Origin: Acidobacteriota bacterium
Lineage (GTDB): Bacteria; Acidobacteriota; JAAYUB01
Assembly (NCBI GenBank): GCA_029565065.1
Contig: JAKQOW010000131.1
Location: 6,901 to 70,900, forward strand
DNA length: 64,000 bases
Direction: 5' to 3'
Shown here: positions 1 through 64,000 of the stretch, in pieces
How the letters are laid out: each line of letters opens with the position of its first letter
How positions within the stretch are numbered: the first letter of the stretch is position 1
Made by a program: the position numbers and the translations under genes
Notes under the pieces: generated by a model
Told to the model about the DNA's origin: nothing
The model's input: the letters and a program-made list of their open reading frames with translations, nothing else
Database searches by the model: none

Positions 1-528
1 GGCCTGCTTCACGGTGTCGTGCACCTGGGCGGCGATGCGGCGCAGGTCGAAATCGCCGTAGCGCTCGCTCCAGAGCGTCAGCGCCAGGATGGGTACGTCG
101 TCGATGGAGCGCGGCTTGATGAGCGGCTGGGAGGCGCCTGGCGGGATGAGGTCGAAATTGGCGTACATCTTCTGGTTGAGCTTGACGATGCTGTCTTCCT
201 CGTCTTCGCCGACGTAGAAGCGGACAATGGCCATGGCCATCCCCGAGCTGGAGGTGGAGTAGATGTACTCCACGCCCGGGATCTCCCAGATCAGCTTCTC
301 CATGGGCTTGGTGACCCGCTCCTCGACTTCCTTGGCGCTGGCGCCGGGCATGGCGACGAAGACGTCGAGCATGGGCACCTTGATCTACGGCTCCTCCTCG
401 CGCGGGAGGCGCCACACGGCGAACGCGCCGAGCGCCAGCGAGGCGGCGATGAACAGCGGCGTCAGCTTCGAGTTGATCCACGAGCGGGCGAAGCGGCCCG
501 CGATGCCGAGCGGTTGCGGCTCTTTCAC
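1..528 (-). pseudogene. RND efflux pump (AcrB/CzcA family) N-terminal part, extends beyond window start; reading frame interrupted by in-frame TAG at 385-387
   Basis: Minus-strand translation from GTG at 528-526 gives [47 protein letters not shown], then TAG, then [31 protein letters not shown]... This aligns to the RND N-terminus (TM1 followed by LPxxxYPxIxxPxVxVxxxYPGAsaxxVExxVTxPlE). The GTG start overlaps the TGA stop of the upstream MFP gene (GTGA), and GGAGG lies 7 nt upstream. The gene is partial at the window edge. Confidence 0.6.
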
Positions 529-1673
529 GACCGAACCTCCACCTTCGCCCCGTCGGACAGGTCGGCGGTGACGGGGTAGATGATCGACTCGCCGGCGGCG
601 AGCCCGGAGAGAATCTCGCGGCGGCCGTCGCGTTCGGCGCCGGTGGTGACCATGCGCAGGCGGGCCGTGCCCTGGTCGGCCACGAACACCCACTGCAGCT
701 GGCCGCGGGTCCGGATGGCGTCGGCGGGCACCGCCAGCACGCGGCGGCTGCCCACGGCGAACGCGGCCCGGCCGAACAGGCCGGAGCGCAGGTCCGGCGC
801 GGCCGGCAGGTCGATCTTGACCAGGAAGGCGCGGGCCGCTGGATCGATGGTCGGGACGACGTCGGTCACCCGGGCGTCGATCCGGCGGTTCAAGGCGTCC
901 AGCGTGACAGCGACCGGCGTGCCGGGCCGGATCGAAGCCAGCAGCGATTCATCCACCGACGCTTCCAGACGGTATTCGCCGCGCCGTTCCAGGGTCAGCA
1001 GCGGCACTCCCGGCGCGGCCAGGTTGCCCGGCTGCACGGTCTTGTCTATGACCATGCCGGCGAAGGGCGCGCGGATCTCGGCGTAGCCGGCCATGATCTC
1101 GGCCGATCGGACCCCTTCTTCCGCCTGCCGGATCCTGGCCTGTAGTTGGCTCCGCTTCGACAGAGCCATCTCGTGGTTGGCCTCGGCCATTTTGAGGCGG
1201 GTGACGACCTCGTCGAATTCCTGGCGGGAGATGGAGCTCTTCTCGAACAGGTCGCTCATCCGCCGATGGGTGGCCCGGGCCAGCTCGAGGTTGGCCTCGG
1301 CGGCCCGGATGGCGTTATCCACCTCGGTCATGGCGTCGCGCGCTTCGGCCAGGCCGGCCTGGGCGGCCCGCAGGGCCGCCTCCTGGTCCCGGGCGTCGAG
1401 CAGCACGAGCAGATCGCCCGCGCCCACGGCGTCGCCGGCCTGGACGCGCACCTCGCGCACGTGTCCCATCACCTTGCTCGCGATCGTGGCGCTGGTCCGG
1501 GCGCGCACGGTGCCCACGGCTTCCAGGGTCGCCGGCCATTCGATTGGCTGGACGACCAGAGTCCCGACGGCGACGGGCGTTCCCTGGGCCGGCACGGCGG
1601 CCTTCTCGGGTGCGCCGCCGCAACCCGCCAGCAGGACGACCAGCAGGGCGACAGGCAGAATATTCCGGAACAT
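525..1673 (-). CDS. RND efflux periplasmic adaptor (membrane fusion protein, HlyD family) lipoprotein
   Basis: ORF 525..1772. The likely true start is ATG at 1673, giving [20 protein letters not shown], a lipoprotein signal peptide. It has a coiled-coil centre and a beta-barrel C-terminus typical of MFPs. It sits between the OMF and RND pump genes with overlapping stop/starts. Confidence 0.85.
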
Positions 1674-1768
1674 AGGATTGAACCTCCCTGAATTGAATGC
1701 GGCGGAATGGAATCGACGGATCCCGGCGTTGTTTAGTTGCTGCGTCATGGCGCTGTTCCTCCAGACGT

Positions 1769-3160
1769 TCACTGGAAGAGGGGGCTGTCGAGGTTCAGCC
1801 GACCGGCCGCCAGCTCGAGGTTGGCGTGGGCCAGGTGGTACTGGTAGATCGCCTGGCTCAGGCTGGTGCGGGCGGCCGTCAGCGCCGTCTCGGCGTTCAG
1901 CAGATCGGTGAGGGTGGCCAGGTCCGCCTCGTAGCGGTCCTTCATGATCCGCAGGCTTTCGTCCGCCTGGGCCACCGCCTCCGCGGCGACCTGGTGCTGC
2001 TGGTGGGCGGTGCCCATGCGGAGGAAGGCATCCTTGACCTGCAGGCCGATGAGCTGAGTCAGGCGCCGGAGCTGCGACTCGCGGGCGCGAGTGTTGGCCT
2101 CGGCCTCGGCCACCTTGGCTCCCTTGTACATGCCGTCGAAGATGTTGTACGACAGCTGCACGCCGAGCAGGTAGTTGGTGCCGGAGGAACTGGACCGCGT
2201 GCCCTGGTCGTATTCGAACGTGGCGAAGGCGCCGACCTGCGGCCGGTTGTAGCCGCGGGCCTCGTTGACCTGCTCCCGGCCGATGGCGATGGCGCGCTCC
2301 AGTTCCGCGATCTCCGGTCGGTTGGCCAGGGCGGCGGCCAGCAGCGACGCCTCGTCGGGCAGTGCGTCGCCCCGCATCGCCAGCGGCGTGGCCGGTTCGA
2401 AGACCTCGCCGAGCTGACGGCCCGTGTCGATGTCCAGGGCGGTGACGCTCAGCCGGAGGTGGTTTTCCGCCTCGAGCAGTTGCCGTCTCACGTCGGCGAT
2501 GTGGACCTGCATGCGGAGCAGGTCCGACTTCACCACCAGCCCCGAGTCGAACATGTTCTGGATGCGGGCGAGGCTGGCTTCGGCGGACCGGCGGGCGGCC
2601 TGGACGGTCTCCAGGTTCTGCCGGGCGAGCTGGATGGCGTAGTAGTGGGTGACCACCTCCAGCAGGAGTTGCTGCTGGGTTTGGTCCAGCCGTTCGGCGG
2701 CGATCTCCTCGCCCAGCCGGGCCATGGCGCGCCGCGCCTGCGTCTGGCCGCCCTGCCAGATCGACTGGTACAGGGTGAGCTCGGTCTTGAAGTTGTTGAT
2801 GGGATCCGGATTGTTCAGCATCTCGATGTCGAAGTCGGAGGCGGCGAACTTCTCCTGGGTCAGCTTCGATCCGAAAACATAAATCGGGTTGTTGCCGTTG
2901 GTGAAGCTCTCTCTGAAGTCGAGGCGCGGCAACTGCTGCGATTTCGCCTGCCGGCTCACCTGACGCGCGGCCTCCTGCTGCTCCCGGACCGCCTGAACCG
3001 ACGGATTGTGGGCCAGAGCCAGCTCCGCGGCCTCGCGGAGCGTGAGGGGACGCGGTCCGGGCGCATCCGCGGCGGCCAGCCAGGCCCCGAGCATCGCCAG
3101 CACCAGCCAGGACGACGCCAGTCTGCGGGGTGTCATCGCCATCTTGAGCTCCTTGATCAT
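1769..3160 (-). CDS. Outer membrane efflux protein (TolC-like OMF)
   Basis: The 463-aa product has a signal peptide and two repeated helical/beta OMF halves. It begins ...LTLREAAELALAHNPSVQA... and ends ...YQYHLAHANLELAAGRLNL, the TolC-family pattern. Alternative ATG starts lie at 3142 and 3136. Its stop overlaps the MFP start. Confidence 0.85.
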   Translation of the reverse strand: MIKELKMAMTPRRLASSWLVLAMLGAWLAAADAPGPRPLTLREAAELALAHNPSVQAVREQQEAARQVSRQAKSQQLPRLDFRESFTNGNNPIYVFGSKLTQEKFAASDFDIEMLNNPDPINNFKTELTLYQSIWQGGQTQARRAMARLGEEIAAERLDQTQQQLLLEVVTHYYAIQLARQNLETVQAARRSAEASLARIQNMFDSGLVVKSDLLRMQVHIADVRRQLLEAENHLRLSVTALDIDTGRQLGEVFEPATPLAMRGDALPDEASLLAAALANRPEIAELERAIAIGREQVNEARGYNRPQVGAFATFEYDQGTRSSSSGTNYLLGVQLSYNIFDGMYKGAKVAEAEANTRARESQLRRLTQLIGLQVKDAFLRMGTAHQQHQVAAEAVAQADESLRIMKDRYEADLATLTDLLNAETALTAARTSLSQAIYQYHLAHANLELAAGRLNLDSPLFQ

Positions 3161-3190
3161 AAATATAGTGCGTGTTGCATCATGATTTTC

Positions 3191-3664
3191 TCAGCGAATG
3201 GTCCACGCGGGTTCCATCGCCCCGATCAGCCGGCGGCAGCGAGCCGCCTCCGTCTCGTCCTCCAGCAGCTCCGCCAACACCATCCGGGTGCAGACGGTGG
3301 CTCCGGGATCGGCGTGACGACACAAGTCGCCCAGCCGGACCCGAAGGCCGCCGATGAATTCTGCGGGAAAACGGCGGCCGTACTGGCGGATCCGGCCGGT
3401 GTCCAATGCCGGGCTCGCCGACAGGATCCGGTGGACGGTGTCGGAAACGTCCCGGCAGCGCAACTGCACGGCGTGGCAGACGAGCAGGGCATAGAGGGCC
3501 TGCTCCCGCTGGACTTCATCCGCGGCCAGCGCCTCGAATATGGGGACCGCACGATCCGTTTGGCCTTCCGCCAGGTATTTGTTGGCCAGCATCGCATTCA
3601 TGGTGTCGTCGGCAACCTCCTCAGCGCACTCGTGACCTCGAGTCCATTGCATTTCAAGTGCCAA
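3191..3664 (-). CDS. Hypothetical protein, possibly helical/TPR-like; start uncertain (TTG at 3664, or internal ATG about 63 nt downstream)
   Basis: The 157-aa ORF has high GC3 and consistent codon usage. I recognise no family by eye. The annotated TTG start is embedded in a sigma-54-like TTGGCAC-N5-ATGCA motif, so the real start may be internal. Confidence 0.4.
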   Translation of the reverse strand: MALEMQWTRGHECAEEVADDTMNAMLANKYLAEGQTDRAVPIFEALAADEVQREQALYALLVCHAVQLRCRDVSDTVHRILSASPALDTGRIRQYGRRFPAEFIGGLRVRLGDLCRHADPGATVCTRMVLAELLEDETEAARCRRLIGAMEPAWTIR

Positions 3665-3820
3665 TTGCGCATTAACTATGTAATATATTTTAAATCAAAT
3701 AATTAGATCGAATAGAGCACTAAATTGAATGTTGCGCGTGTGTTGCAATTAGAAACTTGTGTTGCGTTAAAATGCAACTATATGCAACTCCCGATTCGTT
3801 GTCTTCAGTCTGGTGGGGAT
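3665..3820. promoter_or_regulatory. AT-rich intergenic region with repeated TGTTGCG / TTGCAAT / ATGCAAC motifs and a perfect inverted repeat GTTGC-N8-GCAAC (about 3760-3777); a probable promoter/operator region
   Basis: This is a sharply low-GC island in a high-GC context. It lies between the kinase stop (3821) and the start of the upstream minus-strand gene. It contains several direct and inverted repeats visible by eye. Confidence 0.4.
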
Positions 3821-6355
3821 TTACAGTGATCGTGTCTTTCGGTAAACGATGTCCCGGAGAAATTCCTTGAGCTCTTCGCTGGCGGGGCTGAGCGGGATGA
3901 GCGAGTTGACGATGTCCAGCGCCTCGTCGATCCGTTGTTCCTTCAGAGCGATGCGCGCTTTCTCCATCTCCGCCTTGATGTGCTCCTCTTTTCGGTTTTC
4001 CATGTCCAGGTTGTCTTTCAGTTCCTGGAACACGGGCTCGTCTTTCATGAGCTTGAGGCTGAGGGTGCTGTCCAGAAGCGCGGCGGCCTCCTGGAAGGAG
4101 CCCGCGGCAATGGCTTTTTCGATCTTCTCCTGCTGTAGGCTGACCAGGCGTTTCTTGAGTGCCTGCGACAACGTGATCAGGGCGTCTTCGTTGGGGAATC
4201 GGTCCATCAGGGTCAGGGCGAGCTCCGCCGCCTGGTACAATTCGCCGTTTTTCTCGAGGCGGTCCAGTTCCTCGAGGCCGGTAAGCAGCTCCTCGCGATC
4301 GCGCGTCTCCTTGTCGGACTTGATCTTCAGGTAATTGGTGTACAGGAACGTGTGCTCCGGATTCTGCGCCATCAGCTCGCGGATGATCTCCAGCGCCTTG
4401 TCATAGGCGCCCTTCGAGGCCAGGTTCACGGCGCTGGCCAGCCGGGACTGGCTGCATTCGAGCAGATCTTCGTTCTGGAAGCTCAGCCGCAGGTTGTCCA
4501 GTTCATGCTTGAAGATCGACACCTGCTTTTCGTTCGGATACGCTTCGGTGACCAGCTTGTACAGCTCCTCCGCCTTGCCGAGTTCGCGCGCGTCCAGCGC
4601 GTCGCGGATTTCGCTGAATGACCGCTGGAGCTCGATCTGATTGGCCACCTCGATCATCTTCTCTTCGAACGGCGCCGTGCCGGGGAACTTGTCCAGCAGT
4701 TTCATGAGATAGATCTGCGCCTGTTCCGTCTGATCGGACTTGAGCAGGGTGTTGACGATCTTGATCTGGTCGCTGACGAAATGCTGCATCGATTCCTGAC
4801 GGTCCTGCTCCAGCTTGGTGGCCATCAGGGTGTTGTACTTCTCCACAAGCTCCCGGTTTTTGGAATACATGCGGAGCAGGGGCCGCAGCAGCGCCACGGC
4901 CTCCTCCAACCGGCCCGACTCCTCCAGCGGAACCAACTGTTCGAACAGGGAGTCGATGTCGCTCTTCTCGCGACGGTTCTCCAGGTGCTCGCGGCGGGCG
5001 ATGTAGTCCTTCACTTTGCCGAAGAGACGGTTCCCCGCCTCGATATGGGCGGCGAGTTCATCCCAGCTGCCGCGGTTGGCCAGTTTCTCGCCCTCTTCCG
5101 CCCACTCGTTGATCTGCCACGTTGACTCCCGCGTGGAGATCAACCGGTCCAGCTTGCTGATCTGGGGCGACGACGGATCGAGCTTGAGCAGCGTCTCCAG
5201 CTCCAGCCGGGCCAGTTGGAAGTTGTCCTCGTCGAGGAGCCGCAGCGCATCCTGGTAGTGCTTTTGGAACATGGCCCGCTTGTCGAAGGATTCTTTCTCC
5301 TGGCGCAGCTGGCGGTAATAGGTCTGGAATTCGGGATCGTGCTGGTAGGTCTTGTGATGCTCCTTGAGGAGTCCGATCGCCTCGGTCAACCGGCCGTCCG
5401 ACGCCAGCGCCCGGCTCTGGTTGAGCAGCTCGCTGAGCGTCAGCCAGGATTTGGTGTCGGACCCTTTCTTCTCTCCGGACCTGGGCGAGGCCGCCGGTTC
5501 CACCGTCACGGTCTGCTGGAGCTGGAGCGTGTCGTCGGCCGCGACCGTCGCATAGAGCTGGGACAGCACCCGGCCGAATTCGTCGAGGTTGGGATAGCGC
5601 TTCTCGCGGTCTTTCTGGAGGCTCCGCAGGACGGCGGTCTCCAGCGCCTCGGGACAGTCGTCGCGGATGGCCCGGATGGGGATGGGCGGCTTGTTGAGGA
5701 TGGCCTGGATCGTGGTGGGAATGTCTTTTTCCAGAAACGGCTTGTTGCCCGTGATCAGCTCGTACAGGATCACCCCGAGCGAATACTGGTCCACGCGGCC
5801 GTCCACCTTCTGACCGATGATCTGTTCGGGGGGCATGTAGCCGAGCGAGCCCAGCAGCATGCCGGCCTGGGTCATGGTGGACGTCAGGACGTGAGCCACG
5901 CCGAAATCCAGGATCTTCACCAGACCGTCGGAGCAGATGAAGATGTTCGCCGGCTTGATGTCGCGGTGGACGACCCCGTTCTGATGAGCGAAATGCAGTC
6001 CCTTGCTCGTCTGGATGGCGATGTTCAGGAGCTTCCGATAGGGCCAGCGCTGGTTGGACTGCATCATGGTCTTCAGGTCGGTCCCGTTGAGCAGCTCCAT
6101 GACGATGTAGGGCGTCTTCTGCTCCTCGCCCAGCTCGAAGATGGTGATGATGTTCGCGTGCCGCAGGCTGCCGGCCGCCTTGGCCTCGGTGTTGAAGCGC
6201 TTGCGGAGCTGCGGGTCCGTCATCAGCTCCGACGTCATGGTCTTGATGGCGACCTTGCGCTCAAGAGCGGTGTCGAAGGCGATGTAGATCACGCCCATCG
6301 ACCCCTTTCCGAGGGTTCCCTGGATCTGGTACTTGCCCAGTGATTTGTGCTGCAT
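3821..6355 (-). CDS. Ser/Thr protein kinase (Hanks type) with about 570-aa C-terminal TPR/coiled-coil repeat region
   Basis: The N-terminus carries the glycine loop LGKGSMGVIY, VAIK, the catalytic loop HRDIKPANIF, DFG (DFGVA) and APE-like GYMPPE. The C-terminus is a long helical repeat region. The stop is TAA. Confidence 0.9.
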   Translation of the reverse strand: MQHKSLGKYQIQGTLGKGSMGVIYIAFDTALERKVAIKTMTSELMTDPQLRKRFNTEAKAAGSLRHANIITIFELGEEQKTPYIVMELLNGTDLKTMMQSNQRWPYRKLLNIAIQTSKGLHFAHQNGVVHRDIKPANIFICSDGLVKILDFGVAHVLTSTMTQAGMLLGSLGYMPPEQIIGQKVDGRVDQYSLGVILYELITGNKPFLEKDIPTTIQAILNKPPIPIRAIRDDCPEALETAVLRSLQKDREKRYPNLDEFGRVLSQLYATVAADDTLQLQQTVTVEPAASPRSGEKKGSDTKSWLTLSELLNQSRALASDGRLTEAIGLLKEHHKTYQHDPEFQTYYRQLRQEKESFDKRAMFQKHYQDALRLLDEDNFQLARLELETLLKLDPSSPQISKLDRLISTRESTWQINEWAEEGEKLANRGSWDELAAHIEAGNRLFGKVKDYIARREHLENRREKSDIDSLFEQLVPLEESGRLEEAVALLRPLLRMYSKNRELVEKYNTLMATKLEQDRQESMQHFVSDQIKIVNTLLKSDQTEQAQIYLMKLLDKFPGTAPFEEKMIEVANQIELQRSFSEIRDALDARELGKAEELYKLVTEAYPNEKQVSIFKHELDNLRLSFQNEDLLECSQSRLASAVNLASKGAYDKALEIIRELMAQNPEHTFLYTNYLKIKSDKETRDREELLTGLEELDRLEKNGELYQAAELALTLMDRFPNEDALITLSQALKKRLVSLQQEKIEKAIAAGSFQEAAALLDSTLSLKLMKDEPVFQELKDNLDMENRKEEHIKAEMEKARIALKEQRIDEALDIVNSLIPLSPASEELKEFLRDIVYRKTRSL

Positions 6356-6401
6356 GCCGCCCGTTCCGATCTGCTGAGAAAGACAAAGTCATTATAGCAA
6401 A

Positions 6402-6430
6402 CGGACCACCTGTGACAATCGATTTCCGAA
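6402..6430 (+). promoter_or_regulatory. Candidate sigma-70 promoter GTGACA-N17-TAGAAT upstream of the MFS gene
   Basis: A manual hexamer match with 17-nt spacing, about 100 nt upstream of the ATG at 6528, in a moderately AT-rich divergent intergenic region. Confidence 0.3.
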
Positions 6431-6527
6431 TTGCTAGAATACATTCCGCCCGTAAGCAGTGGTTTTTAGGGCAATCCGGATTTTCCCGCTCGAGCGGGAC
6501 GAAAAACGCGGGGTGTAGGCCACCGGC

Positions 6528-7763
6528 ATGCTGCGACACGTGATCAGCCTGTATCGGGATGCGTTCGGGGGATTGGCCCGTGAGACCTGGGTGCTGGTGG
6601 CGGTGGCGCTCGTCAATCGCGCCGGAACCATGGTGCTGCCCTTCCTGACGCTGTATCTAACCCGGGAGCTTCGGTTCGACAAGAGCGAGGCGGGCTGGGT
6701 GATCTTCGCGTTCGGTCTCGGGTCGGTGATCGGCACCTTCGCCGGGGGCCGACTGAGCGACCGGGTGGGGGCGATCCCCGTCCAGCTCTTCAGCCTGATT
6801 GCCGGCGGGGCGGGCTTTTTGCTGCTGGGGCTGCTGCGCACGGTGCCCGCGCTCATGGCGGGTTTCGCCGCGCTGGGGATGCTGGGCGACGCGTTCCGGC
6901 CGGCCTGCATGACGGCGGTGGCCGAATCGGCGTCACCCGAGACGCGCACCCGCGCTCTGACGCTCCTCCGGATGGCCATCAATCTGGGCATTACGGTGGG
7001 GCCGCTTGTCGGGGGCATGCTGGCTCTCGTCGATTACTTCTGGCTGTTCGTGGTGGACGGGAGCACCTGCTGCCTGGCGGCCGCACTGCTCTGGGTGACG
7101 GTGGGGCGCCGGTACCGACGCCAGGGCGCCGCGGCGGCTCCGGCGGCACCGGTCTCACCCGGGCCGCCGGCGCGGAAGCGGGACTGGCCGTTCCTGGGGC
7201 TGCTGGCGGTGCTGTTCGGGCTGGCCATGGTGTTCTTCCAGACGATGGGGACGCTGCCGCTGTACTACCGGGAGCATTTCGGCCTGCTGGAAAACCGAAT
7301 TGGGATGTTGTTCGGGCTCAACGCCCTGATCATCGTGATCGTGGAGATGGTCCTCGTCCATCGGCTGCAGCAGTGCGATCATCTCCGGATGATGGGCTGG
7401 GGCTGCCTGCTGGTCTGCCTCGGCTTCGGCCTGATGCCGTGGGGCTCGGGCTGGCCGTACGCGGTTTTCACGGTGCTGGTCTGGACCGCCGGCGAGATGT
7501 TGGCGCTGCCGTTCGCCAACAGCCTGGTGGCGGCCCGCGCCGGCACGACCGACGTGGGGCGGTACATGGGGGCCTACACGGCGCTGTTCGCCGTGGCGCT
7601 GGTGATCGCACCGGCGACGGGGCTCTGGATCTACGCCCGGTTGGGCGGCACCGCCCTATGGTCCGCGGCCGGAGTGCTCGGGCTGGTCCTGTGGGCCGGG
7701 TGCGCAGCCCTGGCGCCGCGGTTCCGCGTGCACGGGCGCCCGGCCGGTCCGGCCGGGCGTTGA
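6528..7763 (+). CDS. MFS transporter
   Basis: The 411-aa product has 12 predicted TM segments. It carries MFS signatures (GxLaDRxGrr-like GGRLSDRVG after TM2) and a cytoplasmic loop between its two six-TM halves. Confidence 0.85.
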   Translation: MLRHVISLYRDAFGGLARETWVLVAVALVNRAGTMVLPFLTLYLTRELRFDKSEAGWVIFAFGLGSVIGTFAGGRLSDRVGAIPVQLFSLIAGGAGFLLLGLLRTVPALMAGFAALGMLGDAFRPACMTAVAESASPETRTRALTLLRMAINLGITVGPLVGGMLALVDYFWLFVVDGSTCCLAAALLWVTVGRRYRRQGAAAAPAAPVSPGPPARKRDWPFLGLLAVLFGLAMVFFQTMGTLPLYYREHFGLLENRIGMLFGLNALIIVIVEMVLVHRLQQCDHLRMMGWGCLLVCLGFGLMPWGSGWPYAVFTVLVWTAGEMLALPFANSLVAARAGTTDVGRYMGAYTALFAVALVIAPATGLWIYARLGGTALWSAAGVLGLVLWAGCAALAPRFRVHGRPAGPAGR

Positions 7764-7773
7764 GCGGCGCCGC

Positions 7774-10700
7774 TCACGGCGCGGTCGAGTCCTCCGGGGA
7801 CACGGCCGCCGTGTCCGTTTTCCCGAACCGGATGGTAAACCGCTCCTCCGCATGCGGTCCCTTCGCCTTCACCGCATCCCCCTTGAATACCGCCCAACCG
7901 CCCAGGTCGCGCTGGAACCGGCGGGTCATGGCGTGGAGCTGGAGTTGGGAATTGGCGGCGAACAGGTAGAGGACCCGTTTCGGGTTGAAGGGGTTGGGGA
8001 GCACGAGCACCAGCCCGTCATCCGGATCGGTGTAGACGCGATCTTGCCAGCGGAACCAGTTGCGGCCGAAGGCGGCCGGCAGACGGCCCGACTGGGCGAG
8101 ACTGGCGGCCAGCGCGTTGTCGCTGGGGCTGCCCATTACGATCAGGTCGTGCGCGGCCGTGTCCGGTGCCGAGAGCTCGCAGTCCTTATGAACCGGCGGC
8201 AGGATCTCGGCATACGCGTCGGCCAGCGTGAGGGCCCAGCGGTCGGCGGCGGAGTGGTTCGCCTCCACCTGTCGGGTGGTTCCGTAGATGATCCAGGTGT
8301 CGTGAAAGTCGTCGATGAAATTGGACCAGGTGTAATACTGTTCCCGGTTCACAGGGATGTCGAAGCCGGGGTTGAAGGTGATCGCGTCGGGTGGCTCCGC
8401 CAGCGTGAAGCGGAACTTCTGGTCCGGCGCGTCAACTTCCAGAATCTCATAGCGGATCTGCTGGCCCGTCCGGATGGCCAGGGCGGTGATGAAATGGTAC
8501 GGCGACCCGTTCTGGTGGACGCTCACGGTGAGCTCGACGCCCGAATCGGTGGGGGCGGAAACGGCCGCGGTGACTCGGGGATCCGGCAGGTCGTCCCGAT
8601 CGGTCCACTGGCGGACGAACGCCGTCAGCTCGCGATCGGCGGCCAGGCCGGCCGTCGCGATAAACTGGGCGGTGGTCATGGGTGTGTCGGCGTACTGGTC
8701 GTGCACCGCCGCCATGACGCGGGCGAACGCCGCGTTGCCCAGCAGGAGCCGGAGCTGGTGGAGCAGGTAGATGCCCTTGATGCGCGGCACCTGATACGGC
8801 GTGTAGCGGTCGTAGGCGCGGCGGGCCGCGGCAGGGGCCAGCGTGCCCTCCCGGGCGGTCAGGTACAGGTACCGGTCGTTGAGCTCGCCGAAGATCTGGC
8901 GCAACTGGGTCTCCACGTCCGCGGCCTTTTCCGGAAAATCCCGCAAGATCCGCCAGTAGGCGGCTGAGCCGGAGACGAACCAGTTCTCGGCGTCGGTGGC
9001 CGGCATCACGGTGTTGTGCCACAGCTGCTCGCGCGGGTAGGCCAGACAGCCGGCGATCGCCTGCCGATCCAGCTCCGGATCGACAGGCCGGGCCGGCGGC
9101 TCGGGTGCCAGGGCCCGGGCGGCGTGCAGCCGCTCGGTGATGACGACCGGGCTGAAGGCCGTCCAGCCCAGGGCCAGGTGCGGCTGCGCGCCCGGCAGGT
9201 CGGGGATCCAGCGACCGCCGACGGTTTTGTCCCGCAAGGTGGCCTTGCCGTGGTGCGCCAGGAAAACGAGCTGCTCGGCCATCTCGGCGGTGGTGACCTT
9301 GGCGTCGCAGGCATGGGCGCGGTTGATGGGTGAGGAGGCGGCGAGATTGGCTGCGGCGATGGAATCGATGCGGCCGTCGCCGAAGCGGCGATAGAATTCA
9401 TTGAAGGCGACGTCACGGTTCCAGGGGCCGAACGCGAGATCGTACGGGGCGTTTTCAGGGTGGGCAATATACTCCCGCGTCACCGCCGGGTCGCGGTTGT
9501 TGTTGTTGGCCCAGATGAAGTCGCGCAGGCCGCCCGGCGTGTCCGCGACGGCGGCGGCGGTGCCGGTGCGCCACAGCCGTGAGGCATGGGTGCCCAGCAG
9601 CAGGACGGCGCCCTCGTCGGTCTTGGCGTCGGCCATGGTCCAGTCGTTGGTGTACATCCCGTTGTTGTGCTCTCGCAGGATGGCGCAGGCCTCGTCGATG
9701 CTCGACGCGTACTGGGCGGCCTTGCGGATGCGGTTCGCCTGGGGTGTCCCCTCGGCGTTGAAAGGGGTCTGCCCCACGGTGGTCTCTCCGATGACGAGGC
9801 CGGCCGCGTTGATGTAAAAGTCGGCGCCGGAGTGAATGCCGCCGGGAAACGTCTGGTACACCAGCCGGTGGCCGGCGCTGGGCTGGACGTCGACGATGAT
9901 GTTCCAGTGGACGCCCGTGTAGCCGTTCCACATGAAGAGCTGGTTGAAGACGAACCGGCTGTCCGTGGTGGCCGTGCGGGTGGCCACCATGGAGGAGCAG
10001 CGGTTCCGATCGGCCGGGACGTCCATCTCCTCCTCGGGCTTCAGGAACTTCCGGCCGCTCAGCGCGTGGGGGGTGCGGTCCAGCGCGTCCTCCAGGCTGT
10101 CGAGATCGATGAAGGCGTTGATCGTCACGAGGTCCACCAGGTCCAGCGGCCGGCCGTCGTAGCGGGCACCCGCGGCGGCGGCCCCGTCGGCGATGCCGCG
10201 CATCTCCAGGAGGAACTCCTCGTCGAACCGGCGGAGGAAGAGGGCGTCCGCCATGAAGCGCAGCTGCTGCCAGCCGCGGGCCGGCTCCTGAGCGTGGCGC
10301 TGCACGGCCAGCTTGGACAGGTACTGGACGATCTCGTCGGCGACCAGCGAGCCGTACTGGAAGCCGCGGGCGTACGGTTCGCCCTCGATGTGGACGAAGG
10401 TCCAGCCCTGGTCGTCGTAGCGGTAGGCCGGCCCGTGCCAGCGGACCGTCTCCAGGGGGATGAACTCGGCGATATCCGTCACTTCCTCGAGACGCAGCTC
10501 GTCGAACCAGGCGCGGCCCGTGGCGGTGCCATTGCGGCCCAGGTGCAGCTGGACGCGGTCCACGCCCTTCGTGGCGATGAAGACCGTGCTCACCGCGGTC
10601 CAGTCGGAATCGGCGCCCACGGCCGGGGCGTGATTGGTGAAGGGGAAGGAGAGCATGCTCAGGGTGGCGGGCACGGCGGTGGGATACCGGCTGAGCGGGT

Positions 10701-11118
10701 CGGACAGTGCCCCCTCGGTCCGGATCCAGCCGCTGAGCCGGTAGATGCGCCCCACGGTCAGTCGGATCGGTTCGGAAACGACCGTGACGCGTTCCGGGCG
10801 GGGACAGTCGATGAGGAGACTGGCCGTGCCGGCGTGCCGCACGGCGGCGCTTCGGGTGACCACCGCTGCCCCGGGCGAAGCCGGCTCGGTGACCTGCCAG
10901 CCGGCGGGTGTCGCGCCTCTGCCGGCGGTCTCGAACCCGGCGTTCGTCAAGGCCGGCGGCTGGGCGGCGGCCGGCAGCGCCGGCGGCGGAGCCGCCCACA
11001 GACTGGCGGCCAGCGCAATCACGGCGGCTCCGAGAGCCGGCGATATCCGGCGTGCGCGTCTCGGGCTCGGGTGCCGTTGCAGGGGGGGAGGAACCAGGCG
11101 TCGGTCGGGTTGCATCAT
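7774..11118 (-). CDS. Large secreted multidomain protein: N-terminal CBM-like beta-sandwich (NAGFE...GWQ) and a putative C45-like Ntn-hydrolase/acyltransferase region (tentative)
   Basis: The 1114-aa product has a signal peptide and an N-terminal CBM4/9-like motif (TNAGFETAG...GWQV). A central region (...DRNRCSSMVA...NDWTMADAKTDEGAVLLLGTHAS...) is reminiscent of the C45 peptidase/acyl-CoA:6-APA acyltransferase Ntn fold. The remainder is unassigned. The domain calls were made by eye only. Confidence 0.6.
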   Translation of the reverse strand: MMQPDRRLVPPPLQRHPSPRRARRISPALGAAVIALAASLWAAPPPALPAAAQPPALTNAGFETAGRGATPAGWQVTEPASPGAAVVTRSAAVRHAGTASLLIDCPRPERVTVVSEPIRLTVGRIYRLSGWIRTEGALSDPLSRYPTAVPATLSMLSFPFTNHAPAVGADSDWTAVSTVFIATKGVDRVQLHLGRNGTATGRAWFDELRLEEVTDIAEFIPLETVRWHGPAYRYDDQGWTFVHIEGEPYARGFQYGSLVADEIVQYLSKLAVQRHAQEPARGWQQLRFMADALFLRRFDEEFLLEMRGIADGAAAAGARYDGRPLDLVDLVTINAFIDLDSLEDALDRTPHALSGRKFLKPEEEMDVPADRNRCSSMVATRTATTDSRFVFNQLFMWNGYTGVHWNIIVDVQPSAGHRLVYQTFPGGIHSGADFYINAAGLVIGETTVGQTPFNAEGTPQANRIRKAAQYASSIDEACAILREHNNGMYTNDWTMADAKTDEGAVLLLGTHASRLWRTGTAAAVADTPGGLRDFIWANNNNRDPAVTREYIAHPENAPYDLAFGPWNRDVAFNEFYRRFGDGRIDSIAAANLAASSPINRAHACDAKVTTAEMAEQLVFLAHHGKATLRDKTVGGRWIPDLPGAQPHLALGWTAFSPVVITERLHAARALAPEPPARPVDPELDRQAIAGCLAYPREQLWHNTVMPATDAENWFVSGSAAYWRILRDFPEKAADVETQLRQIFGELNDRYLYLTAREGTLAPAAARRAYDRYTPYQVPRIKGIYLLHQLRLLLGNAAFARVMAAVHDQYADTPMTTAQFIATAGLAADRELTAFVRQWTDRDDLPDPRVTAAVSAPTDSGVELTVSVHQNGSPYHFITALAIRTGQQIRYEILEVDAPDQKFRFTLAEPPDAITFNPGFDIPVNREQYYTWSNFIDDFHDTWIIYGTTRQVEANHSAADRWALTLADAYAEILPPVHKDCELSAPDTAAHDLIVMGSPSDNALAASLAQSGRLPAAFGRNWFRWQDRVYTDPDDGLVLVLPNPFNPKRVLYLFAANSQLQLHAMTRRFQRDLGGWAVFKGDAVKAKGPHAEERFTIRFGKTDTAAVSPEDSTAP

Positions 11119-11140
11119 GTCGCTCCTTCAGGAACTGGGG

Positions 11141-11734
11141 TCAGATCGTGGTGGTGGCGGCCAGCCGCCGGATTTCCGCGTGTCGGTAGCAGCTCACCAG
11201 GTGGTCGTTCACCATGCCGGTTGCCTGCATGTGGGAATAGACGACGACAGGACCCGCGAAGCGGAAGCCGAGCCGGCGCATCTCCCGGCTGATCGTCGCG
11301 GCCAACGGCGTCTGGGCGGGTACTTCCCGGAGCTCCCGCCATCGGTTGACGACGGGACGGCCGTCGGTGAACGACCAGATCCACCGGTCGAAGCTGCCGT
11401 GGGCCGCCTGCACCTCGAGGAACACCCGGGCGTTGACGATGGCCGCGTCCACCTTCAGCCGGTTGCGGACGATGCCGGCGTCCGCCAGCAGCCGCCGCCG
11501 GTCCCGTCCGTCGAAGCGAGCCACCCGCTTTGGATCGAAGCCGGCGAAAGCGCGCCGGAAATTGTCCCGCTTCTTCAGGATGGTCAACCAGCTCAGGCCG
11601 GCCTGAAAGGTCTCCAGGACAAGAAACTCGAACAGTCCGCGGTCATCATGCAGGGGGACGCCCCACTCCAGGTCGTGGTATGCTAGGTACAGCGGATCAC
11701 CCAGACACCAGGCGCAACGCGGTTTGTCGTTCAC
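11141..11734 (-). CDS. tag: DNA-3-methyladenine glycosylase I
   Basis: The product begins RCAWCLGDPLYLAYHDLEWGVPLHDDRGLFEFLVLETFQAGLSWLTILKKRDNFRRAF, the canonical Tag family pattern, including Zn-binding Cys/His near the N and C termini. The start codon is GTG. Confidence 0.9.
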   Translation of the reverse strand: MNDKPRCAWCLGDPLYLAYHDLEWGVPLHDDRGLFEFLVLETFQAGLSWLTILKKRDNFRRAFAGFDPKRVARFDGRDRRRLLADAGIVRNRLKVDAAIVNARVFLEVQAAHGSFDRWIWSFTDGRPVVNRWRELREVPAQTPLAATISREMRRLGFRFAGPVVVYSHMQATGMVNDHLVSCYRHAEIRRLAATTTI

Positions 11735-11883
11735 TGGCGCTCCTGCCGCCCGGATCCGTGCCGGCCGGGCGGGTCGTCTGGCAGTATACGATATCCGGAT
11801 GAAAAGTTCTGCCGCGGCCGTCTATTCCGGTCGGGAATCCGGGTGGCGGATCAGGATCTGTATTTCGAGTCAAAGGAGGCCAT

Positions 11884-13221
11884 ATGAAAACTGTGCGGGC
11901 TCTAGCCGTCTGTGTCGGGATGATCGCCCTGTTGGGGATGATGGCGCCGGTCCACGGCGGCGTGGACACGCTGCTGAACCCGGCTGGCGGCAAGGTCTGG
12001 TTCGTCTCGGCCAAGACCGGCAGCAACAGCAACCCGGGAACGCAGGCGCAGCCGTTCAAGGACATCGACAAGGCGATCAAGGTCGCCCAGACCGGCGACA
12101 CGGTGGCCGTCGCCGAGGGTGTCTACAGCGGCACTTTCAACATCGGCTACATGGAAATCGACAAGCCGCTCAAACTGTACGGCAGCTTCGCCCAGGATTT
12201 CTCGGCACGCGACATCCGGCGCACGCCCACCCTGTTCCAGCCCGACAACGCCAGCGCGGGGAATGCCCGGAAGGCCGTGCTCACCTTCACGCGCGAGATT
12301 GACGGCGCGGTGGTGGACGGATTCGTCTTCGACATGGGCCTCCGGAACGCCTACTCGCCGGTCGAGGGAAAACCGGCCGGGTGCGAGACGGGGATGCTGT
12401 TGCTACCGCCGGAAAAGGGGCCCGCGGCCAACGCCACGGTGACGGAGCCCATCCTGTCGGTGCCCAGCGCGGCCAACGGCGGCGAGCTGCTCATCCAGAA
12501 CAACGCGTTCATCAACGGCGCCAGTTTCGGCGTGCAGATCGGCCTGCGCAGCGGGACCTGCCGCATTCTCAACAACGTGTTCGTGGCCAACCGCATGGCG
12601 GCCATCGAGGTGTACGGCACCTGCCGGAGCACCGGCGGCCCCAAGACGCTGAGCTTGTGCGGCCAGGTGGAGATCGCCCACAACACCATCCTGTTCAGCT
12701 GGAGCCGGCTCAAGGATTTCAAGGACATGGGCTACGGCGTGCGGGTGATGACCAAGCTCGAGTACAACATCCACCACAACATCATCGGCGGGAACATCCA
12801 GGGCGGCGTGGACCACACCCGGTTCAACAAGAACGAGTGGGTGCGGATGGACGACAACGTGTTCTTCGTCAACAAGACGGCGGACCTGTCGTTCAGCCCG
12901 GCCAGCAACACCATGCTGGATCTCCGGGTTAACCAGTTCGGTGATCTGGAGTTCGCCAGCGCCCGCGGCAACCGGGAGGAAATCCCCAAGACGCTCCCGG
13001 TGGACAAGAGCTACCTGGAGGGTTATCTCAGTGCGCGGTATTCGGAGCAGGCGGACTTCGACCGGAATTCGCCTGCCAACCAGTGGCGCTCCATCCTGGG
13101 TCTCAACCTGCAAGGCAAGCTGACCACGAAGGTCTCGATGTTCGGGAACCGGTACGCCTGGCAGAAGGCGCTGGAGCTGTTCGGCGCGGTGCCCGGTGTG
13201 GGAGCCCAGTCATTCCGCTGA
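11884..13221 (+). CDS. Secreted right-handed parallel beta-helix repeat protein (pectin-lyase-fold)
   Basis: It has an AGGAGG RBS and a signal peptide. Repeated N-x-F/I-x-G-N / NN-x-F turns (IQNNAFINGA, ILNNVFVAN, HNTILFS, HHNIIGGN) are typical of PbH1 repeats. Confidence 0.7.
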   Translation: MKTVRALAVCVGMIALLGMMAPVHGGVDTLLNPAGGKVWFVSAKTGSNSNPGTQAQPFKDIDKAIKVAQTGDTVAVAEGVYSGTFNIGYMEIDKPLKLYGSFAQDFSARDIRRTPTLFQPDNASAGNARKAVLTFTREIDGAVVDGFVFDMGLRNAYSPVEGKPAGCETGMLLLPPEKGPAANATVTEPILSVPSAANGGELLIQNNAFINGASFGVQIGLRSGTCRILNNVFVANRMAAIEVYGTCRSTGGPKTLSLCGQVEIAHNTILFSWSRLKDFKDMGYGVRVMTKLEYNIHHNIIGGNIQGGVDHTRFNKNEWVRMDDNVFFVNKTADLSFSPASNTMLDLRVNQFGDLEFASARGNREEIPKTLPVDKSYLEGYLSARYSEQADFDRNSPANQWRSILGLNLQGKLTTKVSMFGNRYAWQKALELFGAVPGVGAQSFR

Positions 13222-13263
13222 TCGTGGCGGCCGGCCGGCGGACGGTCGGACAGGCCGTCCGCC

Positions 13264-14040
13264 TCAGGCCGGCGGCGATGGCTTTCGGGCCACCAGCAGG
13301 AGCTGGTCCGATTGGCCGGGATCGAAGGGGCGGCCGTCGTAGCCGTTCCAGCGCGCCGCCTCTTCGAACCCCGCGGCGGCCGCCATCCCGGCCAGGCTGT
13401 CGGGACCGAGGGGGCGCTGGGCGGCGGTGAGCACCTGGGTGTCCGCCCGGCCGTCATCGGCGCGGCTCACCGTGACCAGGTGCAGATCGATGACGGACTC
13501 GTGGTGGTGAAACACCCGGAGGGTGGTGACGGGGCGTCCGTCCAACTCCACGATAATCGCCGGCATGATCTTCAATCCCGCGGCGGCCACGCGGTCCCAG
13601 TTGAACACGTGCACCACCGCGATCCCGCCGGGGCGCAGCACGCGGTGCATGGCGCGCCATGCCGCCGCCACGTCGTCGTCGGTGGGCGCCAGGGTGAGGG
13701 AGTTGCCGATGCACAGGACGGCGTCGAAGGCCGCCGCCGGACCGAACGCCGCGTCCAGGCCGGTGAACGAGGCGGTTCGGAAATCGGCGGCAACGCCGGC
13801 GGCGCGGGCGTTGGTCCGGGCGGCCTCGATCATTCGCGGGGACAGGTCGGAGCCGCAGGCCTGGTATCCCCACTGGCTGAGGGCGATCACGTGCCGCCCG
13901 GTGCCGCAGGCGCAGTCGAGCACCGTCTGGACGCCCGCCCCTTCGAACAGGCGGCGCAGAAACGGCCCCTCCTTGGCCAGGCGGGTCTCCCAAGGGAACA
14001 TCCGGTCATAGATTGTCGAGAACTCGTTGAACACGGTCAT
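13264..14040 (-). CDS. Class I SAM-dependent methyltransferase
   Basis: Motif I VLDCACGTGRH is present, followed by acidic motif II and motif III (GGIAVVHVFNW). The true start is ATG at 14040 (MTVFNEF...) with a GGAG RBS. The track ORF extends upstream artefactually. Confidence 0.8.
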   Translation of the reverse strand: MTVFNEFSTIYDRMFPWETRLAKEGPFLRRLFEGAGVQTVLDCACGTGRHVIALSQWGYQACGSDLSPRMIEAARTNARAAGVAADFRTASFTGLDAAFGPAAAFDAVLCIGNSLTLAPTDDDVAAAWRAMHRVLRPGGIAVVHVFNWDRVAAAGLKIMPAIIVELDGRPVTTLRVFHHHESVIDLHLVTVSRADDGRADTQVLTAAQRPLGPDSLAGMAAAAGFEEAARWNGYDGRPFDPGQSDQLLLVARKPSPPA

Positions 14041-14131
14041 GGATTTCTCCTGACGGGGAAGCGTTCGCCAGCCGGTGTGAACGCCGGCCTGTCCCTCGTG
14101 GTTTGGGATAGGCAGAGTCGATGGCTCTGCA

Positions 14132-15346
14132 TCATGGTTGTCCGTTTCCGCCGGTTTTGATGTAGGCTTCATGACGGTTCCGGAAGATGACCTTGCAGCG
14201 GGCACAATCCCGATAGAAATGTCCGCTGAACAGACCGTCCCGATACCGCCAGGCCTCCTCGCTGTTCCAGATGGCGGGAAAGTCCTCCGCCAGCAGATTG
14301 CCGATCCGGGTCTCGCCCTCGCAGCAGAAGAACACGTCACCGTTCTCGAAAACCTGGACCTGCCGCCAGGGGTAATGGCAGGGCAGACTCATGTCGCGGC
14401 GGGGCGGCCGCCCGATGAACCGGCGGCCGTACGCCCCGATGAACCGGATCAGGCGCTCGCGGAAGAGCCGCGGATCGTCGCGGAGCATCCGCCCCGCCCG
14501 AACCACCAGCGGCGGCCGCCGCCGAAGCGGGCGCAGCTTCTGCGTCAGCCGGTGCGCGCCCCAATTGCCGCTGACGCGGGTGTTGAGCTCCGGCCACATC
14601 TCGCATTCAACGGGGATGCCGACGGTGTGGGCCGCCCGGACCTGCTCGCGCGCCAGACGGGTCAAGTCGGGATCCTGGAGGATCGATTCGGTCTGCAGTT
14701 CCCGGCTGAACACCCAGAGGCTCTTGTATTGGATCCGTGAAGCATCCAGTTCGCGGGCCAGGCGGGCCGCCGGGACGATGTCATCCAGGTTGCGCCGCAT
14801 GACGATGAATCCGATGACCAGCGTCTCCGGTTTGCCCATCTCCCGGCGCACTTCGCGGATGAAATCCAGATTGCGGCGGATCAGCGGGAACCGGCTGCCG
14901 GTCATGACCCGGTCGTAGCTGCCCACGCCGTTGAGCGAGATGTGTACCTCATTGAAAAACGGCAGCAGGCGGGCGGTGTGCTCCCGGCTGGAGAAACAGG
15001 TGCCGTTGGTGAACGTGAGGAGGTAGGCGTCGCGGTGCCACTCCCGGATTTGCGCCAGCCGGTCCAGGATCCGCCCGGCGAACAAGGGCTCGCCGCATCC
15101 GCCCAGGTTGATGATATCGGCCCGGGCGACGAGCGGCTGCAGCCAGTTGAACACCTCATCCGGCATGTCGGTGAAGGTGGCTGGATCGACTGTCGAACCC
15201 TCCATGTGGGCGTTGCACATGAAGCAGCGCAGGTTGCAGCGGCTGGTGAGATCGAGGATCAGCGAACGGGGATATTCCTCCGGCCTGGGGGTCTGGTGCC
15301 CGCCGGAGCCCGCCCGCTGCGCCTCGTGTCTGAAAGAGGGATTCAT
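14132..15346 (-). CDS. Radical SAM protein with C-terminal SPASM/twitch-type auxiliary cluster domain
   Basis: It has a CxxxCxxC radical-SAM motif (CNLRCFMC) near the N-terminus. It has a C-terminal Cys-rich segment (CHYPW...FFCCEGE...CARC) typical of SPASM domains. It is translationally coupled to the upstream B12-rSAM gene (4-nt overlap). Confidence 0.85.
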   Translation of the reverse strand: MNPSFRHEAQRAGSGGHQTPRPEEYPRSLILDLTSRCNLRCFMCNAHMEGSTVDPATFTDMPDEVFNWLQPLVARADIINLGGCGEPLFAGRILDRLAQIREWHRDAYLLTFTNGTCFSSREHTARLLPFFNEVHISLNGVGSYDRVMTGSRFPLIRRNLDFIREVRREMGKPETLVIGFIVMRRNLDDIVPAARLARELDASRIQYKSLWVFSRELQTESILQDPDLTRLAREQVRAAHTVGIPVECEMWPELNTRVSGNWGAHRLTQKLRPLRRRPPLVVRAGRMLRDDPRLFRERLIRFIGAYGRRFIGRPPRRDMSLPCHYPWRQVQVFENGDVFFCCEGETRIGNLLAEDFPAIWNSEEAWRYRDGLFSGHFYRDCARCKVIFRNRHEAYIKTGGNGQP

Positions 15347-16899
15347 CGCCGCAGGCTCTCCCGGGCGGCTTCAGACGGTCGCGCGAGCGCCGGCACGAAG
15401 AACGGCGCGTGGTTGGAAGTGAACTCGGGCGGCGTCCGGCGCAATATCTCCGCGATGGCCGGCTGCCGGTTGAACTCCCGATCCAGAAATCTCCGGACCG
15501 CCAGGCGGTCCCAGCCCAGCGGATGCCGATAATCTTCGTACAGCGACAGGTCGCCGTCGGAAAACGGCCGGGTGTCCAGCGCGGCCGCCTCATCGCACCC
15601 GCGCGGCAGGTTGAAGATGGACACGTTCAAGAAGCCGATCGCCGCCGCGTGCGCGGCCGCGAAATCCAGCGTGCGCCGGGCGGCCGGCTCCGCCTCCCAC
15701 GGCGTGCCGAACAGCAGGTAAACGTACGTCCCGATCCCCGCCTCGCGCAACCGGTGCAAGGTCAAGCCGGCCGCCGCCAGGTCGATGCCCTTGCGCATCC
15801 GGGCCAGGACGTCCGGGTCGCCGGACTCCAGCCCCAGTTGCAGCATCCGGCAACCCGACCGTCGCAGCGCGCGGCAGAAATCCGGCTCAGCCAGCTCGGG
15901 GGTGAAGCGCGCGAATCCGTACCACGGCGCACCCGGCGGATCGGCGATGAGGGCGCGGAGCGCCGCCGGGCTCAGCGCGTTGTCCAGCAGGTGGACGAGC
16001 GCCGGCCGGTATCGGGCGGCCGACTCGCGCAGGCGCGCCGCCGCGTCTGCAGGAGTCCAGGCGAGGTACCGCCGGTCCTCGGTGCGCTCGGAGCAGAAGG
16101 CGCAGCGGTTCCAGTAGCAGCCTTCCGAAAAGCTGATGCCCAGAATAAGGCCCGGCGCGAGGTATTCCTCCCCGCGGAACGGATTGAAATCCGGCACGGG
16201 AAAATCGTCCGGCTCGCCCGGCAGCTCCGCCGCCCGGAGCAGCGGGCGCTCGCCGGCGCCGGCGATCCATTCGTCAGCCAGGTCGCGGAACGGATCGGCC
16301 CACCCCGGCCTACCCAGCCATGAGCTCACCAGGCCGCCGCCCACGAGGATGCGCACACCGGGGTGGTCGCGGCGGAGAATCCCCAGCAGGGCGAACGCGC
16401 TCAGGGCCTGGTTTAGAAAATTGATGGAGAGGCCGACGATCCGCGGCGCGGTCCCGGACAGCGCGCGGTCGAGGCGCTCGCGGAAAAAGGCGCACAACGG
16501 GTGGTGCTCGGGCGCGGCGGCCTGGGCGATCAGATCGGCGCTTCGCAACGGCGACCGGGCCGGATCCGTGTAGTCGGCCAGGCGGATGCCTACGCCGGCG
16601 GCGTCGCCGTGGGCCTCCAGGAGCCGGCTCAAACCGCGGACCGCGGTGGTGTAGGTGTCCAGGCGCCGGTACGTCGTCGCGTCGCGGATCGCCGCCAGGT
16701 TGCGGTTCCGCTGCTTCACGGCCCGCCGCGTCCAGGTGTCGCCGGCCGGTGGATCCGCGCCGATGAGGTGCAGTTGCGCGTCCAGGTTGAGGTCCAGCAC
16801 CGCCGCGCGTCCGCCGGCGGCGGCGACCGCCCCGGCCAGGCGGGCGAGCCCGGCGGGCGGCTCGGACGCCTTGGTGAAGGGCGGATGAATGAGCAGCAT
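15343..16899 (-). CDS. B12-binding-domain radical SAM enzyme (class B rSAM, methyltransferase-like)
   Basis: An N-terminal cobalamin-binding Rossmann-like region is followed by the radical SAM core with CYWNRCAFC. The 518-aa length is typical of class B rSAMs. Confidence 0.85.
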   Translation of the reverse strand: MLLIHPPFTKASEPPAGLARLAGAVAAAGGRAAVLDLNLDAQLHLIGADPPAGDTWTRRAVKQRNRNLAAIRDATTYRRLDTYTTAVRGLSRLLEAHGDAAGVGIRLADYTDPARSPLRSADLIAQAAAPEHHPLCAFFRERLDRALSGTAPRIVGLSINFLNQALSAFALLGILRRDHPGVRILVGGGLVSSWLGRPGWADPFRDLADEWIAGAGERPLLRAAELPGEPDDFPVPDFNPFRGEEYLAPGLILGISFSEGCYWNRCAFCSERTEDRRYLAWTPADAAARLRESAARYRPALVHLLDNALSPAALRALIADPPGAPWYGFARFTPELAEPDFCRALRRSGCRMLQLGLESGDPDVLARMRKGIDLAAAGLTLHRLREAGIGTYVYLLFGTPWEAEPAARRTLDFAAAHAAAIGFLNVSIFNLPRGCDEAAALDTRPFSDGDLSLYEDYRHPLGWDRLAVRRFLDREFNRQPAIAEILRRTPPEFTSNHAPFFVPALARPSEAARESLRR

Positions 16900-17105
16900 G
16901 CGATGACCTCACGGCGCCGGACGGGGTCAGCGGGCGCCCGGACCGGGGATGACTACGGGGGCATTGTAGCAGAGTCGTTCGAGCCGGTGAAGCTCGCCGC
17001 GCCTCTCGGGTGTCGCCGGGATCATCCAGTGATGAGTTGACCGGCGCAGAGCCGGACTCTACAATCAGCACCATGACGGATCCAGCCAGTTTCACAGGAG
17101 GCGAC

Positions 17106-18650
17106 ATGCAGCGAGGGAGCCACCGCCGATTAGCCCGGTTCTATGTGATCGGAATCATCCTGATCCAGTTGGCGTGGGCGGCCGCGCGCTGTCCGGCCGC
17201 GCAGACAACCGGCGCCTCATCCGCCGCGGACCAGCTCGTCGCCCTGACGCACCGCATCGGAAGCGACGAGCTGATGGGAACCGTACGGGAGCTGTGCGAC
17301 CCGAAGTATGACGGCCGGCTCACGGGCACGCCCGGCTACGACGCGGCGGCCGAATGGGTGATCGACCGCTTGCGTACGTGGGGCTACCGGCCCGGCGGCG
17401 AGGACGGGCGGTGGACGCAGGATTTTCACAACCCATACACGCAGGTCATGGCGCACGGTGCGCTGGCGCTGCGGCTGCCCGCCGGCGCCGACGGTTGGAT
17501 CGAGAAAGCATACCGGTACGAGGACGAATACTACCCCGGGGCGACCTCCGGCACCGGCGAGGTCACCGCGGAGGTGATCTACGCGGGCTACGGCATCACC
17601 GCGCCGGAGCTCGGCTACGACGACTACGCCGGGGTGGACGTGCGGGGCAAGATTGTGCTCGTGGATGTTGAAGCGCCCGTGGCTCCGGACGCCGGCGCCG
17701 ACGCGTTCCTGAAGTGGCGGCCCTACAGCTTCCACCAGTACAAGGTGGCCAATGCGTGGAACCACGGCGCCGCGGGGATGCTCTACCACTATCACATCGT
17801 CAACCCAAACTGCGCCTATATTCCCGGGCTCGGCTTGACCTATGTGAGCCGCGCGGTGGTGGACGACCTGTTCGCTGGGACCGGCCGGGACTGGAAGGGC
17901 ACAGTGGCGGGCATCCGTAAAAACTTGCAGCCGGCTTCATTCGCAACAGGCAAGACGGTCCGAATGAGCAACCGCACCGAGCACCATTCGGCGGGCGTCG
18001 GCCGCACGGTGATCGGCTTTCTGGAGGGCGCCGACCCGGTGCGGCGTCATGAGACGATCGTGGTGGCGGCCCACCTGGATTTCCTGGGTCGCAACCCCGC
18101 GCTGCTGGTGGGCGCCAACGACAACGCCTCGGGCGTGGCGGTGGTGATGGCCGTGGCTCGGGCGCTGGCGCAGTCGCCGGTGCCGCCCGGCCGCTCGGTG
18201 GCGTTCGTCTTTTTCGGGGCGGAAGAGCAGGGCGTGCGGGGATCGGAATTCTACCTGGAGCAGCCGCTGTTCCCGCTGGCGCAGACCGTGGCGTGTTTGA
18301 ATTTCGACGGCGTGGGCGTCGGCGAGGAGATCCGCGTGCTCGCCGGTCTGAATTTTCCGAAACTGTGGGACTATTTCGACCGGGCCAACGGGCGCTGGGT
18401 GCACCGGACCTGCGAGCCCTCGCAGACGGCGAACCTGGGACGTCAGCGCCTGGATGCCGCGCACTTCCTGAAGGCGGGGATTCCCACGCTCTCCTTCAGC
18501 ACCGGCGGCGGGCCCGAAGGCGGCCCCCCCACCTACCACACCACCCGTGACCGGCCGGAGATTCTGAATCCGGAGATCATGGAAGACCTGGCGCGGATCG
18601 TTTTTCGCGGACTCGTGGAGCTGGCGGCGGACGACCGGCCGCTGCACTGA
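17106..18650 (+). CDS. M28 family metallopeptidase with PA (protease-associated) domain, secreted
   Basis: It has a GGAGG RBS before the ATG at 17106 and a signal peptide. The PA insert carries VRGKIVLVD. The M28 metal-binding pattern is HLDF...NDNASG...EEQG...H. The track ORF starts earlier at 17010. Confidence 0.85.
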   Translation: MQRGSHRRLARFYVIGIILIQLAWAAARCPAAQTTGASSAADQLVALTHRIGSDELMGTVRELCDPKYDGRLTGTPGYDAAAEWVIDRLRTWGYRPGGEDGRWTQDFHNPYTQVMAHGALALRLPAGADGWIEKAYRYEDEYYPGATSGTGEVTAEVIYAGYGITAPELGYDDYAGVDVRGKIVLVDVEAPVAPDAGADAFLKWRPYSFHQYKVANAWNHGAAGMLYHYHIVNPNCAYIPGLGLTYVSRAVVDDLFAGTGRDWKGTVAGIRKNLQPASFATGKTVRMSNRTEHHSAGVGRTVIGFLEGADPVRRHETIVVAAHLDFLGRNPALLVGANDNASGVAVVMAVARALAQSPVPPGRSVAFVFFGAEEQGVRGSEFYLEQPLFPLAQTVACLNFDGVGVGEEIRVLAGLNFPKLWDYFDRANGRWVHRTCEPSQTANLGRQRLDAAHFLKAGIPTLSFSTGGGPEGGPPTYHTTRDRPEILNPEIMEDLARIVFRGLVELAADDRPLH

Positions 18651-18695
18651 CCGGCGGCGTGAACGCCGGCAGGATCCGTTTGTGGTCAAGGCAAC

Positions 18696-19205
18696 ATGAC
18701 GAACTGGTTCACCTGGTATGACCTGGCGGTGCCCGTGGTTCTGGCGCTGGCGCTGGGCGGCGGCTTCGTCGCGGCCGAACGGTGGCCGCCTCTCCGGGCG
18801 GCGTACTATCGCTCCATCCGCTGGCTCCTGGCGCCCGTCGTGGCGATGTCGGGGCTCCTGACGCGTTGGGAACGGCGTCTCCGCCCGCCGCGGTGGAAGC
18901 TGTCCGGCGGATGCAACCGGTGCGGCGAATGCTGCGAACTGCTCGCGGTGAGCATCACCCCGTCACTGGCGCGGCATCCGGCCGCCGTCCGGTTCGTGCA
19001 GCGGTTCCATGAGGTGAACTACGAATTCGTCTATGAGGGGTACGAGGCGGGGAAGGGCCTGCTGTTCGGGTGTCCCCACCTCGGGCCCGACCGGCTCTGC
19101 CGGATCTACGATCGCCGGCCGCGGCTGTGCCGCGAATACCCGTCGGCGTACGCGGCCTTTCCGCCGGACCTGCCGTCTGCTTGCGGCTTCCGCTTGGAGG
19201 AATGA
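18696..19205 (+). CDS. YkgJ-family Cys-cluster (CxxCxxCC) zinc/iron-chelating domain protein
   Basis: The CNRCGECCE motif is present, plus downstream GCPHL...LCRIYDRRPRLCREYP, typical of the UPF0153/YkgJ family. Confidence 0.75.
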   Translation: MTNWFTWYDLAVPVVLALALGGGFVAAERWPPLRAAYYRSIRWLLAPVVAMSGLLTRWERRLRPPRWKLSGGCNRCGECCELLAVSITPSLARHPAAVRFVQRFHEVNYEFVYEGYEAGKGLLFGCPHLGPDRLCRIYDRRPRLCREYPSAYAAFPPDLPSACGFRLEE

Positions 19206-19309
19206 TCAATCCACCCGTCCGGGCGCACATCTAACAGCCTGCGGACCGGCTGTGGAAACATTGAGGGCCGGTCCTTCGTTTATAGTGGTGAGCGGCCGGG
19301 AGACGCCCC

Positions 19310-20614
19310 ATGACCATCGTCCGATTTCTGATTCCTCTGGCCATCTGCATCGGTCTGGACATCTACGCTTACCAGGCCGTTCGGGTGATCGCCAACCGCT
19401 GGCGGACACTTGGCTGGGCCCGCCGCGCCTACTGGTGGGTGCACGCGTTGTTCTACCTCTCCCTGGTTGTCACGCCGCTGGCGGCCATGGCGGGCCACCG
19501 CCTGCCGCCGCGCGGGTATTTCTACCTGATCACCGTGTTCGTCTTGCTGTACGTGCCCAAGCTGGCGGCCGCGGCGGTGCTCCTGCTCGAGGACGCCAGC
19601 CGGATGGTCCGCTGGATCTGGCAGCGGCTGGCCCGTTGGCTGAGGCCCGCCCCGTCGCCGGTGACGGCGTCGCAACCGGCGGCCGGCATCAACCGGAAGG
19701 AGTTTCTCAGCCTGACCGCGGTGGCGCTGGCGGGCATCCCGCTCGCCGGCATCGTGCACGGCGTGGTGCGCGAGCGATATGCCTTCACCGTCCGCCGGGA
19801 GCGCGTCACGCTGCCCGGTCTGCCACCGGCTTTCGACGGTTTCCGGATCCTCCAGTTGTCGGATATCCACGTCGGCAGCTTCGACGACCTGGCGGCGGTG
19901 CGCGACGGCATCACGCTGGCCAACGCCCAGGGCGCCGACCTGATTGTCTTCACCGGCGACCTGGTGAACGACGTGGTGGATGAAGTGGGCGCGTACGGCG
20001 AGGTGTTCGCGGCTCTGCGCGCGCCGCTGGGCGTGCTCTCCGTGCTCGGGAACCACGACTACGGCGATTACCATGCGTGGCCCAGTGACCGGGAGCATGC
20101 GGCCCACTTCCAGCGCATGCTGGACTGCCATGAAGCGCTGGGCTGGCGGCTGCTCCGGAACGAGCACGCGGTGTTCGCACGAGGGGATGATCGCCTCGCC
20201 GTGATCGGCGTTGAAAATTGGAGCAACCGCCACGGTTTTCACAAGCGGGGTGACCTGGAGCGGGCGACCCGGGGCTTGCCGGTTGGGGCGGCCCGGATCC
20301 TCCTCACCCACGATCCCTCCCACTGGGACAGCGAGGTGCGGCCGAATTTCGGCGGCATCGGACTGACTTTGTCCGGCCATACTCACGGCTTCCAGTTCGG
20401 GGTGGAGGTGCCGGGCTTCCGCTGGAGCCCCGTCCAGTACGTCTACCGCCAGTGGGCCGGACTCTACCGGGAGGGCGGGCAGTACCTCTACGTGAACCGC
20501 GGCTTCGGCCACATCGCCTTCATGGGCCGGGTGGGGATCCGGCCGGAAATCACCGTGTTCGAGCTGGCGCGCGAGGCGCCCGACCACCGCGATCCCGGAC
20601 CGGATCTGGCTTGA
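19310..20614 (+). CDS. Membrane-anchored metallophosphoesterase (calcineurin-like)
   Basis: Three N-terminal TM helices are followed by the phosphoesterase motifs DIHVG, GDLVN, GNHD and GHTH. Confidence 0.85.
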   Translation: MTIVRFLIPLAICIGLDIYAYQAVRVIANRWRTLGWARRAYWWVHALFYLSLVVTPLAAMAGHRLPPRGYFYLITVFVLLYVPKLAAAAVLLLEDASRMVRWIWQRLARWLRPAPSPVTASQPAAGINRKEFLSLTAVALAGIPLAGIVHGVVRERYAFTVRRERVTLPGLPPAFDGFRILQLSDIHVGSFDDLAAVRDGITLANAQGADLIVFTGDLVNDVVDEVGAYGEVFAALRAPLGVLSVLGNHDYGDYHAWPSDREHAAHFQRMLDCHEALGWRLLRNEHAVFARGDDRLAVIGVENWSNRHGFHKRGDLERATRGLPVGAARILLTHDPSHWDSEVRPNFGGIGLTLSGHTHGFQFGVEVPGFRWSPVQYVYRQWAGLYREGGQYLYVNRGFGHIAFMGRVGIRPEITVFELAREAPDHRDPGPDLA

Positions 20615-20659
20615 CAGCCCCGCCGTCGCTCCTTAGAATCAGATCGGGTGTTTGAGCGA

Positions 20660-20830
20660 AACCGTTGACCGGTGCCCTCGGGCGAATCGGGAAAGTGGTG
20701 CGAATCCACTGCGGGCCCGCCGCTGTGACCGGGGACGAAGGCCGCACATCGCCACTGTCCGGACGGATTCCGGATGGGAAGGCGCGGCCGGAGGACGATC
20801 CGGAAGCCAGAAGACCGGCCGGTCGATGTT
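20660..20830 (+). promoter_or_regulatory. Cobalamin (AdoCbl) riboswitch
   Basis: The sequence carries the conserved core GGTGCC..GGGAAagtGGTGcgAATCCactGCgGgCCCGCcgCTGTgAcCGG, plus GCCACTG...GGGAAGGC and the B12 box AGCCAGAAGACCGGCC (20805-20820). It is followed by a GC palindrome and a T-run, a possible attenuator. It lies directly upstream of the btuF-like gene. Confidence 0.85.
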
Positions 20831-20972
20831 TTCACTGGACTCCTCGCGGAGACAGGATACAGTGATGCCCCGCTGGCTTTCCATCCTCGCTGGCCGGCCC
20901 GATGCTTTCGGGCCGGCGCTCATTGCCGGTCAAGTCAACCGCCGTTCGGCGGGACTGCCCCTGCCACGTTCC

Positions 20973-21839
20973 ATGCGCAGCCGGTGGGCGCTGATCGCCC
21001 TGGCAGTCGCCATCTGGGCGGTGCTGCCGGCGGCGGCGCCGGCACCCGGCGCCCGCCGGGTGGTGTGTATGGCGCCCGCGTTCACCGAGATCTGCTTCGC
21101 GCTGGGCCATGGCGACGCCGTGGCCGGCGTGACCGACTACTGCGACTTTCCCGACGCCGCTCGGCGCTTGCCCCGTGTGGGCGGCTTCCTGAATCCCAAC
21201 CTCGAGGCGATCATCCGGCTTGCGCCCGATCTCGTGCTGCTGGTACCCGAGGAGGCGGAGCTGGCGCAGCGGCTGGGCGCGCTGGGGATCCGCGCCGAAG
21301 TTCTCTCCCTCTACACGCTGGCGGATATCGAGGACGCCATGCGCGTGATCGCCCGGCGGCTGGGCGACCCGGCGGCGGGCGCGGCGCTGGCGCGTTCGTG
21401 GCGTCGGGAGCTCCAGGCGGCGGCACGGGAGGGGCCGGCGGGCACGGCCCCGCGGGTGATGGTGGTCGTGGGGCGCAACCCATCCAGCCTGAACAACGTG
21501 TTCGTGGCCGGCCCGGAGACGTTTCTCGGCGAGTTGGTGCAGCTCGCGGGCGGCCGGAACGTCTACCAGGGGAAGATCCGCTATCCCAGCCTGTCCCTGG
21601 AGGGAATCGCCCACGCCGACCCCGAGGTGATCGTCGAGCTGTACCCGGGGATGAAGCTGGACGCCGCGCAGATGGCGGCGCTGGCGCGCGACTGGGACCG
21701 GCTGCCCGCACTGGCGGCCGTGCGGAGCCGGCGCGTGCATGTCCTGGCTGACGCGTATCTGGCCATCCCCGGCCCGCGGGCGGTGGCCATCGCCCGCGCC
21801 CTCCGCGAGTGCATGGCTGGGAAGGGGGATCCGCGATGA
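20973..21839 (+). CDS. btuF: Periplasmic cobalamin/siderophore-type ABC substrate-binding protein (BtuF-like)
   Basis: It has a signal peptide (MRSRWALIALAVAIWAVLPAAAP) and the class III PBP fold pattern. It is under the B12 riboswitch and is first of a btuF-D-C-like operon. An alternative start lies at 20865. Confidence 0.75.
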   Translation: MRSRWALIALAVAIWAVLPAAAPAPGARRVVCMAPAFTEICFALGHGDAVAGVTDYCDFPDAARRLPRVGGFLNPNLEAIIRLAPDLVLLVPEEAELAQRLGALGIRAEVLSLYTLADIEDAMRVIARRLGDPAAGAALARSWRRELQAAAREGPAGTAPRVMVVVGRNPSSLNNVFVAGPETFLGELVQLAGGRNVYQGKIRYPSLSLEGIAHADPEVIVELYPGMKLDAAQMAALARDWDRLPALAAVRSRRVHVLADAYLAIPGPRAVAIARALRECMAGKGDPR

Positions 21840-22633
21840 CCGGCGCGCTCCTCGATGTGATGGGCCTGGGTTACGCCCCCGAAGGGAAGCGGGTACTGGC
21901 CGACGTGTCGTTCGACGTGGGCGAGGGTGAGTTCGTCTCCGTGCTGGGGCCTAACGGGGCCGGCAAGTCGACGCTGCTCAAACACCTGAACCGCCTGCTG
22001 CCGGTCCGGGAAGGAGCGGTGCGCCTGCAGGGCCGGTCGGTGGCCGACTACGCGTTTCGCACTCTGGCCCGCCTCCAGTCGTACGTGCCGCAGGCCAAGG
22101 GCTACATCCCGCCGTACCGCGTGGCCGAGTTCCTGCTGATGAACCGGTTCCCCTACCTGCAGGCGCTGGGAGCGCCCGGACCGCGGGACCGGGCCGTCGT
22201 CGAGGACGCGCTGGCGCAGGTGGCCATGACCGAATTCCGCGACCGTTTCCTGGACACCCTGAGCGGCGGCGAGCGCCAGAAGGTGTTCATCGCCGCCGCC
22301 GTGGTCCAGGAGACGGACGTCATCCTGCTGGACGAGCCCACCACCTTCCTCGATCCGCTGCACGCGCAGGAGATTTATCAGCTCCTCGGACGGCTGCATG
22401 CGCCGGGCGGGAAAACGATTGTCATGGTCACCCACGACGTGAATGCCGCCCTGGCGCTTTCGAGCCGACTGCTCTGCCTCAAGGCAGGCCGGGCGGTGTT
22501 TTTCGGTCCGCCGGCGGATTTTCTGGCCGGCCGGATTCTCGACAGACTGTATGACACACCGTTCCGGCGCTACGAGTGCCCCGACGATCCGGCCGGGCCG
22601 CCCGCCTACCTGCCCGGGAGGTCCGCGCCATGA
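21836..22633 (+). CDS. btuD: ABC transporter ATP-binding protein (FecE/BtuD-like)
   Basis: Walker A GPNGAGKST, the ABC signature LSGGERQ, Walker B ILLDEPT and the H-loop are present. Its ATG overlaps the btuF stop (ATGA). Confidence 0.9.
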   Translation: MTGALLDVMGLGYAPEGKRVLADVSFDVGEGEFVSVLGPNGAGKSTLLKHLNRLLPVREGAVRLQGRSVADYAFRTLARLQSYVPQAKGYIPPYRVAEFLLMNRFPYLQALGAPGPRDRAVVEDALAQVAMTEFRDRFLDTLSGGERQKVFIAAAVVQETDVILLDEPTTFLDPLHAQEIYQLLGRLHAPGGKTIVMVTHDVNAALALSSRLLCLKAGRAVFFGPPADFLAGRILDRLYDTPFRRYECPDDPAGPPAYLPGRSAP

Positions 22634-23640
22634 AGCGCGCATCCCGCCGGCCGCTCTGGATCGCCGGACTCCTGGCAACGGCCCTGGTCGTGACGCTGAT
22701 CCTCGCGCTCGCGGGGACGCCGGCCATCTCGCCGGCCCGGCTGCTGGATCCCGCCTTCGCCGGGAGCGCGGACGGGCGGATCTTCTGGCAGCTTCGTCTG
22801 CCCCGCGTCCTGCTGGGCTTTCTGGCGGGTGCGGCGCTGGCCATCGGCGGAATGGTTTTTCAGGCGGTGTTCCGAAACCCGCTGGCTACGCCGTTCACGC
22901 TGGGCGTTTCCACCGGCGCCTCGTTCGGGGCCGCCGTGGCGGTGAAGCTGGGACTGGTGGCCGGGCTGCTCGGATTCTCGTCGGTCAGTCTGTTCGCGTT
23001 TCTCGGCGCCGCGCTGACCGTGGGCATCATCTATCTGCTTGCCACCGTGAAGCAGGAGTTCTCCACCGAGGTGATGCTGCTCGCGGGCGTGGCGCTGAGC
23101 TTCCTGTTCTCCTCAGCCATCCTGCTCGTCCAGTACCTGAGCGATTTCACCGGCTCCTACCAGATGGTGCGCTGGCTCATGGGCGACCTGAACGCGGTGG
23201 GGTTCCAGCGGCCGCTGCAGCTGGCGGCGGTGCTGCTGCCCGGCGCCCTGGTGGTGCGCTGGCTCTGCCTGGACCTGAACCTGATCCTGGTGGGGGATGA
23301 CTTCGCGCGCAGCCGCGGGGTGGACGTGCGGCGGGTCCGATTGGTGCTGTTCGGCGTGGTCTCGCTGCTCACGGGGGTGGTGGTCTCGTTCTGCGGGCCC
23401 ATCGGATTCATCGGGATGATGGTGCCCCACATCCTCCGGCTGCTGATCGGGGCGGAGCACCGGTGGCTCTTCTGGGGGAGCCTGCTCGGCGGCGGGATTT
23501 TTCTGGCGTGCTGCGACTGGGTGGCCCGCGGGCTCATCTTCCCGGCGGAGGTGCCGGTGGGGATCATCACGGCCCTGCTCGGGGGCCCCTTCTTCCTCTG
23601 GCTCCTCATCCGCGGCCGCTCCAGCCGGTACTTTATGTGA
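22630..23640 (+). CDS. btuC: ABC transporter permease, FecCD/BtuC family
   Basis: It has about 9-10 TM helices. The FecCD signature region is ...NPLATPFTLGVSTGASFGAA... Its ATG overlaps the ATPase stop. Confidence 0.9.
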   Translation: MKRASRRPLWIAGLLATALVVTLILALAGTPAISPARLLDPAFAGSADGRIFWQLRLPRVLLGFLAGAALAIGGMVFQAVFRNPLATPFTLGVSTGASFGAAVAVKLGLVAGLLGFSSVSLFAFLGAALTVGIIYLLATVKQEFSTEVMLLAGVALSFLFSSAILLVQYLSDFTGSYQMVRWLMGDLNAVGFQRPLQLAAVLLPGALVVRWLCLDLNLILVGDDFARSRGVDVRRVRLVLFGVVSLLTGVVVSFCGPIGFIGMMVPHILRLLIGAEHRWLFWGSLLGGGIFLACCDWVARGLIFPAEVPVGIITALLGGPFFLWLLIRGRSSRYFM

Positions 23641-23705
23641 CCGGCCGTCAAGCCGCGGCCGCGTCCGCCGGACGGGGCTGGGGAATACGGCCCTGTCTGG
23701 CGATT

Positions 23706-23728
23706 GGCCGCGCCCGCCGGGCGCGGCC
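23706..23728. terminator. Perfect GC-rich palindrome (GGCCGCGCC-cgcc-GGCGCGGCC) between the convergent btuC and Fe-S genes; a possible bidirectional terminator hairpin without a clear U-tract
   Basis: A 9-bp stem with a 4-nt loop abuts the TAG stop of the minus-strand gene. Confidence 0.3.
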
Positions 23729-25068
23729 TACTGCGCGGGGAGGACCAGGGCTTCGGCGACAAGTTCGCAGACGGTCTTGATGGCGACGCCCAGTTTGTAC
23801 TCCTTGTTCAACTCGGAGAGTTGGTCCATGCAGTTGTGGCACGGCGTGGCCACAACCTTTGCGGCGGTGGCGCCGATCTGGTCCGCCTTGATCCGGCCGG
23901 CTTGCAGACGACGCTGGGCGTAACGGGTCATGGCCAGCTGGCCGCCCCCGCCGCCGCAGCAAAAATTCTTCTCCCGGTTGGGTGTCATCTCGACAAACTG
24001 CTGAACGGCGTGTCGGAGAACGAAACGCTGCGCCTCCACCACGCCGCCGAGGCGCACCAGGTTGCACGGATCGTGGAGCGTCACCGGCTCAGTGTGCTTC
24101 GACGGATCCAGCGTGATCCGGCCGTCGCGGATGTACTCCGCCAGCAACTCCAGCACGCTCCGCACCCGGAAGGGGTAGCGCTTCGACAGCCATTCGGGCG
24201 CCGCCCAGCGGTTGGCGTTGAAGCCGTGGCCGCACTCACCCAGGATCAGCTCCTGGCAGCCGAGACGCTCCACGGTCCGCACCAGCCGGTCCGACAGCTC
24301 GCCGGCAACGGGCGCCTCGCCGCTGTACAATCCGTAATTGGTCACGTCGTAGTAGTCGGTGGCCAGCGTCCAGCTCTCGCCCGCGGCGTAGAACACCTTG
24401 CCGGCGGCCAGCAGCGACAGGGGGAAGAATTTCGGCTCGCGCGGGTTGACGGTGTAGAGCATCCGCGCGCCGTGGAGGTCGAGGGGCATCCGGGCGGTCG
24501 GGTCGCCGGTTTCGGCCTGCAGCTCCTCCTCCAGCCACTGCACCGTTTCCACCCAGTCGTTCTGGGCGATGCCCATGTTGTTGCCGGTGGTGTACGCGGT
24601 GGTGATGGTGGACTGCAGCTCGGGCGGAATGAGCCCGATGGCGGTGAGCGCGGCCCGGGCCGCGGTGATCAGCGCGGTGATGTTGAGCCCCACCGAGCAG
24701 TTCAGGTTGCAGCGGCCGCAGAGCGAGCAGCGGCCGAACAGCACGTCCACCCACTCACGGGTGAGCGTCTCGTCCAGCTCCCGGGCGCCCACCCAGCCGG
24801 GGACGGTCCGGCCCAGCCGGGTGAAGTAGCGCTTGAACACCGCCATCACCAGGTTGACCTTGTAGGCCGGCGGGTTCTCCGGCTCATCCGAGGTGAGCGC
24901 ATAGTGGCAGGTGTCGGCGCACAGCCCGCAGTGGACGCAGGCGTTCAGGTCGGCGGCGCCCTGGTGCCCCAGCGCGGCGCGAAAAGTCTCGACGGCTTTC
25001 CGGATGTCGGCGGGGGTGAGTCGCCCGAGACGCTCTTCCAGGATGTCTTTGGTGGGCTCGGCGGTCAT
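23728..25068 (-). CDS. Fe-S oxidoreductase with two [4Fe-4S] ferredoxin motifs and two CCG (Cys-rich) domains, HdrD/DsrK/GlcF-like
   Basis: Motifs CVHCGLCADTCHY and CSLCGRCNLNCSV are present, then CCG domains (...DPCNL..., ...FCCGGGGGQ...). The true start is ATG at 25068 (MTAEPTK...), overlapping the stop of the upstream membrane-protein gene. The stop is TAG. Confidence 0.8.
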   Translation of the reverse strand: MTAEPTKDILEERLGRLTPADIRKAVETFRAALGHQGAADLNACVHCGLCADTCHYALTSDEPENPPAYKVNLVMAVFKRYFTRLGRTVPGWVGARELDETLTREWVDVLFGRCSLCGRCNLNCSVGLNITALITAARAALTAIGLIPPELQSTITTAYTTGNNMGIAQNDWVETVQWLEEELQAETGDPTARMPLDLHGARMLYTVNPREPKFFPLSLLAAGKVFYAAGESWTLATDYYDVTNYGLYSGEAPVAGELSDRLVRTVERLGCQELILGECGHGFNANRWAAPEWLSKRYPFRVRSVLELLAEYIRDGRITLDPSKHTEPVTLHDPCNLVRLGGVVEAQRFVLRHAVQQFVEMTPNREKNFCCGGGGGQLAMTRYAQRRLQAGRIKADQIGATAAKVVATPCHNCMDQLSELNKEYKLGVAIKTVCELVAEALVLPAQ

Positions 25069-25706
25069 GGCTGCGACTCCCGCGGCCGCGGCGGCAGCAC
25101 GCCCCGCCGGCCGAAAAAGATGCCGAACAGGATCCGGCTGTAGAAAAAGAAGAAGCAATGGCGGATTTTTCCCAGCGGTATATATAGGAAGAGCAGGGCG
25201 GCCGTCGCCAGAAGGACGGTGTCCGCGCCCGGAATCCACAAGCTGGCGATGGCCGCAGCCAGCAGCAGGTCGACCAGCACGTTGGCGGCGAAATCGTCCG
25301 GGCAGCTGATGCTGCGGAGCACCGGCTTGACCGCGCGCTTGACCAGCAGGCCGATCCCGCCGGCGGCGCCCGCCGCGAAGACGGCGGTGAGCGGAATCCT
25401 CCATTCTGCGGGCAGGGCGACGCGGCTCATCACGGTGACGAGATAACCCAGGGCGGCGAACACCGCGCCGTGATACCCGATTCCGGTCAGGTAGGTGGGC
25501 AGGTGCCGGGCGGCGCTCTCTTTTCCCCACGGCATCATGCCGGGCCCGAATGCGTAGGCGATACCCTTCAGGGAAACGCCCGCCGCTGCCGAATGGATCT
25601 CATGGCGACCGAACCGGTACGCGCGGACGGTCTGGAAAACCAGCGCCGCCAGGCACCACGCGGCGGCGGCCAGCACGGCCAGACGGAGCGGATCGAGCCC
25701 GGCCAT
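25065..25706 (-). CDS. Integral membrane protein, possibly NarI/DsrM/HdrE-like heme-b subunit (tentative)
   Basis: The 213-aa product has about 5 TM helices with several His residues in TM regions. It is translationally coupled to the downstream CCG Fe-S gene. Confidence 0.55.
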   Translation of the reverse strand: MAGLDPLRLAVLAAAAWCLAALVFQTVRAYRFGRHEIHSAAAGVSLKGIAYAFGPGMMPWGKESAARHLPTYLTGIGYHGAVFAALGYLVTVMSRVALPAEWRIPLTAVFAAGAAGGIGLLVKRAVKPVLRSISCPDDFAANVLVDLLLAAAIASLWIPGADTVLLATAALLFLYIPLGKIRHCFFFFYSRILFGIFFGRRGVLPPRPRESQP

Positions 25707-25713
25707 CGGCGGT

Positions 25714-26040
25714 TCACACGCAGCCGTCGGGCTTCGGGAGCCCCGCCAACTTGCACGCGCCCTTGGCCGGACCAGACGGGAACATCTCGTAAATCTGGCG
25801 CAGCGGGAAGCCGGTGGTCTTGCAGATCGCCCGAACCATGGGCGCGAGCTGCTTTTCCAGGAAGTATGCCCGAATGAACTCGATCACCGCCCAGTGGGCC
25901 GGGGAGAGCTCCTGCAGGCCTTCTTCCTGACGAGCCAGCGCCGCGGCGATATCGCGGTCCCACTCCATGGGATTGACCATGAAGCCTTCCTCGTTGAGCT
26001 CGTGCTGTTTGCCGTTCACTTCAATTACGCCCATTCCCAA
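25714..26040 (-). CDS. DsrC/TusE-family sulfur carrier protein (two C-terminal Cys, DsrC-type)
   Basis: The C-terminus ...GACKLAGLPKPDGCV has the conserved penultimate Cys and a second Cys 11 residues upstream, as in DsrC. It carries the TusE/DsrC helix-turn-helix-like fold signature (...HWAVIEFIRAYFLEKQ...). Confidence 0.85.
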   Translation of the reverse strand: MGMGVIEVNGKQHELNEEGFMVNPMEWDRDIAAALARQEEGLQELSPAHWAVIEFIRAYFLEKQLAPMVRAICKTTGFPLRQIYEMFPSGPAKGACKLAGLPKPDGCV

Positions 26041-26124
26041 TCTCCTGTGTAGTTAATATGTAAAGATTTATCTTTATTGAAATTGAAATACTAAAACAGT
26101 CAACGTTCGGAAGCAAGCGGTTCT

Positions 26125-28152
26125 TTACGGGAGCAGGCGCCGGTCCTTCAGCATCAGGAGCAGGTGGGCGGCGGTCCAGCTGAAGTGGGATGCCCGCAGA
26201 CCGTGCCCGGTGACGGGATCGTAGTTTTCGCGAAGCGGCGCGGGGGAATCGGCGGCGCCCCGCAGGTTGGCCAGGAGCTGTTCGGCCAGCGCATCCGCTT
26301 CCTGTCGGAAGCCGCAGCGGCGCAGGCCGGCCAGACCGAAGAAGGCCTGATCCAGCCAGACGGGCCCCCGCCAGTAGCCGTCCAGGGCCGCGGCGGGATG
26401 GTCGGCGGACAGCGTGGGGAAGGGAAGATGGGTGCGGAACCGGGTCGGGTCCATCAGCGCGTCGCGAACCCGCTCGGCTTGGCGCCGGGTGGCGACGCCG
26501 GCCCACAGGGGGATCCAGGCCTCCGGGCCCGGCGCCCGGACGAACGCCCCGTCCGCGAGGCGGATGTCGGCGAACAGCCCGGCTGCCTCGTCGAACATCC
26601 GGCTGCGGATGAGCCGCCGGAGCCGTCCGGCTTCCCCCGCCAGCCGATCGGCATCGCCCCGCCGCCCGATGAGCCGGGCCAGCCGGGCCAGGCAGCGCTT
26701 CTCGGCGTACAGGTAGGCGTTCAGATCCGCCGACGCCTGGTCCAGCGTCCAGGCGCCGGGACCGTGGGCGACGAGCCGTGCGTCGTCGAAGCGGGCGGCG
26801 TTGTCCATGCCGCTCTCCCATTTGGCGGCGGTCAGGTCGTCGCAGGTGGAGCCGTACTCGCACAGTCCGTCGCGATCACGGTCCCGCTGCGCGTACCACC
26901 AACGGTGGTATCGCCAGAGCCGCGGATACACCTCGCGCACGAACTCCCGGTCGCCGGTGGCGGCGTACACCGCGGCCACGGCCCAGGCGGCGAGCGGCGG
27001 CTTGGTGTTGAGCCAGTTGTCCTGGGAACTGTCGGCGAACACGCAGTCGGCCACCATGCCCGCGTCGTTCTGCCGCTCCAGCATGGCCCGGACCTGCGAG
27101 CGGGCCAGCTCCGGTTCAAACTCGGCCAGCGCGGCGGCGTGCTTCCACGAGTCCCAGGCCCAGAATCCGTTGAAGTACCCCACCGCGCCGGAAGGGATGA
27201 CGCCGTCGTGGCGCAGTGCGCCCGCCGGGGCGCGCCAGTTGTTCACCAGCGTCATCACCGCCTTGACCGCCAGGCGGCGGCCGGAGTCGCGGCGCAGAAG
27301 CGGTGCATCGCCGCCGAGCGCCCGGTCCAGATAGCCCTGCCAGCGTTCCCGGTTGCGGGCGAACGCGGCGCCGGTGTCGGCCAGCGCCGCATCGGCCACG
27401 GCGAGTTCGGGATCTCCACCGGACGGCGACCGCACCAGAACCAGGGCGAGCGCGGTGGCGGCACTGCCGCCGGGCGCGATCACTGTGGGCGCCGGGAAGT
27501 CGGCACGGTAGCCGGTGGAACCGCCGCCGGTGACGCGCCACGCCGTCGCGTCCGGCGGCACCACGTGCAGCGCCCCGGCGCCGGCGCCCCAGACCGCGCG
27601 AATGCTCGCATCGCCTGTCTCCAGCCGGGCGGCCGCGTCGAGGAGTTCGCCTTCCCATCGCCAGAGGACGGCCAGCGGTGACGTCGACCGATTGGTCACT
27701 TCCGCCCGCACCAGGGCCGTCGCCGCCGACGCGAAGAACAGTTCCAGCCTAACCGTTGTGCGGTCCGTCTCCGTCGACAGCCGCAGCAGTCCCGGGTAGA
27801 CCGTGCGGATCATCACCGCCGGTTGCGGGGGCAGGAGCGGGGAGCCGGTGGCGGCGTCCACCGGCACGAACCGGGCGATCGAGCGGCTGAGCCACCGGCC
27901 CGGTTCCGTGAGATACGGACCGGCGAAACCGACGGCGGTTCCATCCGCCGGGATGGCGTAGCCGTGCCAGGCTCCGCAATCAAACAGGCAGCCGGGCGCC
28001 GGTTCATCGGCGCAGCACGGCGTCTGGCTCAGGTCGAGCACATCGGCGAAGTGGCTCCAGGTGGCGGTGGGGGCAGTCGCGGGACGTGGGGCCGCCGCGG
28101 CCATCGCTGCCAGGAGCAACCAGCCCATAACCATCGAACGGACACGAGCCAT
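26125..28152 (-). CDS. Secreted (alpha/alpha)6-barrel glycoside hydrolase, GH63 / GDE_C (amylo-alpha-1,6-glucosidase)-like
   Basis: It has a signal peptide and a catalytic-region motif WESGMDNAARFD (GMDNS-type). A Trp/Tyr-rich C-terminal barrel (YWRGPVWLDQAFF) is typical of GH63/GH37/GDE_C. Confidence 0.75.
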   Translation of the reverse strand: MARVRSMVMGWLLLAAMAAAAPRPATAPTATWSHFADVLDLSQTPCCADEPAPGCLFDCGAWHGYAIPADGTAVGFAGPYLTEPGRWLSRSIARFVPVDAATGSPLLPPQPAVMIRTVYPGLLRLSTETDRTTVRLELFFASAATALVRAEVTNRSTSPLAVLWRWEGELLDAAARLETGDASIRAVWGAGAGALHVVPPDATAWRVTGGGSTGYRADFPAPTVIAPGGSAATALALVLVRSPSGGDPELAVADAALADTGAAFARNRERWQGYLDRALGGDAPLLRRDSGRRLAVKAVMTLVNNWRAPAGALRHDGVIPSGAVGYFNGFWAWDSWKHAAALAEFEPELARSQVRAMLERQNDAGMVADCVFADSSQDNWLNTKPPLAAWAVAAVYAATGDREFVREVYPRLWRYHRWWYAQRDRDRDGLCEYGSTCDDLTAAKWESGMDNAARFDDARLVAHGPGAWTLDQASADLNAYLYAEKRCLARLARLIGRRGDADRLAGEAGRLRRLIRSRMFDEAAGLFADIRLADGAFVRAPGPEAWIPLWAGVATRRQAERVRDALMDPTRFRTHLPFPTLSADHPAAALDGYWRGPVWLDQAFFGLAGLRRCGFRQEADALAEQLLANLRGAADSPAPLRENYDPVTGHGLRASHFSWTAAHLLLMLKDRRLLP

Positions 28153-28289
28153 CGGGGACTCCGAACGGATGTCAGATCGTCATGGCATGTCATCATCCGG
28201 TAATCCCGTCCAAAAATCAAGTCGCCGACGGCACGATACTAGTCACGGATGAGACGCTCCTGTTTTATGCTTCCATTAAAGTTTTATGA

Positions 28290-28318
28290 TTGTACCTTCC
28301 ATGTAATTTTGTTAAAAT
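28290..28318 (+). promoter_or_regulatory. Candidate sigma-70 promoter TTGTAC-N17-TAAAAT upstream of the hydrogenase operon
   Basis: A manual hexamer match in the AT-rich intergenic region, about 70 nt upstream of the ATG at 28387. Confidence 0.3.
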
Positions 28319-28386
28319 GCCGACTCTGTTTTACAGATGGTCGGTACCACGCGGCATTTAGGAATACTCGCTCGGAGCAGTAGTAT

Positions 28387-29838
28387 ATGGATATGCAGAC
28401 GACGGTACTGTTGGTCATCGGCGTCCCGCTGCTCGGGTCGCTGCTGATCCCGCTGCTGGGCTGGTTCAAGCTGCCGAAGGTGACAGGCTACGTCTGCGTG
28501 GCGCTCATCGGCGCCGCCCACGTCCTGTCCTGGACGCTTCTCGGCCCCGCCCTGGGCGGGATCACCACCCACTGGAGCAAGCCGCTGTACGAATGGGCCA
28601 GCTTCAGCCTGACATTCGACGCGCTGGCCGCCTTCATGGCGTTCACCGCCTCCCTGATCGCCACGCTCATCGCCATCTACTCGCTGGGTTACATCGAGCA
28701 CGGCGAGGACGAGCCGGAGTACTATTTCGTCGTGACCCTCTTCCTGGGCGCGATGATGGGGCTGGTGTTCTCCTCCAACCTGTTGTTCCTCTACTTGTTC
28801 TGGGAGATCTCGGCGCTGGCCTGCTGGCGGTTGATCGGCTACTTCCGGGAGCCCGACTACATCTGGAAAGCCGACAAGGCGTTTCTGGTGACCTTCGGCG
28901 GCGCGGTGTTCATGCTGTTGGGATTCGCCCTGGTGTTCGCTCAGTACGGCACGTTCGAGCTCGCCGAGCTGCGCGGCCAGGAGATCGGACCGGTCGCCCT
29001 GCTCCTCATCCTGCTCGGCGTGTTCTCCAAGAGCGCCACGGTGCCGCTGCACACGTGGCTGCCCGATGCCGGCGTGGCGCCCTCCACCATCACCTCGCTG
29101 CTGCACGCCGCCATCCTCGTCAAGATCGGCCTGTACGGCTTTGCCCGCATGTTCGCCAACGGCATGGTGATCCCGCCGGCCTGGGAGACGGGCATCCTCA
29201 TCGCCGCCCTGGTCAGCGCGTTCGTGTCGGCCTGCGCAGCGCTGCGTGAAACCAACATCAAGCGCATGCTGGCCTACTCGACGGTGAGCCAGATCGGCTA
29301 CACGTTCCTGGGGCTGGCCGCGTTCACCCATTTCGGGTACATCGGCGCCCTGCTGTACATCATGGCCCACGGCCTCGCCAAGGGCGGCCTCTTCCTCTGC
29401 GCCGGCATCATCGAGCACGGCACTCACACCAAGGACATGACCAAGATGGGCGGGCTCATCCAGAAGATGCCCATCACGGCTTTCTGCTACATCGTCTGCG
29501 CCCTGAGCATCGCGGGCATCCCGCCCATGGCCGGGTTCTTCTCCAAGTACTTCGTCATCTCCGGCCTGGTCGAAGGCGGACACACCTACATTGCCGGCCT
29601 GGCGATCCTGACCGCGGTGGTCACGCTGCTGTACATGCTCAAGAGCTTCCACGTGATCTTCATGGGAGCGCCGCGCGGCGAGTCCCACCACGAGGGTTCG
29701 CCCGTGATGGTGGGCGTGGTGGCCGTGCTGGCGGTGCTCACCGTCATCGTGGGAGCCCTGATGCATCTGCCCTTCGAACTGGCCCGCGTGGCCGATGGGG
29801 AACGCCTGGTCCAGGTGTTCACCTTCCTGTGGAGGTAA
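28387..29838 (+). CDS. Hydrogenase membrane subunit, MrpD/NuoN/NuoM-like antiporter module (1 of 3)
   Basis: It has 14 TM helices and the conserved antiporter motifs (WLPDAG...; TxxxLLHAAxLVKxGxYG; AYSSxxQxGY). Confidence 0.85.
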   Translation: MDMQTTVLLVIGVPLLGSLLIPLLGWFKLPKVTGYVCVALIGAAHVLSWTLLGPALGGITTHWSKPLYEWASFSLTFDALAAFMAFTASLIATLIAIYSLGYIEHGEDEPEYYFVVTLFLGAMMGLVFSSNLLFLYLFWEISALACWRLIGYFREPDYIWKADKAFLVTFGGAVFMLLGFALVFAQYGTFELAELRGQEIGPVALLLILLGVFSKSATVPLHTWLPDAGVAPSTITSLLHAAILVKIGLYGFARMFANGMVIPPAWETGILIAALVSAFVSACAALRETNIKRMLAYSTVSQIGYTFLGLAAFTHFGYIGALLYIMAHGLAKGGLFLCAGIIEHGTHTKDMTKMGGLIQKMPITAFCYIVCALSIAGIPPMAGFFSKYFVISGLVEGGHTYIAGLAILTAVVTLLYMLKSFHVIFMGAPRGESHHEGSPVMVGVVAVLAVLTVIVGALMHLPFELARVADGERLVQVFTFLWR

Positions 29839-29841
29839 GCC

Positions 29842-31659
29842 ATGAACGCTGACGTCCTGTTGTTGCTACCCATCATCGTGCCCCTCGTCTGCGCCGGGCT
29901 GATCCTCCCCATCTTCCGCAAGCGGAGCGTGGCGATCGCCTGGCTCGCCCTGCTGGCCGTGGTGGTCTCCGCCGCGGCGTTCCTGCTGGTCGCCGGCGGA
30001 CCGGCGGTCCAGTTCGCCATCCCCTGGATGGAGCTGTTCCGGCTGGAGTTCAGCCTGACGGGCTGGAAGGCGTTTCTCCTCTTCTTCGTGTTCGCGTTCC
30101 AGTTGATGACCGCGGTGTACTGCCTGGGGGCGATCCGCCGGGTAGCCAAGCCGCTGCTGTTTCTCGCCTTCGTCCTGGTCGCCTTCGCCGCCGCCTGCGG
30201 CGTCATCCTGACCGACAACCTGCTGTTCCTGCTCATCGCCTGGGAGGTCTTCCTGGTGGCCCTCTACGCGGTGATCCACAGCTCCGGCGACGGGGCCGAG
30301 GGTGTGGCCATGAAGGCCCTGGTGATCGGCGGGAGCAGCGACTTCCTGATGATCCTCGGGCTGATGCTCTACTTCGCCGTCTCCGGCGGCATGGCCATGG
30401 ACGCCCACCTGCCGGTGGCGCAGAGCACCGCATCGTTCCTCTCCTTCCTGTTGCTGTTTCTCGGCGCCGGCGCCAAGGCGGGCATGTTCCCGTTCCATAC
30501 CTGGATCCCCGACGCGGCCGAGGTGATGCCCGCCGCCGGTTTCGCGGCCCTGCCGGCCTCGCTGGAAAAGGTGCTGGGGATCTACTTCCTGTTCATCGTG
30601 AGCTACCAGATGTTCGCGCTGAACGAGGCGGCCCGGATCGTGATGTACGCGTTCGGCCTGATCACGGTGTTCGTGTCCATCGTGCCGGCACTGGTGGAGG
30701 AGAACCTGCGCAAGGTGCTCGCCCTGACGGCGATCTCCCCCGTCGGCTTCATGGTCGCCGGGCTGGCCACGTCGGAAGTCGCCGGCATGGCCGGCGCCCT
30801 GCTGTACATGCTCACCCACGCCACCTACAAGTCCTGCATGTTCTTCGCCGTGGGCCAGTTTGAGGAGCACGCCGGCGGCGCCCGCCTGTCATCGCTGCAG
30901 GGGATCGCCCGGCTGCTGCCGTTGTCGGGCCTGGGCTTCCTGCTGGCGTTCACCGCCGCCGTCTCGCTGCCGCCCACCGGCGGCTTCATCGCCAAGGATT
31001 TGATCTTCGAAGGGGTGGTGGAGCGCGGCCATTACCTGGTGTTCCTCGCGCTGTGGATTGGAGCCATCCTGAACATGGCCGTATTCTGCAAGGTCATCGC
31101 CGTCCTGTGGGGACGCGGCGAGGACCGGCCGGTGCCCGCCGCGGCGACTCTGACGGCGCCGGTGCTGGTGCTGGGAATCGGCGCGGTGCTGACGGGCTGG
31201 ATCTTCACCCTGGCCGCGCCGGTGTTCGGGGCCGTCCTCCCCGTGGAGCACGCCGGCTGGATCGCCGCCGTGTGGCACCTCTCCCCGCTGACGGTGGCCT
31301 CCTACTCCATCTACCTGTTCGGCGCCCTGCTGTTCTTCGCCGCGCGCGCGCGCGCCGCGGAGCCCGCGGCGACCTTCGCCTCGCTCCGGCAGTCGCCGGT
31401 GCTGGGCCGCACACTGGAGCTGGCCCGCCAGAAGAAGTTCGACGGTTACGAGATCGGCGTGAAGGTGGTCAACTGGATCGCCGAGTTGGTCTTCCGTCGG
31501 TTCGAGCGGCTCATCGACGAGGTCGCCGACTGGATCATCCGGACCGGCCGCGCCTTCTCCGGCGCCCTGCTCAGCGCCCCGCACGACGGCACCTACAGCA
31601 CCTACCTGGGCTGGGTGATCGTGGGGTTGGCGATCGTAGCCGCTCTGATTTTTGTGTAA
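29842..31659 (+). CDS. Hydrogenase membrane subunit, NuoL/MrpA/MrpD-like antiporter module (2 of 3)
   Basis: The 605-aa polytopic protein has the TWIPDAAE motif and a C-terminal extension, resembling NuoL/HyfB-type subunits. Confidence 0.85.
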   Translation: MNADVLLLLPIIVPLVCAGLILPIFRKRSVAIAWLALLAVVVSAAAFLLVAGGPAVQFAIPWMELFRLEFSLTGWKAFLLFFVFAFQLMTAVYCLGAIRRVAKPLLFLAFVLVAFAAACGVILTDNLLFLLIAWEVFLVALYAVIHSSGDGAEGVAMKALVIGGSSDFLMILGLMLYFAVSGGMAMDAHLPVAQSTASFLSFLLLFLGAGAKAGMFPFHTWIPDAAEVMPAAGFAALPASLEKVLGIYFLFIVSYQMFALNEAARIVMYAFGLITVFVSIVPALVEENLRKVLALTAISPVGFMVAGLATSEVAGMAGALLYMLTHATYKSCMFFAVGQFEEHAGGARLSSLQGIARLLPLSGLGFLLAFTAAVSLPPTGGFIAKDLIFEGVVERGHYLVFLALWIGAILNMAVFCKVIAVLWGRGEDRPVPAAATLTAPVLVLGIGAVLTGWIFTLAAPVFGAVLPVEHAGWIAAVWHLSPLTVASYSIYLFGALLFFAARARAAEPAATFASLRQSPVLGRTLELARQKKFDGYEIGVKVVNWIAELVFRRFERLIDEVADWIIRTGRAFSGALLSAPHDGTYSTYLGWVIVGLAIVAALIFV

Positions 31660-31696
31660 GCCCGTCGACGGGAACGTAACGCCTCTGAGGTAGCTT

Positions 31697-33136
31697 ATGA
31701 TTACGAATATCGGATTGATGCTGCTGCTGCCGCTGGCCGCCGTCATCCTGATGCCGTGGGTGTCCCGGCTGCACCGGCGCGCCGCGGACGTCCTGGCCGC
31801 GCTGGCCGGCCTCGGCCTCGTCGGCCTGTGTTTGCGGTTCATCCCGCTGCGCGGGGAAACCCTGACGCTGCGGGTGCTGAACACGCAGTTCTCCGTGGAC
31901 GGCCTGAGCCTGCTGTTTCTCGTGGTGGTCAACGTCGTCGCGTTCTTCTGCATCCTCTACTCCATCGACTACATGAATCACTACGACGGCCGGGGCAAAT
32001 TCTACGCGCTGCTCCTGCTGATGGTGCTCGGCCTGAACGGCGTGCTGCTGGTGCGCGACCTGTTCAGCCTGTACGTGTACCTGGAGATCGTCTCCATCGC
32101 CTCCTACGTCCTGGTGGCGTTCGGCCTGAAGTGGGACGGCATCGAGTCGGCGCTCAAGTACCTGCTGCTGTCGGTAGTGGCCACGGGCCTGATCCTCGTC
32201 GGCCTGGGGATCATGTACCTGAACCTGGGCACGCTGGAATTCGCCGAGCTCAAGCTGCTGCTGGCCGCGGGGAGCGGGCCCAACACCGTCTTCCTGCTGG
32301 CGGCCGCGCTGTTCATCGCCGGCTTCGGGCTGAAGGCGGCGATCATGCCGTTCCACGCCTGGCTGCCCGACGCCCACCCGTCGGCGCCGGCGCCCATCTC
32401 GGCGATGCTGAGCGGCGTGGTGATCAAGGTGGCCGGCGTCTATGCCCTGACCCGGCTCTTCTTCGACATCTACCCGTCGCCGGCCCGGGTCCTGAACGTA
32501 TTCCTGATCCTGGGTGTCGCCTCGATGATCGGCGGCGCGCTGATCGCCTATTTCCAGAGCGACATCAAGCGGATGTTCGCCTACTCCAGCATCAGCCAGA
32601 TCGGCTACATCCTCATCGGCCTGGGCCTGGGCAACCCGCTGGGCCTGATCGGGGCGCTGTTCCATGTGCTCAATCACGCCCTGTTCAAGTCCCTGCTGTT
32701 CTTGAACAGCGGCGCCCTGCAGTACCGGACTCACACCCGCGATATGAACGAGATGGGCGGCCTGGAGCACCGGATGCGCGTCACCGGGATCACCAGCATC
32801 TTCGGAACGCTGTCGATCGCCGGAGTGCCACCGTTCAACGGGTTCTGGAGCAAGCTGTTCATCATCCTGGGCGCGCTGGCCGCCAAGCAGTACGTCGTGG
32901 CGGTGCTGGCCATTTTCCTGAGCGTCTTCACCCTGGGCTATTTCCTGCTCATGCAGCGACGGGTCTTCTTCGGCAAGCTCAACCTGAAGTGGCAGGATCT
33001 CAAAGAAGTGCCGCTGACCATGTCGCTGGCGATGATCTTCCTGGCGGCGCAGTGCCTGCTGGTGGGCATTTTCTTCAACGAGGTGCTCCGGTACCTGGTG
33101 GAACCCGCGGCTGCCATTCTGCTGGGAGGGAAGTGA
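31697..33136 (+). CDS. Hydrogenase membrane subunit, MrpD/NuoN-like antiporter module (3 of 3)
   Basis: It has 14 TM helices and the motifs AWLPDAHP, AMLSGVVIKVAGVY and AYSSISQIGY. Confidence 0.85.
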   Translation: MITNIGLMLLLPLAAVILMPWVSRLHRRAADVLAALAGLGLVGLCLRFIPLRGETLTLRVLNTQFSVDGLSLLFLVVVNVVAFFCILYSIDYMNHYDGRGKFYALLLLMVLGLNGVLLVRDLFSLYVYLEIVSIASYVLVAFGLKWDGIESALKYLLLSVVATGLILVGLGIMYLNLGTLEFAELKLLLAAGSGPNTVFLLAAALFIAGFGLKAAIMPFHAWLPDAHPSAPAPISAMLSGVVIKVAGVYALTRLFFDIYPSPARVLNVFLILGVASMIGGALIAYFQSDIKRMFAYSSISQIGYILIGLGLGNPLGLIGALFHVLNHALFKSLLFLNSGALQYRTHTRDMNEMGGLEHRMRVTGITSIFGTLSIAGVPPFNGFWSKLFIILGALAAKQYVVAVLAIFLSVFTLGYFLLMQRRVFFGKLNLKWQDLKEVPLTMSLAMIFLAAQCLLVGIFFNEVLRYLVEPAAAILLGGK

Positions 33137-33137
33137 C

Positions 33138-33632
33138 ATGCTGCTCTACGCTTCACTCGTCTTGCTGGTCATCTTTGCCATCCTGGTCTGCTTCTTCCGG
33201 GATCTGCTGTACGCGGCCGTGTCGCTGGCGCTGGCGAGCGTGATGCTGTCGGTGGTGCTGTTCCAGTACGGAGCCAACATCGCCGCGGTGTTCGAGCTCA
33301 GCGTCTGCGCCGGACTGATCACGGTGCTGTTCGTCTCCACGGTGAGCATGACGAAGGACTCGGACCAGGCGAACGAATCCCGACTGCCGGCCTACTTCCT
33401 TCCCTTCATCCTGGTGCTCTTCCTGGGCCTGGACTTTTTCCTGGTGAAGTGGCTGGCGGGCTCGACCCTCGTGGGCGCCGGCTTTCCGGCGACTCCCGGC
33501 CTGACCTTTCAGAACGCGTTCTGGGGACAGCGCATGACCGATATCGTCGGCCAGGTGAGCCTGATTCTGGTGGGCGTGTTCGGCATCCTAACCATCATGC
33601 GGGCGTTGTCCGAGAGGAGGAAACATGACTGA
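33138..33632 (+). CDS. Small polytopic membrane subunit, MrpB/MnhB-like
   Basis: The 164-aa product has 4-5 TM helices. It is translationally coupled within the operon, in the position typical of Mbh/Mrp B-like subunits. Confidence 0.6.
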   Translation: MLLYASLVLLVIFAILVCFFRDLLYAAVSLALASVMLSVVLFQYGANIAAVFELSVCAGLITVLFVSTVSMTKDSDQANESRLPAYFLPFILVLFLGLDFFLVKWLAGSTLVGAGFPATPGLTFQNAFWGQRMTDIVGQVSLILVGVFGILTIMRALSERRKHD

Positions 33633-33933
33633 GGACGTCATCCTGCTGCTGCTCAGCGGCCTGCTGCTGTTCATGGTGGGCGTATATTTGATGTTCGCCT
33701 ATCGCAATCTGCTCCGGATCATCCTCGGCGTCGAGGTCATGGCCAAGGGCGTCACGCTGGTCCTTCTGGCTGCGGGCGTCTTTCGGGGCAGCGTGGAATA
33801 CATCCAGGCCCTGATCGTGACCTTCATCATCGTCGAGACCATCCTGGCCGCGGTGGTGCTGGCGCTCACCTTTGTCGCCCAGCGGATTTACAACTCCCTC
33901 GACATCCGCAATCTGTCGAAGTTGAAGGGGTAA
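33625..33933 (+). CDS. NuoK/MrpC-like membrane subunit
   Basis: The 102-aa product has 3 TM helices and a conserved Glu in TM (GVEVMAKG...IIVETI), as in NuoK/MnhC. Confidence 0.7.
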   Translation: MTEDVILLLLSGLLLFMVGVYLMFAYRNLLRIILGVEVMAKGVTLVLLAAGVFRGSVEYIQALIVTFIIVETILAAVVLALTFVAQRIYNSLDIRNLSKLKG

Positions 33934-33937
33934 TGCC

Positions 33938-34270
33938 ATGGACCTGAACATTCTGCTCTCTCCGCCGGTCGCGTTTGTCACCTTCCTGGGACTCAGCGCC
34001 CTGCTGTACCTGGTGGGCCGGTTGATCGGCGCCCGGCCGAATCCGGAGCCGGGCAAGGCCGAAACCTACGCCTGCGGTGAGAATTTCCACCCCGACAAAT
34101 TCACCTTTGCGTACCGCCGCTTCTTCATTGCGGCGATCTTCTTCACCGTCATGCACGTGGCCGTGCTCACCATCGCCACGGTGCCGGGTGGCGCGCTGGC
34201 CTTCCGGGCGTTGGGCTACCTGGCGGTGATCGCGCTGTCGGTATCCATCCTGTTCGTGGATTTTGACTAG
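33938..34270 (+). CDS. NuoA-like membrane subunit
   Basis: The 110-aa product has 3 TM helices and the YACGE motif characteristic of NuoA-type subunits. Confidence 0.6.
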   Translation: MDLNILLSPPVAFVTFLGLSALLYLVGRLIGARPNPEPGKAETYACGENFHPDKFTFAYRRFFIAAIFFTVMHVAVLTIATVPGGALAFRALGYLAVIALSVSILFVDFD

Positions 34271-34291
34271 ACTTCTGCAAGGAGTGCTGCC

Positions 34292-34726
34292 GTGTTCAAG
34301 AAACTGGTGAAGTGGGCCCGGGTCAAGTCCCCGTGGATCCTGCATTTCAACTCCGGGGCGTGCAACGCCTGCGATATCGAAATTTTGGCGTCGCTGATGC
34401 CCCATTACGATCTGGAGCGGTTCGGCGTCATGCTCAAGGCGTCACCCCGCCACGCGGATGTGCTGATCTGCAGCGGCCCGGTCTCCAAGCAGATCGCCCC
34501 GCGGCTGCGGCGGATCTACGAGCAGATGCCGGATCCCAAGTTTGTCGTCGCGGTGGGTGCTTGCGCATGCAGTGGCGGCGCGTTCCGGGGATGTTATAAT
34601 GTAATGGGCGGTATAGATTCTGTAGTGCCGGTCGCCGCCTATGTTCCGGGTTGCCCGGTCAAGCCGGAAGCGCTCATCGACGGCGTGGCCAAACTGTTGG
34701 GCGAACTGAACAAAGAGTCGGCCTGA
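34292..34726 (+). CDS. [NiFe]-hydrogenase group 4 small subunit (NuoB-like, proximal 4Fe-4S)
   Basis: The four Cys ligands are in the conserved pattern NSGACNACD...CSGP...GACACSGG...VPGCP. Confidence 0.9.
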   Translation: MFKKLVKWARVKSPWILHFNSGACNACDIEILASLMPHYDLERFGVMLKASPRHADVLICSGPVSKQIAPRLRRIYEQMPDPKFVVAVGACACSGGAFRGCYNVMGGIDSVVPVAAYVPGCPVKPEALIDGVAKLLGELNKESA

Positions 34727-34741
34727 GGGCAGGAGGAAACC

Positions 34742-35206
34742 ATGAAATTCGATTATGAAAAGGAGCTGCAGACGCTCTTTCCCGCGGGTGAGGCGCGCAA
34801 GACCGCCGAGCGGCGGTACTGGGTCAACGTGCCCCCGGGGGAGCTGCACGACGCCGTCCGCACGTTGCGCGGCAAGCTGGGCATCGTGCATCTGTCCACC
34901 ATCGTGGGCGAGGATCTGCGCGACGCGTTCCTGAACAGCTATATTTTTTCCGGCGAAGTGGTGGTGACGATCTGCGTGCGCATTGACCGGGACAAGCCGG
35001 AAGTCCCCTCGCTGGCACCCGTTGTCGACGGCGCCATGGTCTACGAGCGGGAAATCCATGACCTGCTGGGGATCGTCCCCGTGGGGCACCCCGACCTCCG
35101 CCGGCAGATCCTGCCGGAGGACTGGCCGGAGGGCGTGTACCCGCTGCGCAAGGATTACGTCGTCGCCCAGGGACCGACCGAGACTGAAAAGAAGGAGGAG
35201 GCTTAA
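34742..35206 (+). CDS. Hydrogenase NuoC-like (30 kDa) subunit
   Basis: It has NuoC fold motifs (...VYEREIHDLLGI..., ...PLRKDY...). It sits between the small and large subunits. Confidence 0.85.
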   Translation: MKFDYEKELQTLFPAGEARKTAERRYWVNVPPGELHDAVRTLRGKLGIVHLSTIVGEDLRDAFLNSYIFSGEVVVTICVRIDRDKPEVPSLAPVVDGAMVYEREIHDLLGIVPVGHPDLRRQILPEDWPEGVYPLRKDYVVAQGPTETEKKEEA

Positions 35207-35207
35207 C

Positions 35208-36407
35208 ATGGCTGAAAGCACCATCAAGATCCCCGTCGGCCCTCAGCACCCGTTCCTCAAGGAGCCGTGCAAATTCGAATTCGAGATCAGCGGTGAGGAG
35301 ATCCGGGGCGCCAAGATCCGGATGGGCTACAACCACCGTGGCATGGAAAAGGCGTGCGAAGACCGCAACTATTACCAGTGTCTGTACCTGTTGGAGCGCA
35401 TCTGCGGCATCTGCTCCCATTCGCACACGACGGCCTACATCCAGGCGGTGGAGAGCCTCCTTGGACTCGAGCTCCCCAAGCGCGGCCTGTACCTGCGGAC
35501 GCTGGTCTGCGAACTGGAACGGCTCCACAGCCACCTGCTGTGGCTGGGGGTGGCGGCCCACGAGGTGGGCTTCGACACTCTGTTCATGTACACCTGGCGC
35601 GACCGCGAGCTGGTGATGAACATCCTCGAGGAGATCAGCGGCAACCGGGTCAACTACGCGATCAACACCGTCGGCGGCGTGCGGCGTGACATCACCGCGG
35701 AGCAGCGCAAGAAGATCCTCGACTTGACCAAGGTGGTGCGGGAGCGGGTGGCTTATTACGCGAACATCGGCACCAACGAGCCCAGCTTCATGGCCCGGAT
35801 CCAGGGCGTGGGCAAGATGAGCACGGAGCGGGCCATTGAAAAATGCGCCGTCGGCCCCTTCGCCCGGGCCAGCAATGTGGACCGGGACGTGCGGCGGGAC
35901 GATCCGTACGCCGCGTACGGGGACCTGGAGTTCAAGGTCATCACGTCGGACAGCTGCGACATTCTTGGCCGGGTGGTCGTCCGGGTGCTGGAGATGGTGG
36001 AATCCTGCAAGATGATCGACCAGTTGCTCGACAAGTTGCCGGAAGGCGAGATCGCCGTCCAGAAGGTGCCGCGGCGCGTGCCGGCCGGAGCCGCCGTCAG
36101 CCGCTACGAGGCGCCGCGCGGCGAGGACGTCCACTACGTCAGGTCCAACGGCACCGACAAGCCCGAGCGGGTCAAGGTGCGCGCGCCCACGCTGTGCAAC
36201 CTCGAGGCGGCGGCTGAATCGGTGGTGGGCTCCTATGTCGCCGACATCCCCATCGCCATCGCCTCCATTGATCCGTGCTTCTCCTGCACCGACCGCACGA
36301 CGGTCCTGCTGAACGACCGCCGGCGCGGCGTCCGGATGGCCACTTGGGAAGAGCTGCGGCGCCACGGCGTGGACTGGTACCGCCAGAACAAGGGAATTCG
36401 CTTCTAG
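35208..36407 (+). CDS. [NiFe]-hydrogenase group 4 large subunit (NuoD-like, Ni-Fe ligating Cys retained)
   Basis: The N-terminal L1 motif RICGICSHSH (CxxC) and the C-terminal L2 motif DPCFSCTDR are present. Both Cys pairs are retained, unlike true NuoD. It has an AGGAGG RBS. Confidence 0.9.
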   Translation: MAESTIKIPVGPQHPFLKEPCKFEFEISGEEIRGAKIRMGYNHRGMEKACEDRNYYQCLYLLERICGICSHSHTTAYIQAVESLLGLELPKRGLYLRTLVCELERLHSHLLWLGVAAHEVGFDTLFMYTWRDRELVMNILEEISGNRVNYAINTVGGVRRDITAEQRKKILDLTKVVRERVAYYANIGTNEPSFMARIQGVGKMSTERAIEKCAVGPFARASNVDRDVRRDDPYAAYGDLEFKVITSDSCDILGRVVVRVLEMVESCKMIDQLLDKLPEGEIAVQKVPRRVPAGAAVSRYEAPRGEDVHYVRSNGTDKPERVKVRAPTLCNLEAAAESVVGSYVADIPIAIASIDPCFSCTDRTTVLLNDRRRGVRMATWEELRRHGVDWYRQNKGIRF

Positions 36408-36419
36408 CAGAGGGAGTGT

Positions 36420-37388
36420 ATGGAAACCGTCAAGGTGATGCTGTATGTCCTGGTCTTTCCAGGATTCCTGTTCCAGATGATCTATTCAACCTATCTGGAA
36501 TGGGTGGACCGGAAGCTGTATGCCCGCATGCAGAACCGGCGCGGGCCCCTCTACACCGGCTGGAGCGGCGTGCTGCAGCCGGTGGCGGACATCGTCAAGC
36601 TGTTCGCCAAGGAGGATGTCACGCCGGCCGCTTCCGACAAGTTCATGTTCAACATCTTGCCGCTGGTGGCCCTGGCCTCGGCATGCACCGCAGGCCTCTA
36701 CCTGCCCGTATGGCACCTGACCGGGTACAATTCGTTCCAGGGCGACCTGATCGTGATGGTCTACCTGCTGGCCATGCCCTCGTTCGTGCTGTTCCTGGCC
36801 GGCTGGTTCTCCGTGAGCCCGTTCAGCCTCATTGGCGCCACCCGCGTGCTCACCCAGCTGTTCGCCTACGAGGTGCCGTTCTTCCTGGCCCTGCTGACCC
36901 CGGCGGTCGTGGCCGGCAGCTGGAAGATCGCCGATATCGCCAAGTACCCCTGGGCGAGCGGCAACTGGTGGGTGATCCCCCTGCAGGTGCTGGCGTTCAT
37001 CGTCGCCGTGCTGGCGCTGCAGGCCAAGCTGGAACGCGTGCCGTTCGACATCCCCGAGGCCGAGACCGAGGTGGTCGCCGGGCCGCTCACCGAGTACAGC
37101 GGCAAGAAACTGGCGGTGTTCCGGATCCAGAAAGACATTTCCATGTACGCCGGCTCCGCCCTGATCGCCGCGCTCTTTCTGGGCGGCTTCGGCGGCGGCC
37201 TGTACTTGGGCGCGCTCCAACTGGTGCTCAAAACCCTGCTGGTGGTGGCTCTGCTGAGCGTGATCCGGGGCGCCTGCGCCCGCATCCGCATCGACCAGAT
37301 CGTGTCCTTCAGCTGGCGTTACCTGGCGCCCATGAGCATCGTCCAATTCCTGATCGTGCTGCTGCTGAAGGGCGGAGGAGTGATCTAG
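36420..37388 (+). CDS. Hydrogenase membrane subunit NuoH-like (EchB/HyfC/MbhM-like)
   Basis: It has 8 TM helices and a conserved NuoH N-terminal pattern (...ERKLLARMQNRRGP..., here DRKLYARMQNRRGP). Confidence 0.9.
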   Translation: METVKVMLYVLVFPGFLFQMIYSTYLEWVDRKLYARMQNRRGPLYTGWSGVLQPVADIVKLFAKEDVTPAASDKFMFNILPLVALASACTAGLYLPVWHLTGYNSFQGDLIVMVYLLAMPSFVLFLAGWFSVSPFSLIGATRVLTQLFAYEVPFFLALLTPAVVAGSWKIADIAKYPWASGNWWVIPLQVLAFIVAVLALQAKLERVPFDIPEAETEVVAGPLTEYSGKKLAVFRIQKDISMYAGSALIAALFLGGFGGGLYLGALQLVLKTLLVVALLSVIRGACARIRIDQIVSFSWRYLAPMSIVQFLIVLLLKGGGVI

Positions 37389-37390
37389 CC

Positions 37391-37786
37391 ATGAAGAAAG
37401 TCGGACTGCTGTTGCCTGAAATGATGAGCCACCTGGCCCACAAGCCGGTTACCCGCCTCTATCCGTTCGAGAAGGTGACCGCGCCCGAGGGCTTTCGCGG
37501 CACGCCCCGGTTCAAGCCGAACAACTGCATCGGCTGCAAGGCCTGCGTTCGCGATTGCACCGCCGAAGCCATCGAGATCGACGTCCACAAAATTGATCCG
37601 CCCCCCGGCTCGCCCGAGGGGACCAAGCCGACGAAGAAGATGGTCTGCACCATCTACCTCGATCGCTGCGTGCACTGCGCCCGCTGCGTCGAAGTCTGCC
37701 CCAAGGACGCCCTGTACATGGACACGGAGTTCGAGGTGGCCAACTTCACCCGCGACGCGCTGAAAATCGTGCAGGAATCGGATTGA
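37391..37786 (+). CDS. 2x[4Fe-4S] ferredoxin subunit NuoI-like (EchF/MbhN-like)
   Basis: It has two CxxCxxCxxxCP motifs (CIGCKACVRDCTAEA ; CVHCARCVEVCP). Confidence 0.9.
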   Translation: MKKVGLLLPEMMSHLAHKPVTRLYPFEKVTAPEGFRGTPRFKPNNCIGCKACVRDCTAEAIEIDVHKIDPPPGSPEGTKPTKKMVCTIYLDRCVHCARCVEVCPKDALYMDTEFEVANFTRDALKIVQESD

Positions 37787-38313
37787 TGGACCGTCCGGCG
37801 GACCGCCTGCGCGCCCTGCTGGACGCGGCGCGCCGGGCAGACCGGAAAGTGGTTGTGTTGGGAATTGGGAACGAGCTCCTGGGCGACGACGCCGTCGGCG
37901 ATCGCGTCGCCCGGGAGCTCGCGCCGTTTAACGACCACCGTTTTGAGGCTATCCCCGCCGGCAACGCACCCGAGAACGGCGCCTACATGGTCAGTCGGGC
38001 CGCCCCCGATGTGCTGATCATCATCGACGCGGCCGGGCCGGCCGGCGGAGCAGGGGAAGGCTCCGACAGCGCCGCGCCGTGGGATTTCTATCCTGCCGAT
38101 TCACTCGACACGTTCTGCCATTCCACCCATTCGGTGCCCCTGAGCATGCTCGTGAGCGTCTGGCGGCAGGAGCGGCCGCATCTCGATGTGCGGTTCATTG
38201 GCATCGCCATCCGCGAGACTTCGTTCCTGGCGCCGCTGTCCTCGTCGGTGGACGCCATCCGCGCCGAGATCGTGGGAGTGTTCCGGTCGGCGGTGGGGGA
38301 TGGTAAACAGTGA
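37786..38313 (+). CDS. hycI: Hydrogenase maturation endopeptidase (HycI/HybD family)
   Basis: The motif VVLGIGNELLGDDAVG is present with a downstream conserved His (HSTHS). Its ATG overlaps the NuoI-like stop. It is the last gene of the hydrogenase operon. Confidence 0.85.
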   Translation: MDRPADRLRALLDAARRADRKVVVLGIGNELLGDDAVGDRVARELAPFNDHRFEAIPAGNAPENGAYMVSRAAPDVLIIIDAAGPAGGAGEGSDSAAPWDFYPADSLDTFCHSTHSVPLSMLVSVWRQERPHLDVRFIGIAIRETSFLAPLSSSVDAIRAEIVGVFRSAVGDGKQ

Positions 38314-38575
38314 ACGGTGAACGGTGAACAGTGAAGAGATAGGAGATAGGGGATAGGAGATTGGAGTGTCGAGTATAGGTGGGTTCGGGATTCGTAATCG
38401 TAATATGTAATCGTGATCGTAATCGAGGCTCAACCCTCGACCCTCAACCCTCAACCCTCGACCCTCAACCCTCAACCCTCGACCCTCAACCCTCAACCCT
38501 CGACCCTCGACCCTCGACCCTCAACCCTCGACCCTCAACCCTCAACCCTCAACCCTCAACCTCCACCCCCAATCC
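38305..38575. repeat. Heptanucleotide-periodic microsatellite tract of about 38 units, in successive blocks: (AACRGTG)x4, (AGGAGAT)x4, a CGTAAT/CGTGAT hexamer block, then about 19 copies of (R)ACCCTC
   Basis: Direct reading gives aacagtg aacggtg aacggtg aacagtg aagagat aggagat aggggat aggagat ... gtaatcgtgatcgtaatcg aggctc (aaccctc/gaccctc)x~19. It is intergenic between the hycI stop and the convergent NSS operon. Confidence 0.85.
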
Positions 38576-38778
38576 TTTTGTTCTCATCCGTGCGATCGGC
38601 GACTCGAGGCCTGGCCGCAGCGACTATCTTCAGTGGCGCGCGTTCGATGAACGCACGCCAGAAGTACCTCGGGCTAGAGGCCGCTAAGTACAGCGGGCCT
38701 CCGGTGAACGCTGCCAACTGGCGGGCAAATCTGTTGTGACGAAATATATCTGGGGCGAAGCGGGACAGGTGGCCGCGG

Positions 38779-39045
38779 TTATCGCACCACGGCGAAGATG
38801 ATGAAGAACACCAGCGCCAGGTTGATGGAGGCGATCCAGCTGTAGAAGAGGGGGCCCGTCCGGCCGGATTCGGCCCGGGTCACAGTGCGGTACCGATTGA
38901 GGTAGCTCGGGATCATCACCCGCAGCCAGATGAAGCTCACCCGCTCGCCGCGCCGGCGGAGCGCCTCGTAGAGGCACACGGCCGTCCCGACGGCCCACAG
39001 CGAGCACATCACACCCAAGCTCAGAAGAACTATTTGCGGGAACAT
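38779..39045 (-). CDS. Small membrane protein downstream of the NSS transporter (possible accessory/small subunit)
   Basis: The 88-aa product runs from ATG 39045 (MFPQIVLL...) with an AGGAGG RBS. It has two TM helices. It is co-oriented 108 nt downstream of the NSS gene. Confidence 0.5.
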   Translation of the reverse strand: MFPQIVLLSLGVMCSLWAVGTAVCLYEALRRRGERVSFIWLRVMIPSYLNRYRTVTRAESGRTGPLFYSWIASINLALVFFIIFAVVR

Positions 39046-39153
39046 GGCGGGCCTCCTGCACACCGTATCGTCGTCAAACCGATAGTTTGGCCAACCCGGC
39101 TCGGATAGCAGCGCTTGGGTCCAGTCGCCCGGCAAGACGGTGTGAGGGAGTCG

Positions 39154-40827
39154 TCAGGCGCCGTCGCTCTTGCGGCGCCAGGCCTTGTGGATCATCCAGA
39201 AGGTGATGCCGGCGAAGGCGGCCATGAGGATCCGGGCGCCCCAGAGGTACGGCTTGTCTGCCGCCGGCTTGCCGTCCATCAGCAGCTGGCCCACCGCTTC
39301 CTGCCACGTCCAGGTCGCGAGCAGCACCAGGATGTAGAGCGGGGTGATGTACTTGAGGATAAATTTGAAGATCCGCGGAACCCGCAGATCGGCCCCCTGA
39401 TGCATGTCCGCCCAGCTGCGCTCGATGCCGAAAATCCACGAAAAGATGACGATCTCGATGGCGGTGAGCACCACCAGGAAGAACGTGCCGGCCCAGAAGT
39501 CCAGCTCGTCCAAAAAGCCGTGGCGGAAGAACGCCACCACCAGCAGCGTGCTGAGGACGGCAATCCCCATGACCGTGTTGACGGCGCGCGGGCGGCGCCA
39601 GCCGAACTCGTCCTCGAGGAAGGCGACGGCCGGCTGGGCCAGCGCCACCGAGGTGGTGATGCCGGCGATGAAGAGCAGGCCGAACCACATCCCGCCGAAC
39701 AGCTCACCCATCGGGATTTGCTGGAAAATCACCGGCATGGTCTGGAAGCCCAGGTTGTAGGCGCCCTCGCCGGCGATGACCTGCGTCTCGGCCAGGCCGA
39801 AGAACGCCACGGCCACCGGGATGGCGATGGTGCCGCCCAGCACCACTTCGGCGCATTCGTTTGTCGAAGCCGTGCTCAGCCCGTTCAGGGTGACGTCATC
39901 CTGTTCCCGGAGGTACGACGCATACATGTTGATGGTGCCCTGGCCCAGGCTCAGGGTGAAGAAGATCTGTCCGGCGGCGGCCAGCCAGACCGACGCCTGG
40001 CCCAGCCGGCTCAGATCGGGGTTCCAGATGTAGGCCAGTCCCGTGGCAATACTCCAATCGGGCTGGGCCGGGTCGGGCGCGCCCAGGGTGAGCACCCGCA
40101 CCGCCAGGGCGATGCCGAACACGAAGAGCAGCGGCATGCCGATTTTTGCCAGCACCTCGATCCCCTTGGAAATGCCGCGGTAGAGGCAGAAGTAGTTGAT
40201 GGTCAGGGTCAGGGCCAGGAAGCCGAGCGCCGTCAGGATGGACGGGAAATCGGCGCTGGCCTCCACACCCTGGAAGCCGCGGAGGAACTCCCCCATGGCC
40301 GCGCGGTCGGTTTTGCCGGCGTAGCGGCCGGTCAGGGAGAACCAGGAGAACGCCATGCACCACGACTCGACGAACACGTAGTAGACCAGGATGGTGAACG
40401 GGGTCATGATCCCCAGAAAGCCGAGGTACTTGGCGGCCGGGTGCTTCCACATCGCGGCGAACATGCCGGGCGTGGTGCCGTGGCCGCGGACGCCGCCGTG
40501 GCGGCCGATGGTCCATTCCACCCACATCATCGGGATGCCCAGCAGCAGCAGGGCCAGAAAGTAGGGGATCATGAAGGCGCCGCCGCCGTTGTCAGCGGCC
40601 TGAACAGGAAAGCGCAGGAAATTGCCCAGGCCGATGGCGTTGCCCGCCATGGCCAGGATCAGTCCCACCCGGCTGGCCCACCGGTCACGGCCGGATTCGT
40701 CACCGGCGGCGAGCCCGCGCTTGCCCCCGAACAGGACGCGGGCGAAGCAGTACACCACCAGCGCGATGATCGCTCCCCACCCCAGGGTCAGGAACACCCA
40801 CCCGGCCGTGGTCAGTCCTTGGGCCAT
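39154..40827 (-). CDS. Neurotransmitter:sodium symporter (NSS/SNF, LeuT-like) family amino-acid transporter
   Basis: The N-terminus RVGLILAMAGNAIGLGNFLRFPVQAADNGGGAFMIPYFLALLLLGIPMMWVEWTIGRHGG matches LeuT TM1-TM2 nearly residue-for-residue. It has 12 TM helices. Confidence 0.9.
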   Translation of the reverse strand: MAQGLTTAGWVFLTLGWGAIIALVVYCFARVLFGGKRGLAAGDESGRDRWASRVGLILAMAGNAIGLGNFLRFPVQAADNGGGAFMIPYFLALLLLGIPMMWVEWTIGRHGGVRGHGTTPGMFAAMWKHPAAKYLGFLGIMTPFTILVYYVFVESWCMAFSWFSLTGRYAGKTDRAAMGEFLRGFQGVEASADFPSILTALGFLALTLTINYFCLYRGISKGIEVLAKIGMPLLFVFGIALAVRVLTLGAPDPAQPDWSIATGLAYIWNPDLSRLGQASVWLAAAGQIFFTLSLGQGTINMYASYLREQDDVTLNGLSTASTNECAEVVLGGTIAIPVAVAFFGLAETQVIAGEGAYNLGFQTMPVIFQQIPMGELFGGMWFGLLFIAGITTSVALAQPAVAFLEDEFGWRRPRAVNTVMGIAVLSTLLVVAFFRHGFLDELDFWAGTFFLVVLTAIEIVIFSWIFGIERSWADMHQGADLRVPRIFKFILKYITPLYILVLLATWTWQEAVGQLLMDGKPAADKPYLWGARILMAAFAGITFWMIHKAWRRKSDGA

Positions 40828-40867
40828 GATCCGTCGCCTCCGTGTGGGAATCGTGCGGCGCGGGCCG

Positions 40868-41473
40868 CTAGAAGTGGTAAATCAGCTTGTTGTTTTCTTC
40901 CGCCAGTTTGTTCTGGACGAACAGGGCGTCGATCAGCGTGTTGATCGTCGCTTCGGATTCCTTTTTCTGGAACAGGCCGTGGATGTGCTGATGCAAGGTC
41001 TTCCGGGTGCGGGGACGCCGGTTCTTGTGGATCTTCGACAGATTTTCCATCACTTTGTCCACCAACTCGTTGCTGAGGGTGAGCAACTCGCCCCGCTTGG
41101 ACAGCTCCAGGATGCTGTTGATGCGGCGGCAGGCGATGTGGTGCCGTTTCACGTAGCGGACCAGTGGATCGAATCCCGTGTCCTTCGACAGGATGATGAA
41201 GGACGCCGAGCGCTGGGCAGCGGCGCTGAGCCGGCCCAGGTAGAACGCGATGTGGAAGTCGAGGGCGTTCTTGCCGGTGCCGTCGATCTTCACCCATTCG
41301 ATGGAACCCCCGAATTCCTGGGCCGACCGGACCAGCTCGAAGGGGATCTTCTGCTGGCTTTCGCCCACGAAGATCTTGATCTCGACATCGCTGTCTTTCA
41401 GCGTCGGGAGATCGATGGTCTGGATGTTTTCGAAATCTATGAACAGAACGGTTTTTGCCATGCTCCGAATCAT
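40868..41473 (-). CDS. Hypothetical protein with N-terminal NYN/PIN-like nuclease-fold domain (tentative)
   Basis: An N-terminal TVLFIDFENIQ...IFVG...ILSKDTGFDPLV pattern resembles NYN/LabA-like domains. The gene has visibly lower GC than its neighbours and a TAG stop. The C-terminal helical region is unassigned. Confidence 0.45.
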   Translation of the reverse strand: MIRSMAKTVLFIDFENIQTIDLPTLKDSDVEIKIFVGESQQKIPFELVRSAQEFGGSIEWVKIDGTGKNALDFHIAFYLGRLSAAAQRSASFIILSKDTGFDPLVRYVKRHHIACRRINSILELSKRGELLTLSNELVDKVMENLSKIHKNRRPRTRKTLHQHIHGLFQKKESEATINTLIDALFVQNKLAEENNKLIYHF

Positions 41474-41557
41474 ACCATCATCACGGGAGATTGGCGAGAC
41501 GAGTCTGCGGGGTGCAGACGATCGCCCCGACGGTCGGCGCGACCAGCGGGACCGGGA

Positions 41558-41950
41558 TCATTTCTTGGTTTCGGCAAGCACCTGGCGGACGGTCGTGACC
41601 AGGACTTCCGGTGAGACCGGCTTTTCCAGAAAACGGCTCACGGGCAGCCACTTTTTGTCTTCCTCGCGGGAAAACTTCCATTTGTCGCTCATGTAGTCGC
41701 GCACGCACGTGAGCATGATCACCGGCACGTTGGGAAACTTGATGTCGATGTCGCGCGAAAGGTCGAAGCCGGAATCAAAATCCTCCATCATGCAGTCCAG
41801 CAGCATCACGTCCGGGGTGCCCTGATGCAGCACATCCCAGGCTTGCTTGGCGGAGAACGCCGGTGTGACCGTGAATCCCTCGGCTTCCAAGACCATGGTG
41901 ACGGCATCCACAAAATCACGATCATCATCGACCAGCAGGATGTTGGCCAT
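41558..41950 (-). CDS. Single-domain response regulator (CheY-like receiver)
   Basis: The ATG is at 41950 (MANILLVDDD...) with a GGAGGG RBS. The phospho-acceptor D (MLLDCMM), the conserved T (IMLTC) and K (LEKP) are present. The track ORF is over-extended upstream. Confidence 0.85.
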   Translation of the reverse strand: MANILLVDDDRDFVDAVTMVLEAEGFTVTPAFSAKQAWDVLHQGTPDVMLLDCMMEDFDSGFDLSRDIDIKFPNVPVIMLTCVRDYMSDKWKFSREEDKKWLPVSRFLEKPVSPEVLVTTVRQVLAETKK

Positions 41951-42081
41951 CAAGTCCCTCCAAATATCAGGTGTTGGCACACATTCTAGCAGAATGCATC
42001 GAGTCTGGCAATTCGGACGCATCGCCCGGCGGATCGGCGACAGCCCAAACCCGGCGGGCAGCCGCTGTCCGCCACCGGCGG

Positions 42082-42624
42082 TCAGACGGGCGGGCGGTCG
42101 AAAAAGGGATTCTTGGCCGTTGCCGAGAGCGGGATGCCGTAGATGACGGCTGCATCCGGCCCCAGCCAGCCCAGCTCCTTGACCGCCTGGCCGATGGTGT
42201 ACATGACCCGGGAGTCCATCCGATGGTCGGCGGCCACGCCCACGGCGGAACCCACCGCGATCCCGAGATCGCCGGTGTTGAACACGCACGGCACACCCGG
42301 ATGCTCCGCCTTGGACTCGCAGTCGGGGAATCCGCACATGCCGCAGATCTTCAGGCCGAATGGGGCGATCCGGGTGCCCAGCAGCACGACGGCGTCGGCG
42401 TGGGCGAGGTTGCCTGCGTCCCGTTCGAAAAAGGCCACGCCGCGGCGTCGGCCGAGGGCCCGCATCGTCTCGGCCAGCACGGCGATCTCGTCGCCGTCCA
42501 CCACCGCGGCGAGCAGGTTGTCGATGCCACGGCCCTTGGGAGCGGTTCGGGCGGCCACCAGCATGGCTCGTGCGGTCTCGAGCACGCGGGTTCGACGGAT
42601 CGAGTCATAGGTATACAGTGCCAT
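42082..42624 (-). CDS. Ferredoxin-domain protein (DUF2148-like; CGxCGFxxC motif)
   Basis: The 180-aa product has ICGMCGFPDC plus downstream VPCVFNTGDLGIAVGSAV, matching my recollection of the DUF2148 family. Confidence 0.55.
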   Translation of the reverse strand: MALYTYDSIRRTRVLETARAMLVAARTAPKGRGIDNLLAAVVDGDEIAVLAETMRALGRRRGVAFFERDAGNLAHADAVVLLGTRIAPFGLKICGMCGFPDCESKAEHPGVPCVFNTGDLGIAVGSAVGVAADHRMDSRVMYTIGQAVKELGWLGPDAAVIYGIPLSATAKNPFFDRPPV

Positions 42625-42678
42625 CAGTCCTCCTTGGGGTGTCCGGATCCGGATGTCACCGGCGCGGCGGCGGTTCCA

Positions 42679-43785
42679 TCACGGCAGCGGCGGTTTCGGG
42701 CGGGAGTAGTACGCCTGCCGCAGCGCCTCGACGAGGCGGCGGTCCACCAACCCGCGGGCGTTCCCTTCGTACTCCAGACCGCGGGCCTTGCGGAACGCGT
42801 CAACGGCCTCCATGGCTTCGTCGTCGTAGAGCGCGAAGGCGGTGTCGAACGCTTCGCGGCGGGCGCGGAAGGCCGCCAGCCGCTCCTCGTATGCCTTCGG
42901 GTCGCTGGTGCGAAGCGACTCGGGGATGTCGTACTGCGGCGGGTCGGGGAACGCGGCCAGCTCCTTGCGCCAGAACCCGAGCGCATGGAGCATCCGCTTG
43001 AGTTCGATGACGTCGCTGCCCCGGATTTCAGAAAACTCCCGCCAGCCGAGGCGGCCGGACGTCCGATAATAGATCCGCTTCAGCTCCTGGACCGGCTCGG
43101 GGTGTTCGCCCACCTCGATGGCCAGGCTGATGTGGTCGCCGCCCCGGCCGGGGTGGTTCGGGTCGGCCACCTTGACTGCGGCCGACTGGAACAGGCCCCA
43201 CCGCTTGTCGCCGCCTCGGGCCTGGCCGGCCTCCAGGGCCAGAATCAGGCGCTCTGCCAGCGGCATCCCGGTCCCCTCGGTCTGTTCGAAAAAGTCGGCT
43301 ACCGCGGCCACCACCTCGGGTCCCACCATGATGTTGGCCTGGACGGTGTAGTTCTTGCCCTGCCGGTCGCCGGCCCAGGCGCCGCACGCGGCGCCGGTGA
43401 ACGCGGCCGCTTCGCCCTTCATGTTGATGAGGCCGAGCTGCCGCCGGTCGGCGCCCACATCATCGGCCAGCAGCCGGCGGATCGCCTCGGCGGGCGGGAC
43501 GCCGTCTTTGAGCAGGTCCAGCCCGCGACGGCCGTACTCCACGACCGTCCACGACTGGGTGGCCGCGGCGCCGACTCCGGCCTCGACCCACGGCACCGCC
43601 CGGCCTACGAAAGCGACTCGGGTGGTGACGGCGGCGCCGCTCTCGCCGGTGGCCGGATCGATGGCGCAGATTGAGAAGGTGGCGAACAGGGTTTCATCCG
43701 TGGGATGAGCCGGCGCCGGCGTGGCGGCGCCCAGGCCGATCAGTGCGGCCCATGCGGCGCCCAGGATCAGGCTGCGTGGGATCAT
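42679..43785 (-). CDS. Secreted DUF1028 (Ntn-hydrolase-like) protein with C-terminal peptidoglycan-binding-like domain
   Basis: It has a signal peptide from ATG 43785 with a GGAGG RBS. The mature N-terminus ...FSICAIDPATGESGAAVTT resembles the DUF1028 start (TFSIVARDPETGE). The C-terminus has a PG_binding_1-like helix pair (VIELKRMLHALGF...). The track ORF is over-extended. Confidence 0.6.
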   Translation of the reverse strand: MIPRSLILGAAWAALIGLGAATPAPAHPTDETLFATFSICAIDPATGESGAAVTTRVAFVGRAVPWVEAGVGAAATQSWTVVEYGRRGLDLLKDGVPPAEAIRRLLADDVGADRRQLGLINMKGEAAAFTGAACGAWAGDRQGKNYTVQANIMVGPEVVAAVADFFEQTEGTGMPLAERLILALEAGQARGGDKRWGLFQSAAVKVADPNHPGRGGDHISLAIEVGEHPEPVQELKRIYYRTSGRLGWREFSEIRGSDVIELKRMLHALGFWRKELAAFPDPPQYDIPESLRTSDPKAYEERLAAFRARREAFDTAFALYDDEAMEAVDAFRKARGLEYEGNARGLVDRRLVEALRQAYYSRPKPPLP

Positions 43786-43930
43786 GCGGCCTCCTTGACG
43801 GATTTCGCCTCTACCATACCCCGGCGCCGGTTTCCCGGCAAGGGCAAACAGGTGGCGGTGTATGCGGCGGCGGGTTTCGCCGGCGAGCTCCTTGGGGTAC
43901 AATCGGCAGGACAGCCGCCGGTGAGCGGAC

Positions 43931-45637
43931 GTGCATCACCCGGAGGCCAAACCCCAAGGAGGTGCGACCGTGCGCATGTCGGAAATGTTGGCCCGGCCGG
44001 CCAAGGAGGCGCCCAAGGGAGCCACCCTGGCGTCGCACCGTCTGCTGGTCCAAGGCGGCTTTGTGCGCGAGACGGCGCCCGGGCTGTTCGCCGCACTGCC
44101 CCTGGGGCGGCAGGTGGCGGCACGGGCCGAAGCACTTGCCCGGGCGGCCGGGGCGGAACGCGGTCTGGTGGAGCTGGAGCTGCCGGCGTTGCAGGATGCG
44201 TCGGGCTCGGCGCCGGATCACGGGGGCTTCATCCTGAGAGACCGCCGGGGAGCCGAGCTGCGCCTGGGGGGAAATCCCGCGGCAGCCCTGCTCCGGCTCG
44301 CGGCTCGGGAAATCAATTCGTACAAACAGCTCCCCCGCCGCTTCAGCCAGATCGGCGTCCGGTTCCGGGACGGCTACCGCGCCCGGTCCGGCCTGTTTGA
44401 GGCGCGGGAGAGCCGCGAGTTTCGGGCTTGGGGGCTGGCGCTGGAACCGAACCACCTGGACGAGGTGACCCTTGCCTATCGATCCATCGTGGCGGACGTG
44501 GCGGTCGCCGCCGGCGTGGACGGCCGCTGGATCGATGACGGAACGGGGACGGCCGTCTGGGTCGTCAGTCTGGCTGAGGGTCCGGAGCGCATCCTGAGCT
44601 GTCCGGCTTGCGGCTACGCCGCGCGGGCCGAGACTGCCGAATCCCGGCTGTCGCACCCACCGCAGGACGCCGCGTGGCGCCCCATGGAAATGGTCTGCGG
44701 CCCGGGGCTGATCCAGCCGGCGCCGTTGGCCGAGTTTCTGGGCATCCCGGTCTGGCTGACGACCAAATTACTCCTGTTCCTGGCCGACGGCCGGCCGGTG
44801 GCGGTGATGGTGCGGGGCGACTGCGATGTGAGCGAGACGAAGGTCCGGCGCCGTCTGGGGGGCGGCCGGCTGGAATTGGCCCCTCCGGAGACGGTCCAGG
44901 CGCTCACCGGCGCCGAGGTGGGCTACGCCGGCCCCATCGGCCTAGCGGCCGACGTGCAGATCCTGGCGGACGCGCAGACCCGGGATCGTGTCAACTTCGA
45001 GTGCGGCGCCAATCGCACCGACCATCACCTCATCTGCGTCAATTTTGATCGCGACCTGCCCCGGCCGGAATTCGGCGACTATGCCGCCGCGGCGGCCGGG
45101 CACGGGTGCCCGCGCTGCGACGCGGGCCGGCTCGCCGACGGCGTCGCGGCGGTGATCGCCCGGGTGACGGGTTCGGGCGCGGCGCCGGCGGATCCGGACG
45201 GGCCGACGTGCCTGGATCAGGAGGGGAGATCCCGGTCCATCGGATGGGTTCAGCTGTCCCTGGATCTCACCGCGCTTGTCGCCGCCGCCGTGGAGCAACA
45301 TCACACTGCCGCCGGCATCGTCTGGCCCCGCGCTTTGGCACCGGCCGCGGTGCACCTGGTGGCACTCAACCTGGAGGACGTCGAGGTGGCGTATGCCGCG
45401 GCGGCGCTGTACACCGCGCTGCGGGCGGACGGAATCCCGGTGCTGTTCGACGACCGCGACGCCCGCGCCGGCGACAAGTTCGCCGGTGCCGACATGCTCG
45501 GCCTGCCGGTGGTCCTGACCCTGAGCCGGCGCACCCACCAGGCGGGCGAACTGGAGCTGCGGATCCGCGGCGGCGAGCGCGAGACGCTCCCCCGCGAGGA
45601 GGCGCTGGGCCGGCTGCGGATGCACCTCGGCGCCTGA
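43931..45637 (+). CDS. Prolyl-tRNA synthetase-like paralog: intact INS editing and anticodon-binding domains, degenerate class II motifs 1-3
   Basis: It aligns along its full length to bacterial ProRS (...SHRLLVQGGFVRE..., INSYKQLP, FRD..., the INS region MVRGDCDVSETK...GANRTDHHLICVNFDRDL, and a C-terminal ...IVWPRALAPAAVHLVAL...LFDDRDARAGDKFA...). But LGPTHEE becomes LGGNPAA, FRDEvRPRfGvmRsREFlMKDAYSF becomes FRDGYRARSGLFEARESREFRAWGLALE, and GCYGIGVSR is lost. The start may be GTG/ATG about 40 nt downstream, after GGAGG. Confidence 0.75.
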   Translation: MHHPEAKPQGGATVRMSEMLARPAKEAPKGATLASHRLLVQGGFVRETAPGLFAALPLGRQVAARAEALARAAGAERGLVELELPALQDASGSAPDHGGFILRDRRGAELRLGGNPAAALLRLAAREINSYKQLPRRFSQIGVRFRDGYRARSGLFEARESREFRAWGLALEPNHLDEVTLAYRSIVADVAVAAGVDGRWIDDGTGTAVWVVSLAEGPERILSCPACGYAARAETAESRLSHPPQDAAWRPMEMVCGPGLIQPAPLAEFLGIPVWLTTKLLLFLADGRPVAVMVRGDCDVSETKVRRRLGGGRLELAPPETVQALTGAEVGYAGPIGLAADVQILADAQTRDRVNFECGANRTDHHLICVNFDRDLPRPEFGDYAAAAAGHGCPRCDAGRLADGVAAVIARVTGSGAAPADPDGPTCLDQEGRSRSIGWVQLSLDLTALVAAAVEQHHTAAGIVWPRALAPAAVHLVALNLEDVEVAYAAAALYTALRADGIPVLFDDRDARAGDKFAGADMLGLPVVLTLSRRTHQAGELELRIRGGERETLPREEALGRLRMHLGA

Positions 45638-45747
45638 GAGGCGCTGGACGGCCGGCAAAGAAAATCACCAAAGGGGCTGGTGATTTTGAAACGTCTGACG
45701 GATAATTGACTCTATTTCTTGGACCGAATCTATCGGGAGGAACATCC

Positions 45748-46506
45748 ATGCGTGGAAAGTTGATCGTCGTCACCTGCCTGATCGCCGCTCTCACCCTGAC
45801 GCTGGCCGCTGCCGGTTTCTGGGAGAAGAAACCGTATACCCAGTGGTCGGAGAAGGATGCGCGCAAGATGCTGGAGAAGTCACCGTGGTGTTACGAGTTC
45901 AACTGGGGGCGGCAGAGCAATATCGGTTCGGACGTGACCGGACCGTCGATCGGTTCAGTGCCCAGCCCGACCAGCACCCCGGCCGATGACAGCCGGGGCG
46001 TCACCGACGCCGAACGGGAATTCATCACCATCGTGCGGGTCATGCTGTTCTCCTCCCGGCCCATCCGCCAGGCGTACGCCACCCTCATCGCCAAGGGTGA
46101 CAAGGCCCGGCTGGAAAAACTGAAGGATTTCGCCGAACGCGATTTCGGCGACGAGATCGTCATCGCCTGGGTGATCGATTCCAAGCCGAAGGGCGCGACC
46201 TCGGTCTTCGACCTGGACCGCCAGCTCCGCGCCCTGGCGGTGGGCGAATTGGCCAATGATACCTTCATCGCCAGCAGCAGCGGCAAAAAGGTGTACATCA
46301 AGGATTTCATCCCGCCGACGAGCGACGGCACCGGCGCCAAGTTCGTCTTTCCGCGGACGATGCCCGACGGCACGCCGTTCCTCACCGCCGCCGACAAGAG
46401 TTTCCGCTTCCAGACGCGGAAGTTCAAGATGAAGGATGACGCGGTTGCGGTGGACGCCACCTTCAAGGTGGAGGACCTCCAACTGGCCGGTCAGCTCGAG
46501 TATTAA
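45748..46506 (+). CDS. Secreted protein of unknown function, paralog A of a tandem pair
   Basis: It has a GGGAGG RBS and a signal peptide. Conserved blocks YWEKKPYTQWSEKDARKML, TIVRVMLFSSRP, KDFAERDFGDEIVIAWV and GTGAKFVFPR are present. It is about 65-70% identical to the next gene. Confidence 0.7.
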   Translation: MRGKLIVVTCLIAALTLTLAAAGFWEKKPYTQWSEKDARKMLEKSPWCYEFNWGRQSNIGSDVTGPSIGSVPSPTSTPADDSRGVTDAEREFITIVRVMLFSSRPIRQAYATLIAKGDKARLEKLKDFAERDFGDEIVIAWVIDSKPKGATSVFDLDRQLRALAVGELANDTFIASSSGKKVYIKDFIPPTSDGTGAKFVFPRTMPDGTPFLTAADKSFRFQTRKFKMKDDAVAVDATFKVEDLQLAGQLEY

Positions 46507-46731
46507 GCCTTCGGTACGCATCCGCAGATCGCATTCGAGCATTCAACGCCATCGGTGTCGGGCGAGTGTCCCGGCGCCGGTGGCGCTTTGGTCTGCCGAC
46601 CGGCTACGACGCCTTCGGCGACAACCTGAGGTTTCTTGAATCCGCGCGTCACCGGGAGACGTATAATGCATCTTGACCATTGGTGGGAACCGCGCCGAGC
46701 GGTTCAATTGCCCAAAGGAGGAACAAGCGTC

Positions 46732-47499
46732 ATGCGCCTGAGACTATTTATGGGGCTGATCGGACTCATCGCTCTGGCCGCCGCAACGCTGTCGGCCGCG
46801 GATTACTGGGAGAAGAAACCGTACGCGAAGTGGTCCGAGAAAGAAGCCCGTAAGATGATCATGCAATCGCCGTGGTGCGTCGAGTTCAGCTGGAGCAGCA
46901 CCGGCTCGAGCGGCGACAGCCTCACCCAGGATGCGACGGCCTATGAGCCGTCTTCGCCGGTGGGAACGGCGACGAGCCGGGGCGCCACCGACACCGTGGG
47001 CAGCGAGCGGGAAATTCTCACCATCGTCCGGGTCATGCTGTTCTCGTCGCGGCCCGTCCGCTCGGCGGTCGCCGTGCTCGCCGCGAAGGGGGATGCCGGC
47101 CGGATCGAGCGGCTGAAGGATTTCGCCGAGCGCGACTTCGGCGACGAGATCGTTGTCGCCTGGGTGCTGGATTCCAAGCCCAAGGGCGCCACGTCGGTCG
47201 CCGACCTGGACCGCCAGCTCCGCGCCCTGGCGGTGGGCGAGCTGGCCAACGAGACCTTCCTGGCCACCAGCAGCGGGAAAAAGGTGTTCCTCAAGGACTA
47301 CATCCCGCCCACGCCGGACGGCACGGGTGCCAAGTTTGTCTTCCCGCGCTTCCTGCCGGACGGCACGCCCCTGATCACCGCCGCGGACAAGACTCTGCGC
47401 TTCCAGACGAAAAAGTTCCAGATGCGCGATGACGACATCTCCGTGGATGCCACGTTCAAACTGGACAAGATGATCTTCAACGGCCAGTTGGACTACTAA
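46732..47499 (+). CDS. Secreted protein of unknown function, paralog B of a tandem pair
   Basis: It has an AAAGGAGG RBS and a signal peptide. The blocks are colinear with paralog A (YWEKKPYAKWSEKEARKMI ... GTGAKFVFPR...). Confidence 0.7.
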   Translation: MRLRLFMGLIGLIALAAATLSAADYWEKKPYAKWSEKEARKMIMQSPWCVEFSWSSTGSSGDSLTQDATAYEPSSPVGTATSRGATDTVGSEREILTIVRVMLFSSRPVRSAVAVLAAKGDAGRIERLKDFAERDFGDEIVVAWVLDSKPKGATSVADLDRQLRALAVGELANETFLATSSGKKVFLKDYIPPTPDGTGAKFVFPRFLPDGTPLITAADKTLRFQTKKFQMRDDDISVDATFKLDKMIFNGQLDY

Positions 47500-47526
47500 G
47501 CCGATCACGCAGACTGCTGATCATTG

Positions 47527-47568
47527 TCGGAAATCCGGCGGCCGGCTGAGACCCTACAGCCGGCCGCC
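47527..47568 (+). terminator. Rho-independent terminator
   Basis: The inverted repeat CCGGCGGCCGGCTG-loop-CAGCCGGCCGCCGG is followed by TTGTTTG. It lies 28 nt after the paralog B stop, between convergent genes. Confidence 0.55.
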
Positions 47569-47584
47569 GGTTGTTTGTGGACCG

Positions 47585-49303
47585 CTACATTTTCTCCAAC
47601 AGCCGTTCCACTTCTTTGAACACGGCGGAACCCGCCTGTTCCAATTCCGGCCTCAGGACCGCTCGGGCGTATTGAACGGCGCGCGCCGCGTCGTCGGACA
47701 GCACACCAAGCAGGTAGGCGATTTTTCCTTTCAGCCCGTGGATCGTGTTGAAGACGACCTCGCTGTGGAAGAGCAGGGGACGCGCGCACAGGATGTCCAC
47801 CTCGTTGGACCGCAGGAGCATGTCCGCCCGCAGGCGCTCCACCGCGTCGGCCGGGGGATTTCGCTGGGCGATGACGGGTTGCAGCACCACCCGGACGGCC
47901 TGCAGCACCTCCTGAGTCCGGCGGAGATGCCGCAGGCATTCCGCCCGGTGCAGGCTGAATTCCCGCTCGTCGGCCGGCGGCGGCTCCTTGGCTTCCTGCT
48001 GACCGTCCAGCTTGAAGATGGCGCGCAGGTGCTGGGTGGTCAGCGGACGATCACCGAACATGGCGTGCAGGCTGGACAGCACCATCAGGAGTTCACGCGC
48101 GTTGCCCGGCCAGGCATAGCCCCGCAGCTCGTTCAGGATGTCGTCCGGCAGCGCGCCCGTCGGATTGCGGGTGATGCGCTGCCAGAAATGCTGGGCCAGT
48201 CGGGGGACGTCGTCGAGATGACGCCGCAGAGCGGGCGTGCGGATGAGCATGCCCCGGAGGCGGTAGTACAGGTCTTCCCGGAACTCGCCGCGCTGGACCA
48301 TGCCGAACAGGTCGCGGTTCGTCGCCGCCAGCACGCGGACATCCAACTGGACGGGCTCCCGGGCGCCCAGGGGCAGAATGGCCTTGTCGTCCAGCACCCG
48401 CAGGATCTTGGCCTGTTGCGGCAGGGGGAGTTCGGCGACCTCGTCCAGAAAGATGGTGCCGTGATTGGCCGCCTCCCAGAGGCCGATCCGGTCAGCCTGG
48501 GCGTCGGTGAACGCGCCCTTCTTGTACCCGAAAAACTCGGACTCCAGCAAATTCAGCGGAATGGCGCCGCAGTTGACGGGCACGAAGCGGCTTTTTCCGC
48601 GCCGGCTCAGGCTGTGAATCTCCTGGGCGACGATGTTCTTGCCGGTGCCGGTGTCGCCGACGATGAGCACGGCGCATTCGGCCCGGGCCGCCTGGATGAT
48701 GAGCTGCCGGACCAGCTCGGCCTCCATGGATTGCCCGACGAATTTGGAGTCGAGCACCCTGGCCTCGGCATGGTAGCCGATGAGTTGGATCAGGGATCCG
48801 TCGCCGGCCGTCTCGGACTCTGTCTCCGGAGCGGTCGGAGCCGGAACGGCGGCTCCCGCGGCGCCCGCCGCGGGGGCGGCGGTCTCGCCGCCCGCTGGGT
48901 CGGGCCTGGCCATCGTCCACAAGCTGTCGAACAAATCCGGCGGGATGCCCACGATGGCGCGCAAGTGCGTGCTGCCGGAGCCGGTGTGTTTAAGGAAATC
49001 GCAGACGCTGCGCTGCAACTGACCGGTTGAACGGTAAACGCCTTCGACAAGCGGAATCTTGCCGGCCGGGCCGCCCGTGAGGTAGGTCTTCAATCCCTTA
49101 TGGACGTTCTTGATGCCCCGATCCACCACCAGATCGACCATGGTGCGGAAACCGGCCAGATCCGCGTTGTCGACCAGGTAGATCGCAGCCTGGGGCGGTT
49201 TGGGGACTTTTTCCAAATCCTGTGTCCGGTTACGTGGCAGCGCGCACCGGAATGGGCCTTCAGGCGGTTTGCCCGTCAGGTACTTCAACGCACGAGCAGT
49301 CAT
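47585..49303 (-). CDS. Sigma-54-dependent transcriptional activator (bEBP AAA+ core) with unassigned N-terminal domain and no recognisable C-terminal Fis-type HTH
   Basis: The central domain has Walker A GDTGTGKN, GAFTGA-type KGAFTDA, Walker B IFLDEV, the arginine fingers and sensor II. The 150-aa N-terminus and 170-aa C-terminus are not recognisable by eye. It is divergent from the sigma-54 promoter operon. Confidence 0.85.
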   Translation of the reverse strand: MTARALKYLTGKPPEGPFRCALPRNRTQDLEKVPKPPQAAIYLVDNADLAGFRTMVDLVVDRGIKNVHKGLKTYLTGGPAGKIPLVEGVYRSTGQLQRSVCDFLKHTGSGSTHLRAIVGIPPDLFDSLWTMARPDPAGGETAAPAAGAAGAAVPAPTAPETESETAGDGSLIQLIGYHAEARVLDSKFVGQSMEAELVRQLIIQAARAECAVLIVGDTGTGKNIVAQEIHSLSRRGKSRFVPVNCGAIPLNLLESEFFGYKKGAFTDAQADRIGLWEAANHGTIFLDEVAELPLPQQAKILRVLDDKAILPLGAREPVQLDVRVLAATNRDLFGMVQRGEFREDLYYRLRGMLIRTPALRRHLDDVPRLAQHFWQRITRNPTGALPDDILNELRGYAWPGNARELLMVLSSLHAMFGDRPLTTQHLRAIFKLDGQQEAKEPPPADEREFSLHRAECLRHLRRTQEVLQAVRVVLQPVIAQRNPPADAVERLRADMLLRSNEVDILCARPLLFHSEVVFNTIHGLKGKIAYLLGVLSDDAARAVQYARAVLRPELEQAGSAVFKEVERLLEKM

Positions 49304-49590
49304 GGGGCACCTCGTTGAGTTGATGATCGATTGTACCTGCGATGTTTGTCCAACTCAACATAATATTGCAAATTAATCGGTGAGTTGACTAACGGTTGAG
49401 TAGTATGGAAATCATAATGCAAATATTATAAATAACATGCGTTTGTAATCGGAAGAGAAGCCAATGAATTTTGAGTAAAAAATTGAGTTATGGGTCTGTT
49501 TCTCAACCATTCGGGCCAATTGAATGCCTAAATATCAATCTGTTCGGTTGAGAACTTTGTAACAAAAACAAAAATAAGAATTTAGTAATT

Positions 49591-49606
49591 TGGCATGCTC
49601 TGTGCA
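49591..49606 (+). promoter_or_regulatory. Sigma-54 (-24/-12) promoter TGGCATG-N4-GTGCAT
   Basis: GG and GC are spaced exactly as in the consensus TGGCACG-N4-TTGCA. It lies about 65 nt upstream of the ATG at 49670, in a 365-nt AT-rich intergenic region carrying multiple GAGTTGA/TCAACTC inverted repeats (candidate UAS). Confidence 0.55.
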
Positions 49607-49669
49607 TTCCCCAGGTTCAAAGCCGGCGATAAATGAAACAGGAACCGGCCGAACGCGAGGTGCACGAAC

Positions 49670-51916
49670 ATGGCCAAACTCAATCTCAATGGCGTGGAAT
49701 TCTGGAGCGGCAGCACAGTCCATGACACCGTGCGCCAGTTGGCCGGTCTCTGCGAGCAGGTGGTCCATGCGCCCATCCCCATCGCGCCGGGCGGCGACAG
49801 TTTCACGATGCCGTGCGATCCGGCGATGAAACGCCGGGGCATCCTGGGCATTGAGGGAAGATACAAGCCCGATGACGACATCGTGGAAATCGTCATTCTT
49901 CTGGTCGAGGGGCCGGCCCAGGCCCGAAGCGGCGTGTCGGCGGTGTTTCAGAAACTGGCCGCGCTGTCGGATCGGGTGCACTGTCTGGAGCCCGAGATCG
50001 ACAACGACCGCGTCGCACTGCGGATGCTGCTCAGCGTCAAGGCCTCGATGTTGTCGTTGAGTCGGCAGGAGAAGTTCATTGACGAGTTGACGAAGCTGGA
50101 CGACCTGGCCCGCTTGCTCCAGGAGGAGATCCCGTCTGACAAGACGGACCAGGAGCTGGAGGCGGCCTACCGGAAGGTGCGCGAGGTCGTCGAGCCGGTG
50201 CGGCCGCTGGCACAGGGCGAGGCGGATCTGGAACCGGCTCACGTGGCGTGGGCCCGCGAGATTCTGGATTACCTGGGTGGCGCCGCGCCCGTCGCCGTCG
50301 CGGCGCCGTCGCTGGCGCTCACGGATTACGCGCAGGCGTTGCTGGCCCGGGTGGCGATGGGCACGGGGGGAAGTCTCGGGCGGCTGGCGGTGCCTTCCGT
50401 CAACACGCAGGGTCTGGTGGAGTTGGTGCGCCGCGCGCCGGGCTTCGTGGTGGTGCCGGTGGAGAGCATCAGTCTCGGCGCCAGCCGCTACGAACTGGGG
50501 AATGAGGTCCGCGCCCTGCTGGCGACCCTGGTGGCAGGGGGGAGGTCCCCGATCTTTACGGGGACCTATGAGGAGCTCCAGGGGGTGTTCCACGGGGGGC
50601 AGGGCGCGGCCTCGGACCCGTTGATGCCGGTGGTGCGGCACATCCCGAATGTGGCGCTGCCGGCGCTGGCCGAGGTGGCGGTCCAGGTGGCCAGCCGCCC
50701 GCACGGCGGCCTGCCGCCGGCCCGACGGAAGGAGCTGACCCGATGGGTGTTGGCGGCCCTCGACGGGCGGAGCGACTCCCAGCAGCAGCGGATCCTGCCG
50801 CTGGTGGCGCGCAAGGTGGTCACCGATTATTTCGCCGGGCGCTACCTCGGCCCCGATGCAGCCAACGGGTTCGCCGACCGCTCCGCCGCATTGAGTGAGA
50901 CGTTTGCCGGTCTATGCGTCCGCCCGCGGGCGATGCGGACGGCGGAAGTCCAGGCGGCGTGGGTGCGGACGCTTGCGTCGCCGGAGCTGCTGGCCACCTT
51001 CCGCGAACACCTGCTGGCTCAGGACCGGGCGCTCGAGGCGCTCAGCCGGCGGCTGACCATGGAAGTGCTGACGCGGCCGCTGCATCAGCCCCTCCGCTAT
51101 TGCGCCCAGGGAACGCCCGGCACGGGCAAGTCGGAGAGCGCCCAGCTCCTGGCCCAGGTGCTGGACGTGCCGTTCGTGGTCATCGACGCGGCGAGCATGT
51201 CCGACGCCTACACCGTCACCAGCCAGCTGCTGGGGTCCAGCCGGGGGATCGTGAACTCCTACCAACCCGGCCGGCTGGAACAGGTGGCCAAGCACCACCG
51301 TGGCGCCGTGGTGGAGATCTGCGACATCGACCATGCGCCGCCGCCGGTGCAGTCGGCCCTGGCGGCGCTCTGCTTCCAGGTGCTGGAAAACGGCGAGGCG
51401 CAGAGCTCGGCCGGCGGGATGTTCTCCTGCGCCAACCTCATCTTCGCCTTCACGATGAACCTGCCGGGGGGCATGGATGAGGCGGTCCGCCGCGACGGCA
51501 TCGGCTACAACAACGCGCCCACGGCCCGGACGGTGAAGAACAAGATCGTGAACGAGATCAAGGGCATGCTCAGCGGCGCCTTCCTGAGCCGGATCGGCAC
51601 GCCCATCCTGTTCGAACCGCTCGACGGCGATGCGCTGGCGGCGATCGTGGAGCGCGCCGTGGCCGAGGCGGTGCGCGCCGCCGCCGAGCGCCTGGGCCGA
51701 CCGGTACCGGCGGTGGCCGTCGGTGCGGGGGTGGGCCGGGCGGTGCTGGCCACGCTCGAGGCCAGCGTCATCGCCTTCGGCGCCCGCGCCATCCTGGAGC
51801 ACGGCCGCGCCCTGGCGGCGGAAGCGGTGCTCCGCTGGGAAGGCGGGGCCGCCGCGGACCAGCCGGTGCGCGTCGAGGCGCGCGGCACCGGCGAGCTGGA
51901 CATTCTGACCGATTGA
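49670..51916 (+). CDS. Diverged ClpA/ClpB-family AAA+ protein: degenerate D1-like region plus C-terminal AAA_2 (ClpB D2-like) module with atypical Walker B
   Basis: The C-terminus has Walker A GTPGTGKSE. The segment ...LGSSRGIVNSYQPGRLEQVAKHHRGAVVEICDIDHAPPPVQSALAALCFQVLENGEAQSSAGGMFSCANLIFAFTMN is colinear with ClpB D2 (...[68 protein letters not shown]), but DE becomes CD/DI. A central region resembles ClpB D1 without Walker A. Confidence 0.8.
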   Translation: MAKLNLNGVEFWSGSTVHDTVRQLAGLCEQVVHAPIPIAPGGDSFTMPCDPAMKRRGILGIEGRYKPDDDIVEIVILLVEGPAQARSGVSAVFQKLAALSDRVHCLEPEIDNDRVALRMLLSVKASMLSLSRQEKFIDELTKLDDLARLLQEEIPSDKTDQELEAAYRKVREVVEPVRPLAQGEADLEPAHVAWAREILDYLGGAAPVAVAAPSLALTDYAQALLARVAMGTGGSLGRLAVPSVNTQGLVELVRRAPGFVVVPVESISLGASRYELGNEVRALLATLVAGGRSPIFTGTYEELQGVFHGGQGAASDPLMPVVRHIPNVALPALAEVAVQVASRPHGGLPPARRKELTRWVLAALDGRSDSQQQRILPLVARKVVTDYFAGRYLGPDAANGFADRSAALSETFAGLCVRPRAMRTAEVQAAWVRTLASPELLATFREHLLAQDRALEALSRRLTMEVLTRPLHQPLRYCAQGTPGTGKSESAQLLAQVLDVPFVVIDAASMSDAYTVTSQLLGSSRGIVNSYQPGRLEQVAKHHRGAVVEICDIDHAPPPVQSALAALCFQVLENGEAQSSAGGMFSCANLIFAFTMNLPGGMDEAVRRDGIGYNNAPTARTVKNKIVNEIKGMLSGAFLSRIGTPILFEPLDGDALAAIVERAVAEAVRAAAERLGRPVPAVAVGAGVGRAVLATLEASVIAFGARAILEHGRALAAEAVLRWEGGAAADQPVRVEARGTGELDILTD

Positions 51917-51925
51917 GGAGGAATC

Positions 51926-52939
51926 ATGGCTGGCAACGTTTACAGCGTCTGCGATCCGGAGCAGTACCGGAAGGCGGGGCCCACCGATCTGGTGGAGCTG
52001 CTGCCGCCGCCGGGGGGCAATCCGCTGTACCTGCAGAAATGGCTGGTGGAGACTCTCGTGTTCGCCATCGTCCACCATGAATTCGTGCACCTGTCGGGGC
52101 CCACCGGGAGCGCCAAGAGCTCGCTCCTGGAGGCGCTCTACACAGTTCCGGAGAACTTCCGGGGGGTGTGCGACGGCCTGGGTTGCGCGTCGCGGCCCCT
52201 GAAGCTGTTCCCCATCGAGATGGCGACCTTCGAGGCGCCGGGCGAGCTGTACCAGCGCCGGGCGCTGAAAGACGGCACGACCTACGACGAGCCGAGCCGG
52301 CTGGTGGCCGCTCTGGCGGCAGCCGCCCGGTGCGCCGGTTCGGCGTACCCGCTGATCTGGCTGCGCGAGATCGGACGAGTGCACTCGTCCAGCGTCCAGG
52401 GCGGCTTGCTCAATCTGATGACGCGGGCCGAGATCGTGCTGCCGGACGGGACGCACTTTCCGGGGCAGGGCATCGCCTGGGTGGCCGACAGCAACTATCA
52501 GGCCGAGCAGAGCGCCACCCATACCCTGGTCACCCTGGACGACGCGCTGAAGCGGCGGTTCACCATCAATCTGACGCTGGACTACCTCACGGCCGAGCAG
52601 GAGGTCCAGGTGCTGGAGCACATTTTCAACGGCAACGGCGGCGCCCCGGTGCCCGCCGAGCTCATCGTGAAGGTGGTGCAGCTGGGCAACGTCGTCCGGC
52701 GCCACCGCAGCGAGGGGAACCTGCAGACGCTGACGCCGCCCACCATCTACGGCTACATGGCCTTCCTCCGGACGGCCCGGGCGCTGCCGCATCTGAGCTT
52801 GCAGCAGGTGGCGCTGGCCACGCTGCTCGGCAACGCCGGCTCCGAGGACCGCAAGCACGTGGCCGGTGTGTTCAATGAGGTGTTCGGCCTGCAGACCGAG
52901 GAGGAGGAAGACCCGACGATGGTGGGGAACCTGTTCTGA
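51926..52939 (+). CDS. MoxR/CbbQ/NorQ-like AAA+ ATPase (AAA_5) with variant Walker B
   Basis: Walker A is GPTGSAKSS. The sensor/Walker B region LIWLREIGRVHSSSVQGGLLNLMTRAEIVLPDG parallels MoxR's [27 protein letters not shown], but DE is replaced by RE. It is 337 aa. Confidence 0.8.
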   Translation: MAGNVYSVCDPEQYRKAGPTDLVELLPPPGGNPLYLQKWLVETLVFAIVHHEFVHLSGPTGSAKSSLLEALYTVPENFRGVCDGLGCASRPLKLFPIEMATFEAPGELYQRRALKDGTTYDEPSRLVAALAAAARCAGSAYPLIWLREIGRVHSSSVQGGLLNLMTRAEIVLPDGTHFPGQGIAWVADSNYQAEQSATHTLVTLDDALKRRFTINLTLDYLTAEQEVQVLEHIFNGNGGAPVPAELIVKVVQLGNVVRRHRSEGNLQTLTPPTIYGYMAFLRTARALPHLSLQQVALATLLGNAGSEDRKHVAGVFNEVFGLQTEEEEDPTMVGNLF

Positions 52940-52972
52940 TTGTCCGGGAGTGCACGGGATTGGGGAGGATCC

Positions 52973-55093
52973 ATGAAACCGAAACGAAAGACGGCCAGGA
53001 CGGCGACGGAACGGACGGGTTATTCGTTCGCGCTTCGCTCGCGCCGGAACAAGTCCGATTGGGCCGGCATCGGCATCGCTGACGCGTTCAAGCAGAACAT
53101 CGACTACTTCCACCGGTCCCAGGCCCAGCGGCTCTTCTACCGCCAGCTCAAGAAGACGGTCCGCGCGGTGGCCAAGCTGGACGGCACCGAGGCCCCGCAC
53201 CTGTTGCAACCGCGGGTCAAACCGCAGCTCTCGCCCTGCTACTCCAGCTATCCGGCGGGGCTGGCGGTGTACGCGGCCATCGGCCTGACGGCGTTTCTGG
53301 AATTCAAGGCCCGGATCTCGGACAGCCGGTTCCTGTCGTATCTGAACACCCAGCTCGGCGTGCAGATGGCGGACAGCGACGTCCGGGCCGATCCCGAGCT
53401 GGCCGAGCTCACTGCCCACAGCGTGGCCAACTGGATGCACAGCCGGCTGCTCATCGAGGACCTGGCCCGGCGGGCGGCGCTGTCCGCCATCGAGGTGTAC
53501 CGCCTGTTCGCCGCGGCCCAGGAAGACCTCCGTTTTGCCACCGTGGACGACATCATCCGCGCGGTGATCCTCTACGGCGACGTCCTGTGCGAGCCGTGGC
53601 ATCTGAACCTGCATCCGCTGACCGCCCGGATCCTCCGGGATCTCATTGTGGCCAGCGCGCCGTTCTACGAACGCCTGCCCGAGGTGCCGGACCGGGACTT
53701 GCTGGAGATGGGCGCCGCCTGGTCCTGGCGGCTGATGGCCGTTCTGCTGCGCTACCTGCCGCCGCCCGGCCAGCCAGAGGAGAAACAGCCCAAGGAGGCG
53801 CGGAAAGGGCGGAATCGGCTGATGGAACTGCTGGGCGCCTCCATGCCCGCCGACGAAAGCATCCGCGGCGACAGCGAGTTGGCCCCGTTCGACGGTCCCG
53901 TGCCGCCGGTCGTCAACCGGCCGGAGAATCCCCTCGACTGGCTCATGAACCAGTTGTCGGGCGGGACGGGACGCGACCGCATCCGCGACGCCGATAAGCT
54001 GGCGACGGTCGAGGATGGGATCTATAAAACCCTGGAGGAATTTCAAGCGGCGCTGGGCGGCGCGGCGGGCCAGTCCGGCAACTGGGAGGACATGCGGTCC
54101 GATCTGCTGGAGAACTCGCTTCGCGCGATCCCGTTCGCGGCCGGACCCATCGAGGGGAACCCGGCCGACGGGCATGAGGTCAAGGTGTCGATGTACGGCG
54201 ACGAGCGCGCGATGGGGGAGCTGTTCGACCGCCCCGTGGCGCCGTCGGACGACGTGGCGGCATGTCACAGCCTGGTGGAGGATGCGGCGCCCCTGACCGC
54301 AACCCTGCGCCAGAACCTCTATCCGAACATCGAGCAGCGGCCGGAGATCCAGCGCCTGCGCTGCAGCGGCGGGCTGGACGGCGCGCGCCTGCCGCTGGCG
54401 GAGTTTTCCGAGACGGTCTTCCGGCGCTACCGGATCCGCGAGGTGGCCGATCCGCGGGGATCGCCGGTGCTGGTGATCGCCTGCGACGGCTCCGGCTCAC
54501 TCAACGAGAAGCAGATGCGGATGGTCAAGCTGTTGTCGGCTGCCTATCTGCAGTCCACCGCCCGGAGCAGTATCCAGGTGCTCGCCGCCCTCTACCACAG
54601 CGGCGACATCCGGCCGGGCGTTTCGGGGCCGCTGGTCCAGTGGATGTACCATCCGCGCAAGTCCATCGCCCGGAGCCGCCAGGACGCCGTGCGGAGCGTC
54701 GTCACGTTGCCCGACACCGGTACCGGCGTGCAGAGCGATGCGCTGTCCATCGCGTTCATCATGGACGAGGCTCGCCGGATTGCACGCGGCCACATGATCT
54801 ACCTGGTGCTCATCACCGACACCAGCTGGAACCGCAGTTTCAACCGGTCCGAAACCGGCGCCGAGGAGGTTCGCGGCTATTTCGAGGACCTCTATGAACG
54901 CTTCCCGGGCCAGGTGCACACGACTCTGGTGGCGTTGGGCGTGGCGGCGCCGACGGGCTTCGAGGACCTGCTCAACGCGGTCATCGGAGTCACCCACGAG
55001 GAATTGTCCGACAGCGCCGCGGTGGCCGAGAAAGTCGGCGTATACGTCGCCCGCTGCATTCGCGAACGCACCCGGCTCATCGCCCGGGCCTGA
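52973..55093 (+). CDS. Large VWA-domain protein (CbbO/NorD-like partner of the MoxR-type ATPase); N-terminal about 480 aa unassigned
   Basis: The C-terminal VWA domain has the MIDAS motif VLVIACDGSGS and downstream T/D ligand positions. It has a GGAGGA RBS before the ATG at 52973. It lies directly downstream of the AAA_5 ATPase, as in CbbQO/NorQD pairs. Confidence 0.75.
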   Translation: MKPKRKTARTATERTGYSFALRSRRNKSDWAGIGIADAFKQNIDYFHRSQAQRLFYRQLKKTVRAVAKLDGTEAPHLLQPRVKPQLSPCYSSYPAGLAVYAAIGLTAFLEFKARISDSRFLSYLNTQLGVQMADSDVRADPELAELTAHSVANWMHSRLLIEDLARRAALSAIEVYRLFAAAQEDLRFATVDDIIRAVILYGDVLCEPWHLNLHPLTARILRDLIVASAPFYERLPEVPDRDLLEMGAAWSWRLMAVLLRYLPPPGQPEEKQPKEARKGRNRLMELLGASMPADESIRGDSELAPFDGPVPPVVNRPENPLDWLMNQLSGGTGRDRIRDADKLATVEDGIYKTLEEFQAALGGAAGQSGNWEDMRSDLLENSLRAIPFAAGPIEGNPADGHEVKVSMYGDERAMGELFDRPVAPSDDVAACHSLVEDAAPLTATLRQNLYPNIEQRPEIQRLRCSGGLDGARLPLAEFSETVFRRYRIREVADPRGSPVLVIACDGSGSLNEKQMRMVKLLSAAYLQSTARSSIQVLAALYHSGDIRPGVSGPLVQWMYHPRKSIARSRQDAVRSVVTLPDTGTGVQSDALSIAFIMDEARRIARGHMIYLVLITDTSWNRSFNRSETGAEEVRGYFEDLYERFPGQVHTTLVALGVAAPTGFEDLLNAVIGVTHEELSDSAAVAEKVGVYVARCIRERTRLIARA

Positions 55094-55105
55094 CAGGAGG
55101 AAGCC

Positions 55106-56221
55106 ATGGGCAACCGCACCACGACCACCGACACGCTGACGCTGCCGAAACCGGCAGGCGGCTGGTCATCGACGTTCGACTATGGCACCGGCGACTGGTG
55201 GAGCCGCCGGCCGGAGGTGGATCGCCGCAAGGCATTGGCGCCCGTTCTGAATCAGCTCCAGCGGCTGGACGCCCAGCGCCTCCGGCTGGAGCGGGAAGGG
55301 GGGACGGTGAAGGATCTGGCCGTCCTGACCCGCATCCTGAGCGAGCCGCTGCGCGTCGAGGGCCACTACGGCCCCGCGACCTGCTCATTGCGGGATCCGC
55401 GCGCGCTGCGCACGGCGCTGCTGGATGTCGACTACGATCTGCACCACGATGTGCGGCAGCTGCCCGACCTGCTGCCGGTGTACTACGTGAGCCGGACGCG
55501 CCGGGACTACTGGGGCGAGTACAGCCTGGTGGTGGAGGATTTTCACCTGAGCCCCGGCTACCCGCTTCAGGACGAGCGGTTCGTGCGCCTGATGGACGTC
55601 GGCCACGAGGTATACTTTCTGCGGCTGGCGCACCTGCGGGACGCCGCACGGGCCATGCTGGGGGGCGCCGGCTCCGGCGACGGGGCGGTGGACGCCCTGT
55701 TGTACGACCTGGGGCGGCACGTTTTCCAGGCCGCCTGGCATGAGGACCAGCGGCTGGGCATTCTGGTGGCTGATCATTTCCGCCTGACGGCGTTCCGGCA
55801 GGCCATCGAGCTGCTTTACCTGTGCCTGAGCGGCGAGCTGTGCGAACTGCGGCACGCCATCACGCCGGATATGCTGCGGTTTTTCGTCGAGGCCTACGAG
55901 CAGCCCGCGATCCGCCGCTTCCTGGAACGGCTGCACGACCTGGATGGCGCCATGATCACCGATCTGCCCCGGCAGGGCCGGGTGCTCTACAAGCGACTGG
56001 GACACGCGTTCAGCCGGTGCCTCGGCACCGAGGTGCTGTGGGGGTTCGGCCGGCGGATGATCCCGCTCTGGAAGGTGGTCTATGGCAACCTGACCCGGTT
56101 GGAGGCGGTCGGCCGGCAGTTGCGGGCCGATCCGCGGGTGATCACCGCGTGCGGCCGGCTGGAGAAAGAAGCCGAAGCAGTCATTGATGAACTGGCGGGA
56201 GGCGGAACGTCAGCGCGGTGA
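55106..56221 (+). CDS. Hypothetical protein, last gene of the sigma-54 AAA+/VWA operon
   Basis: The 371-aa ORF has an AGGAGG-like RBS (CAGGAGGAAGCC ATG) and coding-like GC3. No family is recognisable. Confidence 0.6.
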   Translation: MGNRTTTTDTLTLPKPAGGWSSTFDYGTGDWWSRRPEVDRRKALAPVLNQLQRLDAQRLRLEREGGTVKDLAVLTRILSEPLRVEGHYGPATCSLRDPRALRTALLDVDYDLHHDVRQLPDLLPVYYVSRTRRDYWGEYSLVVEDFHLSPGYPLQDERFVRLMDVGHEVYFLRLAHLRDAARAMLGGAGSGDGAVDALLYDLGRHVFQAAWHEDQRLGILVADHFRLTAFRQAIELLYLCLSGELCELRHAITPDMLRFFVEAYEQPAIRRFLERLHDLDGAMITDLPRQGRVLYKRLGHAFSRCLGTEVLWGFGRRMIPLWKVVYGNLTRLEAVGRQLRADPRVITACGRLEKEAEAVIDELAGGGTSAR

Positions 56222-56319
56222 GCGGGCTCGCCAACGCACTCAGAGCACGAAGCCCAGTTGAGCAATGGGAGCTAACGACAAGTAACCATACGATGTAGCA
56301 GGCGAAATCGAAAAGTATC

Positions 56320-58137
56320 TCAATCGGCCGATGGCCGGTTGAGGCGGATGATTTTGAAACCGGCGCCGGCGAGAAAACGGGGGAGCTGCCGCACCGGCTC
56401 CCGATCCTGGTCGCGCACCGGTTCGGTGAGCGCCTCCCACGGCACCAGGTAGGGTGAGATCTTCCGGTCCACGTCCTTGGCGGGACCCGGGCGCCAGCCG
56501 GCGCGGCGGCGCTCGTCCACCCACCGGTCATGCTCCAGGCGGGCCAGACGCTCCACCTCGTCGGCGGTGAACGCGAAGAGCGATTCGTCCCAGTCCGTGA
56601 GCGGCGCCAGCGCGCAGCCCAGCTCGCGCAGCTTGACGCCGATGTGGGCGGCCTGGTCGCGGTTGGAGTCGCGCAAATGTTCCGGCAGCTCGTCCCAGGG
56701 CACCATGGCCGGGTTGGTCGCCGGCGTCTCGCCGCGCTCCCGCTGATGCCGGCAGTAGTCGGCATGGATGGCCCGGGCCAGGGCCTCGTGGGTGCCGGCC
56801 AGGATCTGCTCGGGGCGGCAAGCCTGGTCCAGCAGGCTGAAGGCCTGGATGGCCGGCGGGGCGCCGGGCGCGGCCTCGTCGCCGCGCAACAGCGTGGCCA
56901 GCCCCGCGTCCCCCGTCATCCGGACCACCACGGGTATGCCCAGGGTTCGCGTGCGGGGCTGGATGGCCAGTGCCGCCGCCAGGCCCAGGGCGTCGTTGTC
57001 GAGACAGATGAACACCGCAGTCGCGCCATCCTGCGCCGGAAGATAATCGCCGCGGTGGAATTCGGGCGACTCCACGTCTATGTCCAGGGCGGTGAGACGG
57101 CAGGCCTGGGCCAGGCGGGGATAGCGGTGGCAGAGCGACGCCACCTTGGCGGCGGCGATCCGGTCGATCACGGTCACATGGAATTCGCCGTCGGCACCCG
57201 CGTCGCGCCATCCGCGCGCCGCCTGGACGAGCAGGCTCTCGCCCATGCGCCCCAGGCCCACCAGCGTGAGGTGCGGGGCCGGGAGCGGGCGGCCCTCCGG
57301 CCCGGTAGTGGCCGGATGGAGCGACAGCCACGAGCGGGCGCCGATGTCGAAGACGTTGAAGAATTCCAGGCGGTACGGGTCCCGGTGCCGGCGCTCCAGC
57401 TCCTGTTCCACGAGGAGGCGGCAGAGCTGCGGGTCCGTGATGTGGACCACCGCCTGCAGCGGCTGGCCCCGCCTCCATCGGGCGAGTTCCCGGGCGTGCA
57501 CCGCCACCTCGGCGTTGGCCCCGTCGTCGCCGCAGACGGCGACGACACAGGCGGCCTCGCCCAGCCGCGCCTTGCGCAGCATCTCGACATCGGTGGCGTC
57601 GCCCGGCAGCACGACGACTCCCAGGTCGCGGCACTGGGCGATGTGGTCGTTCCCCTCGTCGCGTTCGATGGCGACCACCCGCCGGCCCCCGGCGCGCAGT
57701 TCCCGCGCCAGGCGCAGGCCCTTCCGGCCCAGCCCGCAGATGACCACGTGGCTGCGCACGAAGCGCATCCGGAACAACTGCAGCTGCTCGCGGAACACCA
57801 GGGCGAAGGCTTTCACCGCGGCGATGGCGGCGATGCCGGGCGCGAGCAGTCGGGCCACCTCCAGTTCCCAGCCCACCGCCGGGCCGTAGACCGAGCCTGA
57901 CTCCAGGGTGAAGAGCTGCAGGGCCAGGTACAGGATGTCCCAAAACGAACGCGACTGGCCCGTGGCGGCACAGTAGTTCCGGAAACCGACGATGCCGAGC
58001 CCGATGGACGCGAGTGCCAGCGCGCCGATGATCAGCCACTGGTGGTCCTGCAGCGCGCGCAGGGCCCGTTTCCCGATGCTCTGCCCGTTTCCGCTCCGCG
58101 AAACGCCGTGGCCGGATGCCGTGTGGTCCATGGACAT
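56320..58137 (-). CDS. Membrane-anchored protein with tandem TrkA-N/RCK (NAD-binding) domains and a C-terminal RyR (ryanodine-receptor-like) domain
   Basis: It has two N-terminal TM helices and Rossmann motifs VVICGLGRKGLRLAREL and LTLVGLGRMGESLL. The C-terminal block NPAMVPWDELPEHLRDSNRDQAAHIGVKLRELGCAL resembles the bacterial RyR-domain signature (W..LPE...SNRDQA.HI..KL). Confidence 0.65.
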   Translation of the reverse strand: MSMDHTASGHGVSRSGNGQSIGKRALRALQDHQWLIIGALALASIGLGIVGFRNYCAATGQSRSFWDILYLALQLFTLESGSVYGPAVGWELEVARLLAPGIAAIAAVKAFALVFREQLQLFRMRFVRSHVVICGLGRKGLRLARELRAGGRRVVAIERDEGNDHIAQCRDLGVVVLPGDATDVEMLRKARLGEAACVVAVCGDDGANAEVAVHARELARWRRGQPLQAVVHITDPQLCRLLVEQELERRHRDPYRLEFFNVFDIGARSWLSLHPATTGPEGRPLPAPHLTLVGLGRMGESLLVQAARGWRDAGADGEFHVTVIDRIAAAKVASLCHRYPRLAQACRLTALDIDVESPEFHRGDYLPAQDGATAVFICLDNDALGLAAALAIQPRTRTLGIPVVVRMTGDAGLATLLRGDEAAPGAPPAIQAFSLLDQACRPEQILAGTHEALARAIHADYCRHQRERGETPATNPAMVPWDELPEHLRDSNRDQAAHIGVKLRELGCALAPLTDWDESLFAFTADEVERLARLEHDRWVDERRRAGWRPGPAKDVDRKISPYLVPWEALTEPVRDQDREPVRQLPRFLAGAGFKIIRLNRPSAD

Positions 58138-58407
58138 TCCCCGACAGTCTGATTGATCCTGGGCACCGTCAATCTAATCCACCGGCCGTTCAAAGTCAAA
58201 CCGGCGCTTCTGATTTTCCGTGAGTGTCGTCAATCGGTCCAAATCACACCAGACTTGCCGGCGGCCCGATTGCCTGCGGACACACACCGCGCAACATTGG
58301 CGCGTCACAACCGATAAGAATCGGTAGAACGGATGGACCGACGATGTTCGGCAGACCCTTGGCATCGGCCGGCCGGTGCTGGTACAATCCGAAGCACGGA
58401 GTGATCC

Positions 58408-59073
58408 ATGCCATCGAAATTCACCGAAAGCCTGGAACTGGCCCGTGAGCTGCTCAAGATCTACCATCTGCAGGGCGCGGACTCGTTTGTCGAATGTCTC
58501 CAGCGCTATGCCCGGCTCATCGTCGAGGACTGCCAGCAGGACACGCGCCGCCTCAACACCCGCTTCAGCACCGTGGTGTTCGGGATGTTGTCCATCCTGT
58601 TCGTCAACGACGCCGAGCGGATCATGCGGCAGGAAGTGGCGGTCACCGAGGGCTTCATCAACGAGGCGGGCGCGGCGCGCAAGGCCGAGCTGTTTGTCCG
58701 GGACGTCGCCCGGTTTCTGCGCGAGTACGAGGCCGAGCGCCATGAGCAGGTCTTCTCGGAGCGCCTGCTCATGCACCTGGCCTCCTGCCCGCTGACGGAA
58801 CTCAAGGAGATGACCCTCTCCGTGCTGGCTGAACGGTTCGATTACCATCCGAACTATCTATCCAACAAGTTCAAGAAGGAGAAGCGGTTCACCGTCCAGG
58901 AGGCGATCCTCAACGAGAAGCTGAATCGGGCGCTGTTCATTCTCCGCGATGAAACGGAACGCACCACCATCAAGGAGCTTTCATGGCGCCTTGGCTTCTC
59001 CGATCCCGCCTACTTCAGCCAGCTCTTCAAGAAGCGATTCGGCATGCTGCCCAAACAAATCCAGGCCACGTAG
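58408..59073 (+). CDS. AraC-family transcriptional regulator
   Basis: The C-terminus has a double HTH: ...LSNKFKKEKRFTVQEAILNEKLNRALFILRDETERTTIKELSWRLGFSDPAYFSQLFKKRFGMLP. Confidence 0.85.
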   Translation: MPSKFTESLELARELLKIYHLQGADSFVECLQRYARLIVEDCQQDTRRLNTRFSTVVFGMLSILFVNDAERIMRQEVAVTEGFINEAGAARKAELFVRDVARFLREYEAERHEQVFSERLLMHLASCPLTELKEMTLSVLAERFDYHPNYLSNKFKKEKRFTVQEAILNEKLNRALFILRDETERTTIKELSWRLGFSDPAYFSQLFKKRFGMLPKQIQAT

Positions 59074-59236
59074 GCCGCAACTACCGTACGCCGCATTCGA
59101 CGAATGCGGCCCGGCGGCAAACGGAAACAGGTAACGGCAGCTGAGGTCAGCGCCGTGACACCTCGTCGGGCTCCGGGCGCGCGTTCATCGAACGCGCGGT
59201 AAGGATGTCCAGTACGAGACAGCTGATGAAAACCGC

Positions 59237-59881
59237 TCAGGCGTTTTCCACCTTGAATTTCTTCTCGAACACGAGCCGGAAGACCATCACGATGGCGATG
59301 ATGAGCAACTCGGCGCTCAGGATCTCGCTCAGGATGGGCAGGAAGGGGAGGTACGGCGGGCAACCGATCAGGATCATCAGGATCCCGAGCACCACCCCGA
59401 TGGCGCCGGCCCGGCTGTAGCGCCAGAAGCCCCAGCGGTTGTCCTGCCGCAGCAGGTAATGGTGGTACCAGTTGATGAACACCGTCGCCCCCACGAACAA
59501 GACCAGATATTTGATGAGAACCGGCACCAGCGCCTCGGCATACTGGCTCCAGTTCTCCAGCAGGGGGTCGTAGATGTTCGCCCAGGCGGCCGCAGCGGCG
59601 GCGAGCGGTGTGGCGACGACCAGGCCTTTCCAGTACGCGTACTCCTGATGCTGGGCTCGACGAGTCTCCGCCACGTGGGTGGCCACCACGGGCACCAGCT
59701 CGGGGAAGTCCAGGACCTTCCGCCACGCCCCGCCCGCAGCACGGATCATGCTGTCGGCCGCCAGCCGGTTGGACCGGATCATTCCCATGACCGCCGCCGT
59801 GTCCAGACCCTGGTGAATCTTGCCGTCCACCAGCACGTCCCATCTCGCTGATGCGGTCATACCGCCGGTCGATCCGTTCAC
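59237..59881 (-). CDS. Membrane protein with N-terminal DUF4339 (GYF-like) domain (tentative)
   Basis: It likely starts at GTG 59881 after GGAGG. The N-terminal segment W.VLVDGKIHQGLDTAAVMGMIRSNRLAADSMIRAAGGAWRKVLDFPEL resembles DUF4339. It is followed by 4-5 TM helices. Confidence 0.5.
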   Translation of the reverse strand: MNGSTGGMTASARWDVLVDGKIHQGLDTAAVMGMIRSNRLAADSMIRAAGGAWRKVLDFPELVPVVATHVAETRRAQHQEYAYWKGLVVATPLAAAAAAWANIYDPLLENWSQYAEALVPVLIKYLVLFVGATVFINWYHHYLLRQDNRWGFWRYSRAGAIGVVLGILMILIGCPPYLPFLPILSEILSAELLIIAIVMVFRLVFEKKFKVENA

Positions 59882-60102
59882 GGGCAACCTCCAGGCAGGC
59901 AGGATGTTCGAATGCGTCTCCGAAATCATACTGGAATCGAACTGAAAACGGAATGTTTGGGTGAGGCACCGAACCATAACAGTGCGGCACAGGTTCGGTC
60001 GGATTCCGACTGTTCCCGCTGGCGCCCTGCAGTCGAGGCGATTACAATGACTGTGATTACAACCATGGAGAGGCTGCCGCAGGACATGCACCGGAGGGAT
60101 GT

Positions 60103-62787
60103 ATGGGTATCCGCATGCGGTTGGGATGTGCCTTGCTGCTGCTGACGGTGATCGGCGGAGTGTGCGTTCAGGCGGCGAGCGAATACTCCGAGGAAGACGA
60201 TGTCGAGCCCGCTGGTACCCTCATCCTGAGGACCGACGAATCGGGTGATGCTGAGGTGGATGCCTGGCTGCGGCTGGATTCGCCGGGTGGGCCGGCGCGG
60301 GTCTCGCCCGAACGGCTGCTGGGGCTCGTCCAACTAGCGGTGGGACAGCCACTGGCCGACTCCCGGGTCGTGGAGAACGACGGATTTCTTGCGGTGAGGG
60401 GGAAGCTCCGGCGGTGGGCGGTGCGCGACGGCCTCGTCGTGACGGCCACGGTGCGGATCAGCCCGCTGCAGGCCCTGCTGCGGGACGCGCATCAGCCGCG
60501 GCTGGAGCTGCGCCTTGGGCATCCCCGGCTGGGCTGGGCGGAGTACACGGGCTTCGAGCCGTCCCGCCGGTCCGCCGGCGCTCAGACGGAGCTGCGCCTT
60601 ATCGTCCGGGCGGGCACCCCGGCGGTGGCTACGGCGACCGTCCGCTGGGGCTATGACCGCTGGGGGCTGTGGTGGCGTCTGGCGCTGGCGGTGCTGGCCG
60701 TGCTGGCGCCCCTCAGCCTCATTCTGATCGCACGGCGCCGGTCGCTGCGGCTGGCGGCCGCCGATCCCATCGCCGCCTGGTTCGGATTCTGGCGGACGTA
60801 CCAGTGGGTGCTCGCGGGGGGTTGGCTGGCCTGGCTCTGGCTGGTTTTCGCCGGCCGGTGGGGGACTCTGGTTCAATTTCTCGCTGGTCCGGACCGTCCG
60901 GTCTGGCTGCTGGCGCTGGCCCTGCCGCCGGCGCTGGCGGGCGTCGCGTGCTTCCTGCCGGCGCGCGCGGTTTTCCGGCGGGTGCGCGGCATCCACCTCA
61001 CCCCGGCCGAGATGGTGCGTCAGGAGTTCTGGCGGCAGTTGGCGTTTCTCGCGCCCGCGACGTTGGGGCTGGTGGGCCTGGTCTGTCTGTTTGACGAGAC
61101 GCCCGTTGCCTGGCTGTGCTTCGGCCTGGCGCTGCTGAGCGCCTTGGTGGGGCTCACCGGCTACGCGTGGGCCACGGGCATGACCCCGCACCAGCTCATG
61201 TCCGGCGAGCTACGGGACCGCATGGAGGTGTTGGCCCGGCAGGCGGGCGTGACGCTCCGGCGGATCTTCGTCATGCCCGCCGGCCGTCTGCAGATCGGCA
61301 ACGCCTACGCCCTGCGCGGCAGCGACGTGATCCTGACCGACTACCTGCTGGAGCGCCTCAACCGGGCCGAGACCGACGCCGTGATCGCCCACGAGCTGGG
61401 TCATCTCAAGCGGGGCCACCATCGGTTGGTGGGGTGGGTGTTCGCGATCATCTTCGTGCTCCTGTTTTTCGTGGGTGGCACCGTGTTCGCGGTCATCGCC
61501 ATCCTGTGGCGCATGGCGGCGGAGGCGGCCGGGTGGGGCGGGGTGGACCGGCTGCCCGACCTGCTGGACGCAATGATCCTCATCCTGGCGCCCCTCGGTT
61601 TCGGGGCGGCGTTGTGGGGGCAACTGTTCGTCCGGCGGCGCTGCGAGCGCTCCGCCGACCGCGCGGCGGTGGCTCTCACCGGCGATCCGGAGAGCGCCAT
61701 CACGGCGCTGGTGAAGCTGTCGCGCATGAATCTCGTTCCCATCCGCTGGGGGTTCTGGGACGAGCAACTGGGCACCCACCCGGCGACGCTGCGGCGTGCG
61801 CAGACCATCGCCGCCGACCACGCCATCCCGGCCGAGCGGTTGGACGCGCTGCTGTTGACGCCGTCCGCGCCGGTAGCCGACGGCTACCCGGTCCCGGAGG
61901 AGATGCGCAACCCGCAGCGCCTCTTCACCGCGGAGTTCAAATCGCGTCAGGTGATGCTGAATCTGCTGGTCATGCTCGGCCTGTTCGCACTAGCGCCGGC
62001 GCTCTGGTTCCTGCGGCTGGAAACAGTCGGCTGGACCGGCACCGCCCGGTGGCTGGCCCTGGGGGCGGGGCCGCTGGTTGTGCTCGCGGTGTACCTGCTG
62101 ACAGCCAATTTTACCCAACTGTCGGGTTACGGCGCGGTGCGGCGGCAGTTGGCCGGCCGGCTGCGGCGACAGGGGGTGCTCACTGCCGAAGCGGACGGCG
62201 AGTTCGTCGGCCTGGCCCCCGAACCGCATCACCGTCTCTACGAGGGGCATTCGGTCTGGGACGTGGGATTTCTTGCCTGGAGCGATGCCGGGTTGGCCTA
62301 TGCCGGCGACCAGTGCCGGTTTCTCATTCCCCGCGATGAAGTGGCCGCGGTGGCGGCAGGCGCCGGTCCGCCCGGACTGCTGCGGACTGAGGAGATCCGC
62401 CTACACTGGCGCGGTCCGGACGGGCGGGAGCGGACGTGGCGGCTGACGGCGCTGGGCGGTGCCTCGCGGCTCGGGAACTCGGCACGGAGTCGAAGGCTGC
62501 GACAGCGGCTGGCGGCGTGGTTGGCCGGCCAACAATCCTCAGGTGGCGGCCTGCTCACGGCGAGCGAGCCGCCCCCGTCGGAACTGGACGAAGTGCGCGG
62601 CGACCACCCCCGCCGGCACGTGCAGGCGGGCGGCGTCATCTTCAGCCTGGTGGTCATCGGCTGCCTCGCGGCGGGCGCGGCCACAGCGCTTGGCATCGAC
62701 GGATGGGCTGTGCTCTACACACCGCTGGTCGCGGCGTTCGCGTTTGTCCTGGCCATCCTGCCCATGGCGCTGTATCGCGATCGCTGA
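60103..62787 (+). CDS. Large polytopic membrane M48-family zinc metalloprotease (HtpX-like core embedded)
   Basis: The HExxH motif IAHELGHLKRGHH is flanked by TM helices, with a downstream conserved E region (RRCERSADRAAV). The 894-aa protein has a signal peptide and more than 12 TM segments. Confidence 0.8.
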   Translation: MGIRMRLGCALLLLTVIGGVCVQAASEYSEEDDVEPAGTLILRTDESGDAEVDAWLRLDSPGGPARVSPERLLGLVQLAVGQPLADSRVVENDGFLAVRGKLRRWAVRDGLVVTATVRISPLQALLRDAHQPRLELRLGHPRLGWAEYTGFEPSRRSAGAQTELRLIVRAGTPAVATATVRWGYDRWGLWWRLALAVLAVLAPLSLILIARRRSLRLAAADPIAAWFGFWRTYQWVLAGGWLAWLWLVFAGRWGTLVQFLAGPDRPVWLLALALPPALAGVACFLPARAVFRRVRGIHLTPAEMVRQEFWRQLAFLAPATLGLVGLVCLFDETPVAWLCFGLALLSALVGLTGYAWATGMTPHQLMSGELRDRMEVLARQAGVTLRRIFVMPAGRLQIGNAYALRGSDVILTDYLLERLNRAETDAVIAHELGHLKRGHHRLVGWVFAIIFVLLFFVGGTVFAVIAILWRMAAEAAGWGGVDRLPDLLDAMILILAPLGFGAALWGQLFVRRRCERSADRAAVALTGDPESAITALVKLSRMNLVPIRWGFWDEQLGTHPATLRRAQTIAADHAIPAERLDALLLTPSAPVADGYPVPEEMRNPQRLFTAEFKSRQVMLNLLVMLGLFALAPALWFLRLETVGWTGTARWLALGAGPLVVLAVYLLTANFTQLSGYGAVRRQLAGRLRRQGVLTAEADGEFVGLAPEPHHRLYEGHSVWDVGFLAWSDAGLAYAGDQCRFLIPRDEVAAVAAGAGPPGLLRTEEIRLHWRGPDGRERTWRLTALGGASRLGNSARSRRLRQRLAAWLAGQQSSGGGLLTASEPPPSELDEVRGDHPRRHVQAGGVIFSLVVIGCLAAGAATALGIDGWAVLYTPLVAAFAFVLAILPMALYRDR

Positions 62788-62844
62788 GTTGTGTCCGGGG
62801 CGCACCTGCCGCAAACTCCATCGATGCCGGAGGCTCGTTCCTGC

Positions 62845-63005
62845 TCGTAAGTCGTAATCGTGATCGTAATCGTAATCGAGGCTCGGGACTCGGAGCTTGT
62901 TCCCGAACATCGGACAGCGGACCACGGACTTTCCAACCTCCCAACCTTCCAACCTTTCAACCTTCCAACCTTTCAACCTTTCAACCTTCCAACCTTCCAA
63001 CCATT
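62845..63005. repeat. Composite microsatellite: (CGTAAT/CGTGAT) hexamer block sharing a about 30-nt core with the 38.4-kb locus, then about 9 copies of an octamer (TTCCAACC / TTTCAACC)
   Basis: Direct reading gives gtcgtaatcgtgatcgtaatcgtaatcgaggctcgggactcgga... ttccaacc tcccaacc ttccaacc tttcaacc ttccaacc tttcaacc tttcaacc ttccaacc ttccaacc. It is intergenic between the M48 gene and the protease-like gene. Confidence 0.85.
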
Positions 63006-63373
63006 GAACAATCCTCAGAACAATAGCTGAAAAGTCCACTCGGTCGCGCAGGCAGTCTGTCCGAAGATGAGGGTTCCTGCAGACGGCTCGCGCTCGACGA
63101 GTCATGTTATTCCACGACAGGTCATCCCCCGTCAACGAACACTCGTCCCGTCCTGATCTCCTCTGGGAACCTCCCCTTGAGATGTTTCCGCCGGTTCTCG
63201 TACTAAATGCCAGCAGTCGATCCCACCCACGCCCCGGACGGCCTGGAAATGGAAAGCCGCCGCGGGGCCCAAAGGCCGGATCCGCACCCGGCCGGGAGGA
63301 AGCCGTGGAGATAACGGTGATAGGGGAGCGAACGATCGGTGCCCGGGTATGGCGACGGTGCTTCATCGGGGGG

Positions 63374-64000
63374 ATGCTGATGGCGGGAATCCTGATGGCA
63401 TCTCCATTGACGGCCCAGGTCGCCGAGCCCGTAGCGACCCTGATCGGATGGCAGGTGGAGCAGCTGGAACAGGCGTTCATCAATCGGGACCTGTCGGCCA
63501 TTCAGCCCCTGCTGGACAAAGAATTTGAAATCGCCGGCCAGCAGGGCGACAACGCCCGGCTGGTGCTGCAGGCTGCGATGGACCAGCTCAACCAGCTCGA
63601 GGCCATCCGGGTCACGGACATTCAGCCGCTCCCGGCGGGATACCGGGTGACGGTGGATGTACAGATGTATGGGCTCGCCATGGAGCGGGACCTGGTGCTC
63701 TCGCCGTCGTTCCGAATCCTCGAACTGAACCTCTTTCAGGTGGAGTTCCGGATCCTGGTCAGTTGGGAACCCCTGACGGCGGCACCGCCTCCGGTCATCG
63801 CCGACCGTTTCCGGCTGGCCGCCAACCTGGTGCTCGTCGACAACGTGCGCCTCAACGGGGTGAGCGGTAGCATGATCCTGGACACCGGGACCAGCACGAT
63901 GCTGTTGAACCTCCCGCGGCTCGATGGAGGGAGTGTCCGGCCGGCGGCCGATCACGGCGTCCTGGGCGGCGCCGGGGGGACCACCCGGGCGGTGAAACGC
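63374..64000 (+). CDS. Secreted protein with C-terminal retropepsin-like aspartic protease motif (partial, runs off window end)
   Basis: Manual translation from ATG 63374 gives MLMAGILMASPLTAQVAEP... (a signal peptide) and then ...LVLVDNVRLNGVSGSMILDTGTSTMLLN, a D-T/S-G-A/T-type aspartic protease motif. It is not in the ORF track because it has no stop within the window. Confidence 0.5.
   Translation, partial: MLMAGILMASPLTAQVAEPVATLIGWQVEQLEQAFINRDLSAIQPLLDKEFEIAGQQGDNARLVLQAAMDQLNQLEAIRVTDIQPLPAGYRVTVDVQMYGLAMERDLVLSPSFRILELNLFQVEFRILVSWEPLTAAPPPVIADRFRLAANLVLVDNVRLNGVSGSMILDTGTSTMLLNLPRLDGGSVRPAADHGVLGGAGGTTRAVKR

What the first reader, a model, noticed from the sequence alone, without database searches (positions are those of the whole stretch)
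47585..56221. Sigma-54 regulated operon: diverged ClpB-like AAA+ protein, MoxR-like ATPase, large VWA protein and an unknown protein, with a divergent atypical activator
A bEBP gene on the minus strand sits divergently from a 365-nt AT-rich intergenic region. That region carries a near-consensus -24/-12 promoter (TGGCATG-N4-GTGCAT) and multiple GAGTTGA/TCAACTC inverted repeats. Four co-directional, tightly spaced genes follow: a 748-aa protein whose C-terminal half is colinear with ClpB D2 (AAA_2) and whose middle resembles a Walker-A-less D1; a 337-aa AAA_5 MoxR/CbbQ-like ATPase; a 717-aa protein ending in a VWA/MIDAS domain (DGSGS); and a 371-aa unknown. MoxR+VWA pairs are known as metallo-cofactor insertion/remodelling chaperones (CbbQO, NorQD, CoxDE) and as cores of NTP-dependent conflict systems. 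The addition of a Clp-family-like remodeller and sigma-54 control is not a combination I recognise as described. The N-terminal 480 aa of the VWA protein and the 371-aa protein have no recognisable family.
Basis: partly seen in the sequence, partly recalled or inferred. Interest (0 to 1): 0.85.

Follow-up and report, generated by a model that had tools for sequence, protein, structure and literature searches.

The report
Sigma-54-switched Clp/MoxR/VWA four-gene cassette
A rare, undescribed five-gene module (a dedicated sigma-54 activator plus four co-transcribed proteins, two from unknown families) recurs intact in about 40 uncultured bacteria from many phyla, often beside nucleotide-based immune signalling genes, so it is probably an inducible protein-remodelling arm of a defence or stress response.

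Summary
All five ORFs, the 366-nt AT-rich intergenic region, the -24/-12 element (49591-49606) and the GTTGAG repeats are there.

The four genes are strictly syntenic in 38-42 genome loci across at least eight phyla. The activator, the promoter position and the GTTGAG enhancer motif are conserved too.

- **A** has a ClpA/ClpC-type D2 ring, not a ClpB-type one. It carries an [ILVM]-G-[FY] tripeptide at the ClpP-docking position. The proposed degenerate D1 is not statistically supported.
- **B** is a MoxR/CobS-class ATPase.
- **C** ends in a midasin/NorD-type MIDAS VWA domain.
- **D** gives a confident model with no known fold, and belongs to an isolated family of about 260 clusters.

No Pfam, PADLOC, PHROG or NCBIfam model and no paper found describes the set. 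Flanking genes vary. They are enriched in RyR-domain proteins (15 of 42 loci; one fused to the activator), TIR, NACHT, NUDIX and RelA/SpoT-SLOG proteins.

Best reading: an inducible AAA+ remodelling or degradation module linked to nucleotide immune signalling. Its function is inferred, not shown. I class it as a new variant of the MoxR-VWA kind; interest 0.72.

The parts
47585..49303 (-). Dedicated sigma-54 activator (bEBP), 572 aa. It has a novel N-terminal alpha/beta sensor-like domain (~1-150) and a low-complexity Ala/Pro linker. The AAA+ sigma-54 interaction domain spans 189-354, with Walker A GDTGTGKN at 216-223, the GAFTDA loop at 263-268 and FLDE at 285-288, followed by a lid domain. 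A novel helical C-terminal domain (~440-572, motif HRxECLRHLRR) takes the place of the usual Fis-type HTH.
   Evidence: Pfam scores are Sigma54_activat 4e-61 and AAA_lid_14 5e-11, with no HTH_8. The N- and C-terminal domains of 10 family members give no Pfam hit even at E<=10. Full-length homologues, aligning from N- to C-terminus, lie divergent to gene A in about 17 loci.
49312..49555 (.). Putative enhancer (UAS) region. Five GTTGAG/CTCAAC cores lie at 49314(+), 49354(-), 49395(+), 49502(-) and 49547(+). They form inverted pairs spaced 40 and 45 nt start to start.
   Evidence: There are 5 copies against 0.15 expected. The cores are conserved islands in the window/L005/L006 alignment while the spacers diverge. 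The same hexamer is the top repeated word in the bEBP-A intergenic regions of 15 independent loci: 27 copies against 2.8 +/- 1.7 expected.
49591..49606 (+). Sigma-54 -24/-12 promoter element TGGCATgctctGTGCA (GG-N10-GC spacing). It lies about 66 nt upstream of the gene A start codon. A GAGGTG ribosome-binding site sits 8 nt before the ATG.
   Evidence: Sequence is and the scan. The match is exact in close relatives L005 and L006 apart from spacer bases. Elements in an equivalent position occur in about 20 of 32 distant loci. The pattern occurs twice in the window.
49670..51916 (+). Gene A, 748 aa. An N-terminal region of about 440 aa has no detectable family, followed by a ClpA/ClpC-type D2 AAA+ module with its C-terminal small domain (440-740).
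- Walker A: GTPGTGKS 481-488.
- Walker B: the 'DE' pair is replaced by C551-D552.
- Pore loop: RGIV 525-528, with no aromatic residue.
- Sensor 1: N597.
- Arg finger: R641.
- Sensor 2: GAR 704-706.
- GIGY 610-613 aligns with the ClpA IGL and ClpC VGF ClpP-docking tripeptides.
   Evidence: Pfam AAA_2 scores 1e-13 and NCBIfam's best hit is ClpA. The PDB profile search gives ClpA/ClpC at 3e-19. hhalign to ClpB D2 gives 98.9% probability, and ClpB lacks the loop. D1 similarity is not supported.
51926..52939 (+). Gene B, 337 aa: a MoxR/CobS-class AAA+ ATPase.
- Walker A: GPTGSAKS 58-65.
- Walker B: Asp is replaced by Arg (IWLREIGR 144-151).
- Sensor 1: DSN 188-190.
- Arg finger: KRRF 209-212.
- A conserved acidic C-terminal tail ends in -LF.
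It is the most conserved protein of the set, at 57-70% identity across phyla.
   Evidence: AAA_5 scores 21.9 bits. The profile hits PDB CobS at 9.6e-9 and MoxR 2r44 at 1.3e-6. The alignment is and the synteny.
52940..55093 (+). Gene C, 717 aa from the TTG at 52940, or more probably 706 aa from the ATG at 52973. In 706-aa numbering it has a conserved helical N-terminal domain (~30-265), a disordered linker (267-375), then a beta element and a VWA domain (400-705). The MIDAS motif is intact: D505-G-S507-G-S509, with GTGxQSD at 583-589 and D616.
55106..56221 (+). Gene D, 371 aa, from a novel family. A disordered N-terminal tail rich in Tyr, Gly, Ser, Asp and Trp (~1-35) precedes an alpha/beta sub-domain (40-173) and a helical bundle (175-364). 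Conserved polar residues include R117, R130, D145, R158, G166-H167-E168, R178, W211-H212-x-D214-Q215, E235 and R249.
56320..58137 (-). Probable accessory gene, outside the given coordinates. It encodes a 605-aa protein with a TrkA_N (NAD-binding Rossmann) domain at 131-220 and a C-terminal RyR (R12) domain at 528-596. It is convergent with D across a 98-nt gap. The His/Trp pair (EHDRW 535-539) and an Asp (QDRE 577-580) that may correspond to ligand-contact residues of the phage RyR-domain protein RyDEP are present (motif comparison only).
   Evidence: Pfam scores are TrkA_N 3.5e-21 and RyR 2.8e-16. A full-length homologue lies directly after D in L044, on the same strand. RyR-domain proteins occur in 15 of 42 loci. 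RyR ligand residues are described in PMC13232231.

Best explanation
This is a self-contained, horizontally spread module of one regulator and four effector proteins.

**Shown**
- The bEBP gene, a sigma-54 promoter and GTTGAG repeats are conserved together upstream of A-B-C-D.
- A has a ClpA/ClpC-type D2 AAA+ module.
- B is a MoxR/CobS-class AAA+ protein.
- C carries a NorD/midasin-type MIDAS VWA domain.
- D is a confidently folded protein with no known relatives.

**Inferred mechanism**
1. The activator sits on the GTTGAG repeats through its novel C-terminal domain.
2. When its novel N-terminal domain receives a signal, it uses ATP to open the sigma-54 promoter and switches on A-D.
3. B forms a ring that docks C's MIDAS domain, as NorQ does with NorD. 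C's conserved N-terminal domain then selects a partner.
4. A, whose loop matches the ClpP-docking tripeptide of ClpA and ClpC, unfolds that partner or feeds it to the cell's ClpP.
5. D has an enzyme-like cluster of conserved His, Asp, Glu and Arg residues and a disordered Tyr/Gly-rich tail that could serve as a handle. It is either the effector that is activated or the client that is processed.

The trigger is most probably a nucleotide signal of the ADP-ribose or alarmone type. The module is repeatedly wired to RyR, SLOG, TIR, NUDIX and RelA/SpoT genes. I therefore read it as an inducible arm of an anti-phage or conflict response, analogous in logic to RtcR-controlled rtcBA.
For: **Synteny.** A-B-C-D is present in the same order in 38-42 loci from Acidobacteriota, Desulfobacterota, Nitrospirota, Brocadiia, Lentisphaerota, Kiritimatiellae, Hydrogenedentota, Pseudomonadales and Myxococcales, while the flanks differ. 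One locus has the order B-C-D-A.

**Regulation.** A full-length bEBP family sits divergent to A. The -24/-12 element lies at a fixed distance. GTTGAG occurs 27 times against 2.8 expected across 15 loci, and footprinting supports it.

**Protein assignments.**

**ClpP-type loop.** [ILVM]-G-[FY] has an invariant Gly and aligns to ClpA IGL and ClpC VGF. ClpB lacks it.

**Immune-type context.**
- RyR-domain proteins occur in 15 of 42 loci, and in 11 of the 19 loci with full 10-kb flanks.
- The commonest Pfam families among 96 ORFs within 2.5 kb are TIR_2 (6), TPR_2, RyR and AAA_16 (5 each) and NACHT (4), with RelA_SpoT at 3.
- RelA_SpoT-(SLOG)-RyR proteins are found in 7 loci, with a NUDIX gene beside most of them.
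- In L023, L030 and L037 the order bEBP-NUDIX-RelA/SpoT-RyR lies on one strand.
- In L024 the activator homologue carries a RyR domain in place of the C-terminal domain.

**RyR function.** RyR (PF02026) domains bind or cleave the 2'/3' cADPR immune signals (PMC13232231).

**Distribution.** The distribution is patchy, and B is 57-70% identical across phyla, which suggests horizontal transfer.
Against: - No function has been tested.
- PADLOC gives no specific hit.
- The cassette was not found in IMG/VR viral contigs or PLSDB plasmids.
- About half of the fully flanked loci have no RyR, TIR or STAND neighbour. This window has only the TrkA_N-RyR gene, with otherwise ordinary neighbours (ProRS, an AraC-type regulator, an M48 peptidase).
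- The core proteins are conserved and show little domain shuffling, which is unusual for conflict systems.
- Both ATPases have non-canonical Walker B motifs, and in most members A lacks the aromatic pore-loop residue. Classical unfolding is therefore uncertain.
- No clpP gene is linked to the cassette.
- The DNA-binding role of the bEBP C-terminal domain and the ligand of its N-terminal domain are pure inference.
- L020 and L022 have SorC-type regulators in place of a bEBP.
Confidence: 0.45

Rival explanations
1. B-C is a cofactor-insertion or enzyme-activation chaperone set, like CobS-CobT, NorQ-NorD, CbbQ-CbbO or CoxD-CoxE. In this reading D is a novel metallo-enzyme or cofactor-dependent enzyme, and B-C matures or reactivates it with A's help. 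The operon would be switched on by a metabolic signal through sigma-54.
Against: No metabolic genes are conserved around the cassette, and the flanks vary between loci. D's family has no relatives outside the cassette and no similarity to any enzyme family. The recurrent neighbours are immune or signalling types (TIR, NACHT, RyR, NUDIX, RelA/SpoT), not metabolic. A Clp-type partner is not part of any known activase set.
Confidence: 0.2
2. The cassette is a damage-repair or proteotoxic-stress response, comparable to PspF-psp, RtcR-rtcBA or the ClpK/ClpG heat-resistance loci. The activator would sense cellular damage, possibly damage caused by neighbouring toxin-like RelA/SpoT or TIR effectors. 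It would then induce a disaggregase/chaperone set that protects the cell rather than attacking an invader.
For: The activator's AAA+ core scores best against RtcR/PspF-type models in PADLOC, at 7e-83. A is related to Clp disaggregases and unfoldases. MoxR proteins are described as stress chaperones (PMC11432383, listed). The operon sits beside potential self-toxic enzymes whose damage would need repair.
Against: In most family members A lacks Clp_N, an M-domain, a detectable D1 and the aromatic pore-loop residue expected of a disaggregase. The system is rare and patchy rather than a general stress regulon. D and the N-terminal domain of C have no chaperone-like features.
Confidence: 0.2
3. The five genes are chance neighbours, and the promoter and repeats are chance matches, so there is no functional unit.
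For: On its own, the sigma-54 pattern match in the window is not significant: 10 of 100 shuffles give two or more matches.
Against: The genes are strictly co-linear in about 40 loci across phyla with unrelated flanks. Promoter position and repeat motif are conserved. Gene spacing is tight, and gene B is split into translationally coupled halves in some lineages.
Confidence: 0.02

Closest known systems
NorQ-NorD, CbbQ-CbbO and CobS-CobT (MoxR-class AAA+ ATPase with a VWA/MIDAS partner)
   Same: The genes for a MoxR-class ATPase (B) and a large protein ending in a MIDAS-containing VWA domain (C) are adjacent. B's best solved relative is CobS, and C's VWA domain superposes best on NorD and midasin MIDAS domains. 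C also has the same layout as NorD and CbbO: an N-terminal domain, a linker and a C-terminal VWA domain.
   Different: No known client (NOR, Rubisco or CobN) is present. B's Walker B Asp is replaced by Arg. There are two extra obligatory partners, A and D. The operon has a dedicated sigma-54 activator. Pfam models for VWA and AAA_5 do not reach threshold.
vWA-MoxR ternary conflict systems (Kaur, Burroughs, Iyer, Aravind 2020, eLife, PMC7159879)
   Same: Both have a MoxR + vWA core with additional obligatory components. Both show a patchy, HGT-like distribution and lie near STAND NTPases, TIR and nucleotide-signalling genes.
   Different: None of the defining third components of the subsystems I saw excerpted in that paper (VMAP, FtsH, beta-propeller) is present. 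No fused effector or EAD domains were detected. The bpMoxR Pfam model scores only 14.5 bits, E 0.018. A term search of that paper's main text found no occurrence of 'sigma-54' or 'RyR' and no mention of a Clp-type AAA+ partner.
ClpA/ClpC class Hsp100 unfoldases
   Same: The D2 AAA+ module and its small domain align over about 300 residues. The Walker A, sensor 1, Arg finger and sensor 2 motifs are present. A [ILVM]-G-[FY] tripeptide lies at the ClpP-docking position.
   Different: There is no Clp_N domain and no detectable D1. The Walker B 'DE' is replaced by (S/C)-D. The pore-loop Tyr is replaced by Ile in most members. The 440-aa N-terminal region is unique to this family.
RtcR-rtcBA (a ligand-sensing bEBP controlling a divergent sigma-54 operon in a defence or damage context)
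   Same: An AAA+ sigma-54 activator with a non-receiver N-terminal sensor domain is transcribed divergently from the operon it controls. PADLOC's RtcR_PspF2 model is the best hit for the AAA+ core. The link to nucleotide-type signals is similar in logic.
   Different: The N-terminal domain is not a recognisable CARF domain and the C-terminal domain is not an HTH. The target genes are unrelated to RNA repair.
Thoeris-type TIR signalling and phage RyR-domain proteins (RyDEP; PMC13232231)
   Same: Related loci carry TIR proteins next to SLOG- and RyR-domain proteins. RyR domains are shown to bind or cleave 2'/3' cADPR.
   Different: The window itself has no TIR gene. The RyR domains here are bacterial and fused to TrkA_N, RelA/SpoT-SLOG, AAA or bEBP modules. 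The preprint on the expanded set of Thoeris types does not mention RyR, MoxR or NUDIX in its main text, and its only 'sigma' hits are not about sigma factors.

Membership tests
Bacterial enhancer-binding proteins (sigma-54 activators) | AAA+ sigma-54 interaction domain with a GAFTGA loop | tested here: met
   Sigma54_activat scores 4.3e-61 over residues 189-354. The loop is GAFTDA at 263-268, with Walker A at 216-223 and FLDE at 285-288.
Bacterial enhancer-binding proteins (sigma-54 activators) | C-terminal Fis-type helix-turn-helix DNA-binding domain | tested here: not met
   There is no HTH_8 or other HTH hit. The C-terminal 130 aa of the family members tested give only two sub-threshold, unrelated Pfam hits at E<=10. 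Some genuine bEBPs also lack this domain, so it is typical rather than obligatory.
Bacterial enhancer-binding proteins (sigma-54 activators) | Cognate -24/-12 promoter with upstream repeats next to the gene | tested here: met
   TGGCAT-N5-GTGCA lies at 49591-49606. It is conserved in position across loci. GTTGAG repeats are enriched.
Clp/Hsp100 class I (ClpA, ClpB, ClpC) | D2 AAA+ module (AAA_2) with its C-terminal small domain | tested here: met
   AAA_2 scores 1e-13. The PDB profile search gives 3e-19. hhalign gives 98.9% probability over residues 440-740.
Clp/Hsp100 class I (ClpA, ClpB, ClpC) | A first AAA+ module (D1) and a Clp_N domain | tested here: inconclusive
   There is no Clp_N or AAA hit in residues 1-440. 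HMMER gives -3.7 bits. hhalign against D1 scores 15.3, versus 12.3 for the reversed control.
Clp/Hsp100 class I (ClpA, ClpB, ClpC) | Canonical Walker B hhhhDE and an aromatic pore-loop residue (GYVG) in D2 | tested here: not met
   The Walker B region reads VVEICDIDHA, with C551-D552 where DE is expected. The pore loop is RGIV at 525-528. The family consensus is SD and GIVG.
ClpP-partner unfoldases (ClpA, ClpC, ClpX) | [LIV]-G-[FL] ClpP-docking tripeptide in the D2 surface loop | tested here: met
   GIGY 610-613 fits this, with Gly invariant and Phe/Tyr nearly invariant. It aligns to ClpA IGL and ClpC VGF, and ClpB lacks the loop. Binding to ClpP itself is not testable with these tools.
MoxR-class AAA+ ATPases | Sequence membership (AAA_5 or MoxR models, or solved MoxR-class relatives) | tested here: met
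   AAA_5 scores 21.9 bits, just under the 22-bit cut-off. The family profile hits CobS at 9.6e-9 and the MoxR protein 2r44 at 1.3e-6.
MoxR-class AAA+ ATPases | Canonical Walker B (hhhhDE) | tested here: not met
   The motif is IWLRE at 144-148. Arg replaces Asp in most members, while Glu148 is invariant.
MoxR-class AAA+ ATPases | Adjacent gene for a VWA/MIDAS partner | tested here: met
   Gene C follows B within 0-33 nt in the window and directly after B in all 42 loci.
VWA/MIDAS domain proteins | VWA fold with a DxSxS...T...D metal-ion-dependent adhesion site | tested here: met
vWA-MoxR ternary conflict systems (Kaur et al. 2020) | A defining third component (VMAP, FtsH, beta-propeller) and effector or EAD domains | tested here: not met
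   No such Pfam domains occur in A-D. bpMoxR scores 14.5 bits, E 0.018, against a 27-bit cut-off. A term search of the paper's main text found no Clp-type partner and no 'sigma-54'.
Known anti-phage defence systems (PADLOC-DB v2) | A significant match of the components to a system's models | tested here: not met
   Only generic AAA+ matches appear: RtcR/PspF for the bEBP core, and DolB, PDC-M37B and IetA at 5e-6 or weaker for A. C and D give no hit.
Thoeris-like TIR signalling systems | A TIR signal producer together with an effector that has a signal-binding domain | tested here: not met
   No TIR is annotated within the 10 kb either side of gene A covered by the contig annotation. TIR proteins do occur beside RyR or SLOG proteins in related loci L017, L031, L042, L014 and L045.

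The most novel reading that the evidence does not exclude
This would be a previously unrecognised type of bacterial immune or stress circuit. In it a nucleotide second messenger, made or sensed by TIR, RelA/SpoT-SLOG-RyR, NUDIX or TrkA_N-RyR proteins, activates a dedicated sigma-54 enhancer-binding protein. That activator then transcribes a ClpC-like/MoxR/VWA machine, which in turn activates or destroys a novel-fold effector (D). This would be the first transcriptional, sigma-54-dependent output arm for ADPR-type immune signalling. It would also be the first cellular role for bacterial RyR domains.
Probability: 0.25. Interest if true: 0.88.

Novelty: new variant of a known kind. Interest (0 to 1): 0.72.

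Why it matters
MoxR-VWA pairs are known either as client-specific cofactor chaperones or as cores of predicted conflict systems. Neither kind is known to work with a Clp-type partner or to have its own sigma-54 switch.

The module contains one whole protein family and three domains with no recognisable relatives:
- D, whose confident model matches no solved fold;
- the N-terminal domain of C;
- the sensor and putative DNA-binding domains of the activator.

The recurrent link to RyR, SLOG, TIR, NUDIX and RelA/SpoT genes, including a RyR fusion to the activator, gives a concrete hypothesis: bacterial RyR domains may couple nucleotide immune signals to transcription. That hypothesis is timely, because RyR domains were only recently shown to bind cADPR signals.

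The cassette is present in one cultured bacterium, Desulfosarcina ovata, so the hypothesis can be tested experimentally.

Tried and rejected
**Degenerate D1 in A.** I tested this with an HMMER profile against the PDB, and with hhalign against E. coli ClpA and ClpB, both full length and D1 only, with a reversed control. There was no support.

**Relatives of D.**
- A profile search against the PDB gave nothing below E 0.05.
- A search of 1.84 billion cluster representatives found only the family itself and no fusions.
- AFDB Foldseek was unavailable.

**bEBP C-terminal domain as a divergent RyR domain.** hhalign rejected this, at 0.3% probability.

**Pfam on the isolated bEBP N- and C-terminal domains.** This gave nothing.

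**Viral contigs and plasmids.** There were no relatives.

**Rfam on 45000-60000.** There were no RNA families.

**ORFs directly downstream of D in ten loci.** No common family emerged.

**N-terminal 440 aa of A as a search query.** It returned only 8 full-length family members.

**Literature searches.** Searches combining MoxR, VWA, sigma-54, Clp, RyR, SLOG and defence terms found no description of this set.

Full report
**1. What is in the window**

The window comes from an uncultured Acidobacteriota bacterium of anaerobic digesters. The same genes occur at 96-99% protein identity in MAG JAGOHA010000015 and at 87-98% in JAXGLX010000002.

| Gene | Coordinates | Length |
|---|---|---|
| bEBP | 47585-49303 (-) | 572 aa |
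| A | 49670-51916 | 748 aa |
| B | 51926-52939 | 337 aa |
| C | 52940 or 52973-55093 | 717 or 706 aa |
| D | 55106-56221 | 371 aa |

The gaps between the four plus-strand genes are 9, 0-33 and 12 nt. The 366-nt region between the bEBP gene and A is 39% GC in a genome of about 68% GC.

That region contains TGGCATgctctGTGCA at 49591-49606, with the GG-N10-GC spacing of a sigma-54 promoter. It lies about 66 nt before the ATG of A, which has a GAGGTG ribosome-binding site. The region also contains five GTTGAG/CTCAAC cores, against 0.15 expected. They are arranged as inverted pairs. Rfam finds no RNA family there.

**2. Is it more than chance?**

The promoter pattern alone is not significant in 64 kb. 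Comparative evidence settles the matter.

A search with the C family found 42 genome loci. tblastn and all-against-all clustering show that B, C and D are present in 38-42 of them and A in 38. The order is the same in all but L036, where it is B-C-D-A. Where a gene is missing, the contig usually ends there.

The hosts span Acidobacteriota, several Desulfobacterota orders, Nitrospirota, Brocadiia, Lentisphaerota/Victivallales, Kiritimatiellae, Hydrogenedentota, Pseudomonadales and Myxococcales. The flanking genes differ between loci.

A bEBP homologue aligning over its whole length, including the unusual N- and C-terminal regions, is divergent from A in about 17 loci. A -24/-12-like element lies 46-111 nt upstream of A in about 20 of 32 loci.

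In the alignment of the window with its two close relatives, the promoter and the GTTGAG cores are conserved islands in otherwise diverged DNA. Across 15 independent loci, GTTGAG/CTCAAC is the most often repeated hexamer in the bEBP-A spacer: 27 copies against 2.8 +/- 1.7 in shuffles. So regulator, enhancer motif, promoter and four structural genes form one conserved unit.

**3. The proteins**

*The activator.* It has a standard sigma-54 AAA+ core (4e-61; GAFTDA loop 263-268) and lid. It has no receiver, PAS, GAF or CARF domain and no Fis-type HTH. Its N-terminal ~150 aa form a conserved alpha/beta-patterned domain. Its C-terminal ~130 aa are helical, with the motif HRxECLRHLRR. Neither matches any Pfam model, even at E<=10.

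*Protein A.* From residue ~440 it is a ClpA/ClpC/ClpB D2 module with its small domain. Evidence: AAA_2 at 1e-13, a PDB profile match at 3e-19, and hhalign to ClpB D2 at 98.9%.
- Walker A, sensor 1 (N597), the Arg finger (R641) and sensor 2 (GAR 704-706) are conserved.
- The Walker B 'DE' is (S/C)-D.
- The pore-loop Tyr is Ile in most members.
- A surface loop carries [ILVM]-G-[FY] (GIGY 610-613, Gly invariant), exactly aligned to the IGL of ClpA and the VGF of ClpC. From established knowledge of Clp proteases, these are the ClpP-docking tripeptides. ClpB has no such loop.

A is therefore ClpA/ClpC-like rather than ClpB-like. It remains untested structurally.

*Protein B.* It belongs to the MoxR class. 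Its profile hits CobS at 1e-8 and the MoxR structure 2r44 at 1e-6. Arg replaces the Walker B Asp. A conserved acidic C-terminal tail ends in -LF.

**4. Surroundings**

Next to D in the window, and convergent with it, is a 605-aa TrkA_N + RyR-domain protein (56320-58137). A full-length homologue follows D on the same strand in L044.

An HMM of the RyR domain finds such proteins in 15 of 42 loci. That includes 11 of the 19 loci with full 10-kb flanks on both sides. Their other domains vary:

| Architecture | Loci |
|---|---|
| RelA_SpoT-(SLOG)-RyR, mostly with a NUDIX gene alongside | 7 |
| AAA-RyR | 4 |
| TrkA_N-RyR | window lineage and L044 |
| Activator homologue with a RyR domain replacing its C-terminal domain | L024 |

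In L023, L030 and L037 the order bEBP-NUDIX-RelA/SpoT-SLOG-RyR lies on one strand with short gaps.

Among 96 ORFs within 2.5 kb of the cassette in 38 loci, the most recurrent Pfam families are TIR_2 (6), TPR_2, RyR and AAA_16 (5 each) and NACHT (4), with RelA_SpoT at 3. TIR proteins sit beside the RyR proteins in L017 and L042 and directly after D in L031. TIR-STAND fusions occur in L014 and L045.

A 2026 preprint shows that phage RyR-domain (PF02026) proteins bind or cleave the Thoeris signals 2'/3' cADPR through a His/Trp/His/Asp site (PMC13232231). A matching His-x-x-Trp motif and a conserved Asp appear in the RyR domains found here. I compared these by motif only and did not align them to RyDEP.

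The cassette was not found in IMG/VR viral contigs or PLSDB plasmids. One cultured organism carries A-B-C-D: Desulfosarcina ovata subsp. sediminis. There it lies behind NACHT and HEAT-repeat genes.

**5. How it most likely works**

*Shown.* There is a conserved regulator-promoter-operon unit. A has a ClpA/C-type AAA+ module with a ClpP-type docking tripeptide. B and C form a MoxR-class AAA+ and NorD/midasin-type MIDAS pair. D is a novel folded protein. The unit is statistically associated with nucleotide-signalling and immune-type genes.

*Inferred.* The activator binds the GTTGAG repeats and, on receiving a signal, opens the sigma-54 promoter. B and C act as a NorQD-like adaptor and remodeller. 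A unfolds a target or hands it to ClpP. D is the effector or the client, and its disordered tail would be a plausible handle for an AAA+ pore or a MIDAS ligand. The signal is probably an ADPR-type or alarmone nucleotide. I put this reading at about 0.45.

*Rivals.*
- A cofactor-insertion or activase set for D as a new enzyme (0.2). The CobS and NorD similarities and D's conserved His, Glu and Asp residues favour it. The absence of metabolic neighbours counts against it.
- A damage-repair or proteostasis response of the Psp or Rtc type (0.2).
- Chance adjacency, which is refuted.

**6. Comparison with what is known, and novelty**

The parts belong to known superfamilies, and MoxR-VWA-centred conflict systems have been predicted before (PMC7159879). 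That paper's subsystems, as far as I read them, have different third components, and its main text mentions no Clp-type partner, no sigma-54 and no RyR link.

PADLOC, PHROGs, NCBIfam and Pfam do not recognise the set. The preprint on the expanded Thoeris catalogue does not mention RyR, MoxR or NUDIX in its main text.

I therefore class this as a new variant of a known kind. It contains one protein family and three domains with no recognisable relatives. Its non-canonical ATPase motifs and its rarity also deserve attention.

**7. Limits**

- No experiment bears on function.
- The AFDB fold library was unavailable.
- Neighbour ORFs in GC-rich MAGs were called by a simple longest-ORF rule.
- The enrichment of immune-type neighbours was not compared with a genome-wide background.

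Noticed in passing
L008, L009, L010, L012, L018, L021, L031, L041 (e.g. L031:8939-9954): In eight loci gene B is split at residue ~235-245, the boundary between the AAA+ core and the lid domain. The two ORFs are in different frames. The stop and start codons overlap or abut (ATGA, or TGAgATG) behind a GGAG-type ribosome-binding site. This looks like a genuine gene fission with translational coupling, not a sequencing error.
   Followed up: partly
L024:13423-14991 (-): The activator homologue in this locus has the family's N-terminal domain and sigma-54 AAA+ core, but a RyR domain (Pfam 35.3 bits) replaces the usual C-terminal domain. It lies convergent with D rather than divergent from A.
   Followed up: partly
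L023:1835-6479, L030:1830-6507, L037:1412-6585; also L009, L017, L025, L027: A recurrent module consists of an ~850-aa RelA_SpoT-(SLOG)-RyR protein and a ~146-aa NUDIX protein. A TIR protein is often nearby (L017:14169-15410, L042:16510-17664). It looks like an undescribed Thoeris-like or toxSAS-like nucleotide-signalling system in its own right.
   Followed up: partly
L036:8901-15540: The gene order is permuted to B-C-D-A in this Victivallales MAG. The same four genes are present.
   Followed up: no
L020:5358-6566, L022:2-1105; L046:1135-3738: The regulator is swapped in some loci. L020 and L022 have SorC-type (Sugar-bind, with HTH in L022) proteins upstream of A in place of a bEBP, with no good -24/-12 element. 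L046 has a bEBP with a metallo-beta-lactamase N-terminal domain.
   Followed up: no
window 3648-3663 (-): This is the only other exact match in the window to the sigma-54 pattern TGGCAY-N6-TGCW (TGGCACTTGAAATGCA). Its gene context was not examined.
   Followed up: no
window 55106-55210 (D residues 1-35) and the whole D family: The N-terminal tail of D is not conserved in sequence but keeps an unusual composition: Tyr 13%, Gly 12.6%, Ser 10.5%, Asp 8.7% and Trp 3.7%, with few aliphatic residues. It is predicted to be disordered.
   Followed up: partly
window 49323-49358 (-): Two sigma-70-like promoter matches for the activator gene overlap the first GTTGAG/CTCAAC inverted pair. This would allow autoregulation of the activator.
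   Followed up: no
window 45706-46506 (+) and 46636-47499 (+): Two ORFs just beyond the 3' end of the activator gene (on the opposite strand) have no Pfam hit. One (46636-47499) is also found in the two closely related MAGs and in no other cassette locus, so it is probably not part of the module; the other was not checked.
   Followed up: no
L009:18866-20260, L027:15001-16557, L028:7469-8815, L039:16364-17767; L009:13463-14968, L027:13281-14444, L028:4550-5701, L039:13327-14328: In a subset of Desulfobacterales-type loci the cassette is followed by an unknown 330-500-aa family and by Glyco_hydro_17-like proteins. This may be lineage synteny rather than a functional link.
   Followed up: no
L049 (Desulfosarcina ovata AP021876.1 1307257-1329416): This cultured isolate carries A-B-C-D, preceded on the same strand by NACHT (720 aa), HEAT-repeat (745 aa) and unknown (532 aa) genes, with no bEBP. 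It is a possible experimental host.
   Followed up: partly

What the first reader, a model, noticed from the sequence alone, without database searches (positions are those of the whole stretch)
47585..49669. bEBP with novel N-terminal domain and no recognisable HTH, next to an enhancer-like repeat-rich AT island
The activator has a textbook sigma-54 interaction AAA+ core (GAFTGA-type KGAFTDA, Walker A/B). Its 150-aa N-terminus and 170-aa C-terminus match nothing I recognise, and the C-terminus lacks the usual Fis-type HTH. Yet the adjacent intergenic region has at least three GAGTTGA...TCAACTC inverted-repeat pairs, as if for a DNA-binding dimer. Either the C-terminal domain is a new DNA-binding fold or the protein acts from solution, as FlgR or CtcC do.
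Basis: partly seen in the sequence, partly recalled or inferred. Interest (0 to 1): 0.55.

Follow-up and report, generated by a model that had tools for sequence, protein, structure and literature searches.

The report
Sigma-54 activator with two unknown domains
This gene encodes a sigma-54 transcription activator from a widespread but undescribed family that has two unclassified domains instead of the usual sensor and DNA-binding parts, still appears to bind a conserved DNA motif, and sits next to immune-like gene clusters in several bacterial phyla.

Summary
ORF 47585-49303 (-) encodes a 572-aa sigma-54 activator with an intact AAA+ core (Walker A/B, GAFTDA loop). Profile searches find no HTH_8/Fis domain in it or in 40 relatives.

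- **N-terminal domain (residues 1-133):** a confidently modelled alpha/beta domain with no Pfam or PDB match.
- **C-terminal domain (residues 439-572):** a confidently modelled bundle of four long helices with conserved H-x3-C-x2-H plus Cys. It has no helix-turn-helix.
- **Family:** N-AAA-C is a real family (385 clusters at 50% identity) found in Acidobacteriota, Desulfobacterota, Planctomycetota, Lentisphaerota and Gemmatimonadota.

The AT-rich intergenic region holds a sigma-54 promoter (49591-49606) facing a conserved four-gene AAA+/MoxR-like operon. It also holds about eight copies of one motif, TTGAGTTGA. That motif is the most enriched word beside family genes in 20 non-redundant loci (24 versus 3 expected), and it lies upstream of sigma-54 promoters there.

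So the protein most likely binds enhancers rather than acting from solution. Which new domain reads the DNA is unresolved. Family members sit next to TIR, NACHT/STAND, ThiF/Pup-ligase, MoxR and RyR genes, which suggests control of conflict or immune systems. I rate it a new variant of a known kind, of moderate to high interest.

The parts
47585..49303 (-). Gene for the 572-aa sigma-54 activator (bEBP), stop codon included
   Evidence: ORF list. Pfam PF00158 E 4e-61. More than 120 full-length homologues at 40-45% identity and 99% coverage.
48905..49303 (-). N-terminal domain, residues 1-133. It is an alpha/beta domain: a beta-hairpin followed by four beta-alpha units. Conserved residues include D61-R62-G63-x-K65, K69, G88, G119 and W129.
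   Evidence: AlphaFold2 model: pLDDT 87, pTM 0.84. No PDB fold match: best Foldseek E 0.059, TM 0.28. No Pfam or PDB sequence match. Conservation. Net positive charge in 95% of 59 members.
48764..48904 (-). Low-complexity Pro/Ala/Gly/Glu-rich linker, residues 134-180. Its length and sequence vary across the family.
   Evidence: Alignment A1 columns 150-215 are gapped and unconserved. Coordinates.
47990..48739 (-). Sigma-54 interaction AAA+ core and lid, residues 189-438. Walker A is at 48638-48658, the GAFTDA loop at 48500-48517 and Walker B at 48440-48451.
   Evidence: Pfam PF00158 and PF25601. Matches solved FlrA/NtrC/FleQ/NtrC1/PspF cores at E 1e-43 to 6e-59 over residues 184-433 only. Motif coordinates.
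47588..47989 (-). C-terminal family-specific domain, residues 439-572. It is predicted as four long helices (444-478, 485-506, 515-537, 539-571). H452-x3-C456-x2-H459, C506 and an Arg cluster (R453, R458, R461, R462) are conserved.
   Evidence: AlphaFold2 model: pLDDT 90. Foldseek finds only generic four-helix bundles, E>=0.097. No HTH_8 or any consistent Pfam hit in 41 members. The profile finds 385 clusters, always at the C-terminus of bEBPs of about 540-600 aa or in fragments. Conservation.
49304..49669 (.). AT-rich divergent control region between the activator gene and the target operon
   Evidence: GC 0.39 overall and 0.31-0.36 in 200-nt windows. No Rfam family.
49314..49323 (+). Motif copy 1, GTTGAGTTGA. 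It is an exact TTGAGTTGA and lies 10-20 nt upstream of the activator's start codon.
   Evidence: Invariant in the 96% and 88% orthologous loci.
49350..49359 (-). Motif copy 2 (CCAACTCAAC on the + strand). It overlaps the -35 hexamer of the activator's own sigma-70-like promoter.
   Evidence: Invariant in orthologues.
49380..49402 (+). Motif copies 3 and 4, GTGAGTTGA and GGTTGAGTA
   Evidence: AGTTGAyTAAmGGTTGA is conserved in orthologues.
49471..49511 (.). Motif copies 5-7: TTGAGTA, TTGAGTT and CTCAACC (reverse orientation)
   Evidence: Partly conserved in orthologues.
49546..49554 (+). Motif copy 8, GGTTGAGAA, about 40 nt upstream of the sigma-54 promoter
   Evidence: GGTTGAGAA is invariant in orthologues.
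49330..49358 (-). Sigma-70-like promoter for the activator gene (TTGAGT, 17-nt spacer, TACAAT). Its -35 hexamer lies inside motif copy 2.
   Evidence: Consensus scan: 3 promoter-like sites against 0.4 expected. The same layout, GTTGAGTTGA followed by TGATATGAG, occurs upstream of homologues in L016, L019, L004 and L012.
49591..49606 (+). Sigma-54 promoter TGGCATG-N4-GTGCA (-24/-12 elements), 64 nt upstream of the ATG at 49670
   Evidence: It is the only match to TGGCAYG-N4-KTGCW in 64 kb, against 0.11 expected. It is conserved at the same place in L003, L008, L005, L011, L013, L017, L018 and L025.
49670..56221 (+). Target operon of four genes. The 748-aa protein carries a ClpA/B-type AAA_2 module (49670-51916). 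The 337-aa protein is a MoxR-like AAA+ (51926-52939). The 717-aa protein has a DGSGS (DxSxS) motif but no Pfam hit (52940-55093). The 371-aa protein is unknown (55106-56221).
   Evidence: Pfam and NCBIfam. The cassette is conserved divergently from the activator in L005, L011, L013, L017, L018 and L025 at 45-65% identity.
47535..47570 (.). GC-rich 14-bp hairpin between the convergent ends of the activator gene and the upstream 287-aa gene. It looks like a terminator.

Best explanation
The gene encodes a working, DNA-site-dependent sigma-54 activator of an undescribed family. Its architecture is a new N-domain, a flexible linker, the AAA+ core and a new C-terminal four-helix domain.

Proposed mechanism:
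1. Subunits bind several copies of a 9-bp site, consensus TTGAGTTGA, scattered in both orientations over about 250 bp of AT-rich DNA.
2. They assemble into the AAA+ ring.
3. The ring reaches sigma-54 RNA polymerase, held closed at TGGCATG-N4-GTGCA (49591-49606).
4. ATP hydrolysis and the GAFTDA loop open the promoter of the divergent four-gene AAA+/MoxR-like operon.
5. One site overlaps the -35 of the activator's own sigma-70-type promoter, so the protein probably represses itself, as PspF does.

Domain roles. The N-domain is a Rossmann-like alpha/beta module with Gly-rich and basic loops. It is most likely the signal input. One relative carries a Ser/Thr kinase in its place. The C-terminal bundle occupies the usual DNA-binding position and is the more likely DNA reader. 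I put that at about 0.45, against 0.3 for the N-domain. Its conserved H-x3-C-x2-H plus Cys may hold a metal.

The family as a whole appears to switch on immune-like or conflict gene clusters.

- **Shown here:** the domain content, the absence of an HTH, the promoter, the motif enrichment and its conservation, and the gene neighbourhoods.
- **Inferred:** DNA binding by this protein, which domain does it, autoregulation, the metal site, the signal, and the biological role.

The confidence of 0.7 applies to the core claim, an enhancer-dependent sigma-54 activator of a new architecture that recognises TTGAGTTGA-type sites. It does not apply to the assignment of the DNA-reading domain.
For: **Intact activator core.**
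- Pfam and structure-sequence matches cover the core, and all catalytic motifs are invariant across 59 members.

**Sigma-54 promoter.**
- It is unique in the window.
- It keeps its position in nine related loci from three phyla.

**Motif.**
- TTGAG occurs 7 times against 0.66 expected in the spacer, and 0 of 2000 shuffles reach that.
- In an unbiased 7-mer count over the flanks of family genes in 20 non-redundant loci, the top three words are TTGAGTT (14/20), GTTGAGT (13/20) and GAGTTGA (12/20). Their background rate is 0.155-0.165 per kb.
- TTGAGTTGA with at most one mismatch occurs 24 times in the flanks against 3.05 expected (Poisson 4e-14).
- Copies lie upstream of sigma-54 promoters that are not beside the activator's start, in L007, L021, L026 and L006.
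- Among 96% and 88% orthologues, the motif copies and the promoter are the invariant islands of the spacer.
- The activator is the only gene shared by all these loci.

**Autoregulation layout.**

**Domain roles.**
- The C-domain is always attached to the AAA+ core.
- Of 212 long members, 211 carry both N and C domains. The one exception, P0138, replaces the N-domain with a protein kinase and keeps the C-domain.
Against: - No experiment shows binding, and no tool here can show it.
- A bundle of four long helices is not a known sequence-specific DNA-binding fold. Its nearest Foldseek neighbours are sensor or generic bundles such as chemoreceptor ligand domains and cytochrome b562.
- The conserved His/Cys cluster would suit a redox or metal sensor.
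- The N-domain is net basic in 95% of members, while the C-domain averages +1.1.
- The kinase-fused variant sits 1.4 kb from a canonical paralogue. It could borrow DNA binding in a mixed ring, so it does not settle domain roles.
- Part of the motif doubles as a -35-like TTGA element. That could inflate its enrichment just upstream of the genes.
- Some loci (L006, L010, L024, L026, L027) have no copy within one mismatch.
- rpoN is not in the window, so sigma-54 in this organism is assumed.
Confidence: 0.7

Rival explanations
1. The layout is inverted. The basic N-terminal alpha/beta domain, tethered by the 47-aa flexible linker, is the DNA reader and binds single 9-bp sites as a monomer. The C-terminal four-helix bundle, with its His/Cys cluster, is a metal or redox sensor, or a partner-binding domain, that gates ring assembly.
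For: - The N-domain is net positive in 95% of members (mean +3.8), with conserved K7, R62, K65, K69, K82 and R98.
- Long disordered linkers suit tethered DNA-binding modules.
- The sites are non-palindromic, in both orientations and with irregular spacing.
- H452, C456, H459 and C506 are each at least 90% conserved. By helix register they lie at one end of the bundle.
- The nearest fold neighbours of the C-domain include chemoreceptor sensor bundles.
Against: - The N-domain topology, a hairpin plus four beta-alpha units with Gly-rich loops, is typical of small-molecule-binding Rossmann-like modules rather than DNA readers.
- In P0138 the N-domain is replaced by a kinase while the C-domain is retained. 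That is the usual pattern for swappable input domains.
- Most characterised bEBPs carry their DNA-binding domain at the C-terminus (established knowledge of the family).
Confidence: 0.3
2. The protein has no DNA-binding domain and activates from solution, as FlgR, CtcC and FleT do. On this reading the repeats are promoter elements (-35-like TTGA words), bending sequences, or sites for another regulator.
For: - No HTH or any known DNA-binding domain is detected.
- The motif contains TTGA, and one copy serves as a -35 hexamer.
- Across the whole 64-kb window, near-matches are not in excess (8 against 5 expected).
Against: - Known solution-acting bEBPs end soon after the AAA+ lid. This protein carries a further 134-aa domain, conserved in 385 clusters.
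- The motif tracks the family across phyla, including at sigma-54 promoters away from the activator's own promoter and in both orientations.
- No other gene is shared by all the loci that could supply a binder.
Confidence: 0.12
3. The C-terminal bundle is a HEPN-type RNase or another effector domain, so the protein is more than a transcription factor. The idea comes from the R453-x5-H459 spacing and the conflict-system setting.
For: - R453 and H459 are at least 90% conserved, with Rx5H spacing, in a four-helix domain.
- The neighbourhoods are rich in conflict-system genes.
Against: - No HEPN structure appears among the top 50 Foldseek PDB matches, although many have been solved.
- No HEPN Pfam family hits any of 41 members.
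- The motif sits in the first helix and lacks the usual polar residue after the Arg. This point rests on my recollection of the HEPN literature and was not tested here.
Confidence: 0.04

Closest known systems
PspF and the divergent pspF / pspABCDE control region (E. coli)
   Same: - The AAA+ core is homologous (E 2e-43 to solved PspF).
- The activator gene is transcribed divergently from its sigma-54 target.
- Enhancer sites overlap the activator's own sigma-70 promoter, which implies negative autoregulation.
   Different: - PspF has no N-terminal domain and a C-terminal HTH. This protein has a new 133-aa N-domain and a four-helix C-domain without an HTH.
- PspF is controlled by PspA binding. 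No pspA-like gene is present here.
NtrC / NtrC1 / FleQ-type bEBPs (receiver or other input domain, AAA+, Fis-type HTH_8)
   Same: - The overall scheme is three parts: input, AAA+ and C-terminal module.
- It has a GAFTGA-type loop.
- Upstream sites are used with a -24/-12 promoter.
   Different: - There is no receiver, GAF, PAS, V4R or FleQ input domain, and no HTH_8.
- The sites are single 9-mers, not dyad-symmetric pairs.
RtcR (CARF, AAA+, HTH activator of the rtcBA RNA-repair operon)
   Same: - It is the best PADLOC profile: RtcR_PspF2, E 7e-83.
- It is also a bEBP whose Rossmann-like N-domain is thought to sense a nucleic-acid-derived signal and which controls a stress or defence-linked operon.
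   Different: - The match covers only residues 152-435.
- No CARF and no HTH were detected.
- The target genes are unrelated to rtcBA.
FlgR (Helicobacter), CtcC (Chlamydia) and FleT (Rhodobacter): bEBPs without a DNA-binding domain
   Same: No recognisable HTH.
   Different: - As I recall, those proteins stop after the AAA+ lid and need no enhancer. This one keeps a conserved 134-aa C-domain.
- It is accompanied by a conserved upstream motif.
NTP-dependent conflict systems of 'multicellular' bacteria (Kaur et al. 2020, PMC7159879): MoxR-vWA, STAND, TIR and related systems
   Same: Family members neighbour bpMoxR-like AAA+ proteins, NACHT/nSTAND1 with DUF4062 and WD40, TIR, ThiF/Pup-ligase/JAB and SLATT genes. 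They occur in the same kinds of organisms.
   Different: That paper mentions NtrC-like ATPases only in passing, as an analogy. I found no description of a dedicated sigma-54 activator family for these systems.

Membership tests
Bacterial enhancer-binding proteins (sigma-54 activators, Pfam PF00158) | AAA+ module with Walker A, Walker B, arginine finger and sensor II | tested here: met
   PF00158 E 4e-61 and AAA_lid_14. GDTGTGK, FLDE, ATNRDL and WPGNARE are present and invariant across 59 members.
Bacterial enhancer-binding proteins (sigma-54 activators, Pfam PF00158) | GAFTGA sigma-54-contacting loop | tested here: met
   GAFTDA at residues 263-268. The family consensus is KGxFTDA, with F-T kept. 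This is a variant at the fifth position.
Bacterial enhancer-binding proteins (sigma-54 activators, Pfam PF00158) | A -24/-12 sigma-54 promoter at the regulated gene | tested here: met
   TGGCATGCTCTGTGCA at 49591-49606 is the only match in 64 kb, against 0.11 expected. It is positionally conserved in related loci.
Bacterial enhancer-binding proteins (sigma-54 activators, Pfam PF00158) | C-terminal Fis-type HTH (HTH_8) DNA-binding domain (typical of the family, not universal) | tested here: not met
   No HTH_8 at E<=0.1 in the full protein, nor at E<=5 in 41 C-terminal domains. The model is four long helices.
Bacterial enhancer-binding proteins (sigma-54 activators, Pfam PF00158) | ATP- and sigma-54-dependent open-complex formation | not testable with these tools
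   This needs in vitro transcription. rpoN is not in the window.
DNA-binding-domain-less bEBPs (FlgR / CtcC / FleT type) | Protein ends shortly after the AAA+ lid | tested here: not met
   134 further residues form a confidently modelled domain that is conserved in 385 clusters.
DNA-binding-domain-less bEBPs (FlgR / CtcC / FleT type) | No conserved upstream activator sites at target promoters | tested here: not met
   TTGAGTTGA is enriched 8-fold beside family genes and conserved as footprint islands.
RtcR (CARF-AAA+-HTH) | N-terminal CARF domain | tested here: not met
RtcR (CARF-AAA+-HTH) | Adjacent rtcB/rtcA target genes | tested here: not met
   The neighbours are AAA_2, MoxR-like and unknown proteins.
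Zinc-binding helical bundles of the anti-sigma (ZAS, H-x3-C-x2-C) kind | Helix-borne H-x3-C-x2-C/H motif plus a fourth ligand brought close by the fold, with bound zinc | tested here: inconclusive
   H452-x3-C456-x2-H459 and C506 are each at least 90% conserved. Helix register places them at the same end of the bundle. I had no coordinates, no metal analysis and no fold match to ZAS domains. The resemblance comes from my memory of the ZAS motif.
HEPN | Four-helix domain with a catalytic Rx4-6H motif and a fold match to known HEPN structures | tested here: not met
   Rx5H spacing exists. There is no HEPN among the Foldseek matches and no HEPN Pfam hit.

The most novel reading that the evidence does not exclude
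This is the founding example of a dedicated sigma-54 'immune switch' family. A previously unseen Rossmann-like N-domain senses an infection- or damage-derived signal. A previously unseen, possibly zinc-stabilised, four-helix C-domain is a new sequence-specific DNA-binding fold that reads TTGAGTTGA. Together they turn on diverse conflict systems (MoxR/vWA-like, TIR, STAND, ubiquitin-like) across at least five phyla.
Probability: 0.3. Interest if true: 0.8.

Novelty: new variant of a known kind. Interest (0 to 1): 0.6.

Why it matters
Sigma-54 activators are usually described as input domain, AAA+ core and Fis-type HTH. The few exceptions without an HTH are thought to work without enhancers. This family of 385 clusters at 50% identity breaks that pattern. 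It has no HTH, yet a conserved upstream motif travels with it.

So either a four-helix bundle or a small alpha/beta domain is a new DNA-reading module. That can be tested directly with two isolated domains and one 366-bp fragment.

The family's steady association with TIR, NACHT/STAND, ThiF/Pup-ligase, MoxR-like, RyR and SLATT genes suggests something further. It suggests that tightly closed, ATP-gated sigma-54 promoters keep costly or toxic immune-like systems silent until a signal arrives. I found no description of this regulatory link in the searchable literature.

The link would also give a handle, in the form of a motif plus a promoter, for predicting the regulon of uncultured Acidobacteriota and related groups.

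Tried and rejected
- The search for related loci with the 41-sequence C-domain alignment failed for lack of a conserved stretch. An 8-sequence subset worked.
- Model coordinates are not exposed. The proposed His/Cys cluster could not be measured and rests on helix register only.

**Searches that gave nothing useful**
- The BFVD search of the C-domain gave only generic helical proteins.
- Word-indexed homologue searches with the isolated domains returned only fragments.
- The one apparent stand-alone N-domain protein (P0130) is the front half of a split activator gene in the same kind of locus.
- No family member was found in viral contigs.
- No Rfam family lies in the spacer.
- The literature searches found no description of the family.

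**Ideas considered and set aside**
- HEPN and CARF readings of the two domains are not supported.
- An IHF site between the enhancer sites and the promoter: TATCAATCTGTTC at about 49533 misses the consensus at its last base and is not conserved in L003. I do not claim it.
- A second sigma-54-like match at 45360 lies inside a coding region and is probably chance.
- The kinase-fused relative cannot be used to assign the DNA-binding domain, because a canonical paralogue lies in the same locus.
- Covariation between motif variants and protein residues: I judged this too confounded by phylogeny with 20 loci and did not attempt it.
Full report
**1. What is at the coordinates**

The minus-strand ORF 47585-49303 encodes 572 aa.
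- Pfam finds the sigma-54 interaction domain at residues 189-354 (E 4e-61) and the AAA+ lid at 360-438. It finds nothing else of note and no HTH_8.
- NCBIfam matches many named activators (PrdR, RtcR, PrpR, NifA, NorR, NtrC and others). All fall far below their cut-offs, and all match only residues ~181-470.
- Solved bEBP structures (FlrA, NtrC, FleQ, NtrC1, PspF) align to residues 184-433 only.
- Walker A (216-222), GAFTDA (263-268), Walker B (285-288) and the arginine-finger and sensor II regions are present. They are invariant in 59 aligned relatives.
- It is the only GAFTGA-type protein in the window, and rpoN is not in the window.

**2. The two terminal domains**

A homologue search returned more than 120 full-length relatives at 40-45% identity and 99% coverage. 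None has an HTH_8 annotation. The alignment shows both ends conserved, separated from the core by a variable Pro/Ala-rich linker (134-180) and a short linker (439-443).

AlphaFold2 models built on domain alignments are confident.
- **N-domain:** pLDDT 87. It is a beta-hairpin followed by four beta-alpha units.
- **C-domain:** pLDDT 90. It is four long helices at 444-478, 485-506, 515-537 and 539-571, joined by a four-residue helical turn (509-512).

Foldseek against the PDB gives nothing significant for the N-domain (best E 0.059, TM 0.28). For the C-domain it gives only generic four-helix bundles, such as chemoreceptor ligand domains, talin and cytochrome b562 fusions (E>=0.097). BFVD adds nothing.

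Scanning every member of both domain alignments against Pfam at E<=5 gives no recurring family and no HTH_8. PDB sequence profiles give nothing.

A profile of the C-domain, run against 1.84 billion representatives, finds 385 clusters at E<=0.001. The domain is always at the C-terminus of proteins of about 540-600 aa, or in fragments. Of 212 collected proteins of at least 480 aa, 211 carry both domains. The exception, P0138, has a Ser/Thr protein kinase in place of the N-domain and keeps the C-domain.

Conserved features are as follows:
- In the N-domain: D61-R62-G63-x-K65, K69, K82, G88, R98, G119 and W129.
- In the C-domain: H452-x3-C456-x2-H459, C506 and the arginines R453, R458, R461 and R462.

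The N-domain is net positive in 95% of members (mean +3.8). The C-domain averages +1.1.

**3. The intergenic region**

Region 49304-49669 is 39% GC, falling to 31-36% in 200-nt windows, against 60-75% around it.

It contains the window's only match to TGGCAYG-N4-KTGCW, at 49591-49606. The match faces the ATG at 49670, and 0.11 matches are expected by chance.

They come from about eight copies of one word. TTGAG/CTCAA occurs 7 times against 0.66 expected, with 0 of 2000 shuffles reaching that. Three TTGAGTTGA-like 9-mers lie within 75 bp.

A sigma-70-like promoter for the activator (TTGAGT, 17 nt, TACAAT) has its -35 inside one copy. No Rfam family matches.

**4. Comparative evidence that the motif is functional and belongs to this protein**

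Related loci came from metagenome assemblies and from one genome per species. They span Acidobacteriota (including Blastocatellia, Chloracidobacterium and Thermoanaerobaculia), Desulfobacterota, Planctomycetota, Lentisphaerota and Gemmatimonadota.

*The operon and its promoter.* The divergent four-gene operon has the gene order 748-aa AAA_2 protein, 337-aa MoxR-like AAA+, 717-aa protein, 371-aa protein. It accompanies the activator in L005, L011, L013, L017, L018 and L025 at 45-65% identity. Each of those spacers holds a TGGCAC/T -24 element with a -12 TGC/TGG/TGT in the same place.

*Footprints.* Among 96% and 88% orthologues, the spacer has diverged except at the motif copies, the sigma-54 promoter and the two ribosome-binding regions.

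*Unbiased word count.* I counted 7-mers in the 450-nt flanks of family genes in 20 non-redundant loci. The top words are TTGAGTT (14/20), GTTGAGT (13/20) and GAGTTGA (12/20), against a background of 0.155-0.165 per kb. TTGAGTTGA with at most one mismatch occurs 24 times in those flanks against 3.05 expected (Poisson 4e-14).

*Copies away from the activator's own promoter.* Copies also lie upstream of sigma-54 promoters elsewhere:
- In L007 they lie downstream of the activator, before a TIR-TPR gene.
- In L021 they lie 3 kb away, before a Band_7 gene.
- In L026 they lie before a small membrane-protein gene.
- In L006 and L024 the pattern is CAACTC repeats followed by TGGCATGGCATTGGCA, before a RING/ThiF/Pup-ligase cluster.

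In Blastocatellia loci the layout GTTGAGTTGA-N-TGATATGAG recurs just upstream of the activator gene. This matches the -35 overlap seen in the window.

The activator is the only gene common to all these loci. The simplest reading is that the family itself recognises TTGAGTTGA, activates nearby sigma-54 promoters, and represses its own promoter in the manner of PspF.

**5. Which domain reads the DNA is open**

For the C-domain:
- It occupies the canonical position.
- It is never separated from the AAA+ core.
- It carries a conserved arginine cluster on helix 1.
- It is retained when the N-domain is swapped for a kinase.

For the N-domain:
- It is consistently basic.
- It hangs on a long flexible linker.
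- The sites are non-palindromic singles with irregular spacing, which suits independent monomeric readers.
- The His/Cys cluster and bundle fold of the C-domain look more like a sensor.

Two points cut against reading too much from this. The N-domain's Rossmann-like topology and Gly-rich loops favour a small-molecule sensor. The kinase variant is not decisive, because a canonical paralogue lies 1.4 kb away.

My estimates are about 0.45 for the C-domain, 0.3 for the N-domain and 0.12 for no binding at all.

**6. What the family controls**

Genes next to family members include:
- TIR and ThsB-like TIR proteins
- ThiF (E1-like), Pup-ligase and JAB proteins
- NACHT/nSTAND1 proteins with DUF4062 and WD40 or TPR arrays
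- bpMoxR-like AAA+ proteins
- RyR-domain AAA+ and TrkA_N-RyR proteins
- SLATT, RelA/SpoT-TPR, a calcineurin-like phosphoesterase and Band_7
- an RpoD-like sigma factor in Blastocatellia

They are the gene classes described as NTP-dependent conflict systems (PMC7159879). That paper does not describe a sigma-54 activator for them. Four literature searches found none either.

The window's own target operon has no PADLOC system match beyond weak AAA+ hits. No family member occurs in viral contigs.

**7. Verdict**

This is a new variant of a known kind. It is a bona fide bEBP core in an undescribed, phylogenetically broad architecture, with its own conserved DNA motif and a likely role as a switch for immune-like systems.

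The window most likely comes from an Acidobacteriota MAG. The closest match is 96-97% identical to JAGOHA010000015.1, and another is 88% identical to JAXGLX010000002.1.

Noticed in passing
window 38310-38570: An intergenic block of several different short tandem repeats. There are about four copies of GTGAACG/GTGAACA, then GATAGGA-like units, then TAATCG units, then about 19 copies of the heptamer CCCTCAA/CCCTCGA. A similar run of heptamer repeats (GTGAGAA, GTGAACG, CCGAGTG, CCAATAG) follows the sigma-54 promoter in the Gemmatimonadales locus L006 at 6400-6520.
   Followed up: no
window 56320-58137 (-): A 605-aa TrkA_N plus RyR-domain protein lies next to the target operon. RyR-domain proteins, some fused to AAA+, recur beside family members in L005, L007, L012, L021 and L028. 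They may belong to the same regulated systems.
   Followed up: partly
window 45706-46506 and 46636-47499 (+): Two paralogous proteins of 266 and 287 aa have hydrophobic N-termini and no Pfam or NCBIfam hit. They lie convergent with the activator and are conserved only in the close relatives (L001-L003, L008, L009).
   Followed up: no
L030 333-2816 (protein P0138): A relative in which a Ser/Thr protein kinase domain, with a Cys-rich N-terminal segment, replaces the N-domain ahead of the same AAA+ core and C-domain. It lies in a locus with two TIR genes, a canonical family paralogue and a DUF4062-NACHT-TPR gene.
   Followed up: partly
L004 12655-14364, L016 8761-10491, L019 5666-7366: In Blastocatellia-type loci an RpoD-like sigma-70 family gene (565-576 aa) lies downstream of the activator (0.3-0.4 kb in L016 and L019, about 2 kb in L004). 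In L016 and L019 it is preceded by TTGACTTGA. This hints at a sigma-54 to sigma-70 regulatory cascade.
   Followed up: no
window 52940-55093 (+): The 717-aa operon protein has no Pfam hit. It contains VLVIACDGSGSLN, a DxSxS pattern like the metal-binding motif of vWA domains, next to the MoxR-like ATPase. This suggests a divergent MoxR-vWA pair.
   Followed up: partly
window 43931-45637 (+): A 568-aa protein whose close homologue carries only tRNA_edit and HGTP_anticodon Pfam hits. It is ProRS-like, with no catalytic-core hit on record. It also contains a probably fortuitous sigma-54-like match at 45360.
   Followed up: no
L029 6001-7697: In one metagenome contig the activator is split into a 162-aa N-domain ORF and a 375-aa AAA+ ORF beside the same AAA_2 operon. 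This is probably a frameshift, a pseudogene or an assembly error rather than a stand-alone N-domain protein.
   Followed up: partly
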